A stretch of 64,000 nucleotides of DNA from Acidobacteriota bacterium (GTDB taxonomy: Bacteria > Acidobacteriota > UBA890 > WLXD01): positions 1 through 64,000 of the forward strand of contig CAXWPL010000002.1 of assembly GCA_963666215.2 (NCBI GenBank). The letters are read 5' to 3'. The notes below the pieces were generated by a model. It ran no database searches. It saw nothing but the letters and a program-made list of their open reading frames with translations, and was not told where the DNA came from. Both the position numbers and the translations under genes were made by a program. Shown here in pieces: positions 1 through 64,000 of the stretch (positions within the stretch are counted from its first letter, which is position 1; each line of letters starts with the position of its first letter).

Positions 1-552
1 GATCGGGAGTATCGGCGTCGGCTCGAACGCCTGAGACGCCGCGCCTCTGCACCGGAGGGGCTCGCTAGGCGAGCCTCCGGAATCGGCGGTCACGGACGTC
101 TCCGGGCCGCTCAGCGCGGCCAGGCCATGAGGTGCCCCCCCGACCGGACCCATCGGCGGCTCGGAGAGCGTCACCCGGCCGCGCAAGCTCTGCTGTGGAG
201 CGAACCGCGCTGGAGCGTCGAGTAGACGGGCCACCGAGTATGCGCATCGAGCGCGTCATCATTGACCCAAGAGACTCCGCGTGAACGTCCGTACCGGCTC
301 ACACTGTCGACCTGCTCGCCGACAAGGTCGAGGCGCGCGCCAAAAAATCTGGCATCGCAGCCTCTTCGACTCCGCCCTTCACGCCAGCCGCGCGCAGCCG
401 GTCAAGCAGCTTTGTCTGCGCCAGCTCTTCGCGGGTCGAGCGCTCCCTGGCGACCCTTCCTGGGCGCGGTTATGCTGCGGGCCAGCGTTGCGTTGTCGCT
501 CCGCGCGCGCAATCGGATACTAGTTAGACAGACAGAGGACCAGCCGAAGCCG

Positions 553-1085
553 ATGCGATCGATTTTCACGATTCACGCCGGTGAGTACCTGGTCGGAACA
601 AGAATCGAGGAGTCCTTCCCTGAACTGCGGGTCTGGATTCCGTCAAAGGACCGAGGAATCGACCTCCTGGTCACCGACGAGGAAGGCCAAAACTCGCCTC
701 GCTGCAAGTCAAATTCTCGAAGGACTATCTCGCGACCAACTCCCGTTCCGTCGCGACTCCAGCGGTTGGAGCCGGCGGCTGGTGGACCCTGAATCGCCAG
801 AAGCTCCGCGATTCCCCCGCTGATCTCTGGGTAATGGTTCTCTATCAGTTCCACACGCGGAAGTTCGACTTCGTCGTGATCCCTCCGAGCGAACTCCTCG
901 CGCGATACGACGAGCTGAGGGGGAAGTCGCACAAAATTCAAAGCTACGTCTGGGTCACGAACCAGGGGCGCTGTTGGGAGACGCGGGGGTTGCAGAAGGA
1001 TGAGGTGCAGGAAGTATGCGATGGAACGTACGAAGACGTGATTCGAGACCTGACAAGCTATCTCAATGCGTGGCCGTTCTCGTAG
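553..1085 (+). pseudogene. PD-(D/E)xK restriction-endonuclease-fold protein, frameshifted at A4 run 689-692
   Basis: ATG 553 gives MRSIFTIHAGEYLV...DRGIDLLV; after the shift the other frame reads LASLQVKFSKDY...GWWTLN...MVLYQFH to TAG 1085. D...QxK catalytic pattern. Confidence 0.65.
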
Positions 1086-1223
1086 ATTGGCGGCATCGGT
1101 GGCTGTGCCGGCACCGGCAACAAGCTGGTAGCTATGAGCGCACCTACGTGGCCGTAGCGCCCGAGGTCAGCGCCACCAGGGGAACGCCAGCGGCAATGCG
1201 CATGGGCACCGACTCGGGCACGC

Positions 1224-4160
1224 TCACTCCAGTTCGACCTCGTCTTTGATTCCTAGCCCTCTGAGCGCAGATCTCAACTCCTCTGCCTGAGCGTCGGTCG
1301 CGCCTCCGTCTGGCTCCGCCTCGACTCGCAGTCGTAGGCTCAGGGTCCCCTTCGAGACCAAGCCGCTCAGGATCTTCATGTAGAAATTCGTCCACTTCTG
1401 GTGAGGTACGTCCCCTTCCCAAATGAGGCGCATCTGGGTACTTGGAGGCGGCGGCGTTATCCCCTCGAAAACTGTGACGCTGGCCGTCGAGATGATGCCC
1501 CCCGCCTCAACCGTCACGGAGAAACTACCCAGGTCCTTACCAGCGGTGAACACGCCCGCCGCCGAGATCTCGCCGCCAGTTTTCTCCCAAGACACTTCAC
1601 CCGCTTCAATGGGTTGCCCGAACTGATCAAGTGCTTCAACGGCGAACGCCTGCTTCTCGCCGGGCTTTAGCTGCGAGGTTGGCGGCTGAATCACAACACC
1701 AGTGAGCTCCGGGGGCTGGAGGTGCTTCTCCGCCTCCTCCGCCTTGATGATGAACACGTCGTCGGAGATCTCGACCTCAAGCGGTGTTAGCTGTCCACGG
1801 AACACGAATGGGTCATAGCCCTTCGGAGACTTGCCAACGTACGCGAGCAAGCCGTCGGTGACTCCGCGGGCCACAGTGTCTTTAATGGTCGCGGGATCGA
1901 GGAGTCGGGGAAACAAGGGCGAAGCGTAGAAGGCATCGTGCACAGCCTTCGTACTCCACTCGGTAAACGCAGGCGGCCAGTTGCGAACAAGGAAGCGAGC
2001 CGAGATCGGCCCCTTGTCGACCTCGTCAGTTTGCCGCAGCCGTTCGAGAATCAGCCCTGGAAGCGAGGAATGGGAGCTTGAGGTCACCAGGCCGAGGTCG
2101 ACTGTCTTGATCGAGTTGTCCTTCCCCAGCAACAGGACGTTCTTGTACGAGCGCCAGACGCTCTCTGTGAGGTCACGTCTCCCTTTCTCCAGGCTGATCC
2201 CGAGCTGCTTCCGTTGCGAGTCGTCCAGCTTGAGCCCCTCGGCCTGGATCGCCTCCCATGCCAGGGACTTTCTGGCCGCCTCACGCATCGAAGCAGCCGA
2301 CTCCGGCACCGCCCAGATCAGCGCGCTCTTGTAGGTGCGGGCGGACTTCCCATGCTCCTTGGTCATGCCCTCGACCGTTGCGACGACCCGTGGGTCATCC
2401 TGGACCGCATGGTCCGGCCCCATCACGACGAGTGTGATCACCGGACGGTCTTGGATTTGGCTGCTCTTCTCAGGGAAGGGCAGGATCTCGATACCGTCTG
2501 TCCGGGGAAAGACTCCCTGAATCTCCTCACGGACTCGCTGGTCGATCTGGTCGTTCTGAATTGTCGCCCGACGGTCGGCATACCGCTTGGTCAGGTTCTC
2601 CCGTGTACTGAAGCGGTAGCGGCTCCCTTCCGTCGTGAGGTAGTAGCAGGCATCGCTGAGAGCCTCCAGGGCCGTCTCGACGTTGCCAAGGTCCACGTGA
2701 GGCCCGGCAACGGCCAGTCGTACCTCGGGCAGACTCGCCTCGTTGCGTGATTGCCCGCCGTTGGACTCGAAGAAGATGGAGATAGCGGCCTTTCTGTGGA
2801 GCCGAGCCTTCCGGATCGTGTCTACCGCCTCGTCGTCGAGTCGCACGGCGTGGGAGCCCCTCTTCCCACAGATGTCGGTTGTAACCGGCCCTTCGAGCTT
2901 GCTCTCGCCGAGCTGCTCAAACAGCGCCGACCGGAAGATCGGCTCTTCAAGTGGAGCCGAACCCAAGCCAATGAGCGGAACCTGTTCTGCCCGCTTGAAT
3001 GCCTGCTGGTAAGCGTGGGAGACCCAAAGGGCGAGCAGGCGCAGGACACCTCGGGTTTGCTGGAAGCGAGGCAGTTCCTGCCACTTGCGCTCGAAGACGG
3101 AGAGGACCGCAGGGTGGAACGGGTAGGTGGACTCGAAGGTAGATTGGGCATGGTCCACGGGGAACCATCCTGGGATCTGTGCCCGATTCTCCTGGAGCCA
3201 CTCCGCGTACTCCCGTGCTGTCATGAGAGCCTCCTGGGAGAGTAGGACCCTGCCGTCCTGAGAGACAGCCTTGGGGTCCCACTCGAACAGCCTGCGCCGG
3301 ATGATCTCGGAGGTCTCTGCTTCTGCCGACATCATCACGGCCTTCCCGACGCGGTCGAGCATCTTGTGCAATCGCTCGTAGTCAGATTGGTCCTCGGCGC
3401 TCATCTCCAACTCCGAAGCTGGGATCGAGACCACCAGGACTACGTTGTCGCTGCCACGTGCAACCTCGGACAGGTTCTGGATGAAGCTGTAGAGCTGCGT
3501 GGCGAGGCCGCTCTTCCGATTGCGGCTGACGTAATTCATCAGCTCATCGACGAGGATGAGACTCGGCCTATCCGTCGCCAGGAAACTGCGAATGACTTCC
3601 CCGGCAGGGGCGATCATCTGCTTCTCGTGCTCTTCAACGGTGCGGAAGCCTGCTTCCCCCGAAAGCTGGAAAGCAATCTCGCCCCAGGGAGTCTTCCGCC
3701 TGGGGGTCCCGTCGTCACCTCCTCGGCCCTTGATCGAGTCGAACTCTGTCCCTACGAAAACAGCGGTCGCCGCCGCAGGCACTTCCTTCACGCCTGCGTG
3801 CGTGAGGACTTGCCCAACGCCCTGCCACTTCGAGGCAGCAGCTCCGTGCTCAGCCAGGTGGTAAAGGGCGGTCAGGGCGTGCGTCTTTCCCCCGCCGAAC
3901 TGCGTCGCCATATTGAAGACCGCTGAGGTCGCCGTCTTCTCGCCAGACAGGCGGCGCACAACCTCTGCAGCCATCTTGAGCAGGTTCTTCGTGAAATAGG
4001 TCCGCTCGAAGAACTGCTCTGGCTTCTGGTAGTCGTCGGAGGCCATGCCCTTTCGGACCTGGTCGAGGTGTACGGCGAACTCGGAGGCATCAAGGGGCTT
4101 GCCCTCTCGGAGATCCTCCCGTGGGGTGACGACCTTGTACCAAGGCTGAAGCTTCGCCAT
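1224..4160 (-). CDS. DUF499-family AAA+ ATPase with C-terminal Ig-like domain (restriction-like defence system subunit)
   Basis: Starts MAKLQPWYKVVTPREDL; Walker A TQFGGGKTH, Walker B LILVDE, YPFHP and FQQTRGVLRLLA motifs; beta-rich Ig-like segment near the C-terminus. Confidence 0.85.
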   Translation of the reverse strand: MAKLQPWYKVVTPREDLREGKPLDASEFAVHLDQVRKGMASDDYQKPEQFFERTYFTKNLLKMAAEVVRRLSGEKTATSAVFNMATQFGGGKTHALTALYHLAEHGAAASKWQGVGQVLTHAGVKEVPAAATAVFVGTEFDSIKGRGGDDGTPRRKTPWGEIAFQLSGEAGFRTVEEHEKQMIAPAGEVIRSFLATDRPSLILVDELMNYVSRNRKSGLATQLYSFIQNLSEVARGSDNVVLVVSIPASELEMSAEDQSDYERLHKMLDRVGKAVMMSAEAETSEIIRRRLFEWDPKAVSQDGRVLLSQEALMTAREYAEWLQENRAQIPGWFPVDHAQSTFESTYPFHPAVLSVFERKWQELPRFQQTRGVLRLLALWVSHAYQQAFKRAEQVPLIGLGSAPLEEPIFRSALFEQLGESKLEGPVTTDICGKRGSHAVRLDDEAVDTIRKARLHRKAAISIFFESNGGQSRNEASLPEVRLAVAGPHVDLGNVETALEALSDACYYLTTEGSRYRFSTRENLTKRYADRRATIQNDQIDQRVREEIQGVFPRTDGIEILPFPEKSSQIQDRPVITLVVMGPDHAVQDDPRVVATVEGMTKEHGKSARTYKSALIWAVPESAASMREAARKSLAWEAIQAEGLKLDDSQRKQLGISLEKGRRDLTESVWRSYKNVLLLGKDNSIKTVDLGLVTSSSHSSLPGLILERLRQTDEVDKGPISARFLVRNWPPAFTEWSTKAVHDAFYASPLFPRLLDPATIKDTVARGVTDGLLAYVGKSPKGYDPFVFRGQLTPLEVEISDDVFIIKAEEAEKHLQPPELTGVVIQPPTSQLKPGEKQAFAVEALDQFGQPIEAGEVSWEKTGGEISAAGVFTAGKDLGSFSVTVEAGGIISTASVTVFEGITPPPPSTQMRLIWEGDVPHQKWTNFYMKILSGLVSKGTLSLRLRVEAEPDGGATDAQAEELRSALRGLGIKDEVELE

Positions 4161-4560
4161 TGGAGCCTCGCTTCCTAGAACAGCTCGAACTCGCCAGTGT
4201 TGGATTCCAGGCTCCACCACCGGAAGAAGCCATCGGGGAACGTGGTTGCCTTACTACGGTATCCGACAACAACCAGTGTTTCCCCGCTGAGTGCAACGCG
4301 ATCCGAAATCGCCAACGACTGAATGACACTCCTTTCCAAGTGCTTCACCAACGCTGTACCTGTCTCCACCGAGGGCCGATAGCAGAAGAGCACCCGGAGC
4401 CCGACTCGTAGGTTCAGGAGCTTCCAGAGTGAGTAGGCAACCCGTTGATCGGTGGAACTGTTCTCAAGCTCCACGGCGACAGCAGGGAAGATCCAATCGG
4501 CCCCATCGTCCTCGAATGCCATTGCGTCGACGGTGCCTGTCAACGCGGATGAGACGGTGG

Positions 4561-5571
4561 TCACGAGTAATTAGTGAGCATTCTCGAGGGTGGCAGGCTT
4601 GTTGATCCAGACGGCGGTGGGGATCGCCGGCGGGCTGGGTGGTTGACGAAGCGCTCAGGCCGGGCCCGGTAGGCGGCCAGCAGGACTTCGGCACGCCGGT
4701 CGCGGGTCTGCTGGGCGAGCCCGTCCTGCACCGTCGCCGGAGTCATCAGGCCGATGCCCGAGTGGCGATGCTGGTAGTTGTACCAGTGGAAGAATGCCCG
4801 GCAGAAGAGACGGGCGTGTTCGATCGACTCGAAGCGAGCAGGGAACTCGGGTCGGTACTTGAGCGTCCTGAAGTGGGCCTCGGAGTAGGGATTGTCCGAC
4901 GAGGTGTAGGGCCGCGAGTGTGTCTTGGTGACCCCGAGATCGGCGAGCAGGAAGGCGACCGGCTTGGAGGTCATCGAGCTGCCGCGGTCAGCGTGGATGG
5001 TGAGCTGATCAGGTCCGATGCGTTGCTGGAGCAGCGCCTGGTCGATGAGCTGCTCGGCCAAGGGACCGCTCTCGCGGTGCTGGAGAGTCCAGCCCACCAC
5101 GTAGCGGCTGAACACGTCGAGGATGACGTACAGGTAGAAGTAGGTCCACTTGGCAGGGCCTCGCAGTTTGGATATGTCCCACGACCACACCTCGTTGACT
5201 CGCTCGGCGAGCAGCTCGGGCTTGTTGTAGGGCGGGTGCACGAGCTGGTTGCGCCGCTCGCCGCCCGCGCCCTGGGCGGCGAGGATCCGGTACATCGTGC
5301 GCTCCGATGCCAGGTAGCGGCCTTCGTCCAGCAGCGTCGCCCATACCTGGGCAGGAGCGCAGTCGACGAACCGCTCGCTGTGCAACTCGGCGAGAACCTT
5401 CTGACGTTCGGGCTCCGACAGCGCCCTCGCCGGCTTGGGCCGCGGTCTGCTCGGTCGGGGCGCAGGCGGCCGGCGGCGGCGGTAGATCGTCGCGTGCGAG
5501 GCGCCCAGCGTCCGGCACGCCGGGCGAGTCCCGATGATGGGAGTGAGTTGTTCGACGGTCTGCTCGATCAT
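4561..5571 (-). CDS. IS3-family DDE transposase OrfB (probable frameshift near the C-terminus, ~4635-4640)
   Basis: WSWDIS, HADRGS and DNPYSEAHF motifs; the family-like tail PPAIPTAVWINKP is in another frame. Confidence 0.85.
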   Translation of the reverse strand: MIEQTVEQLTPIIGTRPACRTLGASHATIYRRRRPPAPRPSRPRPKPARALSEPERQKVLAELHSERFVDCAPAQVWATLLDEGRYLASERTMYRILAAQGAGGERRNQLVHPPYNKPELLAERVNEVWSWDISKLRGPAKWTYFYLYVILDVFSRYVVGWTLQHRESGPLAEQLIDQALLQQRIGPDQLTIHADRGSSMTSKPVAFLLADLGVTKTHSRPYTSSDNPYSEAHFRTLKYRPEFPARFESIEHARLFCRAFFHWYNYQHRHSGIGLMTPATVQDGLAQQTRDRRAEVLLAAYRARPERFVNHPARRRSPPPSGSTSLPPSRMLTNYS

Positions 5572-6059
5572 CGCTTGGTAGTCGCGTTGGCGCCCCTGGG
5601 CTCGAGCAGCTCTCCCAGAAGCGCGGAGACGTTTCCCTGCACCTCGATTACTCGCCGTGCCTTCTCGAGCTCCGCCTCGGCCCGCTCGGCTCGGCGACGC
5701 AGGTTGGCAAGCTGCGCGTCTCGGGGATCGGGCGCCGGCCGGCCGCGTGGCTTAGCCAGCGCCACCAATGCCCCGGCGTCACGCTGCTTGCGCCACACCG
5801 ACAGATGCGACGAGTACAGCCCCTCGCGCCGCAGCAGCGCGCCGACCTCGCCGGGCTTCGAGCACCCGTCCGCCTCGCGTACCACCCGGACCTTGTACTC
5901 GGCGGTGAACTTGCGGCGCCGTGGTCGCTCGACCAACTGGGGGTCGGGGGCCGGGACCGCGGGCTCGCGCGACGTCCGCTTTCGGTCGCCTCCGGCTCCC
6001 TGCACCGGACGTCCGGTGGCCTCGTGGTCTCCTGCACCGTTGTTGCTCAACTCCGACAT
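5568..6059 (-). CDS. IS3-family OrfA (HTH)
   Basis: RRRKFTAEYKVRVV...GALLRREGLYSSHLSVWR; ATGA overlap with orfB. Confidence 0.85.
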   Translation of the reverse strand: MSELSNNGAGDHEATGRPVQGAGGDRKRTSREPAVPAPDPQLVERPRRRKFTAEYKVRVVREADGCSKPGEVGALLRREGLYSSHLSVWRKQRDAGALVALAKPRGRPAPDPRDAQLANLRRRAERAEAELEKARRVIEVQGNVSALLGELLEPRGANATTKR

Positions 6060-6368
6060 TCTTGTGTCTCCGACCTCGCCCTCTTGCTCAGTAATTATCC
6101 AACCTCCATCGTCTCACCCCACGTTGGCAGAGAGGGCGATACCCAGATACTCCTCCTGCGGCTGTGGCATCCGGCCTAGACGGTGGCCCTTCGCTGCAAC
6201 CCGCCAACCGTGGGCCTTACAGGTGGCGACAACAGCATCGGTCAAGGACTCGGTCCAGTCCTTGAGCCGCGTCTCCAAACTCGCAGCCTTCAGATCCTGC
6301 GCGAATGGTTCGGACGCGACTGTCCGGAAGAACAGATCCTTCCAATCTGCGCCCAGACCACTCATTCT

Positions 6369-9300
6369 CTATAAACCTAACCCCTTCTTCCGCCCGAGCA
6401 CTCCATCGGCCCATCTCTTCTCTTCCGTGACCGATGGGTAGAGCGCGGAGAGGGCCTGCGCCAAACGCCAGAACAGAGGATTGCGCCCCACTCCGTCCTC
6501 TACGAGGAGTCGTCGGAGAGCCACGCCCCTTCCCGCACCAAAGAGGATCATGCTCTGGTGGAGTTGGTCCAGAATCGTTAAACCGGGACCAGCCGAGAGA
6601 TCATCCGCCCAATTCCCATACTCCGCTTCAAGCTCTCGCACCTCTTCAGCGAAATCGAGTGTCATCTGCGGTTTCTTAGCCTTCCTGCCACGAGGGGCCT
6701 CCATGGCATCTTTCCCGAACAAGTATCGGACTCTAGCGGCGGCGCTGAGGAGTGTGGCGGTGGCTCCCCTGATCTCAACGAGGGTGCTCAGATCCTCCAG
6801 GTGCGCCCCGAGACCCTGGGCTATCTTCCTAGCTGCGTCATAATCTAGGCCATAGCCGGGAAGGCTCTTCGCCCGCTCGGGGACGCCCTCCTGGCGATCG
6901 CTAGAGCCAGTGTGCAGTGTCCAGAGCCACATGGCTGTCAAGCGGGCGTCTTCCTCGAAGCCAGAGGCATCGGCACCCTCGAAGATCATGTTCAGAGCTT
7001 CGTGAGAAACGGCCGCCCACACCTCGCCCAAGTACTCTTTCAGTGTTACCTCCTCGCCACTGGCCCTCTCGACAGAGGAGTATCGAGAATAGACCTCCAG
7101 CGCGGGTCCCAGACAGGCAAAGATAGCGTCGGCTCCGACGACCCCCTCCTCAGCCAGTCGCGGCATCCAGGCATGGATTCGCTTCGGCAACTCCGCTAAC
7201 ACCTCCCTCCAATTGCCTATGTCATCGGCCTGCAGGGAGCCGTCCGGGTTCTCGCGAGGACGGCACACGATATGCACCGATGATGCCAGTGCCGCCGAGC
7301 CTCTTGCTCTCAGTCTGAAGCGAAGCTCAGTATCGATGGGCCAGGAAGCGGTTATCGTCCAGCCTGCTTCGATGAGAGCCTGCAGCATCGCCTCCCAGCC
7401 CTGAGTGGACTTGTGCGCGAATACCACCACGCCGATCCCCTCAGGCCGCACTACACGCCTGGCTTCGCCCAGTGCCCGCGCCATCTCGGTCTCAAAGAAC
7501 GCTGCGTTCTTGTGCTCATCCCGGCCAGACGCTCCGCCTCCCATCTCGCATATCTCCTCCGCTTTCGGGGTCAGTTCTGCCCCAAACAGTTCGGGGAAAT
7601 AGAAACCGACCGAGCGCTTGAGCCACACGTAGAAGAAGTCAAGGAGATCTGCGTACGGCACTGCGTCGTAGTACGGAGGGTCGGTGAACAGGGCATGGAC
7701 AGAATCGTCTGGGAGCGGTAGCTCAGTCGCTGAACCTTGGGACACCCAAGCAACTCGGCCCGCATTCCGCGCCTGACGAGCCACGACTGTTTGCGCCCTT
7801 CGTATCGTCGATTCCGGGGAGCCACCTGCCCCAGCGAGCGGATTTACTTCCCCAAAGTCGGAGGCCATTGGAAGCGCCCAACGATTAAAGGTATTGACAG
7901 GATTCCGCGTGTTCAGTTGCCACCGGCATAGGCTGGAATTCAGATCCGCGAGTCGGTCGACTACAAGACCAAGGGCGGCCGCGACCCCACGGCGAAGCTC
8001 CGGATCGCAATCGCCAAGGTCCTCCAGATACTCTCCGACCAAGTCCGAGTAGGTAATCAAAGCGAGTAGCTGGCGCGGCGTGAACAGATCGCACCAGAGA
8101 CTCATTCCATAGCGCTGAACGCGAAACCCCAGTGTTCCGCGTGGAGGAAGCGGCTCGCGTGGGTAGATGCTGAGTCCGTTCCGGTCTGGCTTCGCTTCCA
8201 AGCGTCTGAGTTCATCACTCGCCGATTCCGCCGCACGTAGTTCGGCCTCCTCCGGAAGAACGAAGTCGCGGCGGCCCTTAGGTGGATCGACAACAACGCA
8301 GTACAGGCGAGCATCGTTGGTGCCACCGCCGCGTGCGCGAAGTTGAGCCGCCACTCTCTCAGTGGGAGTCGTGTAGCCGGTGACCGGACAGGTGGCCGCC
8401 AGGCGAGCCACGGTTCCCACCGCGACATCTTCGCTGTTCTTCGGCTCGAACACCTCAAGCAGTGGCCTCCTTACAGTCACAACTTCGCCGTTGGCCAAAG
8501 TTCTCGTTGCTACCTCTGTCAAGACCTCTTCGGCTGCACTTCGAACCCAGCGCAGGGCTCGCTTCTTTCCGCCTTTCTTCGCGAGCCACATCGTGTTGAG
8601 GAGTGGAACCTCGATGGGATGAGCAGATTCCTCAGGGGACTCTGAGAGGACCGTTCGAGCCCACAGGTAAACGACGGGCTTTGACCCGTCAGATCGACCT
8701 GGATAGAAACGCCCGATCCGATCAGTCGCGCGGGTTTTGGCCCACCCGAGCCAGTCGTGGAGCCGATGAGAGATGTCGTCGGCAAACACGGGCAAGTACT
8801 CCAGCAGCACCTTCTCCAGGAGTACAGCCACCGGATTGAGGTCAGATGCATATGCCTGCGCTCCAACACGCAGCGCTTCGAGTGGGATAGCACCCCCGCC
8901 TGCGAAAGGGTCAACGACTATCGGTCTATCGCCATCTGCTTCCGCTATGACACGGTGCGCTAGCTTTGTTAGGCGACTCGCCGACTGAACAAAGAAGTCC
9001 TCGTCCGACTTGGTCTGATCCGAGAAGTCCGCGATGAAATGAAGCAGTCCAAGTCGGATTTCCTCTGCAGCTTCAAGAGAACCCGGATCCCGAGAAACCC
9101 GGTTTAGGTATCGGAACGAATCCTCGCTGGCCAGGTCAAGATGCTCGCGTCCCCAACAGCACAGGATCAGCCGCGCCGCGCTTAGATACTGGTCGATAGC
9201 GGTGTGTTCCCGATCCGTGCCGGAGGACTGACCTGCCGTTGGGAGATCGCAGGGATCGGGCCAAAGCGCCGCACACAAGACCGCTCGGCAGGCCCCGGTG

Positions 9301-9431
9301 GGTCTGGCCGCCGGGTAGATGTGCAGCCGAGGTATATGACCCGCCCTCGACGCCTTCTCAGCACTTGCGCTAGCCGAAATCCGAGCGATTGGAAGATCGA
9401 CCTCAATCAGCCGCTTGCAGTACCTATCCAT
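6369..9431 (-). CDS. DUF1156-family N6-adenine DNA methyltransferase
   Basis: KRLIEVDLP N-terminus, motif I DPFAGGGAIP, motif IV FTDPPYYD, SWPIDTE and ALASSVHIVCRPR. Confidence 0.9.
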   Translation of the reverse strand: MDRYCKRLIEVDLPIARISASASAEKASRAGHIPRLHIYPAARPTGACRAVLCAALWPDPCDLPTAGQSSGTDREHTAIDQYLSAARLILCCWGREHLDLASEDSFRYLNRVSRDPGSLEAAEEIRLGLLHFIADFSDQTKSDEDFFVQSASRLTKLAHRVIAEADGDRPIVVDPFAGGGAIPLEALRVGAQAYASDLNPVAVLLEKVLLEYLPVFADDISHRLHDWLGWAKTRATDRIGRFYPGRSDGSKPVVYLWARTVLSESPEESAHPIEVPLLNTMWLAKKGGKKRALRWVRSAAEEVLTEVATRTLANGEVVTVRRPLLEVFEPKNSEDVAVGTVARLAATCPVTGYTTPTERVAAQLRARGGGTNDARLYCVVVDPPKGRRDFVLPEEAELRAAESASDELRRLEAKPDRNGLSIYPREPLPPRGTLGFRVQRYGMSLWCDLFTPRQLLALITYSDLVGEYLEDLGDCDPELRRGVAAALGLVVDRLADLNSSLCRWQLNTRNPVNTFNRWALPMASDFGEVNPLAGAGGSPESTIRRAQTVVARQARNAGRVAWVSQGSATELPLPDDSVHALFTDPPYYDAVPYADLLDFFYVWLKRSVGFYFPELFGAELTPKAEEICEMGGGASGRDEHKNAAFFETEMARALGEARRVVRPEGIGVVVFAHKSTQGWEAMLQALIEAGWTITASWPIDTELRFRLRARGSAALASSVHIVCRPRENPDGSLQADDIGNWREVLAELPKRIHAWMPRLAEEGVVGADAIFACLGPALEVYSRYSSVERASGEEVTLKEYLGEVWAAVSHEALNMIFEGADASGFEEDARLTAMWLWTLHTGSSDRQEGVPERAKSLPGYGLDYDAARKIAQGLGAHLEDLSTLVEIRGATATLLSAAARVRYLFGKDAMEAPRGRKAKKPQMTLDFAEEVRELEAEYGNWADDLSAGPGLTILDQLHQSMILFGAGRGVALRRLLVEDGVGRNPLFWRLAQALSALYPSVTEEKRWADGVLGRKKGLGL

Positions 9432-12400
9432 CGGATGTCTGCGCCTTCAGGATCTCGGTCGCTCCAACGTGGTAGTGCTCCACCTTCACTATCGGCTTCC
9501 ACCCGAGGCGTGCTGGGTCCTGGACCAGATGGACCTCGGGCTGTGAGGCGCAGTTGAAAACCACGTAGAGCCAATAGTCCTCTTTGAGCCGCTCGGCGGT
9601 CCGGTACTCGTTGGTCGTCAGAGCAACTTCGCCAACATGCGAGCGCCCCTTCACTTCAATGAATCGCACGCCAATAGCCGTCTCCGGGTCCTCGGGGTGC
9701 GGCTTGCGCGAGATGAGGTCGAAGCCCCGGTTCTCCTTCTCTACGCTTTCGACACTCCATCCACGAGCCTCTTCGTACTTGGTCACGGCCTCGACGGCGA
9801 TCCTCTCAATCTCCGGATCTGAAACCATCCCCCTCGTCTCCGGGTCCTCGCGGGCCGGGTGTGGCAGGACCCACGCGCTCCCGAGGTGCTGGATGTTCGT
9901 CACCGTGCACTGCCGCTCTTTCTCCAGGTCGACCCTTCTGCGCTCCAGGCGGTTGTTGAGTTCGTCGAGCCGATCCTCCTGAATCTTCAAGCGACCGTCG
10001 AGCCCCGGTTCGTCCGATCCGGCCTGCTTCCGCTGGATCAGCTCGCCGAACTTCACCTGCTCCCGGTCGATGATCGCGTTGAGGCTGATCTCCAGGTGTT
10101 CGGTGATGGTCTGGATCTCCTTCGCCCTCAGGGCGACGGCCTCGTCCAACAGACGCTGTAGCGCCTGGTCGTAAAGGCTTGCTTCTAGCTCATCCCTGCC
10201 CGGCAGCCCTGTGAGATCAGGAGCCACTGTTCCCTTGGGCGATACCGAGAGATCCAGGAAGATCGTGGGCTGGCGGACGGAGATCTCGCCGTCCATCGCC
10301 GCCTGGGTGACGAAGAGCCGCTTGTGGAGGATCTGGCCGAGCCCGTCGCGGACTTCTGCCGAGAAGACGTCGAGTTTCACGGGCTCCGCTCGGTTCAGGT
10401 CGTAGAAGACGGCTCCTCGCTCCAAGTCGCCCTGGACTCTGTCCTGTGTGAAGGAGCGGATGCTCTCGAACAGCGGATGGCCGGGGGTGACCCACTCCAA
10501 GGTTGGGTCGCCCGGGAGGAGCTCCTTGTCGAAGACGACCCGCTTGTAATCTCGGCCGAGCTTCCCGAATTTGGACTCCAGCCGTTCGCCATAGGGCGCG
10601 AGGGCTCGCGGGAGGCGGCCCACTCGGTAAATGTGCTCCTGGCCTCTTTCCGGTTTGGGCGTGAGGCCGGCAGACGGCGCAGCTTGGACGAAGAACTCCT
10701 CGATGACCTCGGGAACCAAACGGCGCTCTTTGGCCTCTTCGGACTTCCCGACGATCGCCGAGAGATTCAGCTCGCGCTTCGCCAGCCCTTCGAGGGCGGA
10801 CTCGGTGATCTGCTGGAGACGCGCAGTGTCCACATCGGTGACGATACGGTCCATGATCGCCTGCTCGGTCAGGTTGCGGGCGTACATCTCCCGCAGCATT
10901 CGCTCCAGGTGCGTCGCCGGGAACACATCGCCGAGCACGTTGAACACCTTACCCGTGCGGTCCGGGTCGAGGTCCTCCTCGATCTTCTCGATGCGCTCGA
11001 AGAGCTTCTCCAGAACCCGTCCCTCGCGGGTGTTGCTGCTGACGAAGTTGATGATCAGGCAGTCCTTCTCCTGGCCGTATCGGTGAATGCGGCCCATCCG
11101 TTGTTCTAGGCGGTTCGGATTCCAGGGAATGTCGTAGTTGATCATGTACCAGCAGAACTGGAGGTTGATCCCCTCGCCCGCCGCCTCCGTTGCGACGAGG
11201 ACCTGGCAGTCTTCCTTGAACTCCCGCTCGGCGTAGATCCGGGATCCAGGGGTGTCCCGGTCGCCGATCTTCATGCCGCCGTGGATCTGCGTAATGTTGA
11301 GGCCCCACTCCCGGAGCTTCCCGAGGGGTCGTCCGTCGCGGCCATCGGCGGCTAGGTAGTCGAGGGTGTCCTTGTGCTCTGTGAAGACCAAGAGCTTCAT
11401 CTTGGGATCAGAGAAGATCCCCTTCTCGGTGATGACATCTCTGAGCTTCTGGAGCTTGGTCTCGACCTCCCGCTCTTCGAGCTGGACAGCCTGCTTCGCC
11501 AGTTTGCCCAGATCCAGGATCTCTTCCCTGAGGTCCTCGGGGTTGATCGATGCAACGACTCCCTCCAGGTCCTCCAGAATCTGCGTCTGGGCATCCTCAG
11601 GGAGATCCTCGAAATCGTCGGGGATTCGCTTGAGGATCTGCTCTTGGCGGTAGCCCTCTGGGTCTTCCAGGATTTTCTCGCGCCGGGCTTTCATCCGCTC
11701 CAGCGTGCGGCGCACCGCGTAGATGCTTGAAGCGAAGCGGCGCTGGAGCATCGCCATCGTGAAACCGAGGGCGCGGCCACGGGCGGAACTATCCTGGACC
11801 GCCTTGATCGACTGGTCTTCGACGTAGCGGGTGAGGCGGTCGTAGAAGTCGAGTTCCTCGTCGTCGATCTGGAAGGCGATGGTCCGGACGATACGCTTGG
11901 TGAAGAGACTCTTCGCCTGCCCCGTGTCCGGATCGGGGAAGGTCACTAGAGCCTCCTTGACGCGGCGGAGGTAGAAGGGGGCCTCCCGCTCCTCCATGGC
12001 CTTCTCAAGGCTCTTCACGTCGCCGTAGACATCTGGGTCCAGGAGGCGGAGGAAGAAGCCGAAGTTCACCGGGTCGCCCTTGTGGGGCGTCGCCGTCATC
12101 AAGAGGTAGTGGTCGGTCCGCTCGGAGAGAGCCTCCCCGAGCTGGTAGGCGAGGGTCTTCTTCTCCTCCCCGTAGGCGCTCATCTTGTGGGCCTCGTCCA
12201 CGATGACGAGGTCCCAGCGGCTCCGCATGAGGCTCTCGTGGGCGTCCTCAATACGCGAAACCCAGGAGACCGAGGTAATGCACTGGTTGATCTCCTGCCA
12301 CGGGTTGACGCCGTAGTTGGACCGGAGGAGGTGGCTGCGGACGATCTGGAAGCTCTCCCGAAACTTGTCCTTCAGCTCCCGCTGCCACTGGAAGCAGAGG

Positions 12401-12876
12401 TTGGCGGGCGTGACGATCAGGACGCGTTGGATGAGGCCCCGGACCTTCAGTTCCTTGATCAGAAGCCCGGCCATGATGGTCTTGCCCGCGCCGGGGTCAT
12501 CGGCCAAGAGGAACCGGATGCGAGGGATCTTCAGGAAGTAGTCGTAGACGGCCTCCAACTGGTGGGGCAGAGGATCAACACGGGCGATTGAGAGGCTGAA
12601 GTATGGGTCGTACTCGTAGGCAATGCCGAGGCGCATCGCCTCGATACCGAGCCGGAACCTGGCCGCGTCGCCGTCGAAAAGAGGAGTCTCAGGCGTGGGC
12701 TCTAGCTCGGCGACCTGGGCGGAGGAGAGGACCGGCTGGTGGACCTGCCCCGTGCGCATTCCCTCGCCGATCAGCTTGACAGAGTCCCCCAGTGGGACCG
12801 TCTTGATGATCTTGACCGGCTCGGGAAGGACCGACCCTCGAACAATCAGGTCCGGCTTGAGATCGTCACTCTTCAT
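9424..12876 (-). CDS. SNF2-type helicase with C-terminal DUF3883 (NOV-C) nuclease domain
   Basis: ADDPGAGKT, DEAH, TATPH, EAAGEGINLQ, QRMGRIHRYGQ; C-terminal GFDLIS...FIEVKG. Confidence 0.9.
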   Translation of the reverse strand: MKSDDLKPDLIVRGSVLPEPVKIIKTVPLGDSVKLIGEGMRTGQVHQPVLSSAQVAELEPTPETPLFDGDAARFRLGIEAMRLGIAYEYDPYFSLSIARVDPLPHQLEAVYDYFLKIPRIRFLLADDPGAGKTIMAGLLIKELKVRGLIQRVLIVTPANLCFQWQRELKDKFRESFQIVRSHLLRSNYGVNPWQEINQCITSVSWVSRIEDAHESLMRSRWDLVIVDEAHKMSAYGEEKKTLAYQLGEALSERTDHYLLMTATPHKGDPVNFGFFLRLLDPDVYGDVKSLEKAMEEREAPFYLRRVKEALVTFPDPDTGQAKSLFTKRIVRTIAFQIDDEELDFYDRLTRYVEDQSIKAVQDSSARGRALGFTMAMLQRRFASSIYAVRRTLERMKARREKILEDPEGYRQEQILKRIPDDFEDLPEDAQTQILEDLEGVVASINPEDLREEILDLGKLAKQAVQLEEREVETKLQKLRDVITEKGIFSDPKMKLLVFTEHKDTLDYLAADGRDGRPLGKLREWGLNITQIHGGMKIGDRDTPGSRIYAEREFKEDCQVLVATEAAGEGINLQFCWYMINYDIPWNPNRLEQRMGRIHRYGQEKDCLIINFVSSNTREGRVLEKLFERIEKIEEDLDPDRTGKVFNVLGDVFPATHLERMLREMYARNLTEQAIMDRIVTDVDTARLQQITESALEGLAKRELNLSAIVGKSEEAKERRLVPEVIEEFFVQAAPSAGLTPKPERGQEHIYRVGRLPRALAPYGERLESKFGKLGRDYKRVVFDKELLPGDPTLEWVTPGHPLFESIRSFTQDRVQGDLERGAVFYDLNRAEPVKLDVFSAEVRDGLGQILHKRLFVTQAAMDGEISVRQPTIFLDLSVSPKGTVAPDLTGLPGRDELEASLYDQALQRLLDEAVALRAKEIQTITEHLEISLNAIIDREQVKFGELIQRKQAGSDEPGLDGRLKIQEDRLDELNNRLERRRVDLEKERQCTVTNIQHLGSAWVLPHPAREDPETRGMVSDPEIERIAVEAVTKYEEARGWSVESVEKENRGFDLISRKPHPEDPETAIGVRFIEVKGRSHVGEVALTTNEYRTAERLKEDYWLYVVFNCASQPEVHLVQDPARLGWKPIVKVEHYHVGATEILKAQTSDG

Positions 12877-12939
12877 CCGCCCCATCCCTCGCCACGGCGT
12901 TGCCACTCGGTGATCGCAGCCTCCGGCTGGCTCACGCCG

Positions 12940-13040
12940 ACCTGCTCACCGTCCGTGTTGCTGCCCAGCAGGTCGGCAGCTTGCCAGAGCTTGGCCTCGA
13001 AGCCGAGGTTGGCGCCTGGGTTCTTGTTCTTCTTGGCCAG
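12940..13040 (-). pseudogene. hsdM: 5' relic of a type I restriction-modification methylase gene
   Basis: (L)AKKNKNPGANLGFEAKLWQAADLL matches the HsdM N-terminus; GAGGAGG RBS precedes a CTG where ATG is expected; similarity is lost after ~30 codons. Confidence 0.65.
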
Positions 13041-13280
13041 GCTTCGTCGCCCTCCTCGGTCACGAGATCGCGGAGCATACCGACAATCGTTCAGCGATTC
13101 CAAGAGCAAGCTCGCCGAACACACGATCAGCGTTCGTCGGGTGCGAACCCTTGTAACCGGTTACCAACCGCACGGCAGCTCGGGGCCACCTCGGAATTGA
13201 TTGACCTGCCCCCCCCAATAGTCGGGCCAGTTTGAGAGTTAGGATTTGAGGCTCTCAGACGGGTTCGAGAAGGGGGATAA

Positions 13281-13559
13281 ATGGCACGGAAGCGCTACAC
13301 GGTCGAGCAGATCATCGGCAAGCTCCGGGAGGCAGAGGTGCAGTTGGCGAAGGGAGCCAAGACACCGGAGGTGTGCCGGGCGCTGGGCATCAGCGAGAAC
13401 ACGTACTACCGGTGGCGGAAGGAGTACGGTGGACTGAGAGTGGATCAGGCGCGGCGGCTCAAGGAGCTCGAGCGCGAGAACGCCCGGCTGAAGAAGTTGC
13501 TGGCAGAGACCATGCTGGACAACTCCATCTTGAAGGAAGCTTCGTCGGGAAACTTCTGA
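13281..13559 (+). CDS. IS3 OrfA
   Basis: MARKRYTVEQIIGKLREAE...GISENTYYRWRKEYGG...RLKELERENARLK. Confidence 0.9.
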   Translation: MARKRYTVEQIIGKLREAEVQLAKGAKTPEVCRALGISENTYYRWRKEYGGLRVDQARRLKELERENARLKKLLAETMLDNSILKEASSGNF

Positions 13560-14440
13560 GCCCGGCGCGGCGACGCCGGGCAGTGCGGAACGCACAGCAG
13601 TCGCTGGGGGTCTCCGAGAGGCGGGCCTGCAGAGTTCTCGGCCAGAGGCGCTCGACGCAGCAGTATCGAGCCAAGGTGCCTCAGGACGAAACGGCGCTCG
13701 TTGAGCGAATGAGTCAGTTAGCGACCCAGTATGGGCGCTATGGGTACCGTCGGATCACGGCGCTGCTTCAGGGTGAAGGCTGGCGCGTCAATCACAAGAG
13801 GATCGAGCGGTTATGGCGACGTGAAGGGCTGAAAGTGCCGCGCAAGCAGCCGAAGCGAGGACGTTTGTGGCTCAACGACGGGTCCTGCGTGCGGCTGCGG
13901 CCGGAAAGGAAAGATCACGTGTGGGCGTACGACTTCGTGCACGAGAGAACGCACGACGGGAAAGCGCTTCGTCTGCTGACGATCGTCGACGAGTACACAC
14001 GGGAGTGCCTGGCGATCGATGTGGCAAGGAGGCTGAACTCCGAGAACGTGCTGGAGCGGCTCGCTGAGCTGTTCGTGAGCCGGGGTGTTCCGGATCACAT
14101 CCGCTCGGACAACGGGCCGGAGTTCACGGCCCAGGTGGTGCGGGAGTGGCTTGGGCGGATCGGGGTCAAGACGTTGTTCATCGAGCCCGGCTCGCCCTGG
14201 GAGAACGGCTACGTGGAGAGCTTCAACGGCAAGCTCAGGGACGAGCTCCTGAACGGGGAGATCTTCTACACACTTAAGGAGGCAGAGGTTCTGATCGAGA
14301 GATGGCGCAAGCAGTACAACCGCGTGCGGCCCCATAGCGCGCTGGGCTATCGGCCACCCGCACCCGAAGCGATGTTGTTGCAGCCGGCTGCGCTCCGCTC
14401 CGCCGGCTCCAACAACCTCTTGTCAGCACCGATTCAATGA
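13556..14440 (+). CDS. IS3 OrfB DDE transposase (fused to OrfA by -1 frameshift)
   Basis: WAYDF, RSDNGPEF, PWENGYVESFNGKLRDE. Confidence 0.9.
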   Translation: MSPARRRRAVRNAQQSLGVSERRACRVLGQRRSTQQYRAKVPQDETALVERMSQLATQYGRYGYRRITALLQGEGWRVNHKRIERLWRREGLKVPRKQPKRGRLWLNDGSCVRLRPERKDHVWAYDFVHERTHDGKALRLLTIVDEYTRECLAIDVARRLNSENVLERLAELFVSRGVPDHIRSDNGPEFTAQVVREWLGRIGVKTLFIEPGSPWENGYVESFNGKLRDELLNGEIFYTLKEAEVLIERWRKQYNRVRPHSALGYRPPAPEAMLLQPAALRSAGSNNLLSAPIQ

Positions 14441-14474
14441 GTTAACAAGTGGCCCAAACACATGGGGCAGGTCA

Positions 14475-14729
14475 CTCACGCTCAAGCCAGACCCACGCCT
14501 CCATGAGGGCCAGGATCACCTCTTCCCGCGAGTCCTGCGGATACTCTTGCACTGTGTGTTCGAGACCGAAGTTGAACCGGTTTAAGTTTCTCTGTTCGGA
14601 GGCAGGGAGACGGTTGAGCCGTTCCACCAGTAAGCCGGCAAGCTCCTCGGGCTCAAGCGCGAGCACAACCTCCGGGTCGGGAATCAGCGAATGGATGGAG
14701 CCAGGGACCGCGCCTCCTGTGTCGTTCAT
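14475..14729 (-). pseudogene. N-terminal part of a TIGR02391/Ymh-type protein truncated by the IS
   Basis: LIPDPEVVLALEPEELAG...ALMEAWVWLERE ends exactly at the IS right end; the remainder is absent on the other side. Confidence 0.65.
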
Positions 14730-14793
14730 GCTTGCCCTCTCGTGTCGTTGATCTCGTTAGCCAAGAGGAGATCGTCCCTCGCTCCAGCGACGG

Positions 14794-15084
14794 TCACGTG
14801 CTGGTGACCTGCCATCCGCCGCGACGAGGGCGACTCACGAAGTCCCCCGCCCGTGTTTCCGCGCCCCACTCCCGCGGGTCATCCATCCAGGCGTTGATGT
14901 CTGTGGCCCAGTGCAGGGAGCGCTCGGCAGTCGCCTTGATCGGCTCCGGGAACTTGCCGACTCGGCGCAGGTGCCAGCGCGTGGGTCGCGACAGAATGCC
15001 CTTCAACGCCGCTTTCAACACGTGCGGCGACTTCTTCGCCGGTGAGCCTATGCTGGCCGACAGCGTTGCATGCGCCTTCGTCAT
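14794..15084 (-). CDS. AlpA-like HTH regulator
   Basis: GILSRPTRWHLRRVGKFPEPIKATAERSLHWATDINAWM follows the AlpA pattern (LSRxTxxRxxxxGKFPxPI...W...I.AW). Confidence 0.55.
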   Translation of the reverse strand: MTKAHATLSASIGSPAKKSPHVLKAALKGILSRPTRWHLRRVGKFPEPIKATAERSLHWATDINAWMDDPREWGAETRAGDFVSRPRRGGWQVTST

Positions 15085-15085
15085 T

Positions 15086-16685
15086 TCAGAGCATCCCGAT
15101 GCGCTGCGGTCCGCCGGGGATGAATTCTTCTTCTGCCGAGCTTCCGGCCTGCTGTTGCTCGCCCCCGTGGGCACGTGCCACGGCGCGGAACATTTCATCC
15201 CAACTGCCACTGACGCCGAGTTGTCGTGCGCGCTCGGCGAGCGAGCTCGTATCGGCGCAACCCGTCGCGGCGGTCTCTCTTGCGCTCAGGACGATGCCCC
15301 AGCGCCGGCGCTTCCCTTCCGCTATCGCAACCAGCGCACCGGCGACAGCGTTGGCGACGTCATCGTGGCCGCCGGGAGCATGATCTAATGCTGTCGCGGC
15401 CACCACGGGCCACACGCCTCTCGAGGCCACCGAGCTGGGCTGCTAGTCGCGGCAGATCTAGCAGCTCGATGCCGCCACTGTTGAGCGCGGGCAAGAACTC
15501 ACGGTACAGATCGGACTTCGCCTTGTCTGCCGCCTTGAGGTCGATCCCCTGCCGTCTCATCGCCTCTGTCGCGAAGTCGGCAGCGTAGCGATCGGCCGTC
15601 GCGCGGGTGACCCGGTAGCGCTTCAGATCGCCGGCGAAGTCGCGACACACCTGCTCCGGAGAGAACGGCGGCCGGACCTCTCGCACCAGGTCCAGGACGC
15701 CCATGCTGCGCTCTTCGCGGAACTCGAGGTGCGCGATCGCCAACGTAGCGGAGTCCTGCCCGGAGCCACCCGCAAAGTCAACGAAGCCGCTGTATGACAC
15801 GCCGGGCACGGGTGGCAACTCGTGACGATCGACAACAGTGCAGCCATCGACGACCTCGCGGGAAATGAACCCAGAGACGTCAGTGCGGAACTGGGCCCCG
15901 TACTCGGCCGCGGCGGCAACCGGATCCACCTCATAGGCCCGGTCGATGATCTCCTGGGGGACGGCTGGATTCAGCAGACGTGTCTCGGCCTGTACCACCA
16001 GCACGTCACCGTCGACTCCGTAGTGATGACGGTGTGCCCGGTAGAGCTCGCCTTTGCGGGCGTAGGGGCTCGACACGCATAGCAACATCGCCCCCGGCAC
16101 GGTGGCCATCGCGGGACGCAGGGCGGCGAGGATCTCGCGGTCCGGATTCGCTGCGTCGTCCGTCGGCCAAAACGCGATCTCGTCGAGGATGGCGCCGACG
16201 ACCGTATAGCCGCGCACGCTTCTGAAACTTGCCGAATGGATCTCGATCGACAGGCCGTTGGTGAGTTGGATCTCCGTCTTCGTCTCGTGTGCGATGAGCT
16301 GCTCGAGCACCGGCGTGCTGTGCAACAGGCCACTAATGTAGCGGCGCACGACGCGCGCCTGTCGGCGGTCGGCGGCGATCACCATGAAGGTGCCTACCTC
16401 ACCTCGAGCGAGCTTGTACGTCCGGCACGTAGTCAGGTACACGGCCACCAGCGCCGCGATGATGCTCTTGCCACCGCGCCGACCGGCGATCGCCCACACC
16501 TCGCGGGCCGGAACGGTCGGCGCCGTCGACCTGCCCGTGAGCTCCTCGAATGCCTCGAGCTCGGCGTCGGTGAGGGGCAGAGCGAACATGGCTTTCAACA
16601 GCACACGCCAGCCGTCCCACGTCTCGCCGGCGAACTGGTTGCCGAGCACCTTCGACATCAGCGTCAGGATCGAGCGGCTACTCAT
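15086..16685 (-). CDS. terL: Terminase large subunit (frameshift at ~15386 in the nuclease domain)
   Basis: Walker A AGRRGGKS, Walker B AILDEIAFW, SSP coupling motif, RNase H-like FVDFAGG; the last acidic motif DHAPGGHDDVANA lies in the next frame. Confidence 0.8.
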
Positions 16686-17214
16686 CGTCCATCACCTCCG
16701 CCAGTGTCTGCGCCGGCCGCGGCTCCCGTCGGAGCCCGACGAGCCGCAGGTGTCTTTCTGTTCGATCAAGCGCAGCACACCAGATCGTGAACGCGTGCCT
16801 TGTCTTGCCCTTGACGGTCAGCGGTCCGCCCTGCTGAACCATCCGCGTGAAGGCACTGTCTCGAACCAACGCGGCCTGCGCAGCGCCGTCGGCGGCGAGC
16901 TCCAGGGCCCGCGGAGCGTCGTAGAGCTCGTAACCGGCGTCGGCGATGATCGCGTCTCGGATCTCACGCTGGGCTTCGGCGTGCTCGCGCCAAAAGGCGG
17001 CGCTTCTGTGGCCAACGACGAGAGCTAGGTCATTGCCGGTGAGGACGTGGCCAGCAGCGCAACGATCAGGGTGCTTCGTGCTTGCGCCGGCGCCACAGCG
17101 GCAGACGGCACCGGCGCGGCTCGCACAATCGTCGTCGAGCGATCGCCGCCAGTCTCGATGCGCGGCGGCGGCAGCTTCCTGCTCGAGCATGTCGGCGGCG
17201 ATATCGTCGCTCAT
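16678..17214 (-). CDS. Putative terminase small subunit
   Basis: Overlaps the terL start; tail GPLTVKGKTRHAF...LRLVGL resembles P27-type TerS; Cys-containing N-terminal part. Confidence 0.5.
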   Translation of the reverse strand: MSDDIAADMLEQEAAAAAHRDWRRSLDDDCASRAGAVCRCGAGASTKHPDRCAAGHVLTGNDLALVVGHRSAAFWREHAEAQREIRDAIIADAGYELYDAPRALELAADGAAQAALVRDSAFTRMVQQGGPLTVKGKTRHAFTIWCAALDRTERHLRLVGLRREPRPAQTLAEVMDDE

Positions 17215-17630
17215 GGGGCCACCTCTACCGCCTGTAGGTCATGGTCAGGGATGCCGGCGCATGTAGTGGGCGATTCACCCGGCACATCGCGGCACGTCGT
17301 CTCGACGTAGCTGCTCTCGTGGATGATCGCCAGCAAATCGGTGAGCGTCAGGATCGCCACCCACTCAGACGCGTTGCGCCGATGCGCCACGATCGGCAGC
17401 TTGTCGCCAGCGTCGCGTCGCGCCTGGGCGACGGCGTCGTACAGGGACAGCCGTTCGGTTCGCTTTGCTTCGAAATGGATCGATGGCAGGGAGGGCACGA
17501 TGACGTCGGGGCTGTCCGGGCCGCCCCGGTGCTGCTGGCCGCGGCGTGCGTCGAAGCCTTCGGCGGTGAGGATGGCTGCGAACTCCACGTCGCCGCGCTT
17601 GCCCTTGTTGTGGGAGCGGTCCCCGCTCAT
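17211..17630 (-). CDS. Phage Holliday-junction resolvase-like PD-(D/E)xK nuclease
   Basis: SHNKGKRGDVE...SPDV...HFEAKRTERLSL...PIVAHRRN. Confidence 0.75.
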   Translation of the reverse strand: MSGDRSHNKGKRGDVEFAAILTAEGFDARRGQQHRGGPDSPDVIVPSLPSIHFEAKRTERLSLYDAVAQARRDAGDKLPIVAHRRNASEWVAILTLTDLLAIIHESSYVETTCRDVPGESPTTCAGIPDHDLQAVEVAP

Positions 17631-17972
17631 GGCGCCCTCCGGGAACGGGCCGTGAGCGAACCAAGGGTGCTGAACGGTGGCACTCGCGCCGCAGATGCCT
17701 TATCTGACCTTCGGGCTGTCACCCTGACTTGCTCCTGTAAGTCCCTATCATTCAACGGCTTTCAAGCGTCCATGCCACGGAATGCCGCGGCTCGCAGATG
17801 CTCGACGAGCCCGGCGCGCAGGTCGAGCCGTACGCGGAAGAATGCGAGGAAGGAGGGGCGGGAACGGCCGCGGGTATGGGTGCCAACAAAGAGGTCCGGA
17901 CGTAGGCCGGAGCCCGGCGCCGCCGTGTGGAGAGATCGGCAGTAACGCCCGTGTGAGCACCGACCCGGCCCA

Positions 17973-18110
17973 TACGCGTCGTACACGTCCGCCTATATAG
18001 GACGTAACGCGCGCGCGTTATTCGGATAGCTATACGTCCAAAAAGGGAGCACCCGTACGATGCGTATTCCCGGGCGTACGCCCAAAATCGGCGCACCCGT
18101 ACGACGCGTA
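17973..18110. repeat. Putative replication origin: iterons and palindromes
   Basis: GCACCCGTACGAYGCGTA at 18049-18066 and 18093-18110, inverted core at 17973-17984; palindromes CCTATATAGG, TAACGCGCGCGCGTTA and GGGCGTACGCCC, directly downstream of the primase gene. Confidence 0.6.
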
Positions 18111-18113
18111 CGC

Positions 18114-20408
18114 TCATGATCCTGGCCCTCCCCCGGGCTCTGGCATCAGCCCGCGATATCCGCGCTGGTTGGAGCGCGTGAGGGGCTCGAAGCCGCGATC
18201 CTGTAGCTCCTGGCTGAGGCGTTTCTTAGAAATCACGAACTCGCCGCCGGTCTCGGCCCACTGTCGCCAGCTCTCGTAGAGATCTGCGGACGATGCCCAG
18301 CGCTGGGGATTCTCCGTGACGCGCTCCTCCAGCCAACGGCCCACAGCGTCCTCGCCGGCGAGATACTCGTCGGTCGCCGCCAAAACAGCCCCCGGTGGAT
18401 CAAGCCCCCGTTCCTGCCATTCGAGGCAGCCGTCGATTGCCCAGCGCAGGATGCCCGGCCACTCGGCGCGGAGCTTCTCGGGCAGCTTCGGGTCCTGCTC
18501 GGCGGCCGGGATCTTGACAATGAACGGCACAAGGTGAAGCCGGCGTCGGATGCCCTCGTCCACTCCGCGCAGGGACGGCTTGCGGTTGCCGACGATGAAC
18601 AGTTTGAAAGTCGGGTCAAACTCGAAGAAGTCCTGCCGCATGAACCGCGCCGCGATCCGGTCGCCGCCGGTGAGCGACTTGATACGCCCCTGGGCCCAGG
18701 TCCTGCCGACCTCTGTCTCGGAACCGATCGCAAGGCGCACACCCCCAAGCCGCGCCAGCTCAGTCGGGTGGCGCTCGTTTCGCGTCACCATCAGCATCTC
18801 GGTCGGCACAGTGTTGGCGTAGTCGCCGAGGACGCCTTGTACTGTCCCGGTGAACACGCCCTTGCCATTGGCGCCGGTCCCGTAGCCGAAGACGAAAGCA
18901 TGCTCCTCGATGCTGCCGGTGAGCGCATAACCGGCGAACCGCCGCAAGTACCCGCTCAGGTCCTTGTCGTTGTTCTTGTCCTCCGCCATGATGCGGCGGA
19001 GGAACGTGTCCCATATGGGCGTCGGCGTACCGGGTGGCGCGGGCTCGACGGCGGTCGCCTTCATGATGTAGTCGTGTGGTCGTGGGTCTCGCAGCTCGCC
19101 AGTACGCAGGTCGACGGTGCCGCCCGGCGTGCCGAGCAGCATCGGGTCGCGGTCCCACTGGCCGACGTTGGCGGCCTGGGTCTCGTTGGAGCGAGCGAGG
19201 CCGATCACCTGGACGACGGTGTAGGCGCTCCGGAGCTTGTCGCCTTCGCGCTGCGCCCACTTTCGGAGGTCCTCGGCCGCCTTCGCGTCGAGGCCCTCGG
19301 CCTTGCGCTCGGCCCACTCCGCCACCTCCTCGGCCTTGTGTCGCAAGAAGCCACGGCAGCGCGTCATGTGCAGCCGGGTCTCGTCCGTCGCCCAGCGAGC
19401 CTCATCCCAGAACAGCCACCGCCCCCACTTCGCAACGTACCGCGCGTCGGGCCAGCCCTCGCCGAGCTTCAGGGCCAGGCTGTCATGTGTGAGGCCGTGA
19501 TCCTCGGACCGCTCTCTACGTCTCCGGGCGGCGATCCCCAGCAGGCGCGCCACCTGCCGGTCGTCCTGGGTCGCCGAAACCTGCCCGTGCCGGTAGCTCC
19601 TCAGCGCGGCCTCGATGGCCTTGTCGGGGAACCCCATCGCGCCGAGCGTTGCTGCGAGGCTCGCATCCAGCCCGGATCCGGACTTGTCCCCTCCGTCCTT
19701 TTCACCTCGCCAGAGCCGGCCGGCTGCGGTGGTCTCGTCCTCCAGGGCGGGCCACAGCTCCTCGGGGATTTCTGTTGAGCCGGTGGGTTTGCGCTCCCGG
19801 CGGGCGCCCCCGCCGTTGCGCATGGCGTGCTCTGCCAGCTTGGCGCTCAGGCGGCCCCAGGCCTCGCCGGCGTCCGCGATGCCCCCGCCGTTGACGGCCT
19901 CGCCCGTGAGCGCGAAGTAGCGACCCGAGACGTACGCTTCGAGTGCCGGACGCTTGCCGTTGATCGGTTCGCCCGACATCGGCAGCACCGAGGCCGGCAA
20001 CGCGGCAGGTGCACCCCGCGCGAGGATCTTGACCCCCGTACCGCTGGGGCTAATCTCGGTGTAGCTGTGAAACTCCTCAATGGCCCCCCGCGCCCACCCA
20101 GCGATCTCACCCGTCTCCGGGTTGCGGCACGCGTCGAGATCAACCCCTCCGAGCCCGCGCCCGAGCACGATGCCGATACCGGAGTAGCCTTCGCGGACAT
20201 GTGCCTGGACCGCGTCGTGGAGGGTCGACCACGTCGTGGGATCGGTCGAAGACGCCCGGCGCCCGTCCGGCTGGTAGGGGACCTTGATCGGCCTGCCTCC
20301 GCGATCTTCCGCCCGCCAGCAGACCCACCGTTGCTCGTCGGTGAGCTCGCCGAAAACCTCGGCGACACTGGCGACGTCGACCTCGACGCTCACGTTCCGG
20401 ACGCTCAC
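18114..20408 (-). CDS. P4/D5-family primase-helicase with N-terminal primase-polymerase domain
   Basis: GVDLDAC and YTEISPSGTG; SF3 Walker A GTGANGKG; IKSLTGGDRIAARFMRQDFFEF. Confidence 0.9.
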   Translation of the reverse strand: MSVRNVSVEVDVASVAEVFGELTDEQRWVCWRAEDRGGRPIKVPYQPDGRRASSTDPTTWSTLHDAVQAHVREGYSGIGIVLGRGLGGVDLDACRNPETGEIAGWARGAIEEFHSYTEISPSGTGVKILARGAPAALPASVLPMSGEPINGKRPALEAYVSGRYFALTGEAVNGGGIADAGEAWGRLSAKLAEHAMRNGGGARRERKPTGSTEIPEELWPALEDETTAAGRLWRGEKDGGDKSGSGLDASLAATLGAMGFPDKAIEAALRSYRHGQVSATQDDRQVARLLGIAARRRRERSEDHGLTHDSLALKLGEGWPDARYVAKWGRWLFWDEARWATDETRLHMTRCRGFLRHKAEEVAEWAERKAEGLDAKAAEDLRKWAQREGDKLRSAYTVVQVIGLARSNETQAANVGQWDRDPMLLGTPGGTVDLRTGELRDPRPHDYIMKATAVEPAPPGTPTPIWDTFLRRIMAEDKNNDKDLSGYLRRFAGYALTGSIEEHAFVFGYGTGANGKGVFTGTVQGVLGDYANTVPTEMLMVTRNERHPTELARLGGVRLAIGSETEVGRTWAQGRIKSLTGGDRIAARFMRQDFFEFDPTFKLFIVGNRKPSLRGVDEGIRRRLHLVPFIVKIPAAEQDPKLPEKLRAEWPGILRWAIDGCLEWQERGLDPPGAVLAATDEYLAGEDAVGRWLEERVTENPQRWASSADLYESWRQWAETGGEFVISKKRLSQELQDRGFEPLTRSNQRGYRGLMPEPGGGPGS

Positions 20409-20626
20409 GTTCCCTCACCCGACGGGTCCCACCACCGCGGTGGCCACGCAGGCTGGGCCCAGGTGGCCCGCCCGCACGCGTGGCACCGCAGCAGGGCGAA
20501 CAACGGTCCGGACTCGGGGCCCTCCGTGACGTTCACCGCGCCGCATGCCTGGCACCTCCGGTTCGTCAAGCGCGCTCCGCTACTTCGATGGGGGCGCCGC
20601 GGTGGCGAGGCGTCATGCGCGTCCAT
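20405..20626 (-). CDS. Small zinc-ribbon protein
   Basis: CQAC...CHAC; overlaps both neighbouring genes. Confidence 0.45.
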   Translation of the reverse strand: MDAHDASPPRRPHRSSGARLTNRRCQACGAVNVTEGPESGPLFALLRCHACGRATWAQPAWPPRWWDPSGEGT

Positions 20627-20816
20627 GGCCGTTCCCCCGTCCTCGGGCTCGTATCCACATTTCGAGCTCGCTGGCCCGGAATTTGATGTATCTCCCCACC
20701 CGGTAATACGGGAGGCGTGGTGGATCCTGTTCCACGGCGGCATACACCCAGCTTCGGGGCACGCCGAGTATCTCGCTCGCTGCCGCAACGTCGAGAAGAG
20801 GCTCAGGCCGCGTCAT
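20613..20816 (-). CDS. Excisionase-like HTH_17 protein
   Basis: PLLDVAAASEILGVPRSWVY...LPYYRVGRYIKFRASELEMW. Confidence 0.75.
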   Translation of the reverse strand: MTRPEPLLDVAAASEILGVPRSWVYAAVEQDPPRLPYYRVGRYIKFRASELEMWIRARGRGNGHGRA

Positions 20817-21023
20817 GGCCGAGTTTCTCGGAGGGCACGGGGAACAGGTCACGGACCCTAACGCCCAATCGACGTGCTCATAGCCGGCTCCGAGCGCAGC
20901 GGTGTCAGCTCACGCTAGACCACGCTCTACACGGGACAGCATCGGGATCGATACCCCGGTGAGGTCGGACACGTCCTCGAGCGTCAGCCGGTTCTTGTGC
21001 CGCCACGCCCGTAGCTTCGTCAT
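20813..21023 (-). pseudogene. Cro-like XRE HTH protein, frameshifted
   Basis: RBS GAGGAGG, MTKLRAWRHKNRLTLEDVSDLTGVSIPMLSRVERG then early TGA; ARRLGVRVRDLFP is in another frame. The 3' end is approximate. Confidence 0.6.
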
Positions 21024-21066
21024 GGTCGCTCTCCACCTCCTCAATAATTTGTGAGCACATGGTCGA

Positions 21067-21148
21067 AGTCTAGGCACACGGCAATTGCGCCGTCAATACT
21101 TTCTTGAAGAAATTCTACGATATTCGGAGACGGGACAGTTACCGTGTG
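21067..21148. promoter_or_regulatory. Divergent promoter region with an inverted operator pair
   Basis: 21075-21094 and the reverse complement of 21129-21148 match at 16/20; leftward TTGACG-N18-TAGACT overlaps the first copy. Confidence 0.6.
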
Positions 21149-21151
21149 GCA

Positions 21152-21964
21152 ATGAGCACGGCAAAAAACATCTCGGCTGTTGTTGGTGAGAACCTGCACA
21201 CGTGGCGGATGGACGCTGGTCTCACTCAGGATGAAGTTGCCCACTGGGCATGCTCGCTTGGGTTCGAATGGACTCAGGCAACCGTCGCTGCGATCGAGAC
21301 GGGCCGGCGTGAAGTCAGTCTCAGTCGAGTTCGTCGCCCTGCCCTTCCTCGCCCAACTAGCCGGTTCGGCCGACTCGTGGAACCGACTTGCCAGTTTCTT
21401 GCCTAGATGCGCCCGAGCCCGACACGGAATCGACGGGCGATGGCGACGACTCGAATGCTTCGGCTTTCGTGCTCGACTTGCGCACGTGCGGCGAGGTTCA
21501 GCTGTCGCCGGGTTGCTGGATTTACACCGAGCACCTCCGTGCTCTGCTGGGGGGACATCCGGCCGGGGGGCGAAAGGTACCAGAAGGACGCGCTGGTCAC
21601 CTTCCGGACTCTTGGGGAGTCGATTTCCTCCGTGCCGGAAACGATCAAGGCCTCATTGGAAGCACGCGCTAGACGATCTCGAGGCCGTTCTCCGAGCAAC
21701 GACGGCCTAGGCATCGGCCTCCTAGGCCCCCGAGATGCTGAGCAGAAGGCCGCGAAGAAGCTCGGCGTGACTGCAGACGATGTCTTGGCCGCCGCGTTGA
21801 CTCTGTGGGGGAAGACGCTGACTGACGAGCGCGACGCTCGAGCCGAGAAGCAAGTCAGCGGCGATGCGTCGCCCGGGCGATTGCAGGCCATTCGCGGCCA
21901 CATGACCCGCGACCTATTGAACGAACTTCAGCCCGTTCTCGAAAAGAAGGGAGACACGAAATGA
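21152..21964 (+). pseudogene. CI-like XRE repressor with about three frameshifts
   Basis: VVGENLHTWRMDAGLTQDEVA...WTQATVAAIETGRREVSL, continuing across frames to AEQKAAKKLGV...ERDAR...RGHMTR; ATGA overlap with the integrase. Confidence 0.6.
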
Positions 21965-23142
21965 GAGGAATCATCCGCACGCGCATCCTGCGAGACGGCA
22001 CCAAGCGCTATGACTGCCGATATCGAACCCCTGAAGGCGACCACCGGACGAAGACGTTCAGGCGGAAGAAAGACGCTGAGGCTTTCCTCGACAAGACGTG
22101 CGGCCAGCTCCGAGACGGAACCTTCCGCGAGGTTCAGCCGGCGCCGATGAAGAAGGTCTTCAAGACATGGCTCTCCGACGAGCTCGACGTCCGCCTTGCC
22201 ACTGGCGACCGCATGAAGCCGAGCACGGCCCGGACCTATCGCAACATCGTCGAGAAGCACTTCATTGACGCGTTTGGCGACTGCCCTTCCGACAGGCTCA
22301 CGCCGGCCGCGGTCGCCGCGTGGCGGAAGGAACTGGCCGCGAAGGTCGGTGAAGGTGAGATGAGCAAGAAGACGCTCAACAATCTGCTCGGTCTGCTCCG
22401 GCAAGTCCTGACGTGGGCGCGGGAGCCAGCACAGGGCTTCCTCAAGCACGATCCGATGCTCGGTATCAAGCGGATGCAGGTCGACCGCGCCGACCGTCGC
22501 GCGTCCCGTCGTGACTTCCTGCAGCACGAAGAAATGGCCGCGCTGCTCGAGGCGTGCGCAACGCCCGAGGAATCGGCCGCGGTTCACCTGGCGCTGTACT
22601 GTGGGCTGCGCCGCGGTGAATTACTCGCGCTCAAACACCGTGACATCGAAGCTGGCAACAACGGCAACGGTGGCCGGGTCCACGTGCGCCGCGCACTGTC
22701 GGCGGGCGAGGTGTCCACGCCCAAGACAAGCGGCAGCGCCCGCACCGTCGACGCACCACGAGACGTGCTCGCCGCTCTTGAGCATCTACGCGACACGGAC
22801 AGCGCCGGCTCCAACGATTACGTGTTCCGCACACCGAAGGGCACCCCGGTCGACCCCGACAACTGGAACACCCGCGTCTGGGCGAAGCTGCGGGAGCGTG
22901 CCGGCCTACGGAACTCGATCGGCCTGCACTCGCTGCGGCACACCTTCGCGTCGCTGCTGATCGACAATGGCGAGAGCATTAAGTACGTGAGCCGCCAGCT
23001 CGGCCACGCAAGTGCCTCCTTCACGCTCGATGTCTACGGGCACTGCTTCGAAGAGACCAGCGACCGCGCAATGGGACGCTTGCAAGAGGCGATCCGCGCG
23101 ACGAAGCGTCGCCGGTTCGATGTCCTCGAAGGAGGTGCCTGA
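21961..23142 (+). CDS. int: Tyrosine integrase
   Basis: Catalytic set GLRRGE (R), TPKT (K), HSLRH, LGH, DVYGH (Y); N-terminal arm-binding domain. Confidence 0.92.
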   Translation: MRGIIRTRILRDGTKRYDCRYRTPEGDHRTKTFRRKKDAEAFLDKTCGQLRDGTFREVQPAPMKKVFKTWLSDELDVRLATGDRMKPSTARTYRNIVEKHFIDAFGDCPSDRLTPAAVAAWRKELAAKVGEGEMSKKTLNNLLGLLRQVLTWAREPAQGFLKHDPMLGIKRMQVDRADRRASRRDFLQHEEMAALLEACATPEESAAVHLALYCGLRRGELLALKHRDIEAGNNGNGGRVHVRRALSAGEVSTPKTSGSARTVDAPRDVLAALEHLRDTDSAGSNDYVFRTPKGTPVDPDNWNTRVWAKLRERAGLRNSIGLHSLRHTFASLLIDNGESIKYVSRQLGHASASFTLDVYGHCFEETSDRAMGRLQEAIRATKRRRFDVLEGGA

Positions 23143-23301
23143 GTGGCCCTGGTCATGCCGCGAAATGCCACGGACGGAGCCGAAGCGGCAAGAATCAGCG
23201 GGAATCAGATGGAAGACAGGTAACCTGTAACCTGCTGACAACACGAAGGTTATCGACTTATCTCGAACGAGAAGGAATGAGCCGCAAACGCCCCAAACAG
23301 A

Positions 23302-23344
23302 CTCATAACCCGAAGGTCGCAGGTTCGAACCCTGTCCCCGCTAC
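23302..23344 (+). repeat. attR-like 3' half of initiator tRNA-Met
   Basis: CTCATAACCCGAAGGTCGCAGGTTCGAACCCTGTCCCCGCTAC runs from anticodon loop to acceptor end; no 5' half upstream; 160 bp from the integrase stop. Confidence 0.85.
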
Positions 23345-23610
23345 ACCTAGCGTCGCCGAGCGAAACCGCGCGGCGGTCTAAACGCCACCCGCCGCACACG
23401 CTTGTCTGGAACCACGCGCCTGGCTGTCCTCGCGCCCCTCCGCTTGGGAAGGAAAATGGGTAGGAGACGCCCATCCATTTGGGCTCTTTGAGGCTCTCCA
23501 GCAGAGGCGCGGAGAGAAACGCCTAGATGGCCACGCGACAGCGGTTCCGCGTGTAAATACAGGCGTTCAGGGGGGTTGCTCGCGAGGCCCGAAAAAGGGC
23601 GGGCAGAGTC

Positions 23611-23631
23611 TTTTGAATCCGGCGCGTCTGC
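23611..23631 (-). repeat. 21-bp exact copy of part of tRNA-Leu(CAA) (31171-31191)
   Basis: TTTTGAATCCGGCGCGTCTGC occurs at both sites in direct orientation. Confidence 0.8.
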
Positions 23632-23655
23632 TGATCAGCAGGGACGTCCGCTGAG

Positions 23656-25173
23656 TCAGCGCGCCAGAGCTCGCCCCACGAAGGCCTTCATGTCGGACTT
23701 CATCTTGGCCAGCGATGGCTCGTCGATGTACATCATGTGTCCCGCCTCGTAGGTCTCGATCGTGACGCGGTCGCGCAGGCCGGTGAAGTCGAACTGCGAG
23801 AACGTGAACTCGGGCCAGAAGTAGAGCTTGTCGTAGAAGCCATCGGCGACCATCACGTGCAGGTGCGGATTTTGCGCCATCGAATTGCGAAGAGTCTGAA
23901 GCAGGTTCATCCCGGGGGGTGGATCGGCCCACGGTCGCACGTCGCCCGAAACCGCGTAACCGAAGTCAGGGCGATAGCCGAGTTCTTCCCGAACGTAGCT
24001 GTTGAAGGTCTGCGTGAACGGCCCGCGGATCGCTGCCATCGCCGCGTCGTAATCGTAGGTCTCCCCGCCCGAGTCGAAGTCGTTGCCGGTGAAGCGTGAA
24101 TCGAGTCGGCCCACCGTCCGTCCCTCGGCGCGCAGCAGTTCCTTGCGGTAACGATCCATGTCGAGCCGGAAGTGAATCGCGTCGACGTACGCCTCGGACA
24201 GTCCGGTGTAGCGCGCGACCCGGCCCACGATGCCGGCTCGCTCAGACGCGGTCAGCTTGTTGCCCTGCAGCAGCGCCGTCGCGTACTCGCCGAGAGCGAA
24301 CGCCTTGGCCTTTGCGAGAGCCTCGCGCAGCGGCAAGGCCTGCAGGTCGGCGGGCAGTTTCCCGTGATACCAGGCGGTCGCGGTGGCGTGGGGAAGGCTG
24401 ATTGCGTGCCGCAGGATTCCGAAATCGCCGAACTGATCGCCAATCGACCCCGCCGAGACCAGGATGAGTCCGTTGAGGTCCATCCCGTGCCGTCCCTGAA
24501 GGGAGCCCGAAAGGCCCGCCGCCCGGCGCGACCCATAGCTCTCGCCGATGATGAACTTGGGCGAGTCCCAGCGATCGTTCTGCGACACCCAGCGAGTGAT
24601 GAACTCGGCGACCGCTCCGATATCCTCCGCAAACCCGTGGAACCGACTGGCATCGACGCCGACCAGCGCTCGGCTGAACCCGGTCGAGACGGGATCGATG
24701 AACACCAGATCGGCGACGTCGAGCATCGAGTACTCGTTGTCGATCATCGCGGCCGGCGGGATCTCGCGGGCGAGCGAACCATCGCGGTGCACGCCACCCC
24801 CGTCGCCGAGCTGCACTCGCCGCGGTCCCAACAACCCCGTGTGCATCCACACGGACGCCGACCCCGGGCCGCCGTTGAACGAGAACAGCACGGGTCGTTG
24901 CGCCACGTCGGTGACACCGTCACGGACATAGGCGATGTAGAAGACGCGGGCGAGGGTCTCTCCGTCTGTGTCGATCAGCGGCAGCGTGCCGGCGCTCGCC
25001 GTGTAGCCGACCGCTTGGCCGCCGATCACCACGGAACCCATGCTGACGGCGTCCGCCGGCCAACGCCCGCCGGGCGGCTCTTCCTGCGCGGGAGCGAACG
25101 CCAGCAGGGCGGTGGCGGCGAACGCGAACGGTAGATAACGGAAACGGCGTGCCGGATTCGGAATGAGAGTCAC
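23656..25173 (-). CDS. Secreted S10 serine carboxypeptidase
   Basis: FNGGPGSAS, GESYG, YEAGHMMY; signal peptide. Confidence 0.9.
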   Translation of the reverse strand: MTLIPNPARRFRYLPFAFAATALLAFAPAQEEPPGGRWPADAVSMGSVVIGGQAVGYTASAGTLPLIDTDGETLARVFYIAYVRDGVTDVAQRPVLFSFNGGPGSASVWMHTGLLGPRRVQLGDGGGVHRDGSLAREIPPAAMIDNEYSMLDVADLVFIDPVSTGFSRALVGVDASRFHGFAEDIGAVAEFITRWVSQNDRWDSPKFIIGESYGSRRAAGLSGSLQGRHGMDLNGLILVSAGSIGDQFGDFGILRHAISLPHATATAWYHGKLPADLQALPLREALAKAKAFALGEYATALLQGNKLTASERAGIVGRVARYTGLSEAYVDAIHFRLDMDRYRKELLRAEGRTVGRLDSRFTGNDFDSGGETYDYDAAMAAIRGPFTQTFNSYVREELGYRPDFGYAVSGDVRPWADPPPGMNLLQTLRNSMAQNPHLHVMVADGFYDKLYFWPEFTFSQFDFTGLRDRVTIETYEAGHMMYIDEPSLAKMKSDMKAFVGRALAR

Positions 25174-25345
25174 GGTCTACTCCACGGCCATGGTGAAACC
25201 GCAGGAGTGTACTGCGCCCAGGCGCGACTCTGTTGATCCCCGGTAGGCCTTCCGACTAGGCTCACCCTGTCTTTCCGGGGCATGAAGCCTTCACAACGGT
25301 CGGAAGAACACTCGGTCACCACGAGATTCTCGGGGGCCCCAAGCG

Positions 25346-25846
25346 TTGAGCGATATCCCTTCGGTGGGCGCAGCTGACCGGCTCTTGCGGCTGATTCGCC
25401 GATCGGTCGAGATGACGATCGTCGCCCTCTTCGCCGGGTTGACGATCGTCGTGTCCGTACAGGTCGTCGCGCGCTACGTGTTCAACCAGCCCCCCACTTG
25501 GACCGAGGAACTCGCCCGCTTCTGCCAGGTCTGGATCGTCCTCCTCGCGTCATCCATCTGTTTGCGCAAGGGCAGCCACCTCTCGGTCGACTATCTGGGG
25601 CCGGCCTTGCCCCCGAGAGTGCGAAGCGCGGTGGCGGTGATCAGCGGATGCCTGGTCGCGATCTACTCGGCGGTGGTGGTGATCTGGGGTGTGCGACTTC
25701 TGATGATCGGGCTGGCGCAGACGTCTCCCGCCATGCAGCTGAACATGGGGTTGGTGTATCTGATCTTCCCCATCGGCGGCGGGCTGATGTTGCTGGAATC
25801 GATCCTGGCGACGCTGCAAAGGGCTCGCGGCCGGGAGGTCTCGTGA
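25346..25846 (+). CDS. dctQ: TRAP transporter small permease
   Basis: QVVARYVFN..PTWTEELARF, HLSVD; four hydrophobic segments. Confidence 0.85.
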   Translation: MSDIPSVGAADRLLRLIRRSVEMTIVALFAGLTIVVSVQVVARYVFNQPPTWTEELARFCQVWIVLLASSICLRKGSHLSVDYLGPALPPRVRSAVAVISGCLVAIYSAVVVIWGVRLLMIGLAQTSPAMQLNMGLVYLIFPIGGGLMLLESILATLQRARGREVS

Positions 25847-27123
25847 TTCTCCTGGTGTTGACGATGCTCGTGCTGATCATCATCGGCATGCCCGTGGCGT
25901 TCGCCCTCGGAGTAGGCGCTCTGGGTGTCCTCGTGACCGAGCCGAGTCTTCCGCTCACGCTGGTGCCGCAGCGCATGTTCACCGCACTCGACTCGTGGCC
26001 GATCATGGCGGTGCCGCTGTTCATGCTGGCCGGAGGATTGATGGACAAAGGGGGCATGTCGCGGCGAATCGTGGAGTTTGCCGCCGCCTGTTTCTGCTTC
26101 GTGCGCGGAAGCCTCGGGATGGTGACCGTGATGGCTAGCATGGTGTTTGCGGGCATTTCGGGATCGTCGACCGCGGATACGGCGGCAGTGGGCTCGATCA
26201 TGCTGCCGGCGATGAGGCGCAGGGGCTACGACATGCGGTTCGCGGCCGCACTGCAGGCGGCCGGGGGAGCGATCGGCCCGGTCATACCGCCGAGCATTCT
26301 GATGATCGTGATCGGCTACGTGACCGGAACCTCCGTCGCCCAGTTGTTCCTCGCGGGTGTCGTGCCGGGGGTACTGATTGGCCTCGCCCTCATGGTGGTC
26401 GCCTATCGGCAGGCGCTCGCGGAAGGGCCCGACTTCGATCCGCCGGTGCCTTTCGACACGCGCAAGACCTTGGCTGCCGGCGTGAAGGCGCTCCCGGCTC
26501 TGGGGCTGCCGGTGCTGATCGTGTTCGGGATTCTGGGAGGGGTATTCACCGCCACCGAGGCCGCCGTCGCGGCCGTCGTATACGGGCTCGTGGTCGGACT
26601 CTTTCTCCACCGTGAGATCAGCTGGCGAGATGTTCCGTCCATCGCGCTCGATGCGGCCGAAAAGTCGTGCGTGGTGCTGTTCATAGCGGCGACGGCGATG
26701 CTGTTTGCCTGGCTGGTGGCGGCGCACCAGGTGCCGCAGGCGTTGGGGGCTTTCCTGGAGACCCACATCAGCAGCCGCGTCGTGTTCTTGATATTTCTCA
26801 ACCTGGCGTTGCTCCTGTTGGGAATGTTCCTCGAGAGCTTCTCGGCGGTAATCGTCTTCGTGCCGATCCTGTTTCCGCTGGCCATCAATTTCGGCATCGA
26901 TCCCCTCCACTTCGGGATTCTGGCCACGGTGAATCTGGCCATCGGATACATCACACCGCCGTACGGGGCCACGTTGTTCGTCGCCTGTGGCATCGCGGAG
27001 GAGAGCGTGCGTGATGTGAGTGCGCGGGTGGTGCCGATTTTGATCGCCATGCTCCTGGTGCTCGGGCTCGTGACCTACTGGCCCGACGCCGTGCTGTGGC
27101 TGCCGCGCCTGGTCGCCCAATGA
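25843..27123 (+). CDS. dctM: TRAP transporter large permease
   Basis: FAGISGSSTAD, GPVIPPSI, FTATEA, ITPPYG. Confidence 0.9.
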   Translation: MILLVLTMLVLIIIGMPVAFALGVGALGVLVTEPSLPLTLVPQRMFTALDSWPIMAVPLFMLAGGLMDKGGMSRRIVEFAAACFCFVRGSLGMVTVMASMVFAGISGSSTADTAAVGSIMLPAMRRRGYDMRFAAALQAAGGAIGPVIPPSILMIVIGYVTGTSVAQLFLAGVVPGVLIGLALMVVAYRQALAEGPDFDPPVPFDTRKTLAAGVKALPALGLPVLIVFGILGGVFTATEAAVAAVVYGLVVGLFLHREISWRDVPSIALDAAEKSCVVLFIAATAMLFAWLVAAHQVPQALGAFLETHISSRVVFLIFLNLALLLLGMFLESFSAVIVFVPILFPLAINFGIDPLHFGILATVNLAIGYITPPYGATLFVACGIAEESVRDVSARVVPILIAMLLVLGLVTYWPDAVLWLPRLVAQ

Positions 27124-28106
27124 GCCGCTGGGTCGCAGTCGCGGCGGTCTGCCTGCTGATCACAGGTTGCGGCTCGCAAGAGCCAGTCACCATTCTGAAA
27201 GCTGCCCTCTCCCAGAATCCGTCGGAGCCGCAGGTGCGAGCCGTCGAGCTATTTGCGGATCTGGTCTCCGAAGGTACCGAGGGCCGTATTCGCGTTCAGG
27301 TCTACCCCAACAACCAGTTGGGCAATCAGCGGGATGTGGTCGAGGGATTGCAGATGGGCAGCATCGAGCTGGCCAACATCGCGAGCGTGATGGCCAGCTT
27401 CGTACCCGAGACCAACCTCTTCGAGTTGCCATTCCTGTTCGACGGGCCGGAGCACTTCGATGCGGTACTGGATTCGCCGATAGGGCAGAGCCTCGCGCCG
27501 GCGTTCGAGCGTCGCGGACTGCACCTGCTGGGCTATTTCGACGTGGGCGAGCGCCACATAATGACCGCCGAGCGCCCAGTCGAACGCCTGGAGGATCTGG
27601 GCGGCCTGAAGATTCGCGTGATGGAGAACCGGTTGCACCTGGCTACCTTCGAGGCATTCGGTGCGAGCCCGCTGCCGATGGCGTACGGCGAGCTGTACAC
27701 GGCGTTGGAACAGGGGGTCATCGACGGTGCGGAAGCGGCAGACCCAAACTATTTCGCCAAGCGGTTCTACGAGGCGGCCCCGTTCTGGGCGCGAGTCGGT
27801 TGGATCCGACTGGTCGAATACGTGGTGATGAGCCGGTCCTTCTACGACAGTCTCTCGGCGCAGGATCGTGCGGCGATCGATCGGGCAGCCCGTGCCATGA
27901 TCCTGCAGCAGAGGGTCTGGTATCGAGCCGAGGCCGACGCGGCCCTCGAGCGGCTTCGGGCTGCGGGCGTGACGATCAGCAGTCCCGACCGAGAGCCCTT
28001 CCGAGCCGCCGCGCGGAGCGTGTATGAAGAGTGGGCCGATCGAGTCGGCGGGATCGCAAGGATCGAAGAGATCCTGAGCCTGGGTGAATCGGGGCCGGCG
28101 AGATAA
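27120..28106 (+). CDS. dctP: TRAP substrate-binding protein (lipoprotein)
   Basis: Lipobox LITGC, YPNNQLG, LKIRV, ELYTALEQGVIDGAE. Confidence 0.9.
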   Translation: MSRWVAVAAVCLLITGCGSQEPVTILKAALSQNPSEPQVRAVELFADLVSEGTEGRIRVQVYPNNQLGNQRDVVEGLQMGSIELANIASVMASFVPETNLFELPFLFDGPEHFDAVLDSPIGQSLAPAFERRGLHLLGYFDVGERHIMTAERPVERLEDLGGLKIRVMENRLHLATFEAFGASPLPMAYGELYTALEQGVIDGAEAADPNYFAKRFYEAAPFWARVGWIRLVEYVVMSRSFYDSLSAQDRAAIDRAARAMILQQRVWYRAEADAALERLRAAGVTISSPDREPFRAAARSVYEEWADRVGGIARIEEILSLGESGPAR

Positions 28107-28142
28107 CGAGAGGACACTGAACGACTGCTGGAGGATTCGATC

Positions 28143-29165
28143 ATGGAATACAAAGCGCTCGGCCGAACCGGCGTGAGGGTATCCGCGATTGCTCTGGGTA
28201 CGGCAAATTTCGCCGACCCGACCCCCGAGGCCGAGGCGACGCAGATTCTGGAGCGCGCGGTCGACGCCGGGATCAACCTGATCGACAGCGGTAACAGCTA
28301 CGCCGACGGGGAGGCGGAGCGGATCATTGGCCGAGTCCTGAAAGGCAGTGGCCTGCGCCAGCAAGTCCTGCTCACCACGAAGGTCTTTCCACCGACGGGA
28401 CCGGGGCCCAACGACCGGGGCAATTCGAGGCTGCACATCATGCGGGCCTGCGAAGACTCCCTCGATCGGTTGCAGACGGACTACATCGACTTCTATTTCA
28501 TCCACCGGTTCGATCCCGATACCCCTCAAGACGAGACGCTGGCCGCCCTCGACGATCTGGTTCGTTCCGGCAAAGTGCGCTACGTCGCCTGCTCGACGCA
28601 CCCCGCCTGGCGGGTAATGGAGGCTCTGGCCATCAGCGAGCAACGTGGCTTTGCCCGGTACTGCTGTGAACAACCTCCCTACAACCTGCTCGACCGGCGC
28701 ATCGAGAACGAACTCGTACCGCTGTGTCTCGAACACGGGTTGGGCCTCATGCCCTGGTCTCCCATGGCCCAGGGTGTGCTTGCGGGCCGCTACACGAATG
28801 CCACGGCTTTTCCCGAAGGCTCGAGGGCCGCGTCCAGAGGCGGGATCTATGCCGAGCGGATCAACCAAGCCGGGATCGATGTGGGCCGCCGGTTCGTGGC
28901 TCTCGCGAAGGAGGCGGGAATCCTGCCGCACCAGCTCGCGGTTCTCTGGGTGAAGGATCAGCCGGGCATTACGGCGCCGATCATCGGTCCGCGTACACTC
29001 GGCCACCTCGACGATCTGATACCCGTTGGCAACATGCGGCTGAGCGATGATGTGCGGCGGGCGTGCGACGAGATTGTTCCGCCGGGCGGCGTGGTGGCGA
29101 ACTTCCATAATTCAGCCGGGTGGGGGGCGCAGAGCCGAACCCCTGGTGTGGCGGACAGGGACTGA
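28143..29165 (+). CDS. Aldo/keto reductase
   Basis: [34 protein letters not shown]. Confidence 0.9.
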
Positions 29166-29222
29166 GTAGGATCCAACAGCCGAGGCTCGGCGACTCACGT
29201 CGACTTGATTCGAGAGGGGAAG

Positions 29223-29654
29223 ATGGCATCTATACAGCTCGAGTTCGAAAAAGGGGGCGTTTTCACCGCGAGGCTGCTGGAGGATGAGGCGCCCAAGACC
29301 TGCGCCACGATCAAGAGCCGGCTGCCCTTCGAGTACCTTTTCCAGCAGAGCATCGTCTCGGGCCAGGCGATGGTGGCGATCCCGCCCGACCTGACCGTGG
29401 AGCGGGAAAACCAACGTGTTGCCGGCATACCGCCGGGCGCCTTGAGCTTTTTGGTGAAGGACGAACCCGTGCTCGTGCCGGACGAGATCTATATCGCGTA
29501 CGGCATCTTTATTTCCCGAGGCCTCACGGTCGATGCCAAACAACCTGTCAACGTATTCGCCCAGATCGTCGGTGACCTCGACGAGTTGCAGGAGATCGGG
29601 GCGCGGATGATCCGACACGGTGCCGAGATGGTGCGCTTCAGCCTCGCAGCCTGA
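29223..29654 (+). CDS. DUF3830 cyclophilin-like protein
   Basis: ARLLEDEAPKTC...LP...SG..EN...EIYIAYG...VNVFA. Confidence 0.65.
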   Translation: MASIQLEFEKGGVFTARLLEDEAPKTCATIKSRLPFEYLFQQSIVSGQAMVAIPPDLTVERENQRVAGIPPGALSFLVKDEPVLVPDEIYIAYGIFISRGLTVDAKQPVNVFAQIVGDLDELQEIGARMIRHGAEMVRFSLAA

Positions 29655-29667
29655 GAGAGGGGATCGA

Positions 29668-31089
29668 ATGACCGTTCGAGTTGTCGCGCTTTCGATCGTT
29701 GTCGCGTCGGTACTCCTGCCCGCGGGTGGTCCCGCACTCGTCCAGGAAGAAGGCGATTTGCGGGAGTGGAATCACCGGATTCGTCGCGAGAAATTCGACA
29801 GGGTCCTGCCCGAGGTCATGAGGAAGAACGATGTCGACATGTGGATTCACGTGATGCGAGAGAGCATCCCGGATCCATTCGGAGCCGAGGACCTGGGGAG
29901 TACTTCCGGCGTGTTTGTCTTCACCGACCGCGGCGGCGAGCGGATCGAGCGCGCGGTTCTCGGCCGTCGATGGGGAGATTCCCATGCGGCAGAAACGTGG
30001 CGCGTGACCTGGGAGACACGGTTGGTCGAGGAATCAGGGGCCTACGACATCCTCGCGGACCCGGTTCTGGTGAAGCAGCCGCCCGGGGGGCCGGAAACCG
30101 AGTACGACTACCGATTCGAGGGCCTCAGAGAGTTCGTCGAGGAACGTGATCCTGAACGCATCGCGCTGAACTTCATTCTCGACCTGGGACCCTATCCGAC
30201 CACGACGCGAGCACGCGATGGCCTCTCCCATACCGACTACCTCCTGTTGGCCGAGGAGCTCGGCGAGCGCTACGCCGACAGGATCGTCTCGTCGGAAGCC
30301 CTGATCATGGAGTATGTGGCGACTCCGGTGCCGAGCGAGGTCGAGCTTCTAAAGAAGCTGCGTGCGGACGAAGTCGAGCGCATCACGGCGGCGTTCGATC
30401 AGATCGTCCCGGGCACGACGAGGAATCGCGAAGTCGGGCTGACCGTTTTCCGTCGTCGAGGCATCGGAGTGTCACAGAGGGGACGCACTCCGGGGCACGA
30501 GAATGTCGTGATCGAGGGAGGTGACATCCTTGCCGCCCCGAGCCAGGGAATGTACGCCTATGTGCTCCGCGAAGGAGAGTCGGAACCACCTCCGGAGATC
30601 AAGGAGATCTGGGCAACGTATCGAAGGATCGACGAGATCCTGGCCGAGAACGTCAAGGTAGGACTCACGGGTCGGGAGATCGTCGACAACTACACGGCCG
30701 TTCTCGAAGAGGAAGGGATCATCCTCCGCGACGTCCAGTTGCACCTGTTCACCCCGAGGAACGACTTCTCGGCGTACACGGACCCCTTCGAACCCGGAAG
30801 GACCCACCTCAACATCGACCTGCACGCCATGGCGAAGGGAGCGCGGGAGAGGAAGTTCGAGAATTACTTCGGCCCCAGGATCGGCTCGAACGGTCCCGAA
30901 TGGATGTGGGACATACCCCTCCCGCCGAACCACCACTTCGTGCTCGAGTACTTCATCTATATGCCGTGGCCTTCGAGCGAATACGAGAACCAGTACCTGC
31001 TCTGGTGGGATCACGAGCAGGCGATCGCTACCGAGAACGGCGTCGAGTACTTGTCACCGCCGCAAGAGGAGCTTCATCTCATCGGATGA
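29668..31089 (+). CDS. Divergent M24 (Xaa-Pro aminopeptidase-like) secreted protein
   Basis: LPEVMRKNDVDMWI, DPERIALN, DGLSHT, YAYVLREGE; signal peptide. Confidence 0.65.
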   Translation: MTVRVVALSIVVASVLLPAGGPALVQEEGDLREWNHRIRREKFDRVLPEVMRKNDVDMWIHVMRESIPDPFGAEDLGSTSGVFVFTDRGGERIERAVLGRRWGDSHAAETWRVTWETRLVEESGAYDILADPVLVKQPPGGPETEYDYRFEGLREFVEERDPERIALNFILDLGPYPTTTRARDGLSHTDYLLLAEELGERYADRIVSSEALIMEYVATPVPSEVELLKKLRADEVERITAAFDQIVPGTTRNREVGLTVFRRRGIGVSQRGRTPGHENVVIEGGDILAAPSQGMYAYVLREGESEPPPEIKEIWATYRRIDEILAENVKVGLTGREIVDNYTAVLEEEGIILRDVQLHLFTPRNDFSAYTDPFEPGRTHLNIDLHAMAKGARERKFENYFGPRIGSNGPEWMWDIPLPPNHHFVLEYFIYMPWPSSEYENQYLLWWDHEQAIATENGVEYLSPPQEELHLIG

Positions 31090-31125
31090 CGGCAACACTC
31101 AATGTTCTCGCCGGAACATGGAGAG

Positions 31126-31209
31126 TACCGAGGGAGGGACTCGAACCCTCACTCCCTTGCGGGAACCGGATTTTGAATCCGGCGCGTCTGCCAATTCCGC
31201 CACCCCGGC
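31126..31209 (-). tRNA. tRNA-Leu(CAA)
   Basis: GCCGGGGTGGCGGAATTGGCAGACGCG-CCGGA-TTCAAAA-TCCGG, long variable arm, GGTTCGAGTCC; CCA not encoded. Confidence 0.95.
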
Positions 31210-31526
31210 GAGTTGTGCAAGTGAGTGTAGAACAGCGGTTTGCGCGGTGCAGACTCCGTTTCGAGCCCCGCGTTGGCCGGCGGTCGCATGGCGTGAGGGA
31301 GCGGCCCCGCCGCGGCCGTAGGGTGGGGAGGTCAGGCCGCGGCGGAAGCCGACCCTCACCGTCATAGATCGACGTCGAGCCGATAAGTCACGCGCGACCG
31401 CAAGAAAGAGCACAGGGCGGAGATCCTCGGCGAGAGGGACGGTGCCGGACACTCACCGCCCCGTGCCTGCAACGCGTCGCGGTGTGGGATGCTGGCTCCG
31501 TCCTACTCAAACCAAGGAGCTTCGCC

Positions 31527-32969
31527 ATGCCTGATCGTGTGTTCCGTTCGCCCCTGCCAGCCGCTGCGAGAACCCGCCGCTGGTGGTCGAGCACGATCGC
31601 GATCGTCACACTCTTGATATCGGCCACGGCGCCGGCGGCAAACGTTGGCTTGGCGCGCGCGGCCGGTGGGGGAACATCTCAGGCGGGGCCCGCCTTGGCG
31701 CCGGCGCACGTTGCTGGCGTGCAGGCGGTGCTCGACGAGATTTCCGTGGACTCCATGCGGCAGGTGCTGACCGTGCTAGTGGGGTTCGAAAACCGCCACA
31801 CGATGTCGTCGAAAACCGATCCGGAGCGCGGCATCGGGGCGGCGCGGGAGTACATCCTGGAGACATTTCGCGGCTACGGTGGGCGGCTGCAGCCCGCTTT
31901 TGACAGCTACCTCGTCAAGGGCGACGGACGTCGCGTGACCGAGGACGTCGACCTGCGCAACGTGGTCGCGGTGCTGCCGGGGAGCGACCCGGCGGGACTG
32001 GGGCGTGTGCTGATGGTCGGTGGCCACTACGACAGCTCGGCGTTCGGTGGTGACCGCAGTCGGCCGATCGACGAGCACTCGATGCCCGGAGCCGATGACG
32101 ACGGGTCGGGCACGGTGGTGGCCATGGAGCTGGCGCGCATCATGGCCGACTACCCCACCGAGGCGACCATCATCTTTGTCGGCTTCGCCGGTGAAGAGCT
32201 CGGGCTGGTGGGCTCGACGCTGATGGCGCAGCGTATGGCAGGAGAGGGCGCCAACATCGAGGCGATGATCACCAACGACATTGTTGGCTCGCCACTCGGC
32301 GGCGATGGCGAGCTCGACGCGACCCGCGTGCGTGTGTTCTCGGTCGGTCCGGCGGACTCCAAGCCGCGGGCCTGGGCGCGCTACATCCGCAGGACGGCCG
32401 CGACCTACTCGCCGTCGTTCCACGTGGACACGATTTTCCGCTACGACCGGTTTGGTCGCGGCGGCGACCACACGCCGTTCGTTCAAGAGGGCTACGCCGG
32501 CGTGCGGATAACCGAGAGCCACGAATTCTACGAGCGTCAGCACACAGCGGAAGATCTGCTCGAATACGTCGACTTCGACTACCTGGCGTCGGTGGCGCGG
32601 GTCAACGCGGCAGCGCTGGCGTCGCTGGCCAACGCCCCCTCGCCACCGCGCGTCAGCGACGACAACGGCCGACCGACGCTCGGGCGCGGGGAGTCGCGCT
32701 ACGACGCACACCTTCGCTGGGAGGCGAATCCGGAGCCCGACGTGGCTGGCTACACCGTGTGGATGCGGCGTACCACGTCGCCGTTCTGGGAGCGTTCGTG
32801 GAACGTCGGCAACGTTACCGAGCATGTGATGCCGAAGGTGTCCATTGACGACTGGACGTTCGGTGTGCAGGCCGTCGACGCGGACGGTCACGCGAGCCTG
32901 ATCAGCGCGTATGTCTATCCCGGTCGAGAGCGCAGGGTCTACGAGACCAGCCAGCCGAACGAGCGCTAG
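31527..32969 (+). CDS. M28 metallopeptidase with C-terminal FN3-like domain
   Basis: GGHYDS, PGADDDGSG, GEELGL, NDIV, GDH, QHT. Confidence 0.9.
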   Translation: MPDRVFRSPLPAAARTRRWWSSTIAIVTLLISATAPAANVGLARAAGGGTSQAGPALAPAHVAGVQAVLDEISVDSMRQVLTVLVGFENRHTMSSKTDPERGIGAAREYILETFRGYGGRLQPAFDSYLVKGDGRRVTEDVDLRNVVAVLPGSDPAGLGRVLMVGGHYDSSAFGGDRSRPIDEHSMPGADDDGSGTVVAMELARIMADYPTEATIIFVGFAGEELGLVGSTLMAQRMAGEGANIEAMITNDIVGSPLGGDGELDATRVRVFSVGPADSKPRAWARYIRRTAATYSPSFHVDTIFRYDRFGRGGDHTPFVQEGYAGVRITESHEFYERQHTAEDLLEYVDFDYLASVARVNAAALASLANAPSPPRVSDDNGRPTLGRGESRYDAHLRWEANPEPDVAGYTVWMRRTTSPFWERSWNVGNVTEHVMPKVSIDDWTFGVQAVDADGHASLISAYVYPGRERRVYETSQPNER

Positions 32970-32985
32970 CCGACCCGAGGTGCCA

Positions 32986-35191
32986 GTGGAACGACTCGGA
33001 ATCGTGGGCCGGAGCTCCGAAAGCGCTGAGTTGCGCCAAGCGTCCCTGATTGCGGCCGAGAGCCTCACGGATCCGGGGCTCTACATCAACCGGGAACAGA
33101 GCTGGCTCGAGTTCAACAACCGCGTGCTCGACGAGGCCTGCGACCCGGCCTGGCCACTGCTCGAGCGGGTGAAGTTCTTGTCGATCTTCGCCAACAATCT
33201 CGACGAGTTCTTCATGATTCGGGTGTCGGGGCTGCGGCGGCAGCTCGAGGCGGGCGTTGTGGCGGCGCCACCCGACGCCATGACTCCGTCGGAGCAGCTG
33301 GCCGCGATCCGTCGCGACCTGCTGCCCATGCTCGAACGACACTCGGAATGCTGGCATGACCAGCTCCGCCCCGAGCTGCACCGGGCCGGCATTCGTGTGC
33401 GCTCCTATGACGAGCTCGAGAAGAAGCAGCGCCGTTTGTTGCGCCGCTACTTCTGCCGCGAGGTCTTCCCCACGCTCACACCGCTCGCGTTTGATCCAGG
33501 ACATCCCTTCCCGCACATCTCGAACCTGAGCCTGAATCTGCTCGTGCTCCTGGGAGGCGGAGCGGGCGGGGAGCGTGTCGCGCGGGTGGAGATCCCGGGC
33601 TTTCTTCCGCGATTGCTGGCGGTGCCGAGTGAGAAGGACGCCGCCGACGCAGTGTCACCGGGCCTGGTGGCGGCAGGGCGCTCGAATTTCGTCTGGATCG
33701 AAGACGTCGTTGCCGCCAACCTCGACCTGCTTTTCCCCGGGCTCGAGGTCCATGCGTCGTACCCGCTGCGCGTGACGCGAGACGCCGATCAGGACATCGA
33801 AGTCGACGAGGCCGGCGATCTTCTCACCGCCACACAGGAGAACCTGCGGCTGCGTCAGTTCGGCAGCGTGGTGAGGCTCGAGCTGGCGGAATCGGCGGTC
33901 GAGAGCGTACGGGAGCTGCTGGCCGAGAATCTAGGGTTGGCTCCCTACCTGGTCTACTCACTACGGCAACCGATCGGTGCAGCCGACCTCGCTCAGCTCG
34001 TTCAGCTCGACCGTCCCGACCTCAAGGACCCGCCGTTCAAGCCGGCCACGAGTGTCGCGGGCGGTCCCGACGACGACATCTTCGCCACAATCCGCTCGCG
34101 CGACCACCTCCTGTATCACCCCTACGACAGCTTCGCGCCCGTCATCGAGCTCATACGCGCTGCCTCGGAAGACCCCGACGTGTTGGCGATCAAGCAGACG
34201 CTCTATCGCGTGGACACCGACTCGCCGGTGATCGAAACCCTCGTCCGGGCGCGTGAGAACGGCAAGCAGGTTGCAGCGCTTGTTGAGCTCAAGGCGCGCT
34301 TCGACGAGCAGAAGAACATCGAGTGGGCGCGCACTCTCGAGGATGCGGGGGGTGCACGTCGTGTATGGCGTTCTGGGCCTCAAGACCCACGCCAAGATCT
34401 GTCTGATCGCGCGCCGCGAGGCCGACGGGATTCGGCACTATCTGCACCTCGGTACGGGCAACTACAACCCGCAGACCGCCCGGGTTTACACCGACATCAG
34501 CTACCTCACCGCCGATCGCACCCTGGGCTCTGAGGCCGCGCTGCTGTTCAACGCGCTCACTGGCTACGCCGCTCGCGCCGACGAAAACACCTACACACGC
34601 TTGCTGATGGCGCCCGGCGGGATGCGCGCCGGCCTCCTGGCGCTCATCGAGCGCGAGATCGAGGCGCACCGCGAGGCGGGTTCGAAGGGCCACGGGCGCC
34701 TCGTGTTCAAGATGAACTCACTGGTCGACTCGGACTGCATCGCCGCGCTGTACCGCGCGTCGCAGGCGGGGGTGCAGGTCGACCTGATCGTGCGCGGCAT
34801 CTGCTGCCTGCGCCCTGGTGTAGCCGGCCTGAGCGAGAACATCCGGGTTCGCTCCATCGTCGGGCGCTTTCTCGAGCACGCACGCATTTACTACTTCGCC
34901 GGGGGAGGGGAGCCGGGAAAGGAAAAGGCGCTGATTGGCAGCGCCGATCTGATGCCGGGCAACTTCGATCACCGGGTCGAGCTGCTCTTCCCCCTCGACA
35001 GTCCCGAGCTCATCAGTGCATTGCGTCGCAATGTTCTGGAGACGCAGCTCGAAGACACGGCCAATGCGCGCTCCCTGCGTGCCGACGGCGTCTACGAGGA
35101 TCTGGCTTCGCCGGGAGAGGGCTTCGACACGCATGCCTGGATGATCGAAAACCGCCATCGCTGGCTCGAGGCCGAGGGCGAGGGCGACTAG
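32986..35191 (+). CDS. ppk1: Polyphosphate kinase 1, frameshift in G6 run 34347-34352
   Basis: NREQSWLEFN, NLDEFFMIRV, HPFPHISN, ELKARFDE; the next frame has KTHAK, GTGNYN, RFLEHAR. Confidence 0.9.
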
Positions 35192-35192
35192 C

Positions 35193-36235
35193 TGTGTTTT
35201 CTAAGTAGGTTGTTCACATCGGGGCTCACTTCTGAGATCAATGGGGTTGTTCAAAAGACTCCACGACCTCAGAAGGAGCGCCCGATGCAGCTGCATGGTA
35301 ACGCCCGCACGATGCCGTATATACGCCGAGAGATGGTCCGCCGAGTCCGGGAGCGGGCGGAGCCCGTGACGGAAACGGCGGCGGCGCTCGGCGTGTCGGC
35401 TCGAACGGTTTACAAGTGGCTGGATAGATACGAGCGAGAAGGTGAGGCCGGGCTGCTCGATCGATCAAGCCGGCCGACGTGCTGTCCGCACGCAACAAGC
35501 GCTGGAGTTGTGAGGCAGATCGACAAGCTACGTCGGCGGCGACTGACGGCCTGGCAGATCAGCCGAAGGTTGGCTGTGCCGCGCTCGACCGTCTCGGCGT
35601 GGCTGAAGCGGCTCGGACTCGCCAAGCTTGATGCGCTCGAGCCCAAGCCCGAGATCGTTCGCTACGAGTACGAGCACCCCGGTGACCTACTGCACCTGGA
35701 TACGAAGAAACTGGCCCGTATCCGGCGACCTGGACACCGCATCCACGGCGACCGCTCCAAGCGGGCCTACGGCGTCGGCTGGGAGAACGCCCACGTCGCT
35801 ATCGACGATCACTCTCGGGTGGCGTACGTCGAAGTGCTGCCCGCCGAAGACCAACACACCTGCACAGCGTTCCTGCAGCGAGCCGTCGAGCACTTCGCTT
35901 CGATGGGAGTAGCGGTGCGCCGAGTGATGACAGACAACGGGCCTGGCTACGTCTCGAAGCGCTTCAATCGCCTATGCCATCAACTCGAGATCCGGCACAT
36001 TTACACCCGGCCCTACACCCCCAGAACCAACGGCAAAGCCGAACGCTTCATCCGCACACTCAAGGAGCAGTGGGCCTACGGCACCTGCTACCAGACCTCA
36101 GCTCGACGTACTCGAGCTCTACGGCCCTGGCTCAACCACTACAATCGTCACCGCCCCCACGCCGGCATCGGCATGACACCGCCGATCGCTCGGCTCTCAG
36201 GGGTGAGTTCGTGAACAACCTACCTAGAACTCACA
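35193..36235 (+). mobile_element. IS481-family element with 6-bp target duplication ACTAGC
   Basis: Inverted repeats TGTGTTTTCTAAGTAGGTTGTTCAC and GTGAACAACCTACCTAGAACTCACA; ACTAGC at 35187-35192 and 36236-36241. Confidence 0.95.
35285..36214 (+). CDS. IS481 transposase
   Basis: MQLHGNAR, HLDTKKL, TDNG, PRTNGKAERF. Confidence 0.95.
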   Translation: MQLHGNARTMPYIRREMVRRVRERAEPVTETAAALGVSARTVYKWLDRYEREGEAGLLDRSSRPTCCPHATSAGVVRQIDKLRRRRLTAWQISRRLAVPRSTVSAWLKRLGLAKLDALEPKPEIVRYEYEHPGDLLHLDTKKLARIRRPGHRIHGDRSKRAYGVGWENAHVAIDDHSRVAYVEVLPAEDQHTCTAFLQRAVEHFASMGVAVRRVMTDNGPGYVSKRFNRLCHQLEIRHIYTRPYTPRTNGKAERFIRTLKEQWAYGTCYQTSARRTRALRPWLNHYNRHRPHAGIGMTPPIARLSGVSS

Positions 36236-36236
36236 A

Positions 36237-37058
36237 CTAGCGCTCCGGGTTTCCCGGACGGTGATCTTTTCCTTGCTCGTGGCTCGCCGGGTCGAAGAGC
36301 CTCGCGTCGATGCCGCCGTTGATCGTCACGTGTTGGATGACGTTGTACCCGGTCCGCTCGCCGCCCACCCAGTACTCCATTCGGAAAGGCAGCTGGATCG
36401 GGCCCGCCCGGCGATAGTCGCTGAAGCGGTAGACGATCTCGGTCATCTCCTTGCGCTCGGGCGCGCCGGCGAGACGTTCGTGTTGCGGCTGCCCGTGAAG
36501 CAGGCGCGCCTCGATCAAGAGATGCGTGGCGGTGTCGATCACGGCTGTCCAGACGTCGTCCGCGGCAACGCCGACGCCCCGGTCCGCGCGTAGCTCCACG
36601 CGGTAGGCTTGGCGCCCACGCACCTTCTCTTGTCCTGCGCTGCTCGAGATCATGCCCGGGTCGGCCCACTTGAACGGCAGCGCGCGCAGGTAGTACTCGC
36701 CGTGCGCCTGGTAGTAGGCTTCCGCTGCCGCTCCCGGGTCGTTCCGTAGGTTGCCGTCGAGGAGCGCGAAGCCGGCCTCGCCGTCGTGCAGGAAGGTCTG
36801 GATTCCGTCGGACCGTCGCTTGATGAGCAAGGTCTGGAGCCCGCCGCTGCGCTCATCGCGGCGCATGTGCTCCTCGTAGATTTCGTCCCCTGGACGGGCG
36901 GCGATGATCGTCCAGTCGGCGATCGACTGGAAGGCCGTCAGGCCGCCATGTGCCGCGAGGGATCGCGATAGTGGATCTTGTGCCGGCCTGCTCGTCGGAG
37001 CCACCGCGGTCAGGGCGGCTGCGATTGCAACACAGAGTTGGCGAACCCCGAGGGTCAT
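36237..37058 (-). CDS. Secreted hypothetical protein, possibly LolA-like fold
   Basis: Signal peptide, AHGG, LPF, FSDYR motifs. Confidence 0.55.
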   Translation of the reverse strand: MTLGVRQLCVAIAAALTAVAPTSRPAQDPLSRSLAAHGGLTAFQSIADWTIIAARPGDEIYEEHMRRDERSGGLQTLLIKRRSDGIQTFLHDGEAGFALLDGNLRNDPGAAAEAYYQAHGEYYLRALPFKWADPGMISSSAGQEKVRGRQAYRVELRADRGVGVAADDVWTAVIDTATHLLIEARLLHGQPQHERLAGAPERKEMTEIVYRFSDYRRAGPIQLPFRMEYWVGGERTGYNVIQHVTINGGIDARLFDPASHEQGKDHRPGNPER

Positions 37059-37295
37059 GGCGATGCCGGCTGTTTCTATGGCTTTCTTGGCTTTCGTGTT
37101 CCATTCGCGCGCTCACGCGCGCCGGGGCGAGACTAGCATCTGAGTTTTCGAGCGAAGTCGACGCGCGAGCGCTCCACCCAGGGTTCAAGGCCTATCCTCT
37201 CGCCAGCGTCTTTTTCGCCCAGGCCCGTCTCCCGGGGGAGGGGCGGGAGCAGGCCCGCGGCTCACCTCGTTTGCAGAACTCGAACGGAGCTTTCC

Positions 37296-37604
37296 ATGCG
37301 TCTCTACCGCGTTCCGTACTCCACCAATGTCCAGCGCGTCGACATCGCCTTGGCCTACAAGGGCCTCGAGGCGACGGCCGTCGAAGTTCCAGTGGACGAT
37401 CGGTCGGAGCTCGAGCGGGTCAGCGGACAACCGCTGGCTCCCGTGCTGGTCGATGGCGACAACGTTGTGCTGGACTCGTCGGAGATCCTTCGCTATCTCG
37501 AGACCAAGCAGCAAGATCCCGTGGCCGGCGCTACGCCCTCGGGCGCGTCTCCGGTTCGTTTCGATCAGCGTGCCTTTCGCCGAACCAGCGCAGTCCGACG
37601 ATAG
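37296..37604 (+). pseudogene. Glutathione S-transferase N-terminal domain only (truncated)
   Basis: YSTNVQRVDIALAYKGL...SGQPLAPVL.DG...DS..ILRYL; no C-terminal domain, and the frame runs into the convergent gene. Confidence 0.65.
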
Positions 37605-37923
37605 TGCCGAGGATCACGATCCCTCGGCTGGCGTGAAACGGCGAGCCGAGACCTGTCGACAGGTGCGTATAAATCGCGCCGACCATCAGCACGACGAGAG
37701 CAGTGGCCGCCCACCGCGCCGACCGTGGCCACAGAAGCAGGAACGCTCCAGTTGCTTCCCAGATACCGACGAACAGGTTGAAGATCGCGCTGTAACCGAA
37801 CGCTTCGAAGATGGCGATGGCTGAGGGTGCGCGCGTCAGCTTCGGCAGGGCCGACAGCAGGTAGCCCACGGACATCAGCAGGGTCAGGGTCCAGGCGACC
37901 ACACGAGCCGCCTTCGCCGCCAC
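37531..37923 (-). CDS. DoxX-family membrane protein
   Basis: SALPKL, FEAFGY, VGIWE..GA, MVGAIYTHL. Confidence 0.75.
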   Translation of the reverse strand: MAAKAARVVAWTLTLLMSVGYLLSALPKLTRAPSAIAIFEAFGYSAIFNLFVGIWEATGAFLLLWPRSARWAATALVVLMVGAIYTHLSTGLGSPFHASRGIVILGTIVGLRWFGERHADRNEPETRPRA

Positions 37924-37976
37924 GGGATGCCACGTAGTGGGGCCGGACGCAGGAGGAGGTGCTTCGTCAGAAGAGC

Positions 37977-38687
37977 TCAGCGGAGCGGCATCTCGATTCG
38001 ACGAATGCGGGTGGGGGCGAGCAGCATGCCGTCGCTGGAGTTGTCGGCGATCTCGTTGACGTACAGGTAGCGGCCGTCTGGACTGAAGCCGAGATCGTTA
38101 GGATAGTTCAGCGTTGACTCGAGCGCGTCGCCGTCGCGGCCTCCCTGTTCGCCCGATCCGACCAGCAGGGTTGCATCGCCTGTCAACGTGACGGCATAGA
38201 TCTGATGCGCTCCCCGGGCGACGACGTAGAGCATGCCGTCGCGCTACACGAGGTGACCGTTGTTGTTGCCGGGCAGCGTCACCAAGCGGCTGGCCTCGGC
38301 TTCGGGCGTGACTCTGACGACGTCGCCGTTGTTGAAGTTGGCCACATAGAGGTTGCCGTCGTTGTCGATCTCGCTACCCGAGGCGCCCTCGAAGCCATCG
38401 GCGAAGACGCTCGTGGCGCCGTCGGGGGTGATGCGGAACACGCGTGTGCCCGCGGTCCCGCCACTGCCGAGCTTCGACCCGAAATCGGAGGAGTAGATGT
38501 TGCCGTCGGCGTCGATGGACATGCCGCCCGAGCCGCCGTCGACTTCGGCGAGCGTGTTGACCACGACGCCGTTCGACGTCTGGGGTACCTCCACCGGGCT
38601 CGGCGGCGGGCTACCGGGGCCGCAGGTCGCCACGACCATCGACGTGACGCACGTGGCGGTGCGGAAGAGGCGCGAACGAGCGGACAT
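37977..38687 (-). pseudogene. SMP-30/NHL beta-propeller protein with in-frame TAG at 38244-38246
   Basis: DADGNIY, DNDGNLYVAN, YPNDLGFSPDGRYLYV; both listed ORFs share a frame across the TAG (GHLV*RDGMLYV); too few blades for a full propeller. Confidence 0.7.
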
Positions 38688-38859
38688 GGCAATCGGTTCC
38701 GGGGAAGGATGCGGTCGCGCGAACGTCGCGGATCATAACAGTGAGAAGCTGGTTGGCTCGTGTCTCCGGTCTCTTCGCATCGCGACCGCGAAGTGTTCGT
38801 CAGAGCTTTGTTGCCCGAGGTTTTCGTCGGGCGCGGCGGCGTGCAACACTCGCCCGACC

Positions 38860-39162
38860 ATGGATACGGCAACTGGGCTCAACGTTCGTGCGTTCGCGAT
38901 CACCTCCGGCTTGTTCTTCAGCGGCACGGTGCTGTGCGTGAGCCTTCTCAGCGGCATCGCCCTGGGCTATGGCGACGCGGTGCTGGAGCTCTTTTCGTCG
39001 TTGTATCCGTTCTACGACGCTGACGGCAGCGTGCCCGATATCCTCATCGGGGCGGTATTGGCGCTGCTGGATGGCGTCGTCGGTGGGGCGATCTTCGCCT
39101 GGTTGTACAACCGCCTCGTCGCGGCTGTCGCACCGGTCGCCCCCGGGGGCGGCAAGGGTTGA
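38860..39162 (+). CDS. Small membrane protein
   Basis: LNVRAFAI, SLYPFY, DG..GG.IFAWLYN; hydrophobic. Confidence 0.65.
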   Translation: MDTATGLNVRAFAITSGLFFSGTVLCVSLLSGIALGYGDAVLELFSSLYPFYDADGSVPDILIGAVLALLDGVVGGAIFAWLYNRLVAAVAPVAPGGGKG

Positions 39163-39692
39163 GGGTCGGCACCGCGGGCTCGATCGCGTTGGTGGCCGCG
39201 GATGGCGATGAGGACCGCAACGGTCGCCGCAACTTCGACGAGATCAAGCTGTGGACCGAGTATCTCGACCGGGTGGGCGGCGACCCGGCCCTGTACGACG
39301 ACAACGGTCGGCTTGGAGGCTACGACTCCGATGAGCCGTTCATTATTGTGGGCGACCTCAACGCGCGCCCCGGCGCGGAGGAGCCGGCTTTCGACGGCAT
39401 CTCGGCTGTTGATCAGCTGCTCTCCCACCCGCGCCTGCAGGATACGGGCGGCTTCGCGACGAGCGGCGGTGGGCTCCTCGGCCGCGGGGCGGGGCCGCCG
39501 GAGTACGCCGAACGATCGACGGCAGCGTTCCTCGGCGGCGCCCGAGTCGACTATGTGCTGCCGAGCACCGGCCTGCGGGTCATCGGTGGCGGTGTGTACT
39601 GGCCAGATTCGCAAGACGATCCCGCCGGTGCCGAGCGGGCCTCGGATCACCATCTTGTGTGGATGCAGCTGGAGATCGATGGAGGTGGGTAG
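39159..39692 (+). pseudogene. Endonuclease/exonuclease/phosphatase-family gene with large internal deletion
   Basis: A short hydrophobic leader is fused to DGDEDRNGRRNFDEI, GDLNA, RVDYVLPS, ASDH; the N-terminal half of the EEP fold is missing. Confidence 0.65.
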
Positions 39693-39765
39693 AAAGAGCC
39701 CGGCCGTTAACTCGAAAGAGCCTTTCAAGAGACCGGCCTCCTTCAACCGCAGAATGGAGCTCGCG

Positions 39766-40893
39766 ATGAACCGAAGAGACTTCGTGCGTGGCGCGGTTGC
39801 CACCGGCACCGTCAGCGCGGCGGCTGGCGTCGCACCAGCCGGCGCACTCGCAGGGGAGGGCGCCGGCGTTGCCCCTCAGGGCAGCTCGCGCCTGATCGTC
39901 GACGGGCTCGACACCTCGGTGCTCAACGAGGAGTTCCTTGGCATGCTGCAGCAGGCCGAGGTCGACTGCGTTCACTTCAGCGTCGGCGGCCTGCTGAGCT
40001 ACGGTGCTCGGCTCGAGTTCTTCGACCGCCACGCCGACGCCATCGGGCTGGCGCGCACGGTGGGCGAGATCCGCCAGATGAAGCGCGACGGCCGCATCGC
40101 GGTGATCTTCGGGGCGCAGTCGGCCAACTGGCTGGATCCACTGTTCGACAAGAGCGCGACCGGCACTGTGGCGCCGTTTGCGGCGGTGCGGGCGGCCTAC
40201 GAGACCGGATTGAGGGTCTGCGGTGTGTGCTACCAGGCCACCAACATCTTTGGCGGCGGCGCCACCGATCCGCATGTGCCGCTCACACGCACCGGGCGCA
40301 TGCTGGTGGAGAAGATCCACGAAACGGGCATCGTGCTCGACGTCGGTGGTCACACCGGCGAGCAGACGAGCCTCGACGCCATCGAGATGTCGCAGGGTGT
40401 GCCGGTGGTCTGCAGCCATACGAATGTGGCCGCGCTCAACGCCAACATCCGTGCTATCTCCGACGAGGTCATCGAGGCCATCGCCGCGACCGGCGGCGTG
40501 ATGGGCCTCACCGCGATCAGTGACTTCCAGATGCGCAATGCCTCCAACTACCGCGAGCACGGCCCCGTGAGCCCGCAGGCTACCCTCGACATCCATATGG
40601 ATCAGTACGAGTATGTTCGTGACCTGGTGGGGATCGATCACGTCGGGCTCGGTCCCGACTTCGTGTGGGGTTGGGGCGACACCTTCGTGCTCAACCCGGA
40701 GCAATCCATCACCTTCCCGCCCGAGGCACTGAGCGTGGCGCCGCCGGTGCTCACGGTGAAGGGCTTCGAGGACATCTCCGGGCTTCCCAACCTCATCGCC
40801 GGCCTGCGCGGGCGTGGCTGGTCGGAAACCGATCTCGACAAGCTGCTCGGCGCCAACTGGCTGCGGGTGTGGGAACAGGTCTGGGGCGGCTGA
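39766..40893 (+). CDS. Membrane dipeptidase (M19) family, Tat-exported
   Basis: MNRRDFVR twin-arginine signal; CSHTN, GIDHVGLGPDF, LGANWLRV. Confidence 0.85.
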   Translation: MNRRDFVRGAVATGTVSAAAGVAPAGALAGEGAGVAPQGSSRLIVDGLDTSVLNEEFLGMLQQAEVDCVHFSVGGLLSYGARLEFFDRHADAIGLARTVGEIRQMKRDGRIAVIFGAQSANWLDPLFDKSATGTVAPFAAVRAAYETGLRVCGVCYQATNIFGGGATDPHVPLTRTGRMLVEKIHETGIVLDVGGHTGEQTSLDAIEMSQGVPVVCSHTNVAALNANIRAISDEVIEAIAATGGVMGLTAISDFQMRNASNYREHGPVSPQATLDIHMDQYEYVRDLVGIDHVGLGPDFVWGWGDTFVLNPEQSITFPPEALSVAPPVLTVKGFEDISGLPNLIAGLRGRGWSETDLDKLLGANWLRVWEQVWGG

Positions 40894-40898
40894 TCGAG

Positions 40899-42074
40899 AT
40901 GTCGAAGAACACGCGTCGCACACGTGGCCGCCGTCTTCGCCGCCGCTGGGAGGAGCTGCTCATCCAAACCCAGAAGGCGAGCGGCACGGCGATGGGATGG
41001 GCGGGTTCGGCCATGAGTCCCGACAGCATCGCGGCGCGGGTCGTTCGCGATTTACAGGAGGCCGACCTCGGCCGCAACGTCTGGCGCGACCTCGAGGACT
41101 CGTACGGTTTCTTCCTCGACGACGAAGAACGCGAGCAGCTCGCCGAGATGGGCGATCTCGAGCGCCATCTCGTTACGGTGATCTGGGTGCTCAAGCGGCT
41201 GGTCATGAGCCTGGCGCCGTCGCGCCGCTGGATCGTCCTGAGCTCGTTCGCCGGCTTTGTCTACGGCCTGGCGACCCTGCGCTGGGAGATGCTGGCGATC
41301 GCGTTCCTCGCATTGCTGTTTCTCTTCATGTTCGAGCTGCGCGACAAGCTACTGGCGCGGGACGAGCTCGAGGTCGGTCGTGCCGTGCAGTTGGCGCTGC
41401 TGCCGTCGGCCAACCCGGAGCTTGCGGGGTGGGATATTTGGCTCTACAGCCGCCCGGCCAACGACGTCGGCGGTGATCTGCTGGACTACATCGAGCGTCG
41501 CGATGGCCGCTTGGGCCTGGCGCTCGGCGATGTCGCCGGCAAGGGACTCGGCGCGGCGCTGCTCATGTCGAAGCTGCAGTCCACGCTGCGCGCCTATGCC
41601 TACGACACCGAATCACTCGTCGACCTCGGTAGCCGCACCAATCGCGTCTTCTGCCGCGATGGATTGTCGAACCGGTTCGCCACGATGGTCTTCGTGACGC
41701 TCGGCTCGAACGAGAGTCGGGTACGGGTGCTCAACGCCGGCCACCCGCCGCCGTTGTTGCTTTCAGGAGGAGCGGTGACCACTCTGCCGCCGGTGGCGCT
41801 GCCACTGGGCGTCATGCCCGACGCCAAGTTCCAGGAGCAAGCGCTCGAAACGAAGCCCGGCGACGTGGTGTTGATCTACTCGGACGGCCTTTCCGAGGCG
41901 ACCAACGCCGACGACGAGATGCTTGGCGACGACCAGGTGGTCGAACACCTCAGGCAGATCGGCAGCTTGTCGGCAACCGACGTCGGCGAGCGCATGCTCG
42001 AGGTTGTTCGCGACTTTGTTGGTGAGGCACGCGTCCACGACGATCTGTCGATTGCGGTGCTACGGCGGCGTTAG
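40899..42074 (+). CDS. PP2C/SpoIIE-type phosphatase with transmembrane segments
   Basis: VGGDLLD, GDVAGKG, NAGHPPP, YSDGLSE, HDDLSI. Confidence 0.9.
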   Translation: MSKNTRRTRGRRLRRRWEELLIQTQKASGTAMGWAGSAMSPDSIAARVVRDLQEADLGRNVWRDLEDSYGFFLDDEEREQLAEMGDLERHLVTVIWVLKRLVMSLAPSRRWIVLSSFAGFVYGLATLRWEMLAIAFLALLFLFMFELRDKLLARDELEVGRAVQLALLPSANPELAGWDIWLYSRPANDVGGDLLDYIERRDGRLGLALGDVAGKGLGAALLMSKLQSTLRAYAYDTESLVDLGSRTNRVFCRDGLSNRFATMVFVTLGSNESRVRVLNAGHPPPLLLSGGAVTTLPPVALPLGVMPDAKFQEQALETKPGDVVLIYSDGLSEATNADDEMLGDDQVVEHLRQIGSLSATDVGERMLEVVRDFVGEARVHDDLSIAVLRRR

Positions 42075-42119
42075 GGCGGATCCGATTCGACCGGTTCGAC
42101 CGCGCTGCGAGAACGGTAG

Positions 42120-43124
42120 CTAGACGTCTCCGGTTTCGAGCTCCATCGACACGTCGAGCACGGGCGCGCTGTGGGTGATCCAGCCAGTCGAGATCAGGTC
42201 GACACCGGCGGCGGCGATCTCGACGATGTTGTGTGGGCCGATGCCGCCCGAAGCCTCGAGGATCAGATCTGGTCGCGACTCGCGTGCCAGGTCAACGGAT
42301 CGACGGAGCATCGCCGGCGCCATGTTGTCGAGCAGCACGGCATCGGCACGCGTCTCGCGATCGTCGGCGAGCTCGAGCACGCGGCGTAGCTGCTCGACGG
42401 TCTCGACTTCGATCTCGATCTTGGCCATGTGGCCGCAGTTGCGGCGGGCGCGGCGAAGGGCGTTGGCAATTGCCGCCATCGCCGCAATCGAGTCCGGCGC
42501 GTCTCTCGAGACGGTCGCCGCCGGCGCGTCGATCAACCGCCTGGGGTCTTGTGAGGATCCGGTGCGGCTCGCGAGCGCGGCGAGATGGTTCTCCTTGATC
42601 AGAATCCCATCGTCGAGGCCGCTGCGGTGGTTGGCGCCGCCGCCGGCGCGCACCGCGTACTTCTCGAGCGCACGTAGCCCCGGCGTTGTCTTACGGGTGC
42701 AAACAACGCGCGCCGCGCTGCCGGTGATCGCGTGGCTAAGTTGCGCTGTGGCCGTTGCCACGCCGCTCAGATGCGCCAACAAGTTCAGTGCGGTGCGCTC
42801 CGCGGTGAGCAGAGAGCGCGCACGGCCCGTGATCTCGGCGAGTTGCTCGCCTGCGCGGACCTCGGCACCGTCGCTCGAGTGCAGGCGGATCGTGACATCG
42901 CTGTCCACCAGCGAGAAGGCCGCGCAGGCGATTTCCAGGCCCGCCACGCGGCCAACGGCGCGAGCCACGATCCGCGCAGTTCCACGTTGGTCCGTCGCGA
43001 TGAGCGCGTCGGTGGTGGTGTCGCCCGCGCGTCCCAGATCCTCGGCCAGTGCGCCGCGGACGATGGGTTCGTAGATCAGCCGCGAGAGGGGAGGAATCTG
43101 CTCCGCTCGCGTCCCTGGAGTCAT
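42120..43124 (-). CDS. nadC: Quinolinate phosphoribosyltransferase
   Basis: CTRKTTPGLR, NHRSGLDD, KENH, LLDNM, EASGG. Confidence 0.93.
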   Translation of the reverse strand: MTPGTRAEQIPPLSRLIYEPIVRGALAEDLGRAGDTTTDALIATDQRGTARIVARAVGRVAGLEIACAAFSLVDSDVTIRLHSSDGAEVRAGEQLAEITGRARSLLTAERTALNLLAHLSGVATATAQLSHAITGSAARVVCTRKTTPGLRALEKYAVRAGGGANHRSGLDDGILIKENHLAALASRTGSSQDPRRLIDAPAATVSRDAPDSIAAMAAIANALRRARRNCGHMAKIEIEVETVEQLRRVLELADDRETRADAVLLDNMAPAMLRRSVDLARESRPDLILEASGGIGPHNIVEIAAAGVDLISTGWITHSAPVLDVSMELETGDV

Positions 43125-44164
43125 GACGATGCGGTCGCGCCAACGGCGAGCATGCGCTCAACGGCGCGCCGTGCTCCGGCGGCGACCGCCGCTTCGACGA
43201 CGACCTCGTGTTTCATCTCGGCAAGCGAACGACGGATCTTCTCGAGCGTGATCTTCTTCATGTGCGGGCACAGATTGCATGGCCGAACGAACTCGACCTC
43301 CGGGAACTCGATGGCCACGTTGTCGCTCATCGAGCATTCGGTGATCAAGGCAACGCGCTGCGGCCGGTTCTCGTCGACCCAGGCGATCATGCCGCTGGTA
43401 GAGCCGACGAAGTCCGCCTCAGCCAAAACATCCGGCGGGCATTCCGGATGGGCGACGATGCTGATGCCGGTCCCGTTACCGTTGCCGCTCCTGCCGCCGT
43501 TGCCGCTTCCGCTAGCGGAGAAACGTTTTCGCCAGCCACGCATCTGCTCGCCCGTGAAGCGCTCGTGCACCATACAGGCGCCTTCCCAGGTGATGACCTC
43601 GACGTCGGTCTGCGACGCTACCCAATCGGCGAGGTATTTGTCGGGGATAAAGATGACGCGATCGGTGTTCAGCGAGTTGACAACCTGGAGCGCGTTCGAG
43701 GAGGTGCAACAGATGTCCGATTCCGCCTTCACCGCCGACGACGTGTTGACGTACGTCACCACCGGAACTCCGGGATGCGCGCGCTTGAGGCGCCGCACGT
43801 CCTCGGCAGTAATGCTTTCCGCCAGCGAGCAGCCCGCGTCGAGGTCGGGGATGAGGACGATCTTGTTGGGGTTGGCGATCTTGGCGGTCTCCGCCATGAA
43901 GTGGACGCCCGCCAGCACGATCACCTCCGCGTCGGTCTCGGCCGCCTGCCGCGCCAGCTGCAGCGAGTCGCCGGTGAGGTCCGAGACGCCGTAGAAGATG
44001 TCGGGTGTCATGTAGTTGTGTCCCAGGACGATCGCGTTGCGCTTTTCCTTGAGGTCGCGAATCTCTTCTATCAGAGGGGTCAGAAGGGCCCATTCCATCG
44101 GCGGAATCGCCGAGGGCGATCGTTCCGGCGGCGTGATGAGTGAGCTTTGGGTTGCTGTGGTCAA
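43121..44164 (-). CDS. nadA: Quinolinate synthase
   Basis: LGHNY, GVHFMAETAK, AGCSLA, CMVHE, HPEC, CPHMK; TTG start inferred from the RBS. Confidence 0.93.
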   Translation of the reverse strand: MTTATQSSLITPPERSPSAIPPMEWALLTPLIEEIRDLKEKRNAIVLGHNYMTPDIFYGVSDLTGDSLQLARQAAETDAEVIVLAGVHFMAETAKIANPNKIVLIPDLDAGCSLAESITAEDVRRLKRAHPGVPVVTYVNTSSAVKAESDICCTSSNALQVVNSLNTDRVIFIPDKYLADWVASQTDVEVITWEGACMVHERFTGEQMRGWRKRFSASGSGNGGRSGNGNGTGISIVAHPECPPDVLAEADFVGSTSGMIAWVDENRPQRVALITECSMSDNVAIEFPEVEFVRPCNLCPHMKKITLEKIRRSLAEMKHEVVVEAAVAAGARRAVERMLAVGATASS

Positions 44165-44243
44165 GATCGGCCTCGTCGGTTGGGGCTTTTGCCGAAGTCG
44201 GCAGCGCGTTCCAGGTTGAGTGGAGCTGTAGAGATCATAATAC

Positions 44244-44264
44244 TTATACTCATGATAAGTCTTA
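44244..44264. promoter_or_regulatory. Putative NadQ operator upstream of nadA
   Basis: TTATACTCA-TGA-TAAGTCTTA; one half-site matches the recalled ttATRCTCa-N3-tGAGYATaa consensus; AT-rich patch in a GC-rich context. Confidence 0.6.
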
Positions 44265-44388
44265 TAGATCGAACCCGAGACGCGGGTACCGCGTGGCCCG
44301 GCGGGAACGCGGCCCTTCGGCCTGATCGGCGCAGCAAGGAGTTCGCCCGGTCGGCGGAGCAACGAGCTGGCGATCCCCGCGCGTGGGC

Positions 44389-44469
44389 CCCTGCGCAGCT
44401 GCTAGGGCGGTTTTGGCGGCAAACCGACCCTGCGCAGCTGCTAGGGCTGTTTCGGCGGCAAACCGACCC
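44389..44469. repeat. 39-bp tandem duplication covering the nadQ stop codon
   Basis: CCCTGCGCAGCTGCTAGGGCKGTTTYGGCGGCAAACCGA twice, with 2 mismatches. Confidence 0.85.
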
Positions 44470-45427
44470 CCGGCCGTGGCCGCTCGAGAAGGACCTCACG
44501 CCGGAACCGGTAGAGCCTGGCAGGGCGGCCAACGACGCCGCGCTCGTACTCACCAGTTCCTTCAACAAGGCCGCCTTGCTCTACCAGGCGGCGGAAGTTC
44601 GCCTTGTGAAGACGCACGCCGTTGAGAGCTTCGACGATCCTTTGAAGCTGCAGCAGCGTGAAGGCATCGGGCAGCAACTCGAAGACCACAGGCCGGTAGG
44701 TCAGCTTGCCGCGAAGGCGCCCGAGTGCCGTGGCGAGGATGCGGCGGTGATCCAGCGCCATCCGGGCCTGGTGAGTGCTACCAGGCGCCGCGGCATCGGC
44801 GGTGCTGAACGCTGGCGAGGTCTCAGTGGGTGCGGCTTCCGCCGCTTCTTCGACTGTGCCCAGCTCATACAGCAGCTCGTAGCGCTCCAGCACGCGAACC
44901 GGATCCCACGTCGTCTGCGCGAGCCCAAACGTTATACGAGCACGCTCTCGCCGTGCGTATCGTGAGCTGGGGCTCGAAGCCGCTCCGCCGGTGCCCGCGG
45001 CGATCCACTCAGCGAGAGCGGACTCAGTATCGGGATTGGCAAGGGCGACCTGTGGCCCCGATTCTCGTCGATCCTCCCAGGGAAGAAATCGGTAGACATC
45101 ACGCCAGGCCGAGCCGGAGCCAGGGAGCTGCTCTCGCGTAAGCGCCAGGTAGGCGATCGACAACACCCGGGGGCCACCGTCGCGCTCGCCAGGGTGCCGG
45201 TTGCGGTCGCCGAACGTATACAGCTGCTCCACGTAGCCGATCCCGAGCCCCGTGTGCTCGGTGACCCAGCGTCGCAGGCAACGATCGAGCGTCAGGTCGT
45301 TGACGGTATCGAGCGTTCCCGTCGGCAGTGCGGCAGCTCCGCGATCGGCGGCGACCGTCAGTACGCGCGGTGTTTCCTCGCTGACCGCGAAGATGACGGC
45401 GTTGAGCTCGACTTCGATATCCAACAT
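44441..45427 (-). CDS. nadQ: NadQ (COG4111) Nudix-like NAD-responsive transcriptional regulator
   Basis: YVEQLYTFGDR, LPWEDRR, VLERYELLYE, DHRRILATALGRLRGKL.YRPVVFEL, HKANFRR. Confidence 0.8.
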   Translation of the reverse strand: MLDIEVELNAVIFAVSEETPRVLTVAADRGAAALPTGTLDTVNDLTLDRCLRRWVTEHTGLGIGYVEQLYTFGDRNRHPGERDGGPRVLSIAYLALTREQLPGSGSAWRDVYRFLPWEDRRESGPQVALANPDTESALAEWIAAGTGGAASSPSSRYARRERARITFGLAQTTWDPVRVLERYELLYELGTVEEAAEAAPTETSPAFSTADAAAPGSTHQARMALDHRRILATALGRLRGKLTYRPVVFELLPDAFTLLQLQRIVEALNGVRLHKANFRRLVEQGGLVEGTGEYERGVVGRPARLYRFRREVLLERPRPGVGLPPKQP

Positions 45428-45631
45428 GCCTCCCGAGTACCACGGCGAGGCCGTCAGCGCCATTCAGTCGACCAGAGCGAGGGCAGGGCGTAGACCCGCT
45501 GATTGGGCTCGAAGACCAGCTTCCGCCGCTGTGCTTCGGCTCCCAGCGCCGCCGCGCGAGTCATGGTCCCGAGCTCCCGGCTTGGCGGAGGGAATCGCTG
45601 CCCCTTTCCCTTCTTGTCGGACCCGAGCTCG

Positions 45632-47263
45632 TTACTCGGCGTCCATGTGCGGGTAGCGGTAGTCGGTTGGCGGCACGAAGTTCTCTTTGACGGTGCGCTG
45701 AGAGACCCAACGCACCAGATTCAGTAGCGAGCCGGCCTTGTCGTTGGTGCCCGAGGCGCGGGCGCCGCCGAACGGTTGCTGGCCCACGACGGCGCCGGTG
45801 GGCTTGTCGTTGATGTAGAAGTTGCCCGCCGAGTGGCGCAGAGCTTTTGACATCGCGACGATGGCCTGGCGGTCCTGCGCGAACACGGCGCCGGTGAGCG
45901 CGAATGGGCTCGTCGTGTCGCCGAGCTCGAGCGTCTCGGTGAGCGCGTTGTCGTCGTAAACGAACACCGTCAGCGCCGGGCCGAAGATTTCCTCCGACAT
46001 CAGCTTCGACTTCGGGTCGTCGCTGACGACAACGGTCGGCTCGATGAAGTAGCCGGTCGACTTGTCCACGCCACCGCCGGCGATGATCTCGTGGTCGGTG
46101 GCGTCGCGGGCGTAGTCGATGTAGCCGCTGTGGTCGTTGAAAGCGGCCTCGTCGATGACGGCACACATGAAATTGCGGAAGTCGGTGGGCGAGCCCATCG
46201 TCAGCGAGCTGACCTGGTCGACGAGGGCTTCCTTGATGCCGCTGTCCCAAAGGGACCTCGGCACATAGGCGCGCGATGCGGCCGAGCACTTCTGGCCCTG
46301 GTACTCGAAGGCACCACGCACGAGCGCCGTCACCACCGCCGTAGCGTCAGCCGAAGGATGCGCGAACACGAAGTCCTTACCGCCGGTCTCGCCGACGATG
46401 CGTGGGTAGCGACCGTAGTGGTCGAGGTTGTCGACGATCGTTCGCCACATGAACTGGAAGGTTGGCGTCGAGCCCGTGAAGTGCAGGCCGGCGAAGTCGC
46501 GGCTGGTGAACACGGGGTTGCCCACCGACGAGCCGCGACCGGGGGCGAAATTGATGACGCCGTCGGGCAGCCCGGCCTCTTGCAGCAACTTGAAGACGTA
46601 GTAGTTCGACAGCAGCGAGGTGGAGGACGGCTTCCAGAGAACGGTGTTGCCCATCAGCGCCGGCGAGGTCGGCAGGTTGCCACCGATCGACGTGAAGTTG
46701 AACGGCGTGACGGCGAAGACGAAACCCTCGAGGGGTCGGTACTCGACGTAGTCCCAGATCCCACGCGCCGAACCGGGCTGCTGCGTGTAGAGCTCCTGCA
46801 TGTAGTGGGGGTTGTAGCGCCAGAAGTCGATGAGCTCTCGGAATGCGTCGATCTCGGCCTGGATGGCGGTTTTCGACTGGCCCAGCATGGTCGATGCGTT
46901 GAGCGTGTCGCGCCACGGGCCGGCAAGCAGCTCGGCGGCCTTCAGAAAGATTGCAGTGCGGGCTTCCCAGGGCATTTCCGACCAGTCGTGCCATGCGTCG
47001 CTTGCTGCCTTGACGGCCTGTTGCACCTCGGCTTCGCCAACCTGATGGCAGACGCCGAGGTGGTGACCGTGATCGTGCGGGCAGACCACCGGAAGGGTGG
47101 TTCCGGTGCGAATCTCCTTGCCGCCAATGATGGCGGGGATATCGACCTGCTCGTCGAGTATCTCGTCGAGCCGCGACTTCAGACTGGCGCGCTCAGGGGA
47201 GCCCGGCGCGAAGTCTTGGAAGGGCTCATTGACCGGGTTTGGGATGCGAACGATTCCGTTCAC
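45632..47263 (-). CDS. pruA: 1-pyrroline-5-carboxylate dehydrogenase
   Basis: PFNFTSI, FTGST, ETGGKDF, FEYQGQKCSA, EEIFGP, QPFGGARASGTNDK. Confidence 0.92.
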   Translation of the reverse strand: MNGIVRIPNPVNEPFQDFAPGSPERASLKSRLDEILDEQVDIPAIIGGKEIRTGTTLPVVCPHDHGHHLGVCHQVGEAEVQQAVKAASDAWHDWSEMPWEARTAIFLKAAELLAGPWRDTLNASTMLGQSKTAIQAEIDAFRELIDFWRYNPHYMQELYTQQPGSARGIWDYVEYRPLEGFVFAVTPFNFTSIGGNLPTSPALMGNTVLWKPSSTSLLSNYYVFKLLQEAGLPDGVINFAPGRGSSVGNPVFTSRDFAGLHFTGSTPTFQFMWRTIVDNLDHYGRYPRIVGETGGKDFVFAHPSADATAVVTALVRGAFEYQGQKCSAASRAYVPRSLWDSGIKEALVDQVSSLTMGSPTDFRNFMCAVIDEAAFNDHSGYIDYARDATDHEIIAGGGVDKSTGYFIEPTVVVSDDPKSKLMSEEIFGPALTVFVYDDNALTETLELGDTTSPFALTGAVFAQDRQAIVAMSKALRHSAGNFYINDKPTGAVVGQQPFGGARASGTNDKAGSLLNLVRWVSQRTVKENFVPPTDYRYPHMDAE

Positions 47264-47587
47264 GATGCAACTCCTGGGACGGACGGGCGGCCAGCGCCGG
47301 TGGCTCGGCCGCGGACGGGACGGAAGCGGGATCCGACGCGCGAGGCCGGCGGGCACGCCTGGCGTCGCGACGTTGGAGGTCGATCGCCGCTCATGAGATC
47401 GACGCAACGCGGGCAAGAATAACAGGGCGCTGAGGGAGCGGTGGGTCCGGTCCTCGTAGGCGGAGTCGAGGCTCAGCGACGTCGGCGAACGAATGTTTCC
47501 TATGCACAACGGCCGGCTTGGTGGATCATGTTCGGGTGAGTCGCTCCGGCTCACCTTCCACTCTTGCCCCGCAAACGTCGAGTCACG

Positions 47588-50518
47588 ATGAAGCTACGCA
47601 TGTCGATCGCCGGCAGTCTGTTGACGCTCCTTGTTAGTGCTGCACTTGGCCTGCCGCCGAGCGCACTGGCGCAAACCAGCCCCGGTCCGCAGCCGCAACC
47701 GCGTGCCTGGGAGATCCCGGCCGACGCCGCGAATGCAGCGACCGCCGGCCTCGACGAGGTCATGCCGGTCGATCCGACCGTCATGATCGGGCGTCTCGAC
47801 AACGGCCTGCGCTACTTCATTCGCGAGAATCAGGAGCCGGCCGACCACGCTGTTTTGCGTTTGGTTGTCAACACGGGCTCGCTCCTCGAGGACGATGACC
47901 AGCTCGGACTGGCCCACTTTCTCGAACACATGGCCTTCAACGGCACGCGCAACTTCAGCCAGAACAAGCTGATCTCGACTCTCGAGTCGTTCGGGGCCCG
48001 CTTCGGCGCCGACATCAACGCTTCGACGAGCTTCGACGAGACCGCCTATATCCTGCGCGTTCCCACCGATCAGCCGGAGATTCTCGGAACCGCATTCCAG
48101 ATCCTCGAGGACTGGACGCAGGGGATCACGCTCGACAGCGCCGAAATCGACAAGGAGCGTGGCGTCGTCATCGAGGAGTGGAGACGCGGCCTCGGCGTCG
48201 GCTCGCGATTGCGCGACAAGCAGCTGCCGGTGCTGTTTGCAGGGTCGCGCTACGTCGATCGGCTGCCCATCGGCACTCTCGAGAGCCTGGAAAACTTCGA
48301 TCACGACGCACTGCGCCGCTTCTACCGCGACTGGTACCGCCCCGACCTCATGGCGGTCATTGCCGTTGGCGACTTCGACGGCAGCGAAGTACGGGAGTAT
48401 GTCGACCGCCATTTCTCGGGTCTGGTCAATCCTCCCGACCCGCGGCCGAGGGATTACTACGGACTGCCACCACACGCCGACACCCTCTTCGCCATCGTTT
48501 CCGACCCTGAAGCTACCTATTCGAGCGTTAGCCTTTACCACAAGCTGCCGCTGCGGCGGCAAGGCACGCACGGAACGTATCGTCGCAGTCTCGTCGAGAA
48601 TTTCTACAACAGCATGGTCAATCGGCGGCTTCGCGAAGCTGCACAGCAGCCCAACCCGCCTTTCCTCGGTGCAGGTGCCAGCCAGGGGATCATGCTGCCG
48701 ACTCGGGAGGTCTACGTTCTCGAGGCCGGCGTGCCGGATGGCGGCATTGAGCGCGGGCTCGAGGCGTTGCTGCGCGAGTCGAGTCGAGTCGCTCGATTCG
48801 GTTTTACCGAGTCGGAGCTCGAGCGCGAGAAGCTCGTGGCGCTGCGCGGCTTCGAGCGCCTCTATACGGAGAGGCAAACTCACCCGTCGGACAACTATGC
48901 CGAAGAGTTCCGTCGCGCCTTTCTGGAAGGCGAGTCGGTGCCTGGCATCGACTACGAGTGGGCGCTGTACCAGCGCTTCGTGCCCGAGATCACCATCGAT
49001 GAGGTCAATGCAGCAGGCGCTCAGTGGCTCAACGACACCGATCGCGTGGTCGTGGTGACGGCTCCGGAAAAGGATGGCGTTCGACTTCCCACCGAAGCTG
49101 AGCTGACGGCGATTCTCGATCGCGTGGACGACCGGCCGATGCGACGCTACGTCGACACGACGGTTGACGTTCCCCTCCTGGCCGACGTCCCTGAGCCCGG
49201 TAGTGTGGTCGAAGAAACGCGTAACGAAGAGCTCGACATCACCGAGTGGCGGCTGTCGAACGGCGTCCGCGTGGTGCTCAAGCCCACGGATTTTCGCCAG
49301 GACGAGGTTCTGATGCGTGCCATCAGCCCCGGTGGAACGTCGCTAGCGAGCGACGAGGACTGGGTTGCGGCGAGCAGCGCGACGCAGGTGGTCGTCGCCA
49401 GCGGAGCGGGTGACTTCAGTGCTCGTCAGATCACGAACTCGCTCACCGGCAAGGTGGTGAGCGTGACGCCGACGATCAACGTGCTCGAGGAAGGCTTCGT
49501 GGGCAGCGCGTCGCCGCGCGACCTCGAAGATCTGTTCCAGATCGTCTACCTGCACTTTACGCAGCCGCGCGCCGACCCTGGTGTTTTCCGTATCATCCAG
49601 GATCAGTTCCGGGCGTCGCTGGCCAACCGCGACATGAGTCCCGAGGTGGCGTTCAGAGAGAAGCTGCAAACGACGCTGACGCAGAATCACCCGCGGCGGC
49701 GGCCGATCACCAGCGACCTCGTCGAAGAGATGGACCTGGACAAGTCGTTCGCCTTCTACCGCGACCGATTCGCCGATGCCAGCGACTTCACGTTTCTGTT
49801 CGTGGGCAACATCGACTTCGACGAGCTACGCGCGCTGTCGGAGCGTTACCTCGCGACACTGCCCTCGATCGGCCGCGAAGAAAGCTGGCGCGACGAGGAT
49901 GTCGATCCGCCAACGGGGGTAGTGAAGGAGGCGGTCTACCGCGGCCTCGAGCCCAAGAGCCTCACCAGCATCGTGTTCACCGGCGATTACGATCACGAAG
50001 AGGGCGAGCGCTTCGCGATGGGGGCTCTGGCCAACGTCCTGCAAATGAGGTTGCGCGACCGGCTGCGAGAAGAGCTAGGCAGCACCTACAGCGTGTCGGT
50101 GCAAGGTAGCGCGGAGCGCATTCCAGATCCGGAGTACTCGGTGTCGATCAGCTTTGGCTGTGATCCGGATCGAGTCGATGAGCTGGTGCAGGAAGTTTTC
50201 GACGAGATTGGCAAGCTCAAGGGGTCGGGGCCGACGGTTGAAGAGATCTTCGCTGTCCAGGAACAGTCGCGTCGGATCTTTCAGCGCAACAGCCGGCAGA
50301 ACGGCTTCTGGCTCGGGCGGCTAGCAGCGGCCTATCGCGGTGAGGACGATCCTCGCGAGTCCCTTCAGGACGTGCTCAACTACGAGGCGGCGCTGCTCGA
50401 GCTGACCGCCCAGCAGGTGCAGGAGGCCGCCTCGACGTATCTCAATGTCGACAACTACGTGCAGGTTTCGTTGTTGCCGGAGGCCAAGGCGGGCGACGAG
50501 GGAAGCTCGACTCGCTGA
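47588..50518 (+). CDS. M16 zinc protease (PqqL-like)
   Basis: AHFLEHMAFNG (HXXEH), INASTSFDET, LSNGVRV; signal peptide. Confidence 0.92.
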   Translation: MKLRMSIAGSLLTLLVSAALGLPPSALAQTSPGPQPQPRAWEIPADAANAATAGLDEVMPVDPTVMIGRLDNGLRYFIRENQEPADHAVLRLVVNTGSLLEDDDQLGLAHFLEHMAFNGTRNFSQNKLISTLESFGARFGADINASTSFDETAYILRVPTDQPEILGTAFQILEDWTQGITLDSAEIDKERGVVIEEWRRGLGVGSRLRDKQLPVLFAGSRYVDRLPIGTLESLENFDHDALRRFYRDWYRPDLMAVIAVGDFDGSEVREYVDRHFSGLVNPPDPRPRDYYGLPPHADTLFAIVSDPEATYSSVSLYHKLPLRRQGTHGTYRRSLVENFYNSMVNRRLREAAQQPNPPFLGAGASQGIMLPTREVYVLEAGVPDGGIERGLEALLRESSRVARFGFTESELEREKLVALRGFERLYTERQTHPSDNYAEEFRRAFLEGESVPGIDYEWALYQRFVPEITIDEVNAAGAQWLNDTDRVVVVTAPEKDGVRLPTEAELTAILDRVDDRPMRRYVDTTVDVPLLADVPEPGSVVEETRNEELDITEWRLSNGVRVVLKPTDFRQDEVLMRAISPGGTSLASDEDWVAASSATQVVVASGAGDFSARQITNSLTGKVVSVTPTINVLEEGFVGSASPRDLEDLFQIVYLHFTQPRADPGVFRIIQDQFRASLANRDMSPEVAFREKLQTTLTQNHPRRRPITSDLVEEMDLDKSFAFYRDRFADASDFTFLFVGNIDFDELRALSERYLATLPSIGREESWRDEDVDPPTGVVKEAVYRGLEPKSLTSIVFTGDYDHEEGERFAMGALANVLQMRLRDRLREELGSTYSVSVQGSAERIPDPEYSVSISFGCDPDRVDELVQEVFDEIGKLKGSGPTVEEIFAVQEQSRRIFQRNSRQNGFWLGRLAAAYRGEDDPRESLQDVLNYEAALLELTAQQVQEAASTYLNVDNYVQVSLLPEAKAGDEGSSTR

Positions 50519-50542
50519 CCGCCGGCGGCGTTGCGTGGTCGG

Positions 50543-51706
50543 CTAGGTCGGACTTCCGCTCGCGGCATTCGGGGGTGCTTCTCGCCGCCGCGTGAACCGC
50601 AGCGCGCCGTCGCGGGCGCGTTCGCGTCGATAGCCGAGCAGGTGGAAGAGCTCGACGGTGAGCCAGCGCGCGATCCTCGGTTCGACGACCAGAGTCCGTG
50701 CCCGCTGACGGGCGCGACGCACGCCGGGCAGCCAGTGGACGATGCGGTCGAGCTGTAGGCGTCGCAGCCAGCCCGACAGACGAAGCCAGAACGGAGCCAC
50801 TCGGCGCACCAGAAAGAACCCGTCGTTGCCGAGTCCCTGGTAGAGCGGCAGTAGCACGCGCCCAGTCGCGAGGGCCGGGATCTCGCCGTTGACGTCGTCC
50901 GCCAGCAGCGTGCCTTCGTCGACACGCTGGAAGTTGTCGAAGCCGGGCTGCATGACGAAGCAGGCGTCCGGCCTGATTGCGTGACGGTAGCGAACCTCCA
51001 TGATCGGCGGCAGGCCGGCAGAAGCGTCCGCCAGTTGGGCGCGCAATTCGGCTCTCCTCGGTAGGTCCATCTCCTCGAGGCAGCCAGCGCCGAGCAACCC
51101 CAGCAGGAGCGCTGCGGTGTGGTGCTCGATCGACGCTGAGTCGTCGTGCTGGCCGGCCTCAACGCCGACGGTGACATGTCCGAGGTCGTTGACGTACTCC
51201 AGAAGTGAGCCGTCGACCTGCTCCTCGAGGCCGAGGATCACTGGAACCGCGAAGGTGCCGGCGAACTCTCGGTTGCGCAGTGTGTCGCCGATACACACGA
51301 AGGGCTGGCCGGGCGCAGAGCTGGTGTGGAGATCGAGAAGATGTACGGGTCCGGTCGCTTCGGCGAACACCTGTTCCAGGGCAGCGAGCAACTCGGCCTG
51401 CTCGCGGTGCTCGGTGGTGTCTCCGCCGGCGCGACTCTGTGCGACGTGCTGGCTCGACCAAACGCGATTGAAGTCCGAATCGACGAAGCGTTGGCCGATC
51501 TTCAGGGCCGATCGGTTGCCACTCAGGGCGACGAACCGACCTCTGCGAGGCATGTCCTTGCTGGCCAACCAGGCGGAAACCCGGCGTACCGCCGCTATGC
51601 CAGACGGTTCGTTGCCGTGAACACCTGCTACTGCCACCACGGTGGGGCCTGACTGCTGCGAACGGTGGTCGACGAGGACGCGCTCAATCGCCGTGTCCGT
51701 GGCCAC
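50543..51706 (-). CDS. Succinylglutamate desuccinylase/aspartoacylase (M14) family
   Basis: GVHGNE, DFNRVW, LDLHT, VEAGQH. Confidence 0.85.
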   Translation of the reverse strand: MATDTAIERVLVDHRSQQSGPTVVAVAGVHGNEPSGIAAVRRVSAWLASKDMPRRGRFVALSGNRSALKIGQRFVDSDFNRVWSSQHVAQSRAGGDTTEHREQAELLAALEQVFAEATGPVHLLDLHTSSAPGQPFVCIGDTLRNREFAGTFAVPVILGLEEQVDGSLLEYVNDLGHVTVGVEAGQHDDSASIEHHTAALLLGLLGAGCLEEMDLPRRAELRAQLADASAGLPPIMEVRYRHAIRPDACFVMQPGFDNFQRVDEGTLLADDVNGEIPALATGRVLLPLYQGLGNDGFFLVRRVAPFWLRLSGWLRRLQLDRIVHWLPGVRRARQRARTLVVEPRIARWLTVELFHLLGYRRERARDGALRFTRRREAPPNAASGSPT

Positions 51707-51965
51707 CGAGTTGTCTTCCGCTCTCGACAGCACACCGTCTCTCCGCGCAGGAATCACCCAGATGTTGGACCGGGCGCGAGTCTACATCGCGCCTGCGAGA
51801 GTGGTCGTCTCGATTCGCACGACGAAGATGGTTGGGCGCTGGAGCAAGGATTGATTATTATTAGTTAGCAAAATTGCTTTGTAGTTCCAATTGACCATCG
51901 TATTATTGCGTAGGTCTAGAGAACTCTCACAGAGTCAACCGAGCCTCATCGGTCCGGAGAATGTC

Positions 51966-52373
51966 ATGTCGCGCCGTCGCAGACGGAAAGAGTGCTTCCC
52001 GTGGGCGCGAGCCGGCCTGCTTGTCTTCGCGGTTTGGCTATCGCTCTGGGCCGCCGGATTGGCGGGCGCACGCGTGGGCGAGAAGATCTACAACGAGCGT
52101 TACGCCGAAGCTGCTCCGTACACCGCTGAAGAGCTCGAGTCGCTCGATAACATGGCAGCCGCAGCGGCAGCCGCGGAACGCGAGATGCACATCTGGCGCG
52201 AGAGCGTGAAGCTCGGTGGATCGGTCGCTTCAGTCGAGGGCGCCATGTTCGGCACGATCCTGCTGCTGGCGATTTGGGTGACTGGCGGGATGATCTGGTT
52301 ATGGATGCGCGAGCGTCAGCGTCAGATCGAGGCTCAGTGGGAAGAGTTCGGCTACGAGTACGAGGGCGCGTAG
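51966..52373 (+). CDS. Hypothetical protein with two transmembrane segments
   Basis: Two hydrophobic stretches; AT-rich upstream region. Confidence 0.5.
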   Translation: MSRRRRRKECFPWARAGLLVFAVWLSLWAAGLAGARVGEKIYNERYAEAAPYTAEELESLDNMAAAAAAAEREMHIWRESVKLGGSVASVEGAMFGTILLLAIWVTGGMIWLWMRERQRQIEAQWEEFGYEYEGA

Positions 52374-52377
52374 GCGC

Positions 52378-54015
52378 CTAACCGCCTCGAAGACTGCGTT
52401 CGAGCGCCGCCGCCGCCGACAGCACGCTCTCGTCCTCGTTAACCCGACCGACAATCTGCAGCCCGACCGGCAGTCCGTTGTCGAGGCCGCAGCGCAGGCT
52501 CAGAGCCGGCTGCCCCGTGAGATTGAACGGGCGCGTGAACAGCGTGAGCGCGGCGCGCACGTCCATCTGTCGATCTCCAATTTCGACGATCTCCGCGTCG
52601 ACCCGCGGCGCAACCGTCGGTAGCGTGGGCAGCACGAGCAAGTCGACGTTGGCCATACCGCGCGTAAAGTCGCGCGCCAGTCGACCGCGTGCCCGTTGCG
52701 CTGCGAGATAATCAGCACCCGTCACCGCCGCCCCACGGGCGAGAAATTCGCGTGTCGCCGCTTGATACCGATCGCCGTGCTCGGCAAGGGTACGGGAGTG
52801 CACCGCGTTGCCCTCCGCCAGGAGCAGCGCCAGCGCGATTCTCGGAGCGTCGTCGACGGCAGGTGGCCACGCGAATGCCACTCTTACGGCGCCCAGCCCT
52901 TCGAGTCGCGCCGCGGCGCTCTCGACCTGATCCCGGACCGCGGCCTCGGAGAGCGCCAACGGATTCTGCGGTAGTGCGAACCTCAGGCCGGCCAGAGGTC
53001 GTGACTCTGGGTCGGTCGAGGGCTCGTGGTCGCGTCGGTTCCACTGCGGCGACGCGTGGGTTGCGACGGGTGAGCCCGACGGCGTGCGATCGAAGCGGTC
53101 GAGCACGTGGAAGACCGCTGCGACGTCGTCAACGCAACGGGCCATCGGGCCGACATGATCGAGGCTCCATGCGAACGGGATGACGCCGGCGCTGCTCACC
53201 CTACCGTAGGTCGGCTTGAGTCCGACGACGCCACAGCAGGCCGCTGGAATCCGGATCGAGCCGCCGGTGTCTGTCCCCGTTGCGGCCACCACCAGGCCCG
53301 CTGCCAGTGCGGCTGCCGATCCGCAGCTCGAGCCTCCTGCAACGTGCTCGCGATTCCAGGGGTTTCGTGTGGGGCCGTGAATGGAGACGGTGCCGGTTAC
53401 TCCGGTAGCAAACTCGTGTGTGTTGAGCTTGCCGAGGCTTATGGCGCCCGCTTTGCGTAGCCGGGTCACGACGTCGGCCTCGACGTCGGGTGTGTAGCCC
53501 AGCAGGATGTCCGACCCTGCCGTGGTAGGGCAATCGGAGGTAGCGATGATGTCTTTGTGGGCGATCGGTACGCCTGCGAGCGGCGGCAGCACGTTGCCTC
53601 CAGGGTCGTCGGCGTGCGCCGCGACTTCGATAGCAGCGGCTCGAGCGCTTTCGACCGTGACGTTGACGAAGGCACCCAAGCGGTGTTCGGCTGCCGCTCT
53701 CTGGGCGACAGGTGAAGCTCCATCGGGGGGTGGCGCGGTGTCCTGGTTGGCGATCCGCCGAAGGGCGAGCTCGACGATGCTCGCGGGGCTGGTGTGGCCG
53801 CTTGAGATGGAGGTCAGGAGCTCCGCAATCGACGGAAGGTCGCCCCGGCGCGGCTGGATTCCGTGTGCAGACGTGCCGCGGGATCCGGGCTCGAATCCCG
53901 CGACGCCCTTGGACGACTCTCTTTGACCGGCGGCACTCGCGACCATGCCGGGGAGGTCGGTGAGCGGGTCCGACGCGTACGCGGTCTCACCCGTTTCGAG
54001 CACGACCTTCAGCAC
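52378..54015 (-). CDS. Amidase-signature family enzyme (start uncertain)
   Basis: PIAHKD, GGSSCGS, GTDTGGSIRIPA, GLKPTYG. Confidence 0.88.
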   Translation of the reverse strand: MLKVVLETGETAYASDPLTDLPGMVASAAGQRESSKGVAGFEPGSRGTSAHGIQPRRGDLPSIAELLTSISSGHTSPASIVELALRRIANQDTAPPPDGASPVAQRAAAEHRLGAFVNVTVESARAAAIEVAAHADDPGGNVLPPLAGVPIAHKDIIATSDCPTTAGSDILLGYTPDVEADVVTRLRKAGAISLGKLNTHEFATGVTGTVSIHGPTRNPWNREHVAGGSSCGSAAALAAGLVVAATGTDTGGSIRIPAACCGVVGLKPTYGRVSSAGVIPFAWSLDHVGPMARCVDDVAAVFHVLDRFDRTPSGSPVATHASPQWNRRDHEPSTDPESRPLAGLRFALPQNPLALSEAAVRDQVESAAARLEGLGAVRVAFAWPPAVDDAPRIALALLLAEGNAVHSRTLAEHGDRYQAATREFLARGAAVTGADYLAAQRARGRLARDFTRGMANVDLLVLPTLPTVAPRVDAEIVEIGDRQMDVRAALTLFTRPFNLTGQPALSLRCGLDNGLPVGLQIVGRVNEDESVLSAAAALERSLRGG

Positions 54016-54126
54016 GGTGGAGGGCCTGTTCTCTCGCCCCTCCGACGAGGGTGGTTGCGCACAGAGCCGGATGGGACCACCCTTCTCGGCGGCAGCGACG
54101 ATCGATACGACCCACCCGAGTGCTCA

Positions 54127-55350
54127 TTGCGCGAAACCCTGCACGTACGTGAAGCCGCAGAGCTGGCACGACTTGTGGACCGTCTCGCGGCGAGCGCTGA
54201 TGAGACGCTCGCGCTCGACACGGAATTCCTGAGAGAGCGCACATTCTACCCCAAGTTGTGTCTCGTGCAGATTGCGACGGCCGATGTGGAGGCGATTATC
54301 GATCCGCTCGCCTGTGGGGACATTGCCTCGCTGCTCGAGCTGATCGTCGATCGTTTCACGCTCCTGCTGCACGCGGGCTCGCAGGATCTCGAGATCCTAC
54401 TGCACTCCATTGGCCGGCTCCCGAGGCGAGTGTTCGACACACAGGTCGCCGCTGCTTTCGTGGGCTACGGCGACTCACTCAGCCATGCCCGCATGGTCGA
54501 GCGGTGCCTGGGACGGCGCGTGTCGCGGTCGGAGGCGTACACCGATTGGGCGCGGCGCCCTTTGAGCTCCGAGCAACTCGAGTATGCACTCGACGATGTT
54601 CGCCATCTGCACGAGTGCCATGACCACCTTCAGAGCGAGCTCGAGGCCCGCGGTCGGCTCACCTGGGTCGAGGAAGAGTTGGTGAAGCTGGTCGCCCGCG
54701 TTGAGCAGCTGGTACAGCCGAACGATCGGTGGCGCAAGGTCGCCGGTGCGCGGTCCCTCAAGGGCGGCGAGCTGGCGGTTCTGCGTGAGATCACAACGTG
54801 GAGAGAGCGTGAAGCGATGTCCCGAGACACCCCGCGTCAGCGCGTGGTGCCCGACCGCGTTCTCGTGCAGATCGCCCGCCGCGCTCCAAAATCGCAGGAG
54901 CAACTCGATCAGCTGCGAGGACTCCACCCACGCGAAGCGCAGCGCTCGGGTCGCCGGATTCTCGAGGTCGTGAGCACCGGGTTGAGCACTGCCGAGAACG
55001 ACTACCCGCGCTGGCTTTCCCCTCCGAGCAAGCGCGATGAGGAGGGGGTTTACGCGATCGCGTCGCTGCTCGACGCCTATCTGCGATCCAGGTCGCAGGA
55101 GTTGCAATTGTCGTCGCGCCTGCTGGCGAGCCGCAACGATCTCGTCAGCCTGGCGGGGCGCACGTCGCGCGGCGAGCAAACGGACGCGAGCCGGAGCGGT
55201 GACAAACCGCAACTGGCGATCCTCGAGGGCTGGCGCCGGGAGGTCGTTGGCGAGGATCTGCTGCGCTTACTCGAAGGAAAAATCGCACTGCGCCTGGAGC
55301 GCGCCGATGATGGGTCCGCGGGACTGCGGCTTGTGGCGAGCGACAGTTGA
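54127..55350 (+). CDS. rnd: Ribonuclease D
   Basis: ALDTEFLRERTFYPKLCLVQ, HAGSQD, FDTQ, TDWARRPL, YALDD; HRDC domain. Confidence 0.9.
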   Translation: MRETLHVREAAELARLVDRLAASADETLALDTEFLRERTFYPKLCLVQIATADVEAIIDPLACGDIASLLELIVDRFTLLLHAGSQDLEILLHSIGRLPRRVFDTQVAAAFVGYGDSLSHARMVERCLGRRVSRSEAYTDWARRPLSSEQLEYALDDVRHLHECHDHLQSELEARGRLTWVEEELVKLVARVEQLVQPNDRWRKVAGARSLKGGELAVLREITTWREREAMSRDTPRQRVVPDRVLVQIARRAPKSQEQLDQLRGLHPREAQRSGRRILEVVSTGLSTAENDYPRWLSPPSKRDEEGVYAIASLLDAYLRSRSQELQLSSRLLASRNDLVSLAGRTSRGEQTDASRSGDKPQLAILEGWRREVVGEDLLRLLEGKIALRLERADDGSAGLRLVASDS

Positions 55351-55588
55351 GTCCCTCGCCACGACCGAGTCGATCCCGCCGACGGGAGCCAGACGCTTCG
55401 GTTCAGCGCTTCACCCTGAGCAACAGGGGCAGTCGCTCTTCGCCCGCGCCGAGCGCCGGCGAGGGGTGAAGAGCAAGAGCGCGGGCTCTCCGAGGTTCAG
55501 CCCCGGCGCTCCGGTTGCTTCGCCCGGCATCTCTTGGCCGCGGCCGCGATCTTTCAGCTTCCGGATCGCGTCCGCTCCTGGTGCAGGG

Positions 55589-56788
55589 CTACTGGCCTCG
55601 CGGCTTGGCCTTCCGTGTTTTTCCGCCGCCGGTCGACGACGAGCCTCCGCCTGTGTAGCTCCCGCGGCCCACCGAACCGCCGTTCGTGACACCGCCGCCG
55701 CGCTGGCCTCCGCCGCTGAGCAAGCGACTGAACCCGCTCGGGGCATCGTCGCGCACACCAACCCGTGTGTAGCCCTTGCCTTTCACAACGCGGCCACCGA
55801 GTTGACTGTCGGGTCGTCCGAAGAACGGCCCGATCGGGTTGAATCTGCCGCCGTAGCCGAAGGGCGTGAACGCCGGGCTGTAGTAGCCGTAGGCGTAGGG
55901 CTGGTATCCCCACCAACCGTAGCGCCCGTAGCCGCCGTAGCCGCCCACCACCCCGCCGCCGCCGCCGCCGCCGTAGTAGTCGCGCCCGTCGTCGACCACG
56001 AAGTAATCAGGGTAGGAGAGGGCGACCATCAGGTCGATGATTTCAGCGGGCACCTCGGCGTCTGCTAGTCGCAGGAGCAGATCCGCGTTCATGTTGAAAC
56101 TGGAATCGGTTTCCAGGATCGCCGCCTCAACCACCGCCGGGTCGACCCGCGCCAGCGCCTCGATCACGTCGCTGGCGTCGAGGGGGCTGGCGGCGGCCAT
56201 GCGAGCGGTCGACACGGAGAGTGATTCTTCGAGCTCGAGCGCGGGTGCGCCGGCAGCGGCGGCCATGTCGGCGCCAGCGAGCCGGAACTTGCGCGCCAAG
56301 AGCTCTCGCTGACCTGCGACGCTAACGACCTGAATATCGATCCATGTCGAACGATTCGCGATGAGGCCGATACTCGTCTGCGTACGCCTGAGTCCGCCTT
56401 CACAGACTAAGTCAGAGCGTGTGAAAAGTCGCTGTCCGTCGCCCGACCAGGTCGCCGCCGTCGTGCCTTCGCAGTCGCTATCGCTGACGGGGTGCTCGCG
56501 GCCGTCCGTGATGATTGTCTGCTCGAGAACAGCCTCGCCGTCGACGAAGCTCGTGAGCTTCGCGCCGGCGCCGACTTCGGTTCGCTGCAGGCAGACCATC
56601 CGATCGCCCTCGATCGGCTCTTCCACGTCTCCGACTCGATCATTCAACAGCTCCCAGCAGCCGAGCCAAGGCAACCATCCATCCCCACGCGCCGATTGCG
56701 GGCCACTCGGCAGCGCCTCGGCAACGGGGGCCGTGGCCAGCAAGGCGATCATGCCGACTGCCAGAATCAGAATCCGCTTCGATCTCAC
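55589..56788 (-). CDS. Secreted hypothetical protein with Gly/Tyr-rich C-terminus
   Basis: Signal peptide, WLPWLGCW, four Cys, low-complexity tail. Confidence 0.65.
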   Translation of the reverse strand: MRSKRILILAVGMIALLATAPVAEALPSGPQSARGDGWLPWLGCWELLNDRVGDVEEPIEGDRMVCLQRTEVGAGAKLTSFVDGEAVLEQTIITDGREHPVSDSDCEGTTAATWSGDGQRLFTRSDLVCEGGLRRTQTSIGLIANRSTWIDIQVVSVAGQRELLARKFRLAGADMAAAAGAPALELEESLSVSTARMAAASPLDASDVIEALARVDPAVVEAAILETDSSFNMNADLLLRLADAEVPAEIIDLMVALSYPDYFVVDDGRDYYGGGGGGGVVGGYGGYGRYGWWGYQPYAYGYYSPAFTPFGYGGRFNPIGPFFGRPDSQLGGRVVKGKGYTRVGVRDDAPSGFSRLLSGGGQRGGGVTNGGSVGRGSYTGGGSSSTGGGKTRKAKPRGQ

Positions 56789-56889
56789 TTCGTTCTACCT
56801 CCTCCAGGGGGCTCTCATTGTAACCCAGGAGAGCCGGCGACCGGGCGGTGACTTGCCGTTGATGAAGCGTCGCTCGGCACACTCGAGTC

Positions 56890-57792
56890 TCAGAACTTGA
56901 ACGCCACTCCCGCCGTGGCCCGCAATCCGCCGAGATCGATGGCGTCGAAGCCCACGAAGCCACCGTTCATTTCGACGTCGGCCCACTGATAGCGGGCCTC
57001 GAGTTGCAGCGCCAGGCTGGGGTTGAGCAGGATGTCCGCCCCGCCGAACACGTGGAAGGTCGCGCCCCATCCGTCGGAGATGAAGTGGTCGGTGAAGATC
57101 CCCAGATCTTCGAAGTCGACGAAGTCTCCCACCTGCTCGAACTGATGCCACACGAAGCCCGCTGCTCCTCCCACGTACGGCACGAAGGAGCTCGGCACCC
57201 ACGCGTACTGGCCGACGCTACGACCGCGGTCGGTGAGGTAGAGCTTCAGGCCAGCTGTGACCGGTACCTGCGTGAAGTGCGTTTCCTGGACGATCGGAAG
57301 GTCGTCGTCCTCCACGAACTCGCGAAATTCCGACGTAGCAGACGCCCGCGAGTACTCCACTCCGAACACGGCGTCGACCCGATCGTTGATGCGCCATGAG
57401 AGATCCGCGGCGATCGTGGGAGCGTTGAAGTCTGACTTTTCGACGGTCAGCTGGTCGGTGACGAACTCGAAGATCTCGCTCTGGGCGCGCGCGAACGTGA
57501 GTCCGGCACGGACCGCGAAGGAGCCCTTCGGTGCGCCGAAAAGGAAATCCGGGCTCTGAACGCCATTCGCGGCGCCGGCAATTCCGTTCGCGGCGAGCTC
57601 CTTAGACTTGGCCTTCTTGTCTTCAGATCCGGGGCCGGGGTCGGCGTTGGCAGGGCCGATTGCCACGAGCAAGATCCCCGCTAGCAGCGTCAGCTGGCGA
57701 ACCGCGTGAGCGCCCCAGCGCCTCGGGTCGGCTTCGGCTTTGGATTCCCATCTCGAGGGCCTCATTACTGCGATACGACGCTGGGTGTTCAT
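56890..57792 (-). CDS. Outer-membrane beta-barrel protein
   Basis: Alternating beta strands, PYVGGAAG, terminal aromatic AGVAFKF. Confidence 0.75.
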   Translation of the reverse strand: MNTQRRIAVMRPSRWESKAEADPRRWGAHAVRQLTLLAGILLVAIGPANADPGPGSEDKKAKSKELAANGIAGAANGVQSPDFLFGAPKGSFAVRAGLTFARAQSEIFEFVTDQLTVEKSDFNAPTIAADLSWRINDRVDAVFGVEYSRASATSEFREFVEDDDLPIVQETHFTQVPVTAGLKLYLTDRGRSVGQYAWVPSSFVPYVGGAAGFVWHQFEQVGDFVDFEDLGIFTDHFISDGWGATFHVFGGADILLNPSLALQLEARYQWADVEMNGGFVGFDAIDLGGLRATAGVAFKF

Positions 57793-57942
57793 GAAAATCC
57801 TCCGGGGGGGGGGAATCAAGCTGTCGGGCGGTGTGGGGCCGTGGAGCCGACGGTCCGGGCCTTCAAGCTGTTCTTGTGGTTGCGTGAGGCGAGTGGCAAG
57901 GCGTTTGTGTTTGCCGCTCTGTGTACAACATCACTGCATCAT

Positions 57943-57958
57943 TGCAACGTGCGTGCCG
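57943..57958 (-). promoter_or_regulatory. Putative sigma-54 (-24/-12) promoter
   Basis: Minus strand reads CGGCACG-CACG-TTGCA, 150 bp upstream of the beta-barrel gene. Confidence 0.55.
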
Positions 57959-58331
57959 GGATACTCTCTGTCGCCGGTTGGCCGCACGCAGCTGCTCCTG
58001 CCCGATCGGCGCAGGACGGCCTCGAGAAGGCAGGCCGAGCGGGAATCCGACTGTGTCCGTATATCGACGGCTGACGGAACGGTCGACCGCCACGGGTCAG
58101 TCGCTGCCTCGATCGACGCTCGTCACGCCATCACGCCGTTAACCGGGAACGCGAGGCCAGCTGTGGCCAGTGTCCTTTGACGCTGGCTGCCATCGACTCC
58201 TATCCTGCGCAAATGCTAATTCTGCCAGCCGCTCACAGGGTCGATAGACGGTCAGCGTGCGGCTGCTCGGCCTGATCATGACGATTAGTGCGCGCTCGAT
58301 GCGACTGCTCCTATTCAATGGTGGACGTCGA

Positions 58332-59279
58332 ATGCCCCATCGCCACCCTCTCGCCGCGCGCCAAACGGGCCTTGCCGCGTTGCTGGTCGCCCTGCTGACG
58401 TTGCCACCGTTGAGCAGCGCCTCCGCGCTGGCCGCCACCGCCGTCTCGGGCTCGGTGGCGATGCGCGGCTTCTTCGCGATGCGCTCGGCTTCGGCGCTCG
58501 ACGCCGAAGCACGTCTTCTCGACGTTCTCGACCGCGGTCGCATTGCCGATTGGGCGCGCCGGCTTGCTCAGCAGCCGCGCATTGCGGGAACCGATCGCAT
58601 GAAGGAAACAGCCGATTGGGTTGCCGAACGCTTCGGCCAATGGGGCCTCGAGGTCGAGATCGACACGCACGACGTGTATCTGCCGCACGCCCTATCGGTG
58701 GCGGTGGAGCGCCTCAACCCGGACCCGAGTCCGTTGTCGTTACGCGAGGACGCAGTCAGCGAGGATCCGGACTCAGCCGCCCCGCTCTACCCAGCCGCAA
58801 ACGGTTACTCTGCGGCCGGCGATGTTCGCGGCTCGGTGATCTACGCCAACTACGGCCGCGCCGAGGATTTCGACGCCCTGAGCGCCTCTGGCGTTTCGGT
58901 CGACGGCAAGGTGGTGCTGATGCGCTACGGACGGGTGTTTCGTGGCGTCAAGGCACGCAACGCTGAGGCCGCCGGTGCTGTCGCGGTGCTGCTCTACTCG
59001 GATCCCCTCGACGACGGGTTCTTTCGTGGTGACGTCTATCCGAATGGCCCTTTCCGGCCGTGGAGCGGACTGCAGCGGGGCTCCGTCCGCTGGGGAGCGC
59101 CGGGCGACCCGGCCCCCCAGCACGGTGGGTCTGCCGCCGGTCGGCCGTGAGATCAACCATCTCGCCTGGAGCTCGCGTCGCTGGCCGCGGCCATCGATTC
59201 GGCGGCTGTTGAGCTCGAGTCGGCCGTTCATCTGTTGACCGACCGGACCCTACGTCGGCGAGGCGTCGATACGCCCTAG
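58332..59279 (+). pseudogene. Glutamate carboxypeptidase II/transferrin-receptor-like M28 peptidase with the catalytic domain deleted
   Basis: PA domain (YANYG, RYGRVFRGVK, YSDP, QRGS, PGDP) stops at 59150; the helical tail LELASLAAAIDSAA follows; no M28 zinc motifs. Confidence 0.7.
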
Positions 59280-59304
59280 GTGCGACCCTGGCCTTGGTGC
59301 GGGC

Positions 59305-59596
59305 AAAAAAAGAACAGGCGATCCCCGTGAACGGCCTCCCCGAATGCAGCCGGTCCCGGGAACTGCCTCTGCTCCGAACGAGGTCTGCCCCTAACGGCCA
59401 CGTTCTACGCCTGCTTCGCGCGAGGCCTCGGGAATCCCGACCGACAAGCCTCCCACCGATGCGCGGTCGGGGCTGTGCCGGCGCATCGGAGTTGTCGACG
59501 TCCCGAAGGACGAGCTTCGTGTTCAGCAGACAGCAAAGACGTTGTTGAACCCGGGGCGCGCGGCTGACCCGTGCGGCCTGGAGGATCGCCTGAACG
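59305..59596 (-). ncRNA. Candidate ~280-nt structured RNA (6S/Ms1-like rod with branched apex)
   Basis: Ends pair (CAGGCGAUCCUC with GGGGAUCGCCUG); nested helices; U7 tract at the 3' end; upstream TTGACA-N17-AATGAT. Confidence 0.7.
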
Positions 59597-59601
59597 CGCA
59601 G

Positions 59602-59630
59602 ATCATTTTTCCTGGGCGCGGGTTTGTCAA
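59602..59630 (-). promoter_or_regulatory. sigma-70-type promoter of the candidate ncRNA
   Basis: TTGACA-aacccgcgcccaggaaa-AATGAT. Confidence 0.6.
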
Positions 59631-59726
59631 CCAGCCGCCGCGAGGATCCCCCTGTGGACGTCCTCGCCGAGACGCCAAAGCACTCATGACAAAGGATTTC
59701 GGCCCGTAACGGCGAATCCGGCTTCG

Positions 59727-59755
59727 TTGTGGAAAAGTCCGACGCGCTGTACAAT
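59727..59755 (+). promoter_or_regulatory. sigma-70-type promoter of carD
   Basis: TTGTGG-N17-TACAAT. Confidence 0.55.
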
Positions 59756-59828
59756 CCCACCTTGTGGGCGCGGCGAGAGCTGTTTCTCGCGAGCTGCAAG
59801 TAACGAAGCTAACGAACGGGGGGTCGCA

Positions 59829-60350
59829 TTGCGTTTTGAGGTCGGCGACAAGGTCGTCTATCCGAACCACGGCGTGGGCGTCATCGAGGACATCAAGCGT
59901 CGGGCGATCGCGGACACAGATCAAAATTTCTATCATCTTCGGATCCTGGCCAACGACACCATCGTCATGGTGCCGGTTGGGAATTCGAAGGCGGTCGGGT
60001 TGCGCAAGATCTTCCGCAAAGCCGAGGTCAAGAAGCTCTACATCCACCTCCGCGATCCCGATTTCGAGACCCACAAGAACTGGAAGGGTCGCTACAAGGA
60101 AAACGCCGAAAAGATGCGCTCCGGGCACCTCGTCGAGATGGGCGACGTGCTCAAGAATCTGATGCACCTGTCGCAGCGCAAGGCGCTTTCCTACAGAGAA
60201 AAGCGGATGTACGAGAAGGCCAAGACGCTCACCCTCTCTGAGGTGGCGATCGTCGAGGGCGACTCGGAGAACGATGTCCGCAAGAAGATCGAGGAGGCGC
60301 TCGCCGACTGCATGGTGGCGCGCGAAGCTCGCAAGTCGAAAGCGTCCTGA
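59829..60350 (+). CDS. carD: CarD/CdnL RNA-polymerase-binding regulator
   Basis: FEVGDKVVYPNHGVG, VMVP, GLR, NWKGRY with the conserved Trp, LSYREKRM. Confidence 0.9.
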   Translation: MRFEVGDKVVYPNHGVGVIEDIKRRAIADTDQNFYHLRILANDTIVMVPVGNSKAVGLRKIFRKAEVKKLYIHLRDPDFETHKNWKGRYKENAEKMRSGHLVEMGDVLKNLMHLSQRKALSYREKRMYEKAKTLTLSEVAIVEGDSENDVRKKIEEALADCMVAREARKSKAS

Positions 60351-60422
60351 TTCGGTGCGATAGCCGGCCGACTCGGCTTCACGCGCACGCTTCCGCCACG
60401 CCCCGCTAAGGATCTCCGCCTC

Positions 60423-61700
60423 ATGGACGCGCTCAAGCGACTCTCCCTGCCCACGTGGATCGCCATCGGCATGCTGATGGGCATCCTGGTGGGAGTCTTG
60501 TTCGGCGAGTCGGCGACGATGATCAAGCCGCTGGGCGACCTTTTTCTGCGGCTGATCCGCATGGTTGTGGTGCCGCTGGTCTTCTCCTCGCTGCTCGTCG
60601 GCACGGCGATGCTCGGAGACCCCAAGCGTCTCGGGCGCATTGGTGGGAAGACGCTCGCGTACTACATGTGCACCACGGCAATCGCGATCGTCATCGGCCT
60701 GGTGATCGCCAACGTGGTGGAGCCGGGATCGTGGATCGACACCGAAACGCAGCAGCAGCTTCTCGCCAACTTCGCCGGCGACGCCGACGGTGCCGCGGGT
60801 CGTCTACGCGAGCGTCCGAGCGTCACCGATACCTTGTTGAACATCGTGCCCACCAATCCGGTGGCGGCCATGGCCGAGGGCTCGATGTTGCAGATTATCT
60901 TCTTCGCGCTGCTCTTCGGCGTGGCCCTGACGCTGATTCCGAAAAAGACTCATCGCGAGCAGGTCTTGGTGTTTTTCGACGGCATCAACGAGGCGATGAT
61001 CCAGATCGTCCACATGGTGATGAAGCTGGCGCCGATTGGAGTGCTGGCGCTGATGGCGGCGGCGATTGGGCAGTTCGGACTGGACATCCTGGGCGTGCTT
61101 GTTGCTTATGCCGCATGCGTGGTGGTTGGCCTGTTGCTCCACATGACGATCGTTTACGGAGGTGTCGTCAAGCTGTTCGCCGGCATGTCGCCGATGCGCT
61201 TCTTTCGTGGCATCCGGCCGGCGCAGCTGATCGCTTTCTCGACCTCGTCGAGCAGCGCCACTCTGCCGGTCACCATGCACCACGCAACGCACGATCTGGG
61301 AGTTTCGGAGCAGATCTCGGCCTTTGTACTGCCGCTCGGTGCCACCGTGAACATGGACGGCACGGCTCTCTACCAGGGAGTCGCCGCCGTCTTCATCTCA
61401 CAGGTCTACGGGATCGACCTTGGCCTGAGCGGTCAGGTGACGATCGTACTGATGGCGACACTGGCCTCGGTCGGAGCCGCTGGAGTGCCGGGCATCGGCG
61501 TGATCACACTGGCGATGGTGCTCGAGCAGCTCGGCCTGCCGCTCGAGGGAATCGCGCTCATCCTTGGTGTCGATCGCGTTCTCGACATGCTGCGCACGGC
61601 GACCAACGTCACCGGCGACGCCTCGGCCGCGGTGATCGTTGCGGCGAGCGAGGACCAGCTCTGGAAGGCGCCGCCGAAGGACGCGACCGCGAGCGCCTAG
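60423..61700 (+). CDS. Dicarboxylate/amino acid:cation symporter (DAACS)
   Basis: AFSTSSSSATLP, GATVNMDG, DMLRTATNVTGD. Confidence 0.92.
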   Translation: MDALKRLSLPTWIAIGMLMGILVGVLFGESATMIKPLGDLFLRLIRMVVVPLVFSSLLVGTAMLGDPKRLGRIGGKTLAYYMCTTAIAIVIGLVIANVVEPGSWIDTETQQQLLANFAGDADGAAGRLRERPSVTDTLLNIVPTNPVAAMAEGSMLQIIFFALLFGVALTLIPKKTHREQVLVFFDGINEAMIQIVHMVMKLAPIGVLALMAAAIGQFGLDILGVLVAYAACVVVGLLLHMTIVYGGVVKLFAGMSPMRFFRGIRPAQLIAFSTSSSSATLPVTMHHATHDLGVSEQISAFVLPLGATVNMDGTALYQGVAAVFISQVYGIDLGLSGQVTIVLMATLASVGAAGVPGIGVITLAMVLEQLGLPLEGIALILGVDRVLDMLRTATNVTGDASAAVIVAASEDQLWKAPPKDATASA

Positions 61701-61783
61701 CGAGTCGAGCCTTGGCACCGACCGCTGGCGGGCGAGTGGTGTCCGCAGCCTGGGTGTGACGTCCGCTATCTGGGCTCTTTGAG

Positions 61784-62311
61784 CTAGAAGTCCGTCGTCT
61801 GCCGGATCACCGGCCTCAGCACCCATTCGCCGTTCGCCTTCAGTCGTACCGAGGCGTCAACGTCGAAGTCCAGCGCTACCTCGATCGACTGATTCTCGAC
61901 CACCGGAAACAGTACCGGTACGACGATCTCGGGCGTCTCGATGCGCAGATCCTTACGGCGACCCTCGAGGTTGATTACGGAGCTGTTGGCCTCGGAGAAT
62001 CGAATGCGGATCTGCGTGTAGTCGCCCTCCTCGAGCTCGTTGCCGAGCGCCAGTAGCGCCCCGCCGAGCTGCAGGCCGAGCAGCTCGTGTACGACGCTGC
62101 CCGAGAAGAGCGTGACGAACTGGCCCGAACGAGCGTCGAGCACATCCACCTGAGTGACCTCGACGGCCACCTGCTGCGCCGCAGCGGTGGTGGCCTGTAG
62201 CCCCGCGCTGTCGGTGAAGAAGATCGCCAGCTGTCCCCGGTGCTGTACACAGCCGGCCGCGAAGATCGTGAGAGCGCCGATCAGGCCGATCGTGGTCCCG
62301 AGTTTGCGCAT
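61784..62311 (-). CDS. DUF4382-like lipoprotein
   Basis: Lipobox FAAGC, FTD, G.YTQIR, LDFDVDASV, LRPVI. Confidence 0.7.
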   Translation of the reverse strand: MRKLGTTIGLIGALTIFAAGCVQHRGQLAIFFTDSAGLQATTAAAQQVAVEVTQVDVLDARSGQFVTLFSGSVVHELLGLQLGGALLALGNELEEGDYTQIRIRFSEANSSVINLEGRRKDLRIETPEIVVPVLFPVVENQSIEVALDFDVDASVRLKANGEWVLRPVIRQTTDF

Positions 62312-62528
62312 CGGTGTTGCTCCTGAAGATTGCGACGAACGTTGAGCCGATTCGGTGATTCTGCGGGTGTCAGAGGTCGCAGTGTGGCAGTAGCAAAATC
62401 GAGCGTGCAATCCGAAAGTGACCACGAACCGGACAGAACTGGCCGCAGGCGACCGACGGGTTTCACCATTGCGAGGGGGTCGTCGACAATGCCGTGGCCG
62501 CCTCCGTGCCGACAGACGCAGAAGGTCT

Positions 62529-62557
62529 TTGACTTCCGTAGTACCCCCGCCTACATT
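62529..62557 (+). promoter_or_regulatory. sigma-70 promoter upstream of tRNA-tilS-ftsH
   Basis: TTGACT-N17-TACATT. Confidence 0.6.
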
Positions 62558-62662
62558 GTCCGCTCGTTTCTGCCCGTTGCAGACTCCGTGACGATCGCGA
62601 CGCGCGGGGCTGGGGCAGAGGACCCGAACGACATCTCGCTGCTTGCAGCGAGCGGCGAACCT

Positions 62663-62735
62663 GGCGGTGTAGCTCAGCTGGCAGAGCAGGCGGCTCATAT
62701 CCGCCGAGTCGGGGGTTCAAGTCCCTCCACCGCCA
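62663..62735 (+). tRNA. tRNA with CAT anticodon, most likely elongator tRNA-Met
   Basis: GGCGGTG acceptor, GCGG-CTCATAT-CCGC anticodon arm, GGTTCAAGTCC. Confidence 0.9.
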
Positions 62736-62750
62736 TTCACTCTCGACGAT

Positions 62751-63764
62751 ATGCTGGCAACCTTCGCCAGTGCGTTACTCCAGCGCGACCTGTTGGGTGG
62801 TGTCGAGCGCCTGCTCGTGGGGTGCAGCGGCGGAGGCGACTCGACTGCGCTGCTCGATCTCCTGAGCCGACACCTGGAATCACAGCCCGTGGTGCTGGCG
62901 GCGATCGTGGTCGATCACGGGGTCCGGTCAGACTCTGACAGCCGTGCCGATTTCGAGCTCGTGCGCAGCCAGGCCGAGTCGCGCGGGCATGAGTGTCTGA
63001 TCGAGCGGGCCCCGAGCGTTGAGCGCTGGAACGAGGCCATCGGGCGGCAGCAGCGCCTTACCGCTTTCCGGCGCGCGGCTGGTCGCTGGCAAGCCGACGC
63101 GGTTGCTGTTGGGCATACCCTGGACGACCAGGCCGAGACCGTGCTGCTGCAGCTCGCTCGCGGCGCCGGCCCTGGCGGGCTTGCCGGAATTCGTCCGCGC
63201 CGGCGCTTGGACGGGCTTCTGATGCTGCGGCCACTGCTTTCGTTCCGTCGCGGCGACCTACGCGACTACCTGCGCGCTCGCGGCCTTCTGTGGCGTGAGG
63301 ATCCAACCAACGAAGACCTTTCGATTGCCCGCAACCGTGTACGCCGCGAAGTCCTTCCGAGCCTGCTAGAGGCAGTGCCCGGGGCGGTTGCCGCTATCGC
63401 CCGTACGGCCAACTTGCTGCGTGACGACGAGACGTGGCTCAACACGATCGTCGAGCAGACGACTCGAGCGCTCACGGTACCGGAGCCCCACGAGGGGGGC
63501 TCCGCACTCGATCTCGCGGGACTGACCGCGCTGCCCGTCGCACTCCAACGCCGCGTGCTTCGCGGCGCGCTACGTGAGCTTCGCGGCGACCTGAGCGGTA
63601 TCAGCGCGGCCCACGTCGAAGCCGCGTTGGCCGTGGCTGATGCCGCAGCCGGCGGCCCGTCCGCCCAGGATCTTCCGGGAGTCCGCGTGATTCGAGGGAA
63701 CGGGAGCTTGCGGCTACTGCCGCTCGAGGCGCGCCGCCTGCGAGCGACGGATGGCGTCTCCTGA
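62751..63764 (+). CDS. tilS: tRNA(Ile)-lysidine synthetase (short form)
   Basis: PP-loop SGGGDS, VDHG, GHTLDDQAET, RPLL, EDPTN, RNRVR. Confidence 0.92.
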   Translation: MLATFASALLQRDLLGGVERLLVGCSGGGDSTALLDLLSRHLESQPVVLAAIVVDHGVRSDSDSRADFELVRSQAESRGHECLIERAPSVERWNEAIGRQQRLTAFRRAAGRWQADAVAVGHTLDDQAETVLLQLARGAGPGGLAGIRPRRRLDGLLMLRPLLSFRRGDLRDYLRARGLLWREDPTNEDLSIARNRVRREVLPSLLEAVPGAVAAIARTANLLRDDETWLNTIVEQTTRALTVPEPHEGGSALDLAGLTALPVALQRRVLRGALRELRGDLSGISAAHVEAALAVADAAAGGPSAQDLPGVRVIRGNGSLRLLPLEARRLRATDGVS

Positions 63765-63880
63765 GCCCGGGCGGCGCCGAACAGGGTTTCCGAGGAGTGG
63801 TAGGCCACAGTGTCACGAGCGCGGCCATGCAGCCGGTTTCGCGGTAGTTGGCCCGCGACGAGGTGGTGTATTCTGGTGCG

Positions 63881-64000
63881 ATGAGCTCAGGAATCAAGCA
63901 GGTCGCATTGTGGCTGGTGGTGATCACGATCGCCATCGTCGTGTACAACGTCTTCAGGGAGTCGGCGGCGCCTCCCCAGGAGATCATCTTCTCCGACTTT
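63881..64000 (+). CDS. ftsH: FtsH protease, 5' end (runs off the window)
   Basis: MSSGIKQVALWLVV...EIIFSDF transmembrane start, directly after tilS (conserved synteny). Confidence 0.8.
   Translation, partial: MSSGIKQVALWLVVITIAIVVYNVFRESAAPPQEIIFSDF

What the first reader, a model, noticed from the sequence alone, without database searches (positions are those of the whole stretch)
14794..23344. Satellite-like element with its own terminase (TerS-like and TerL) and resolvase but no capsid or portal gene
Seen: in ~8.5 kb, int, CI, cro, xis, Zn-ribbon, primase-helicase, ori, resolvase, TerS-like, TerL, AlpA and then unrelated cargo, so the packaging operon ends with no head genes. Known: PICIs typically carry only TerS, cf-PICIs carry TerL with capsid and portal, and P4 has no terminase. 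Inference: a possibly undescribed satellite class that brings a full packaging motor to helper proheads, or uses TerL as a DNA translocase or interference factor.
Basis: partly seen in the sequence, partly recalled or inferred. Interest (0 to 1): 0.85.

Follow-up and report, generated by a model that had tools for sequence, protein, structure and literature searches.

The report
Terminase-carrying satellite-like island, no capsid
A small integrated mobile element that carries its own pair of DNA-packaging enzymes but no virus-shell genes belongs to a large, apparently undescribed family of likely phage parasites, although this particular copy looks broken.

Summary
Window 14,794-23,344 encodes a tyrosine integrase, an HTH repressor/Cro/excisionase switch, a Zn-ribbon protein, a P4-family primase-helicase with ori-like repeats, a resolvase-like nuclease, a small-terminase-like protein, a large terminase (TerL) and an AlpA-like gene. 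An IS and an Hma defence system follow. No portal or capsid gene is present.

An intact, 96% identical copy sits in a second, 32-kb tRNA-bounded island of the same genome.

Among 78 related genome loci (±10 kb), 0 have a portal or major capsid gene, 45 have the same TerS-like gene upstream and 39 an upstream integrase. Portal-bearing relatives (33 IMG/VR contigs) have a different TerS and no recombinase.

Portal-less TerLs keep all catalytic residues and are under purifying selection. Four IMG/VR contigs of 8.2-9.8 kb with terminal repeats look like complete genomes.

Best reading (about 0.6): a widespread satellite family with its own TerS-TerL motor. Helper dependence and packaging are inferred, not shown. 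Four literature searches found no description.

The parts
23302..23344 (+). 3' half of an initiator-type tRNA-Met (from the anticodon loop to the acceptor end). It is the right boundary of the element (att-like).
   Evidence: Sequence read. It is 93% identical to positions 33-75 of an intact tRNA-Met of genome G301. Nucleotide homology with sister element L005 ends at 23344. ARAGORN calls no tRNA here.
21961..23142 (+). Tyrosine integrase (393 aa).
   Evidence: PF00589 E 7e-21. PHROG 1 E 2e-68. 98.5% identical to the integrase of L005.
21104..21964 (+). Repressor-like region: a 100-aa HTH_31 ORF (21104-21406), a stop, then in the same frame a 185-aa ORF with no family hit.
   Evidence: HTH_31 E 1e-7. 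No homologue in the fetched loci. Whether this is one broken gene or two genes is open.
20910..21023 (-). Cro-like short HTH protein (37 aa), divergent from the repressor.
   Evidence: Translation. Only weak HTH family hits (E 1e-3).
20613..20852 (-). Excisionase-family HTH protein.
   Evidence: TIGR01764 at 29.2 bits, cut-off 28.8.
20405..20626 (-). Small Zn-ribbon protein (two Cys pairs).
   Evidence: Translation. 82% identical ORF at the same place in L005. No family hit.
18114..20408 (-). Primase-helicase, P4/D5 family (764 aa).
   Evidence: D5_N E 4e-24 and DUF5906. PHROG 1829 E 4e-121. TIGR01613 at 277 bits.
17972..18110 (.). Ori-like repeats: three copies of a 34-nt unit (two direct, one inverted) directly 3' of the primase gene.
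   Evidence: The function is inferred from position and form only.
17211..17630 (-). Holliday-junction-resolvase-like protein (139 aa). Its end overlaps the TerS-like start by 4 nt.
   Evidence: PHROG 244 'RusA-like' E 1e-15. No Pfam or NCBIfam hit. A family with the same PHROG sits upstream of TerS in portal-bearing relatives (cluster c58).
16678..17214 (-). Small-terminase-like protein (178 aa, helical). Its end overlaps the TerL start by 8 nt.
   Evidence: The same family lies within two genes upstream of TerL in 45 of 78 genome loci. AF2 model pLDDT 81.6. BFVD top hits are mostly 'terminase small subunit/P27 family', but at E 0.04-0.6. Atlas neighbours carry PF05119 in 28% and 56% of members. 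No Pfam, PHROG or NCBIfam hit.
15086..16685 (-). Large terminase, split by a +1 frameshift. Frame A runs 16685-15360 (441 aa). The last ~100 residues, including the final acidic nuclease motif, continue in another frame (15388-15086).
   Evidence: PHROG 2 E 6e-23 and PHROG 9 E 2e-15. ORFs. One extra T at 15388 against the intact 532-aa copy on contig C4.
14794..15087 (-). AlpA/excisionase-like HTH protein (97 aa), the last shared gene.
   Evidence: PHROG 2790 E 7e-6. No Pfam or NCBIfam hit. 98% identical after TerL in the C4 element and in L005.
14472..14729 (-). 85-aa ORF whose end runs into the IS terminal repeat; the first cargo-side gene.
   Evidence: A 75% identical ORF lies in the C4 island upstream of a type I methylase gene.
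13198..14478 (+). IS3-family insertion sequence (rve transposase) with 15-nt terminal inverted repeats.
   Evidence: rve/rve_3/HTH_21. Inverted repeat I25.
1224..12906 (-). Cargo: Hma defence system. HmaA is 9424-12906, HmaB 6369-9431 and HmaC 1224-4220, with a second IS (4561-6059) between HmaB and HmaC.
   Evidence: PADLOC HmaA E 2e-194, HmaB E 6e-105, HmaC E 1e-115. Pfam.

Best explanation
The segment is the conserved core of an integrative, self-replicating element. It has an integrase, a repressor/Cro/excisionase switch and a P4-family primase-helicase with an adjacent ori. The core ends in a packaging operon of a resolvase-like nuclease, a small-terminase-like protein and a full two-domain large terminase. 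Variable cargo follows, here an Hma defence system.

It belongs to a large family in which this operon is not followed by portal or capsid genes. The most likely mechanism is that of a phage satellite:
1. A helper phage whose own TerL belongs to the same clade infects or is induced.
2. The element excises and replicates.
3. Its TerS-like protein marks element DNA and recruits the element's own TerL.
4. That TerL docks on helper-made procapsids and fills them with element DNA, moving core and cargo to new cells.

Shown here: gene content, family membership, conserved order, absence of head genes across relatives, intact catalytic residues, purifying selection, and small terminally repeated contigs.

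Inferred: helper dependence, TerS function, docking on a foreign portal, and packaging.

The window's own copy is probably no longer functional. TerL is frameshifted before its last nuclease motif, an IS sits in the first cargo gene, and no second att copy is in the assembly. The paralogous island on contig C4 looks intact.
For: Family size and spread:
- The TerL family is large: 2,587 cluster representatives at E<=1e-30, and 462 confirmed loci among GTDB species genomes, of which the best 80 were fetched.
- It is almost absent from isolated phages: 4 of 50,697 records match, the best at 31% identity over 49% of the query.

Absence of head genes in relatives:
- Of 78 genome loci with a called TerL, 0 match the portal or capsid HMMs in six frames.
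- 0 of 227 downstream ORFs (>=180 aa, within 7 kb) hit a portal PHROG.
- 0 of 114 scanned upstream ORFs hit a portal, capsid or tail PHROG.

Conserved architecture:
- 45 of 78 loci have the TerS-like gene within two genes upstream, and 39 of 78 an upstream tyrosine integrase (36 of the 60 with >=8 kb of flank).
- The integrase-to-TerL span has a median of 7.6 kb; in the window it is 8.1 kb.

Dichotomy over 154 TerL rows:
- Portal-less (121 rows): TerS-like 69, phage-type TerS 2, a recombinase in 84.
- Portal-bearing (33 rows): phage-type TerS 18, TerS-like 1, a recombinase in 0.

Phylogeny: on the TerL tree the portal-bearing rows interleave with portal-less ones. The portal label needs 8 changes, at least 7 of them forced. 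The element TerLs are therefore close kin of real phage TerLs.

Functional constraint:
- Catalytic columns are kept in portal-less rows (K73 118 of 121, E169 120 of 121, D303 and D365 121 of 121).
- dN/dS is 0.05-0.28 in 15 of 15 pairs involving portal-less loci.

Complete small genomes: four whole IMG/VR contigs of 8,231-9,819 bp carry direct terminal repeats of 60-123 bp. None of the four has a portal. Two also lack a capsid gene and two (L111, L156) carry one.

Same architecture elsewhere:
- An intact element in the same genome is bounded by tRNA-Arg and a 47-nt repeat of its 5' half, 32 kb apart.
- A sister element in another MAG has a 98.5% identical integrase and an intact TerL.

Patchy, multi-copy distribution: 15 of 301 sampled genomes of the phylum have a match (the count includes G000 and the unpublished G152), with up to 5 matches per genome, some broken.
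Against: - No helper was identified and no particle, excision or packaging data exist. The laid runs were assembled contigs only and give no such signal.
- The genome itself has no portal or capsid gene, so any helper must come from outside.
- The TerS assignment is weak. There is no family hit, structural matches are at E 0.04-0.6, the PDB gives nothing, and the VIA matches are generic helices.
- The family is not uniform. Some portal-less relatives carry a head protease (L007, L021, L022, L031, L073, L084), a scaffold-like gene (L036), tape measure, neck or hub genes (about a dozen, mostly alphaproteobacterial, loci) or a capsid protein (7 IMG/VR loci). Four carry a second type of portal.
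- Limits of the survey: flanks reach only 10 kb, genes were called with a home-made ORF caller, 46 of 160 long upstream ORFs were not scanned, and the 80 genome loci are the best of 462.
- Terminal repeats can arise from circular or tandem DNA without any packaging.
- The window copy's TerL is broken. In public contigs both forms of the frameshift site occur, but the C4 copy confounds the count.
Confidence: 0.6

Rival explanations
1. Decayed prophage or decayed capsid-forming island: the head genes once followed terL and were deleted, perhaps by the IS.
For: This copy does show decay: the TerL frameshift, two IS copies and no second att copy. A few relatives carry a portal or capsid gene.
Against: The TerL/AlpA/cargo junction is the same in the intact C4 element and in L005. 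0 of 78 genome loci have a portal or capsid gene. TerL in portal-less loci is under purifying selection. Contigs of 8.2-9.8 kb with terminal repeats leave no room for a head module.
Confidence: 0.08
2. Defence or interference module: the TerS-like/TerL pair on an integrative island acts mainly against invading phages, for example by cutting or mis-packaging their DNA or by occupying their portals. It is not used for the island's own transfer.
For: The islands carry defence cargo: Hma here and a type I methylase in C4. TerL is close to phage TerLs, so it could compete for their portals. No helper or particle evidence exists.
Against: Complete small contigs with terminal repeats consist of little more than integrase, replication genes and this operon. 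The tight link with an element-specific TerS-like gene fits self-recognition. Interference and self-packaging are not exclusive.
Confidence: 0.14
3. Autonomous integrative replicon that does not use capsids: the resolvase-like, TerS-like and TerL proteins only process replication concatemers or help excision and maintenance.
For: The element has its own primase-helicase and ori-like repeats. No structural genes are present and no helper was seen.
Against: Both the ATPase (translocase) and the nuclease motifs are conserved across 121 portal-less rows. The nearest relatives are packaging enzymes that sit next to portals. Some members add neck, tape measure or capsid genes, which make sense only for virions.
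Confidence: 0.08

Closest known systems
Capsid-forming PICIs (cf-PICI; prototype EcCIEDL933)
   Same: An integrated island with integrase, regulator, primase/replication genes and its own TerS plus TerL. Its TerL lineage is separate from that of isolated phages. (cf-PICI preprint 10.1101/2022.09.08.507074, passages; SatelliteFinder paper PMC10085698, passages.)
   Different: [quoted passage not shown] None of these is in the window or in the C4 element, and 0 of 78 related genome loci have a portal or capsid gene. Direct sequence relatedness to cf-PICI TerL was not tested.
Classical PICIs (SaPI-type and Gram-negative EcCICFT073-type)
   Same: Integrase, regulator (AlpA, MerR or Stl type), primase-replicase, a small terminase that redirects packaging, accessory or defence cargo, and a size near 10 kb (PMC10085698 passages).
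   Different: [quoted passage not shown] Here a full TerL is part of the conserved core, and no capsid-morphogenesis gene was found.
P4-like satellites
   Same: P4-family primase-helicase (TIGR01613), a tyrosine integrase next to a tRNA-derived site, an AlpA-like gene and defence cargo.
   Different: No Psu, Sid or Delta-like hits appeared in the Pfam, PHROG or NCBIfam scans.
EPIPs of Mycolicibacterium (preprint PMC12822802, main text read)
   Same: Small (about 11 kb) satellites that carry a partial virion gene set including TerS and a tape measure protein. This resembles the alphaproteobacterial branch of the present family, including the complete 9.4-9.8 kb contigs L090 and L092 with TerL, a neck-like gene and a tape measure protein.
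   Different: The EPIP gene list names a small terminase but no large terminase, a serine integrase, and adaptor, stopper and capsid-related genes. Homology to the present family was not tested.

Membership tests
Large terminase (TerL) of tailed phages | N-terminal ATPase with Walker A and Walker B motifs | tested here: met
   PHROG 2 E 6e-23. The G-R-x-x-G-K-S and D-E columns are invariant in alignment A1 and kept in 118-120 of 121 portal-less rows. Both are present in the window copy's frame A.
Large terminase (TerL) of tailed phages | C-terminal RNase-H-like nuclease with conserved acidic residues, in one reading frame | tested here: not met
   The family and the C4 copy have all the acidic columns. 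In the window copy the last motif lies in another frame after an extra T at 15388. A sequencing error is not fully excluded. Public contigs show both forms, and the C4 copy confounds the count.
Large terminase (TerL) of tailed phages | Encoded next to a portal gene of the same genome | tested here: not met
   No portal in the window, in the C4 element or in the genome. 0 of 78 related genome loci have one.
cf-PICI | Integrase, regulator and primase-replicase module | tested here: met
cf-PICI | TerS and TerL | tested here: inconclusive
   TerL is present but frameshifted. The TerS-like gene has only indirect support.
cf-PICI | Major capsid protein, head protease, portal, head-tail adaptor/connector and HNH | tested here: not met
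   None appeared among the element's ORFs in Pfam, PHROGs or NCBIfam. The genome-wide PF04860 and PF05065 searches gave 0 hits.
PICI (classical) | Integrase, regulator, primase-replicase and small terminase, with no TerL | tested here: not met
   The first three are present, but a TerL is part of the conserved core. The definition comes from passages of PMC10085698.
PICI (classical) | Induction, excision and packaging by a helper phage | not testable with these tools
   Needs experiments or raw virome reads. Only assembled contigs were available.
P4-like satellite | P4-family primase (alpha), integrase and AlpA-like regulator | tested here: met
   TIGR01613 at 277 bits. Integrase. The AlpA-like hit is weak.
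P4-like satellite | Psu/Sid/Delta capsid-size and transactivation genes, and no terminase of its own | tested here: not met
   No such hits, and a TerL is present. The list of defining genes is recalled, not taken from a call.
Tailed prophage (complete or defective) | Capsid, portal, tail and lysis genes beside the terminase | tested here: not met
   Window ORFs 1-32 kb. The whole genome has no match to the local portal, capsid, protease, tape measure, neck or hub HMMs.

The most novel reading that the evidence does not exclude
A widespread, cross-phylum superfamily of phage satellites (Acidobacteriota, Alphaproteobacteria, Nitrospira, Binatia and others) is defined by an element-specific small-terminase-like protein plus a complete large terminase. 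Its minimal members bring only the packaging motor and take over the procapsids of helpers whose TerL is of the same clade. Other branches have added a protease, capsid protein, neck, tape measure or hub genes. This would fill the gap between PICIs (TerS only) and cf-PICIs (a whole head), and would give the first satellites in these soil phyla.
Probability: 0.5. Interest if true: 0.85.

Novelty: new variant of a known kind. Interest (0 to 1): 0.74.

Why it matters
Known satellites either borrow the helper's large terminase (P4 and PICIs, by the passages read and my recollection) or build their own heads (cf-PICIs). An element that brings only the motor would be a third way of hijacking. It predicts that a foreign TerL can dock on a helper portal, and it would make TerL-portal specificity a target of parasite-host conflict.

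The family is large (2,587 cluster representatives at E<=1e-30). It is nearly invisible in isolated phages, has no curated TerL or TerS model and carries defence cargo. It may therefore be a major unrecognised vehicle for moving defence systems in soil bacteria. Several carriers are cultured strains, so the idea is directly testable.

Tried and rejected
- Complex prediction (TerL alignment A1 with TerS-like alignment A2) never ran. There is therefore no result on TerS-TerL binding.
- TerS-like fold: Foldseek against the PDB gave nothing at E<=0.001. VIA-align wide gave only generic helical-hairpin matches, Z up to 9.6, within the noise stated for helical models. The profile against PDB sequences gave nothing meaningful.
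- The TerL profile against PDB sequences gave only weak hits to two terminases, E about 4e-3.
- The 269-aa protein that follows TerL in alphaproteobacterial relatives (cluster c38) gave an all-helical model (pLDDT 84.5) with no BFVD match at E<=0.001. Its role is unknown.
- The repressor region has no homologue in the fetched loci, so whether its in-frame stop is a mutation could not be judged.
- Second att site: no other copy of the tRNA 3' half core lies in the window or flanks the element in the assembly. The left end is therefore undefined and may lie beyond the contig start.
- Sequencing runs: no RNA holder was listed. The laid runs were contigs only, so they give no starts, ends or excision junctions. 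A joint between 11003 and 24265 with 22 other letters in between, seen in X1 and X6, was left unexplained.
- I first read the tRNA fragment as an elongator tRNA-Met. Comparison with an intact gene in G301 shows the initiator type.
- GTA-like cluster: rejected because no portal or capsid gene is present.
- Literature: four searches listed no paper describing satellites with TerS and TerL but no head genes. Supplements were not consulted, and subscription-only papers are outside the library.

Full report
**What is there.**
- On the plus strand: an HTH_31 repressor-like ORF and a tyrosine integrase.
- On the minus strand: a short Cro-like HTH, an excisionase (TIGR01764), a Zn-ribbon ORF and a P4/D5-family primase-helicase.
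- Next come three copies of a 34-nt unit right after the primase gene, then a resolvase-like protein (PHROG 244).
- Then a 178-aa helical protein with no family, a large terminase (PHROG 2, E 6e-23) and an AlpA-like HTH.

The resolvase-like, TerS-like and TerL genes overlap by 4 and 8 nt, as in an operon.

To the left follow an 85-aa ORF cut by an IS3-family element and then an Hma defence system. HmaA, HmaB and HmaC have PADLOC E values of 2e-194, 6e-105 and 1e-115, and a second IS sits between HmaB and HmaC. No portal, capsid, protease or tail gene was found in the element or anywhere in the genome, which is 91.7% complete.

- TerL is broken. The 441-aa frame stops just before the final acidic nuclease motif, which continues in another frame.
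- The cause is one extra T at 15388. The comparison copy is 96.2% identical at the nucleotide level and intact (532 aa). It lies on contig C4.

That C4 copy sits in a second island with the same layout: integrase, XRE pair, excisionase, DnaB-like helicase, TerS-like, TerL, AlpA-like, then a primase, an IS and a type I methylase. The island is bounded by tRNA-Arg and a 47-nt copy of that tRNA's 5' half, 32 kb away.

Public assembled contigs show both forms of the frameshift site, but the C4 copy confounds the count.

**Boundaries.** Right of the integrase lies the 3' half of an initiator-type tRNA-Met (23302-23344). Homology with a sister element in another Acidobacteriota MAG (L005) ends exactly at 23344. 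That element shares the integrase at 98.5%, the primase at 90% and the TerL C-part and AlpA-like gene at 98-99%, but the TerL N-part at only 65% and TerS at 36%.

No second copy of the core flanks the element. The only 5' half of that tRNA in the assembly is on contig C5. The left end is therefore undefined and may lie beyond the contig start, which would put the Hma cargo inside the island. The mosaic identities show that modules are exchanged among such elements.

**The family.** The intact TerL finds more than 5,570 homologues in one database. In a 1.84-billion-representative library it finds 2,587 representatives at E<=1e-30. Only 4 of 50,697 isolated phage records match, the best at 31% identity.

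A scan of one genome per species gave 462 confirmed loci. I fetched the best 80 with 10-kb flanks, plus 80 of 112 IMG/VR loci. I called ORFs with my own simple caller, clustered them, and annotated cluster representatives and long flanking ORFs.

Results for the 78 genome loci with a called TerL:
- 0 match the portal or capsid HMMs built from relatives, in six frames.
- 0 of 227 downstream ORFs (>=180 aa, within 7 kb) hit a portal PHROG. The only 'major head protein' hits cover the protease part of fused families.
- 0 of 114 scanned upstream ORFs hit a portal, capsid or tail PHROG. A further 46 of the 160 long upstream ORFs were not scanned.
- 45 have the TerS-like gene within two genes upstream, 39 an upstream tyrosine integrase and 38 a primase.
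- The integrase-to-TerL span has a median of 7.6 kb.

**Phage relatives exist and look different.** Thirty-three IMG/VR loci, with TerL 40-50% identical to the query, carry a portal downstream (Phage_portal_3 or a DUF4055 type). Eighteen of them have a Terminase_2-type TerS upstream, and none has a recombinase within 10 kb. Of 121 portal-less rows, 69 have the TerS-like gene, 2 the phage TerS and 84 a recombinase.

On a FastTree TerL tree the portal-bearing rows form several clades interleaved with portal-less ones. The portal label needs 8 changes, at least 7 of them forced. The window's lineage sits in a starred six-row portal-less clade, within a weakly supported 33-row group (SH-like 82) that also holds 17 portal rows.

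Portal-less TerLs keep the Walker and nuclease residues and evolve under purifying selection, with dN/dS 0.05-0.28 in 15 of 15 pairs.

Four whole IMG/VR contigs of 8,231-9,819 bp have direct terminal repeats and so look complete.
- Two encode a repressor, an integrase, an O-like replication protein, TerL, a 245-aa protein, a neck-like protein and a tape measure protein.
- Two carry TerL with a capsid protein.
- None has a portal.

**Heterogeneity.** Portal-less relatives may add a head protease (6 genome loci), a scaffold-like gene (1 locus), or tape measure, neck or hub genes (about a dozen, mostly alphaproteobacterial, loci). This recalls the EPIP satellites, which carry a tape measure protein (PMC12822802, main text).

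**The TerS-like protein.** It has no Pfam, PHROG or NCBIfam hit, and sources annotate its relatives as hypothetical. Support for the TerS assignment comes from four points:
- Its fixed place overlapping the TerL start.
- Atlas neighbours that carry Terminase_4.
- BFVD matches dominated by small terminases, though at weak E values.
- A C-terminal tail shared with the otherwise 27% identical C4 protein. That tail lies inside the DNA block co-inherited with TerL.

**Reading.** The simplest account is a satellite family that supplies its own TerS-TerL motor and uses helper procapsids. The interference and replication-only readings are not excluded, and nothing about helpers or particles is shown.

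Passages from the SatelliteFinder paper, the cf-PICI preprint and the VEIME paper describe TerL only in capsid-forming islands. Four searches listed no description of this type.

In a sample of the phylum, 15 of 301 genomes have the TerL, often in several partly broken copies. The count includes the window's genome and the unpublished G152. This is the pattern expected of a mobile element.

Noticed in passing
window 1224-12906: Complete three-gene Hma defence system (HmaA, HmaB, HmaC) as island cargo, with an IS (transposase genes 4561-6059) between HmaB and HmaC.
   Followed up: partly
L001 (G000 contig C4 553000-572000); repeat at C4 588371-588417: A second, intact island of the same type, 32 kb long. 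Its integrase sits next to a complete tRNA-Arg, and the distal repeat is a copy of the tRNA's 5' half rather than the usual 3' end.
   Followed up: partly
G000 C5:536700-536737, C5:534271-534314, C5:442589-442631, C5:439986-440029; window 23302-23344: No intact initiator-type tRNA-Met is in the assembly. One 5' half, cut in the anticodon loop, and four separate 3' halves are scattered over two contigs. The sister genome G301 has seven 3' halves, only one of them in an intact gene. This suggests repeated insertions into this tRNA followed by rearrangement, but it remains unexplained.
   Followed up: partly
window 23350-23631: A 282-bp repeat, 92% identical to C2:660618-660898 (reverse strand). 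It ends in a piece identical over 21 nt to the tRNA-Leu(caa) gene at 31171-31191. It looks like the end of another integrative element.
   Followed up: partly
L090, L092 (whole IMG/VR contigs), L053, L067, L069, L077: An alphaproteobacterial branch of the family carries TerL followed by an all-helical ~245-270-aa protein, a neck/tail-completion-like gene and a tape measure protein, with no portal or capsid gene. Two contigs of 9.4-9.8 kb with terminal repeats look complete.
   Followed up: partly
L111, L156 (whole IMG/VR contigs), L106, L117: Small elements with TerL plus an HK97-type capsid protein (with or without a protease) but no detectable portal.
   Followed up: no
window 16678-16708 and L001 about 8140-8173: The TerS-like proteins of the two islands are 27% identical overall but share their last nine or so residues. 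Those residues lie inside the 96% identical DNA block that includes TerL, so they are a candidate TerL-binding tail.
   Followed up: partly
G000 C5:1390230-1390697, C5:1422948-1423379, C3:177600-177959: Relics of further family members in the same genome: one TerL fragment and two TerS-like ORFs without a TerL.
   Followed up: no
window 11003 and 24265: Contigs of two public runs (X1, X6) join these two places with 22 other letters in between. This may be another organism or a repeat, and it was not explained (table 5c).
   Followed up: no
window 20821-21948 versus L005: The repressor/Cro region is the only part of the integrase-to-primase stretch with no nucleotide homology to the otherwise 94-97% identical sister element. 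This suggests a swapped immunity module.
   Followed up: no

Follow-up and report, generated by a model that had tools for sequence, protein, structure and literature searches.

What does the stretch between a truncated peptidase gene and carD encode in this member of the Acidobacteriota and, if it is an RNA, to which family does it belong and what might it bind? The window analyzed here is the whole stretch of 64,000 nucleotides from the start of contig CAXWPL010000002.1 (assembly GCA_963666215.2). A sequence-only reading of it had proposed an unannotated structured RNA of about 280 nt, with its own promoter and U-tract, transcribed divergently from carD. The gene, its signals and its neighbors are listed below.

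58257..59150, plus strand: convergent neighbor, truncated PA-domain peptidase gene (PA domain match)
59305..59595, minus strand: RNA gene, ~291 nt (match to model R1 and metatranscriptome contigs)
59305..59314, minus strand: U-tract UUCUUUUUUU, immediately 3' of the closing stem P1, terminator-like
59602..59630, minus strand: promoter of the RNA (consensus scan and conservation)
59607-59602, minus strand: -10 element AATGAT, with a 17-nt spacer to the -35 TTGACA
59630-59625, minus strand: -35 element TTGACA of the sigma-70-type promoter of the RNA gene
59823..60350, plus strand: divergent neighbor, carD (CarD/CdnL family; CarD_TRCF_RID 5.1e-15, CarD_C 2.8e-24)

A consensus scan of 58800-60400 returned one promoter-like site, with 10 of 12 matches, compared to 0.3±0.5 sites in shuffled sequence. 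In the alignment of homologues, the TTGAC of the -35 element is invariant in 9 of 9 sequences, and an ATAAT-like -10 element lies at a conserved distance from it. At the other end of the gene, the consensus scan marked a terminator-like site at 59328-59314 plus its tail, and T-rich tails are present in the 12 homologues, weaker in some (e.g., L005 and L006). The covariance model R1 matches the window at 59303-59601 with 205 bits, and its reverse-strand scores are only 10-15 bits. The strand of the RNA is fixed as minus by the promoter, the U-tract, the many G-U pairs and these low reverse-strand scores. Judged from the sequence, transcription would start at ~59595, 7 nt past the -10 element, and would finish at the end of the U-tract, which gives a predicted length of ~291 nt (~59595-59305) in place of the ~280 nt first proposed; the interval 59305-59755 originally assigned to the RNA also spans the promoter and part of the carD-side spacer. 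The TTGACA-17-AATGAT promoter, the closing stem, the hairpins and the U-tract described in the sequence-only reading were all present on the minus strand.

Part of this stretch is contained in six metatranscriptome runs, which come from five studies. Four runs from four studies, with source labels that include sponge and seawater metagenome, were mapped on 58800-60500, with the following contigs.

59339-59584: contig of run X14, depth 6.2
59328-59586: contig of run X16, depth 64.8
59325-59583: contig of run X17, depth 16.6
59366-59588: contig of run X19, depth 86.9

Each of the four runs contributed one whole contig of 223-259 nt, lying wholly within the RNA gene and carrying 0-1 differences, and jointly the contigs stay within 59325-59588; they reveal neither the strand, the true ends nor the abundance of the transcript. 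The remaining 1.4 kb of 58800-60500 is uncovered, save for a 165-nt piece of carD at depth 2.8 in X14, and because the flanks are silent, carry-over of DNA is disfavored. The element is present as RNA while its flanks are nearly uncovered, and nothing finer can be read from the contigs.

A DNA search of 41 related genomes returned matches in 8 of the 10 other genomes of the same family and in 0 of 30 genomes outside it, and R1 found full-length matches of 234-296 bits in 9 of the 10 other genomes of the window's family. A loose DNA pattern applied to genome contigs proved too degenerate, hitting at least 119 stretches; among the 80 loci listed from it, R1 confirmed three convincingly and two weakly (19.7 and 13.5 bits). 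Scanning metagenomes with a pattern gave seven stretches, comprising five full-length homologues, one weak partial match and one without a match, and of the five full-length homologues two duplicate known loci and two score identically to each other. The resulting set of homologues holds 12 distinct sequences from ~4 lineages, and the covariation counts given here come from a 9-sequence alignment. The parts of the predicted structure are as follows.

59581..59592, minus strand: closing stem P1, 5' strand CAGGCGAUCCUC (helix 1)
59315..59326, minus strand: closing stem P1, 3' strand GGGGAUCGCCUG, perfect complement of CAGGCGAUCCUC
59332..59342, minus strand: signature CGGGGAGGCCG (basal helix, 3' strand), a motif common to the 109-, 184- and 290-nt forms
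59540..59549, minus strand: A/C-rich 5'-side bulge UUCAACAACG, asymmetric, with little or nothing unpaired on the opposite side
59499..59512, minus strand: hairpin P4, CGUCC-UUCG-GGACG (helix 5)
59441..59498, minus strand: apical branched domain, in which P5 encloses P6 and an internal GGGAGGC
59429..59439, minus strand: hairpin P7, CGGGA-U-UCCCG (helix 9)
59376..59405, minus strand: most sequence-conserved apical block, GAACG...GGGGCAGACCUCGUUC, with CGUUC invariant and its flanks nearly so

Taken alone, the window's single-sequence fold is no better than chance (MFE -139 kcal/mol, z -1.58, with 5 of 100 shuffles as good). It is the comparison of homologues that proves the structure. In the consensus of the 9-sequence alignment, 92.2% of cells are paired, and 23 of 66 pairs are compensatory compared to 11.0±2.2 in shuffles, with none of 500 shuffles reaching 23; sliding of the pairing partners left 3-9 pairs changed on both sides compared to the 23 observed. 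Covariation among the carD-adjacent homologues, which the sequence-only reading had named as a check, is in this way present, and together with the conserved promoter and the contigs from RNA libraries it upholds the proposal of an unannotated structured RNA with its own promoter and U-tract, divergent from carD.

The best support falls on helices P1, P5 and P6 and on two small hairpins, P4 and P7. All 12 pairs of P1 are formed throughout the alignment (100% paired), with two pairs changed on both sides, where A-U is exchanged for G-C in 4 of the 9 sequences and C-G, U-G and U-A also occur. P5 (helix 6) joins 59498-59492 with 59447-59441 in seven pairs, 100% paired and four of them changed on both sides, and P6 (helix 7), running as CCGAUGCGC.../...GCGCAUCGG across 59489-59456, has 12 pairs, 92.5% paired and three changed on both sides. 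Hairpin P4 is 100% paired with changes on both sides in two of its three counted pairs, and the five pairs of P7 are 77.3% paired with three changed on both sides. In P2 (helix 2, 98.1% paired), the GGCC within CGGGGAGGCCG pairs with GGCC at 59578-59575. The internal GGGAGGC at 59454-59448, inside P5, sits in a small loop (helix 8). Separate folds of the four lineages agree on a long irregular basal rod, built from ~60 nt of each end, and an apical multi-branch domain, and a strict helix search recovered P1, P5 and P6 only, plus several mutually exclusive pairings of repeated motifs.

Other parts of the fold are less firm. A pairing of alignment columns 29-61 with 245-272 is tentative. The apical block at 59376-59405 has a candidate complementarity of seven pairs with GG(G/A)CGGG at ~59457-59452, in which no pair is changed on both sides, and a pseudoknot between the two is possible. 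The unpaired bubble UUCAACAACG seen by the sequence-only reading survives in part, as an A/C-rich unpaired 5' stretch occupies this position in g1 and g3, two of the four folded lineages, while g2 and g4 fold otherwise there; it is asymmetric and is partly paired in the window's MFE fold. The fold of the opposite strand, as a separate observation, has a z of -2.24.

In a sister family, R1 matches RNAs of 180-186 nt, with both ends of the model aligned and ~110 internal positions absent. These ~184-nt forms have an A-tract with a TTGACAG-17-TAnnnT promoter, end in a U-tract and take the shape of rods in MFE folds, and 12 of the 33 pairs in their consensus structure are compensatory; in sequence they fall into two types. 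A model of these ~184-nt RNAs, R2, found 1-3 copies in 15 of 15 sister-family genomes, and among its matches there is a third form of ~109 nt. It also located a second member in the window's own genome, a 184-nt RNA at an unrelated locus (contig 3, 156580-156763, 80.8 bits). No R2 paralogue appeared in the other 10 genomes of the window's family among the 101-150 first-look candidates scored per genome, a scope in which a copy may be missed. Together, R1 and R2 identify at least one member in 25 of 26 class genomes, the exception being a genome that is 71% complete, and outside the class R2 gave just two 22-bit matches in 101 phylum genomes, which were treated as chance.

The three forms share a basal module. 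Its 5' part, YCRGGYGA...CCNGGCC, is conserved in sequence in all forms and pairs with its 3' part, which consists of GGAGGC, (N)UCG(Y)GG and AUC(R)CC/AUCRCCYG, followed by Us. This base is conserved in sequence as well as in pairing, the apices are unrelated between paralogues, and the 290-nt form has a second GGGAGGC inside its apex. The neighbors of the paralogues are genes for a glycosyltransferase, a sodium symporter, citrate synthase, an HtrA-like protease and homoserine dehydrogenase. With a GGGAGGC in its basal helix, its own TTGAC -35 element and a U-tract, the window RNA has the features by which the family is defined. Among the paralogues of this new family, which is confined to a single class of Acidobacteriota, it is the largest, and we are nearly certain that it is a real RNA belonging to the family. 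The titles and abstracts listed for 6S RNA in Acidobacteria and for CarD, 6S RNA and RNA polymerase contained no description of it, and one may still be in print.

Is the new family simply 6S RNA in an unfamiliar form, as the suggestion of an enlarged 6S-like RNA would have it? Scanned with 4227 Rfam families, which include 6S, 6S-Flavo, Acido-1 and Acido-Lenti-1, the whole window gave two tRNAs only at the gathering score, and at E<=10 the region 59000-60000 gave only a chance match to CC3664 (15.9 bits compared to a gathering score of 60). The 6S model RF00013, which has a gathering score of 46.4 bits and matched the control genomes, had no match at E<=10 in the whole of the window's genome. 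At E<=1 it matched 0 of 26 genomes of the class, and in a sample of the phylum it matched 66 of 101 genomes, 62 of them above the cut-off. SRP RNA, RNase P RNA and tmRNA were all detected elsewhere in the window's genome, and among the common housekeeping RNAs 6S is the one undetected there. Rfam searches of eleven sister-family loci gave nothing relevant, and R2 matched none of 20 canonical acidobacterial 6S loci.

Of 20 canonical acidobacterial 6S loci, 19 have zapA upstream, 16 have rny downstream and 15 have both, and neither gene was found beside any locus of the new family; the proposal that the RNA lies outside the usual 6S context was in this respect correct, with zapA-6S-rny being the context in this phylum. 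The window's genome retains zapA-rny-ymdB with a zapA-rny spacer of 265 nt, in which there is no Rfam match at E<=10, no excess structure (z -0.28) and no conservation in the family (0 of 10 genomes). No 6S was found near rny in five further genomes of the class, and zapA was not found beside rny in two sister-family genomes. The window's genome has no 6S left at the ancestral zapA-6S-rny site, and canonical 6S appears to have been lost, or to have diverged past recognition, in this lineage. Absence of a 6S match is no predictor of the new RNA, because 27 other genomes of the phylum sample have neither an Rfam 6S match nor a member of the new family.

Membership in 6S (RF00013) was rejected on the lack of a covariance-model match in either direction, the length of ~291 nt and the lack of zapA-rny context. 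By length, the ~291-nt form falls outside the 6S range of ~160-220 nt, and the 184-nt paralogues lie within it. The largest loop in MFE folds has a median of 9 nt in canonical 6S, 9 nt in the 184-nt forms and 7 nt in the 290-nt form (2 nt on the smaller side), a measure that discriminates canonical 6S from nothing.

Bacillus genomes can carry several 6S paralogues each, and mycobacterial Ms1 is ~300 nt long. Excerpts of published work describe 6S paralogues in the B. cereus group (PMC7726162) and a 6S RNA that is conserved in length (~180 nt) and structure, not in sequence (PMC11077062, PMC9130861). Like 6S, the new RNA is a stand-alone non-coding RNA with its 5' and 3' ends in a long irregular closing helix, and the ~184-nt sister forms equal 6S in length and in rod shape. 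It differs from 6S in being ~291 nt long (~100 nt longer) with a branched apex, and in its folds the 290-nt form shows an asymmetric 5' bulge where 6S has a two-sided central bubble. The new family conserves the sequence of its basal helix, whereas 6S conserves the surroundings of its central bubble.

In the same excerpts, Ms1 is an actinobacterial RNA that binds the RNA polymerase core (PMC11077062, PMC9130861), with homologues of ~230 nt and synteny with a HAD-hydrolase gene (PMC9130861). So far as this description goes, the new RNA resembles Ms1 in its size class and in having a possibly 6S-like structure that is missed by 6S models in a lineage without an identified 6S. It differs in phylum (Acidobacteriota compared to Actinobacteria) and in neighbors (carD and the PA-domain peptidase compared to a HAD hydrolase), and it matches none of the 4227 Rfam families, which may or may not include Ms1. 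The actinobacterial distribution and HAD-hydrolase synteny in Ms1's description set the new RNA apart from it. With RF00013 absent genome-wide, no Rfam match at the gathering score or at E<=10, and Ms1 set apart by distribution and synteny as excerpted, the idea of 6S or Ms1 membership was given up. Further structured RNAs on RNA polymerase, which are species-specific, were described by RIP-seq in Corynebacterium glutamicum, according to an excerpt of PMC11077062, and by that description they are a precedent for bacteria without 6S or Ms1, a likeness that is conceptual only. Acido-1 and Acido-Lenti-1 (RF01686, RF01687), which an excerpt of PMC2864571 presents as orphan non-coding RNA motifs of Acidobacteria, differ in that neither matches the new RNA at E<=10.

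What, then, might the family do? A 6S/Ms1-like role, in which the RNA would bind and titrate RNA polymerase, is judged the likeliest because no 6S is detectable in the class and the window's genome has an empty ancestral 6S site, and we give it a probability of roughly 40%. The stand-alone gene makes a ~291-nt structured non-coding RNA with a basal rod of ~60 nt per strand, a 12-bp stem with its U-tract and a branched apex. Under this reading, an abundant protein, most plausibly RNA polymerase, would dock on the conserved basal helix and be titrated there, with the 184-nt forms as the counterpart of 6S in size and the 290-nt form as a larger paralogue that has gained a domain. The strong consensus promoters and upstream A-tract of the 184-nt forms were counted in favor of the polymerase role, as was the precedent, drawn from the excerpts, of other RNAs that bind RNA polymerase in lineages lacking 6S, for example Ms1 and those of Corynebacterium (PMC9130861, PMC11077062). 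Counted against it is the fact that the family conserves its basal helix and not a bubble, unlike 6S, and such a helix could dock any protein. Binding to a protein, the identity of that protein as RNA polymerase and a connection with CarD are all putative. A fuller version of the polymerase role is doubtful: RNAs that sequester RNA polymerase, of a third kind with its own evolutionary origin and unrelated in sequence to 6S and Ms1, would have replaced 6S in this class and diversified into three sizes with one docking helix, and the extra domain of the carD-linked 290-nt paralogue would engage the RNA polymerase-CarD complex.

The docked partner may instead be an RNA-binding protein or RNP other than RNA polymerase, a reading we rank second and consider possible, if unlikely, in which the family would be a protein-binding or scaffold RNA that docks through the basal GGGAGGC/GAG internal loop and carries paralogue-specific apices. 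A base conserved in sequence beneath unrelated apices is a pattern typical of a common protein anchor, and the unrelated housekeeping contexts of the paralogues also fit this reading, but none of the paralogues has a candidate partner gene linked to it. Moreover, the two best-known partners of this kind, CsrA (PF02599) and Ro/TROVE (PF05731), had 0 matches each in the window's genome, which is 91.7% complete. A CsrA sponge of the CsrB/RsmZ type is accordingly unlikely, as no CsrA gene was found there, and so is a bacterial Y RNA, for which neither a Ro/TROVE gene nor an Rfam Y RNA match at E<=10 was found.

Bacterial sRNAs often form multi-copy families that share a seed, and we regard it as improbable that the new RNAs are a family of this type, acting in trans by base pairing, with GGGAGGC pairing with C/U-rich targets or mimicking a Shine-Dalgarno sequence toward the 3' end of 16S rRNA. 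GGAGG is a perfect Shine-Dalgarno core that is invariant in all forms, and the internal GGGAGGC of the window RNA lies in the small loop of helix 8. The 3' copy, however, is largely paired in the basal helix (helix 2), the motif is followed by no start codon, there is no conserved open reading frame, and 290 nt in 11 helices is far more structure than is usual for such RNAs.

The sequence-only reading had also proposed that the RNA and carD form a regulatory pair, and the adjacency behind this proposal was found in 9 of 9 family loci across four genera, the two genes in the window being divergent with ~227 nt from RNA start to carD start. A role specific to carD, in which divergent transcription of the RNA would regulate carD, or the RNA would bind CarD itself or its complex with RNA polymerase, is nevertheless highly improbable. 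The starts are too distant for shared promoter elements, and the adjacency, a family-level trait, may reflect simple inheritance, because the whole block of convergent peptidase, RNA, carD and dicarboxylate symporter is syntenic in the window's family. Of two sister-family genomes, one has carD more than 1.9 Mb away from its paralogues and the other has it on a different contig, and R1 with filters off scored no more than 6.8 bits near both of these carD genes and near the second carD-like gene of the window's genome. In X14 the depth was 6.2 over the RNA compared to 2.8 over the carD piece, and the other three runs had no carD contig, which would suit a carD partner except that contig depth cannot rank genes. 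The case for a specific functional link between the RNA and carD is weak.

That the locus holds no functional RNA at all, and is a peptidase remnant, a small protein gene or chance structure, can be practically dismissed: the single-sequence z of -1.58 is not significant and the adjoining peptidase gene is truncated in the window's genome, but the relatives' peptidase, which continues for ~465 residues beyond the end of the truncated copy, is intact and ends just before the element, the missing residues have no match in the element, no open reading frame is conserved, the longest started one varying between none and 63 codons across the 12 homologues, and the covariation is strong, the promoter conserved and the RNA-library contigs flanked by nearly uncovered sequence.

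Large, highly structured bacterial RNAs of unassigned function are rare, and the one described here comes with both covariation and environmental RNA contigs, as well as smaller paralogues that pinpoint a putative shared docking helix. If the RNA polymerase-binding role applies to this family, 6S would be replaceable by an unrelated RNA outside the Actinobacteria, and the 109-, 184- and 290-nt forms would provide a natural series for dissecting which parts are necessary. Even with another partner, the family would represent a class-wide ribonucleoprotein in poorly studied marine and sponge-associated Acidobacteriota.

The 290-nt RNA is not the only representative of its family in this genome. 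A second member of 184 nt was detected on contig 3 with a covariance model (R2) built from the ~184-nt RNAs of the sister family, and a third, shorter form was found in sister-family genomes, as follows (L numbers denote extracted loci, with positions counted within each locus).

Contig 3, 156580-156763 (L179:1501-1684), minus strand: second RNA family member, 184 nt, R2 score 80.8 bits.
L183:1501-1609 and L184:1501-1609, sister-family genomes: third RNA form, ~109 nt.

The contig 3 member has a CarboxypepD_reg-like gene on one side and a gene for a GT4 glycosyltransferase on the other, and no counterpart of it was found in the 10 other genomes of the window's bacterial family. The ~109-nt form, present in most sister-family genomes, adjoins a homoserine dehydrogenase gene and has the same basal helix and the same promoter as the other members.

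Two further loci lie in the window's genome.

Contig 5, 1587196-1587681 (L200): a second gene of the CarD family, 48% identical to the window carD.
Contig 2, 467653-467917 (L185:2836-3100): zapA-rny spacer, 265 nt.

No RNA of the GGGAGGC family was found beside the contig 5 gene. The zapA-rny spacer, which is the site of 6S in other Acidobacteriota, showed no Rfam match, excess structure or conservation. Within the window, the only Rfam matches at gathering score were two tRNA genes.

62663-62735, plus strand: tRNA gene.
31126-31209, minus strand: tRNA gene.

For the window carD, a candidate promoter (TTGTGG-17-TACAAT, 59722-59750, plus strand) was spotted by eye and lies under the scan threshold.

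In the 290-nt RNA itself, GGGAGGC occurs twice (59448-59454 and 59334-59340, minus strand), as does CUCGYYC, and these repeats could allow several mutually exclusive pairings, including a 7-pair pseudoknot of ~59457-59452 with 59382-59376. No compensatory support was found for any pairing among the repeats, pseudoknot included. At 59366, the window has C and T is read in the contigs of two metatranscriptome runs on seawater, each belonging to a separate study; this is probably a strain difference.

Adjoining the RNA is a truncated peptidase gene with a PA domain (58257-59150, plus strand). The peptidases of relatives are ~465 residues longer and end shortly before the RNA terminator is reached. 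Of the C-terminal part in one relative (497 residues), no more than residues 4-31 find a match in the window (at 59028-59111), so ~1.4 kb of the peptidase region seems, from this sequence comparison, to have been deleted in the window genome.
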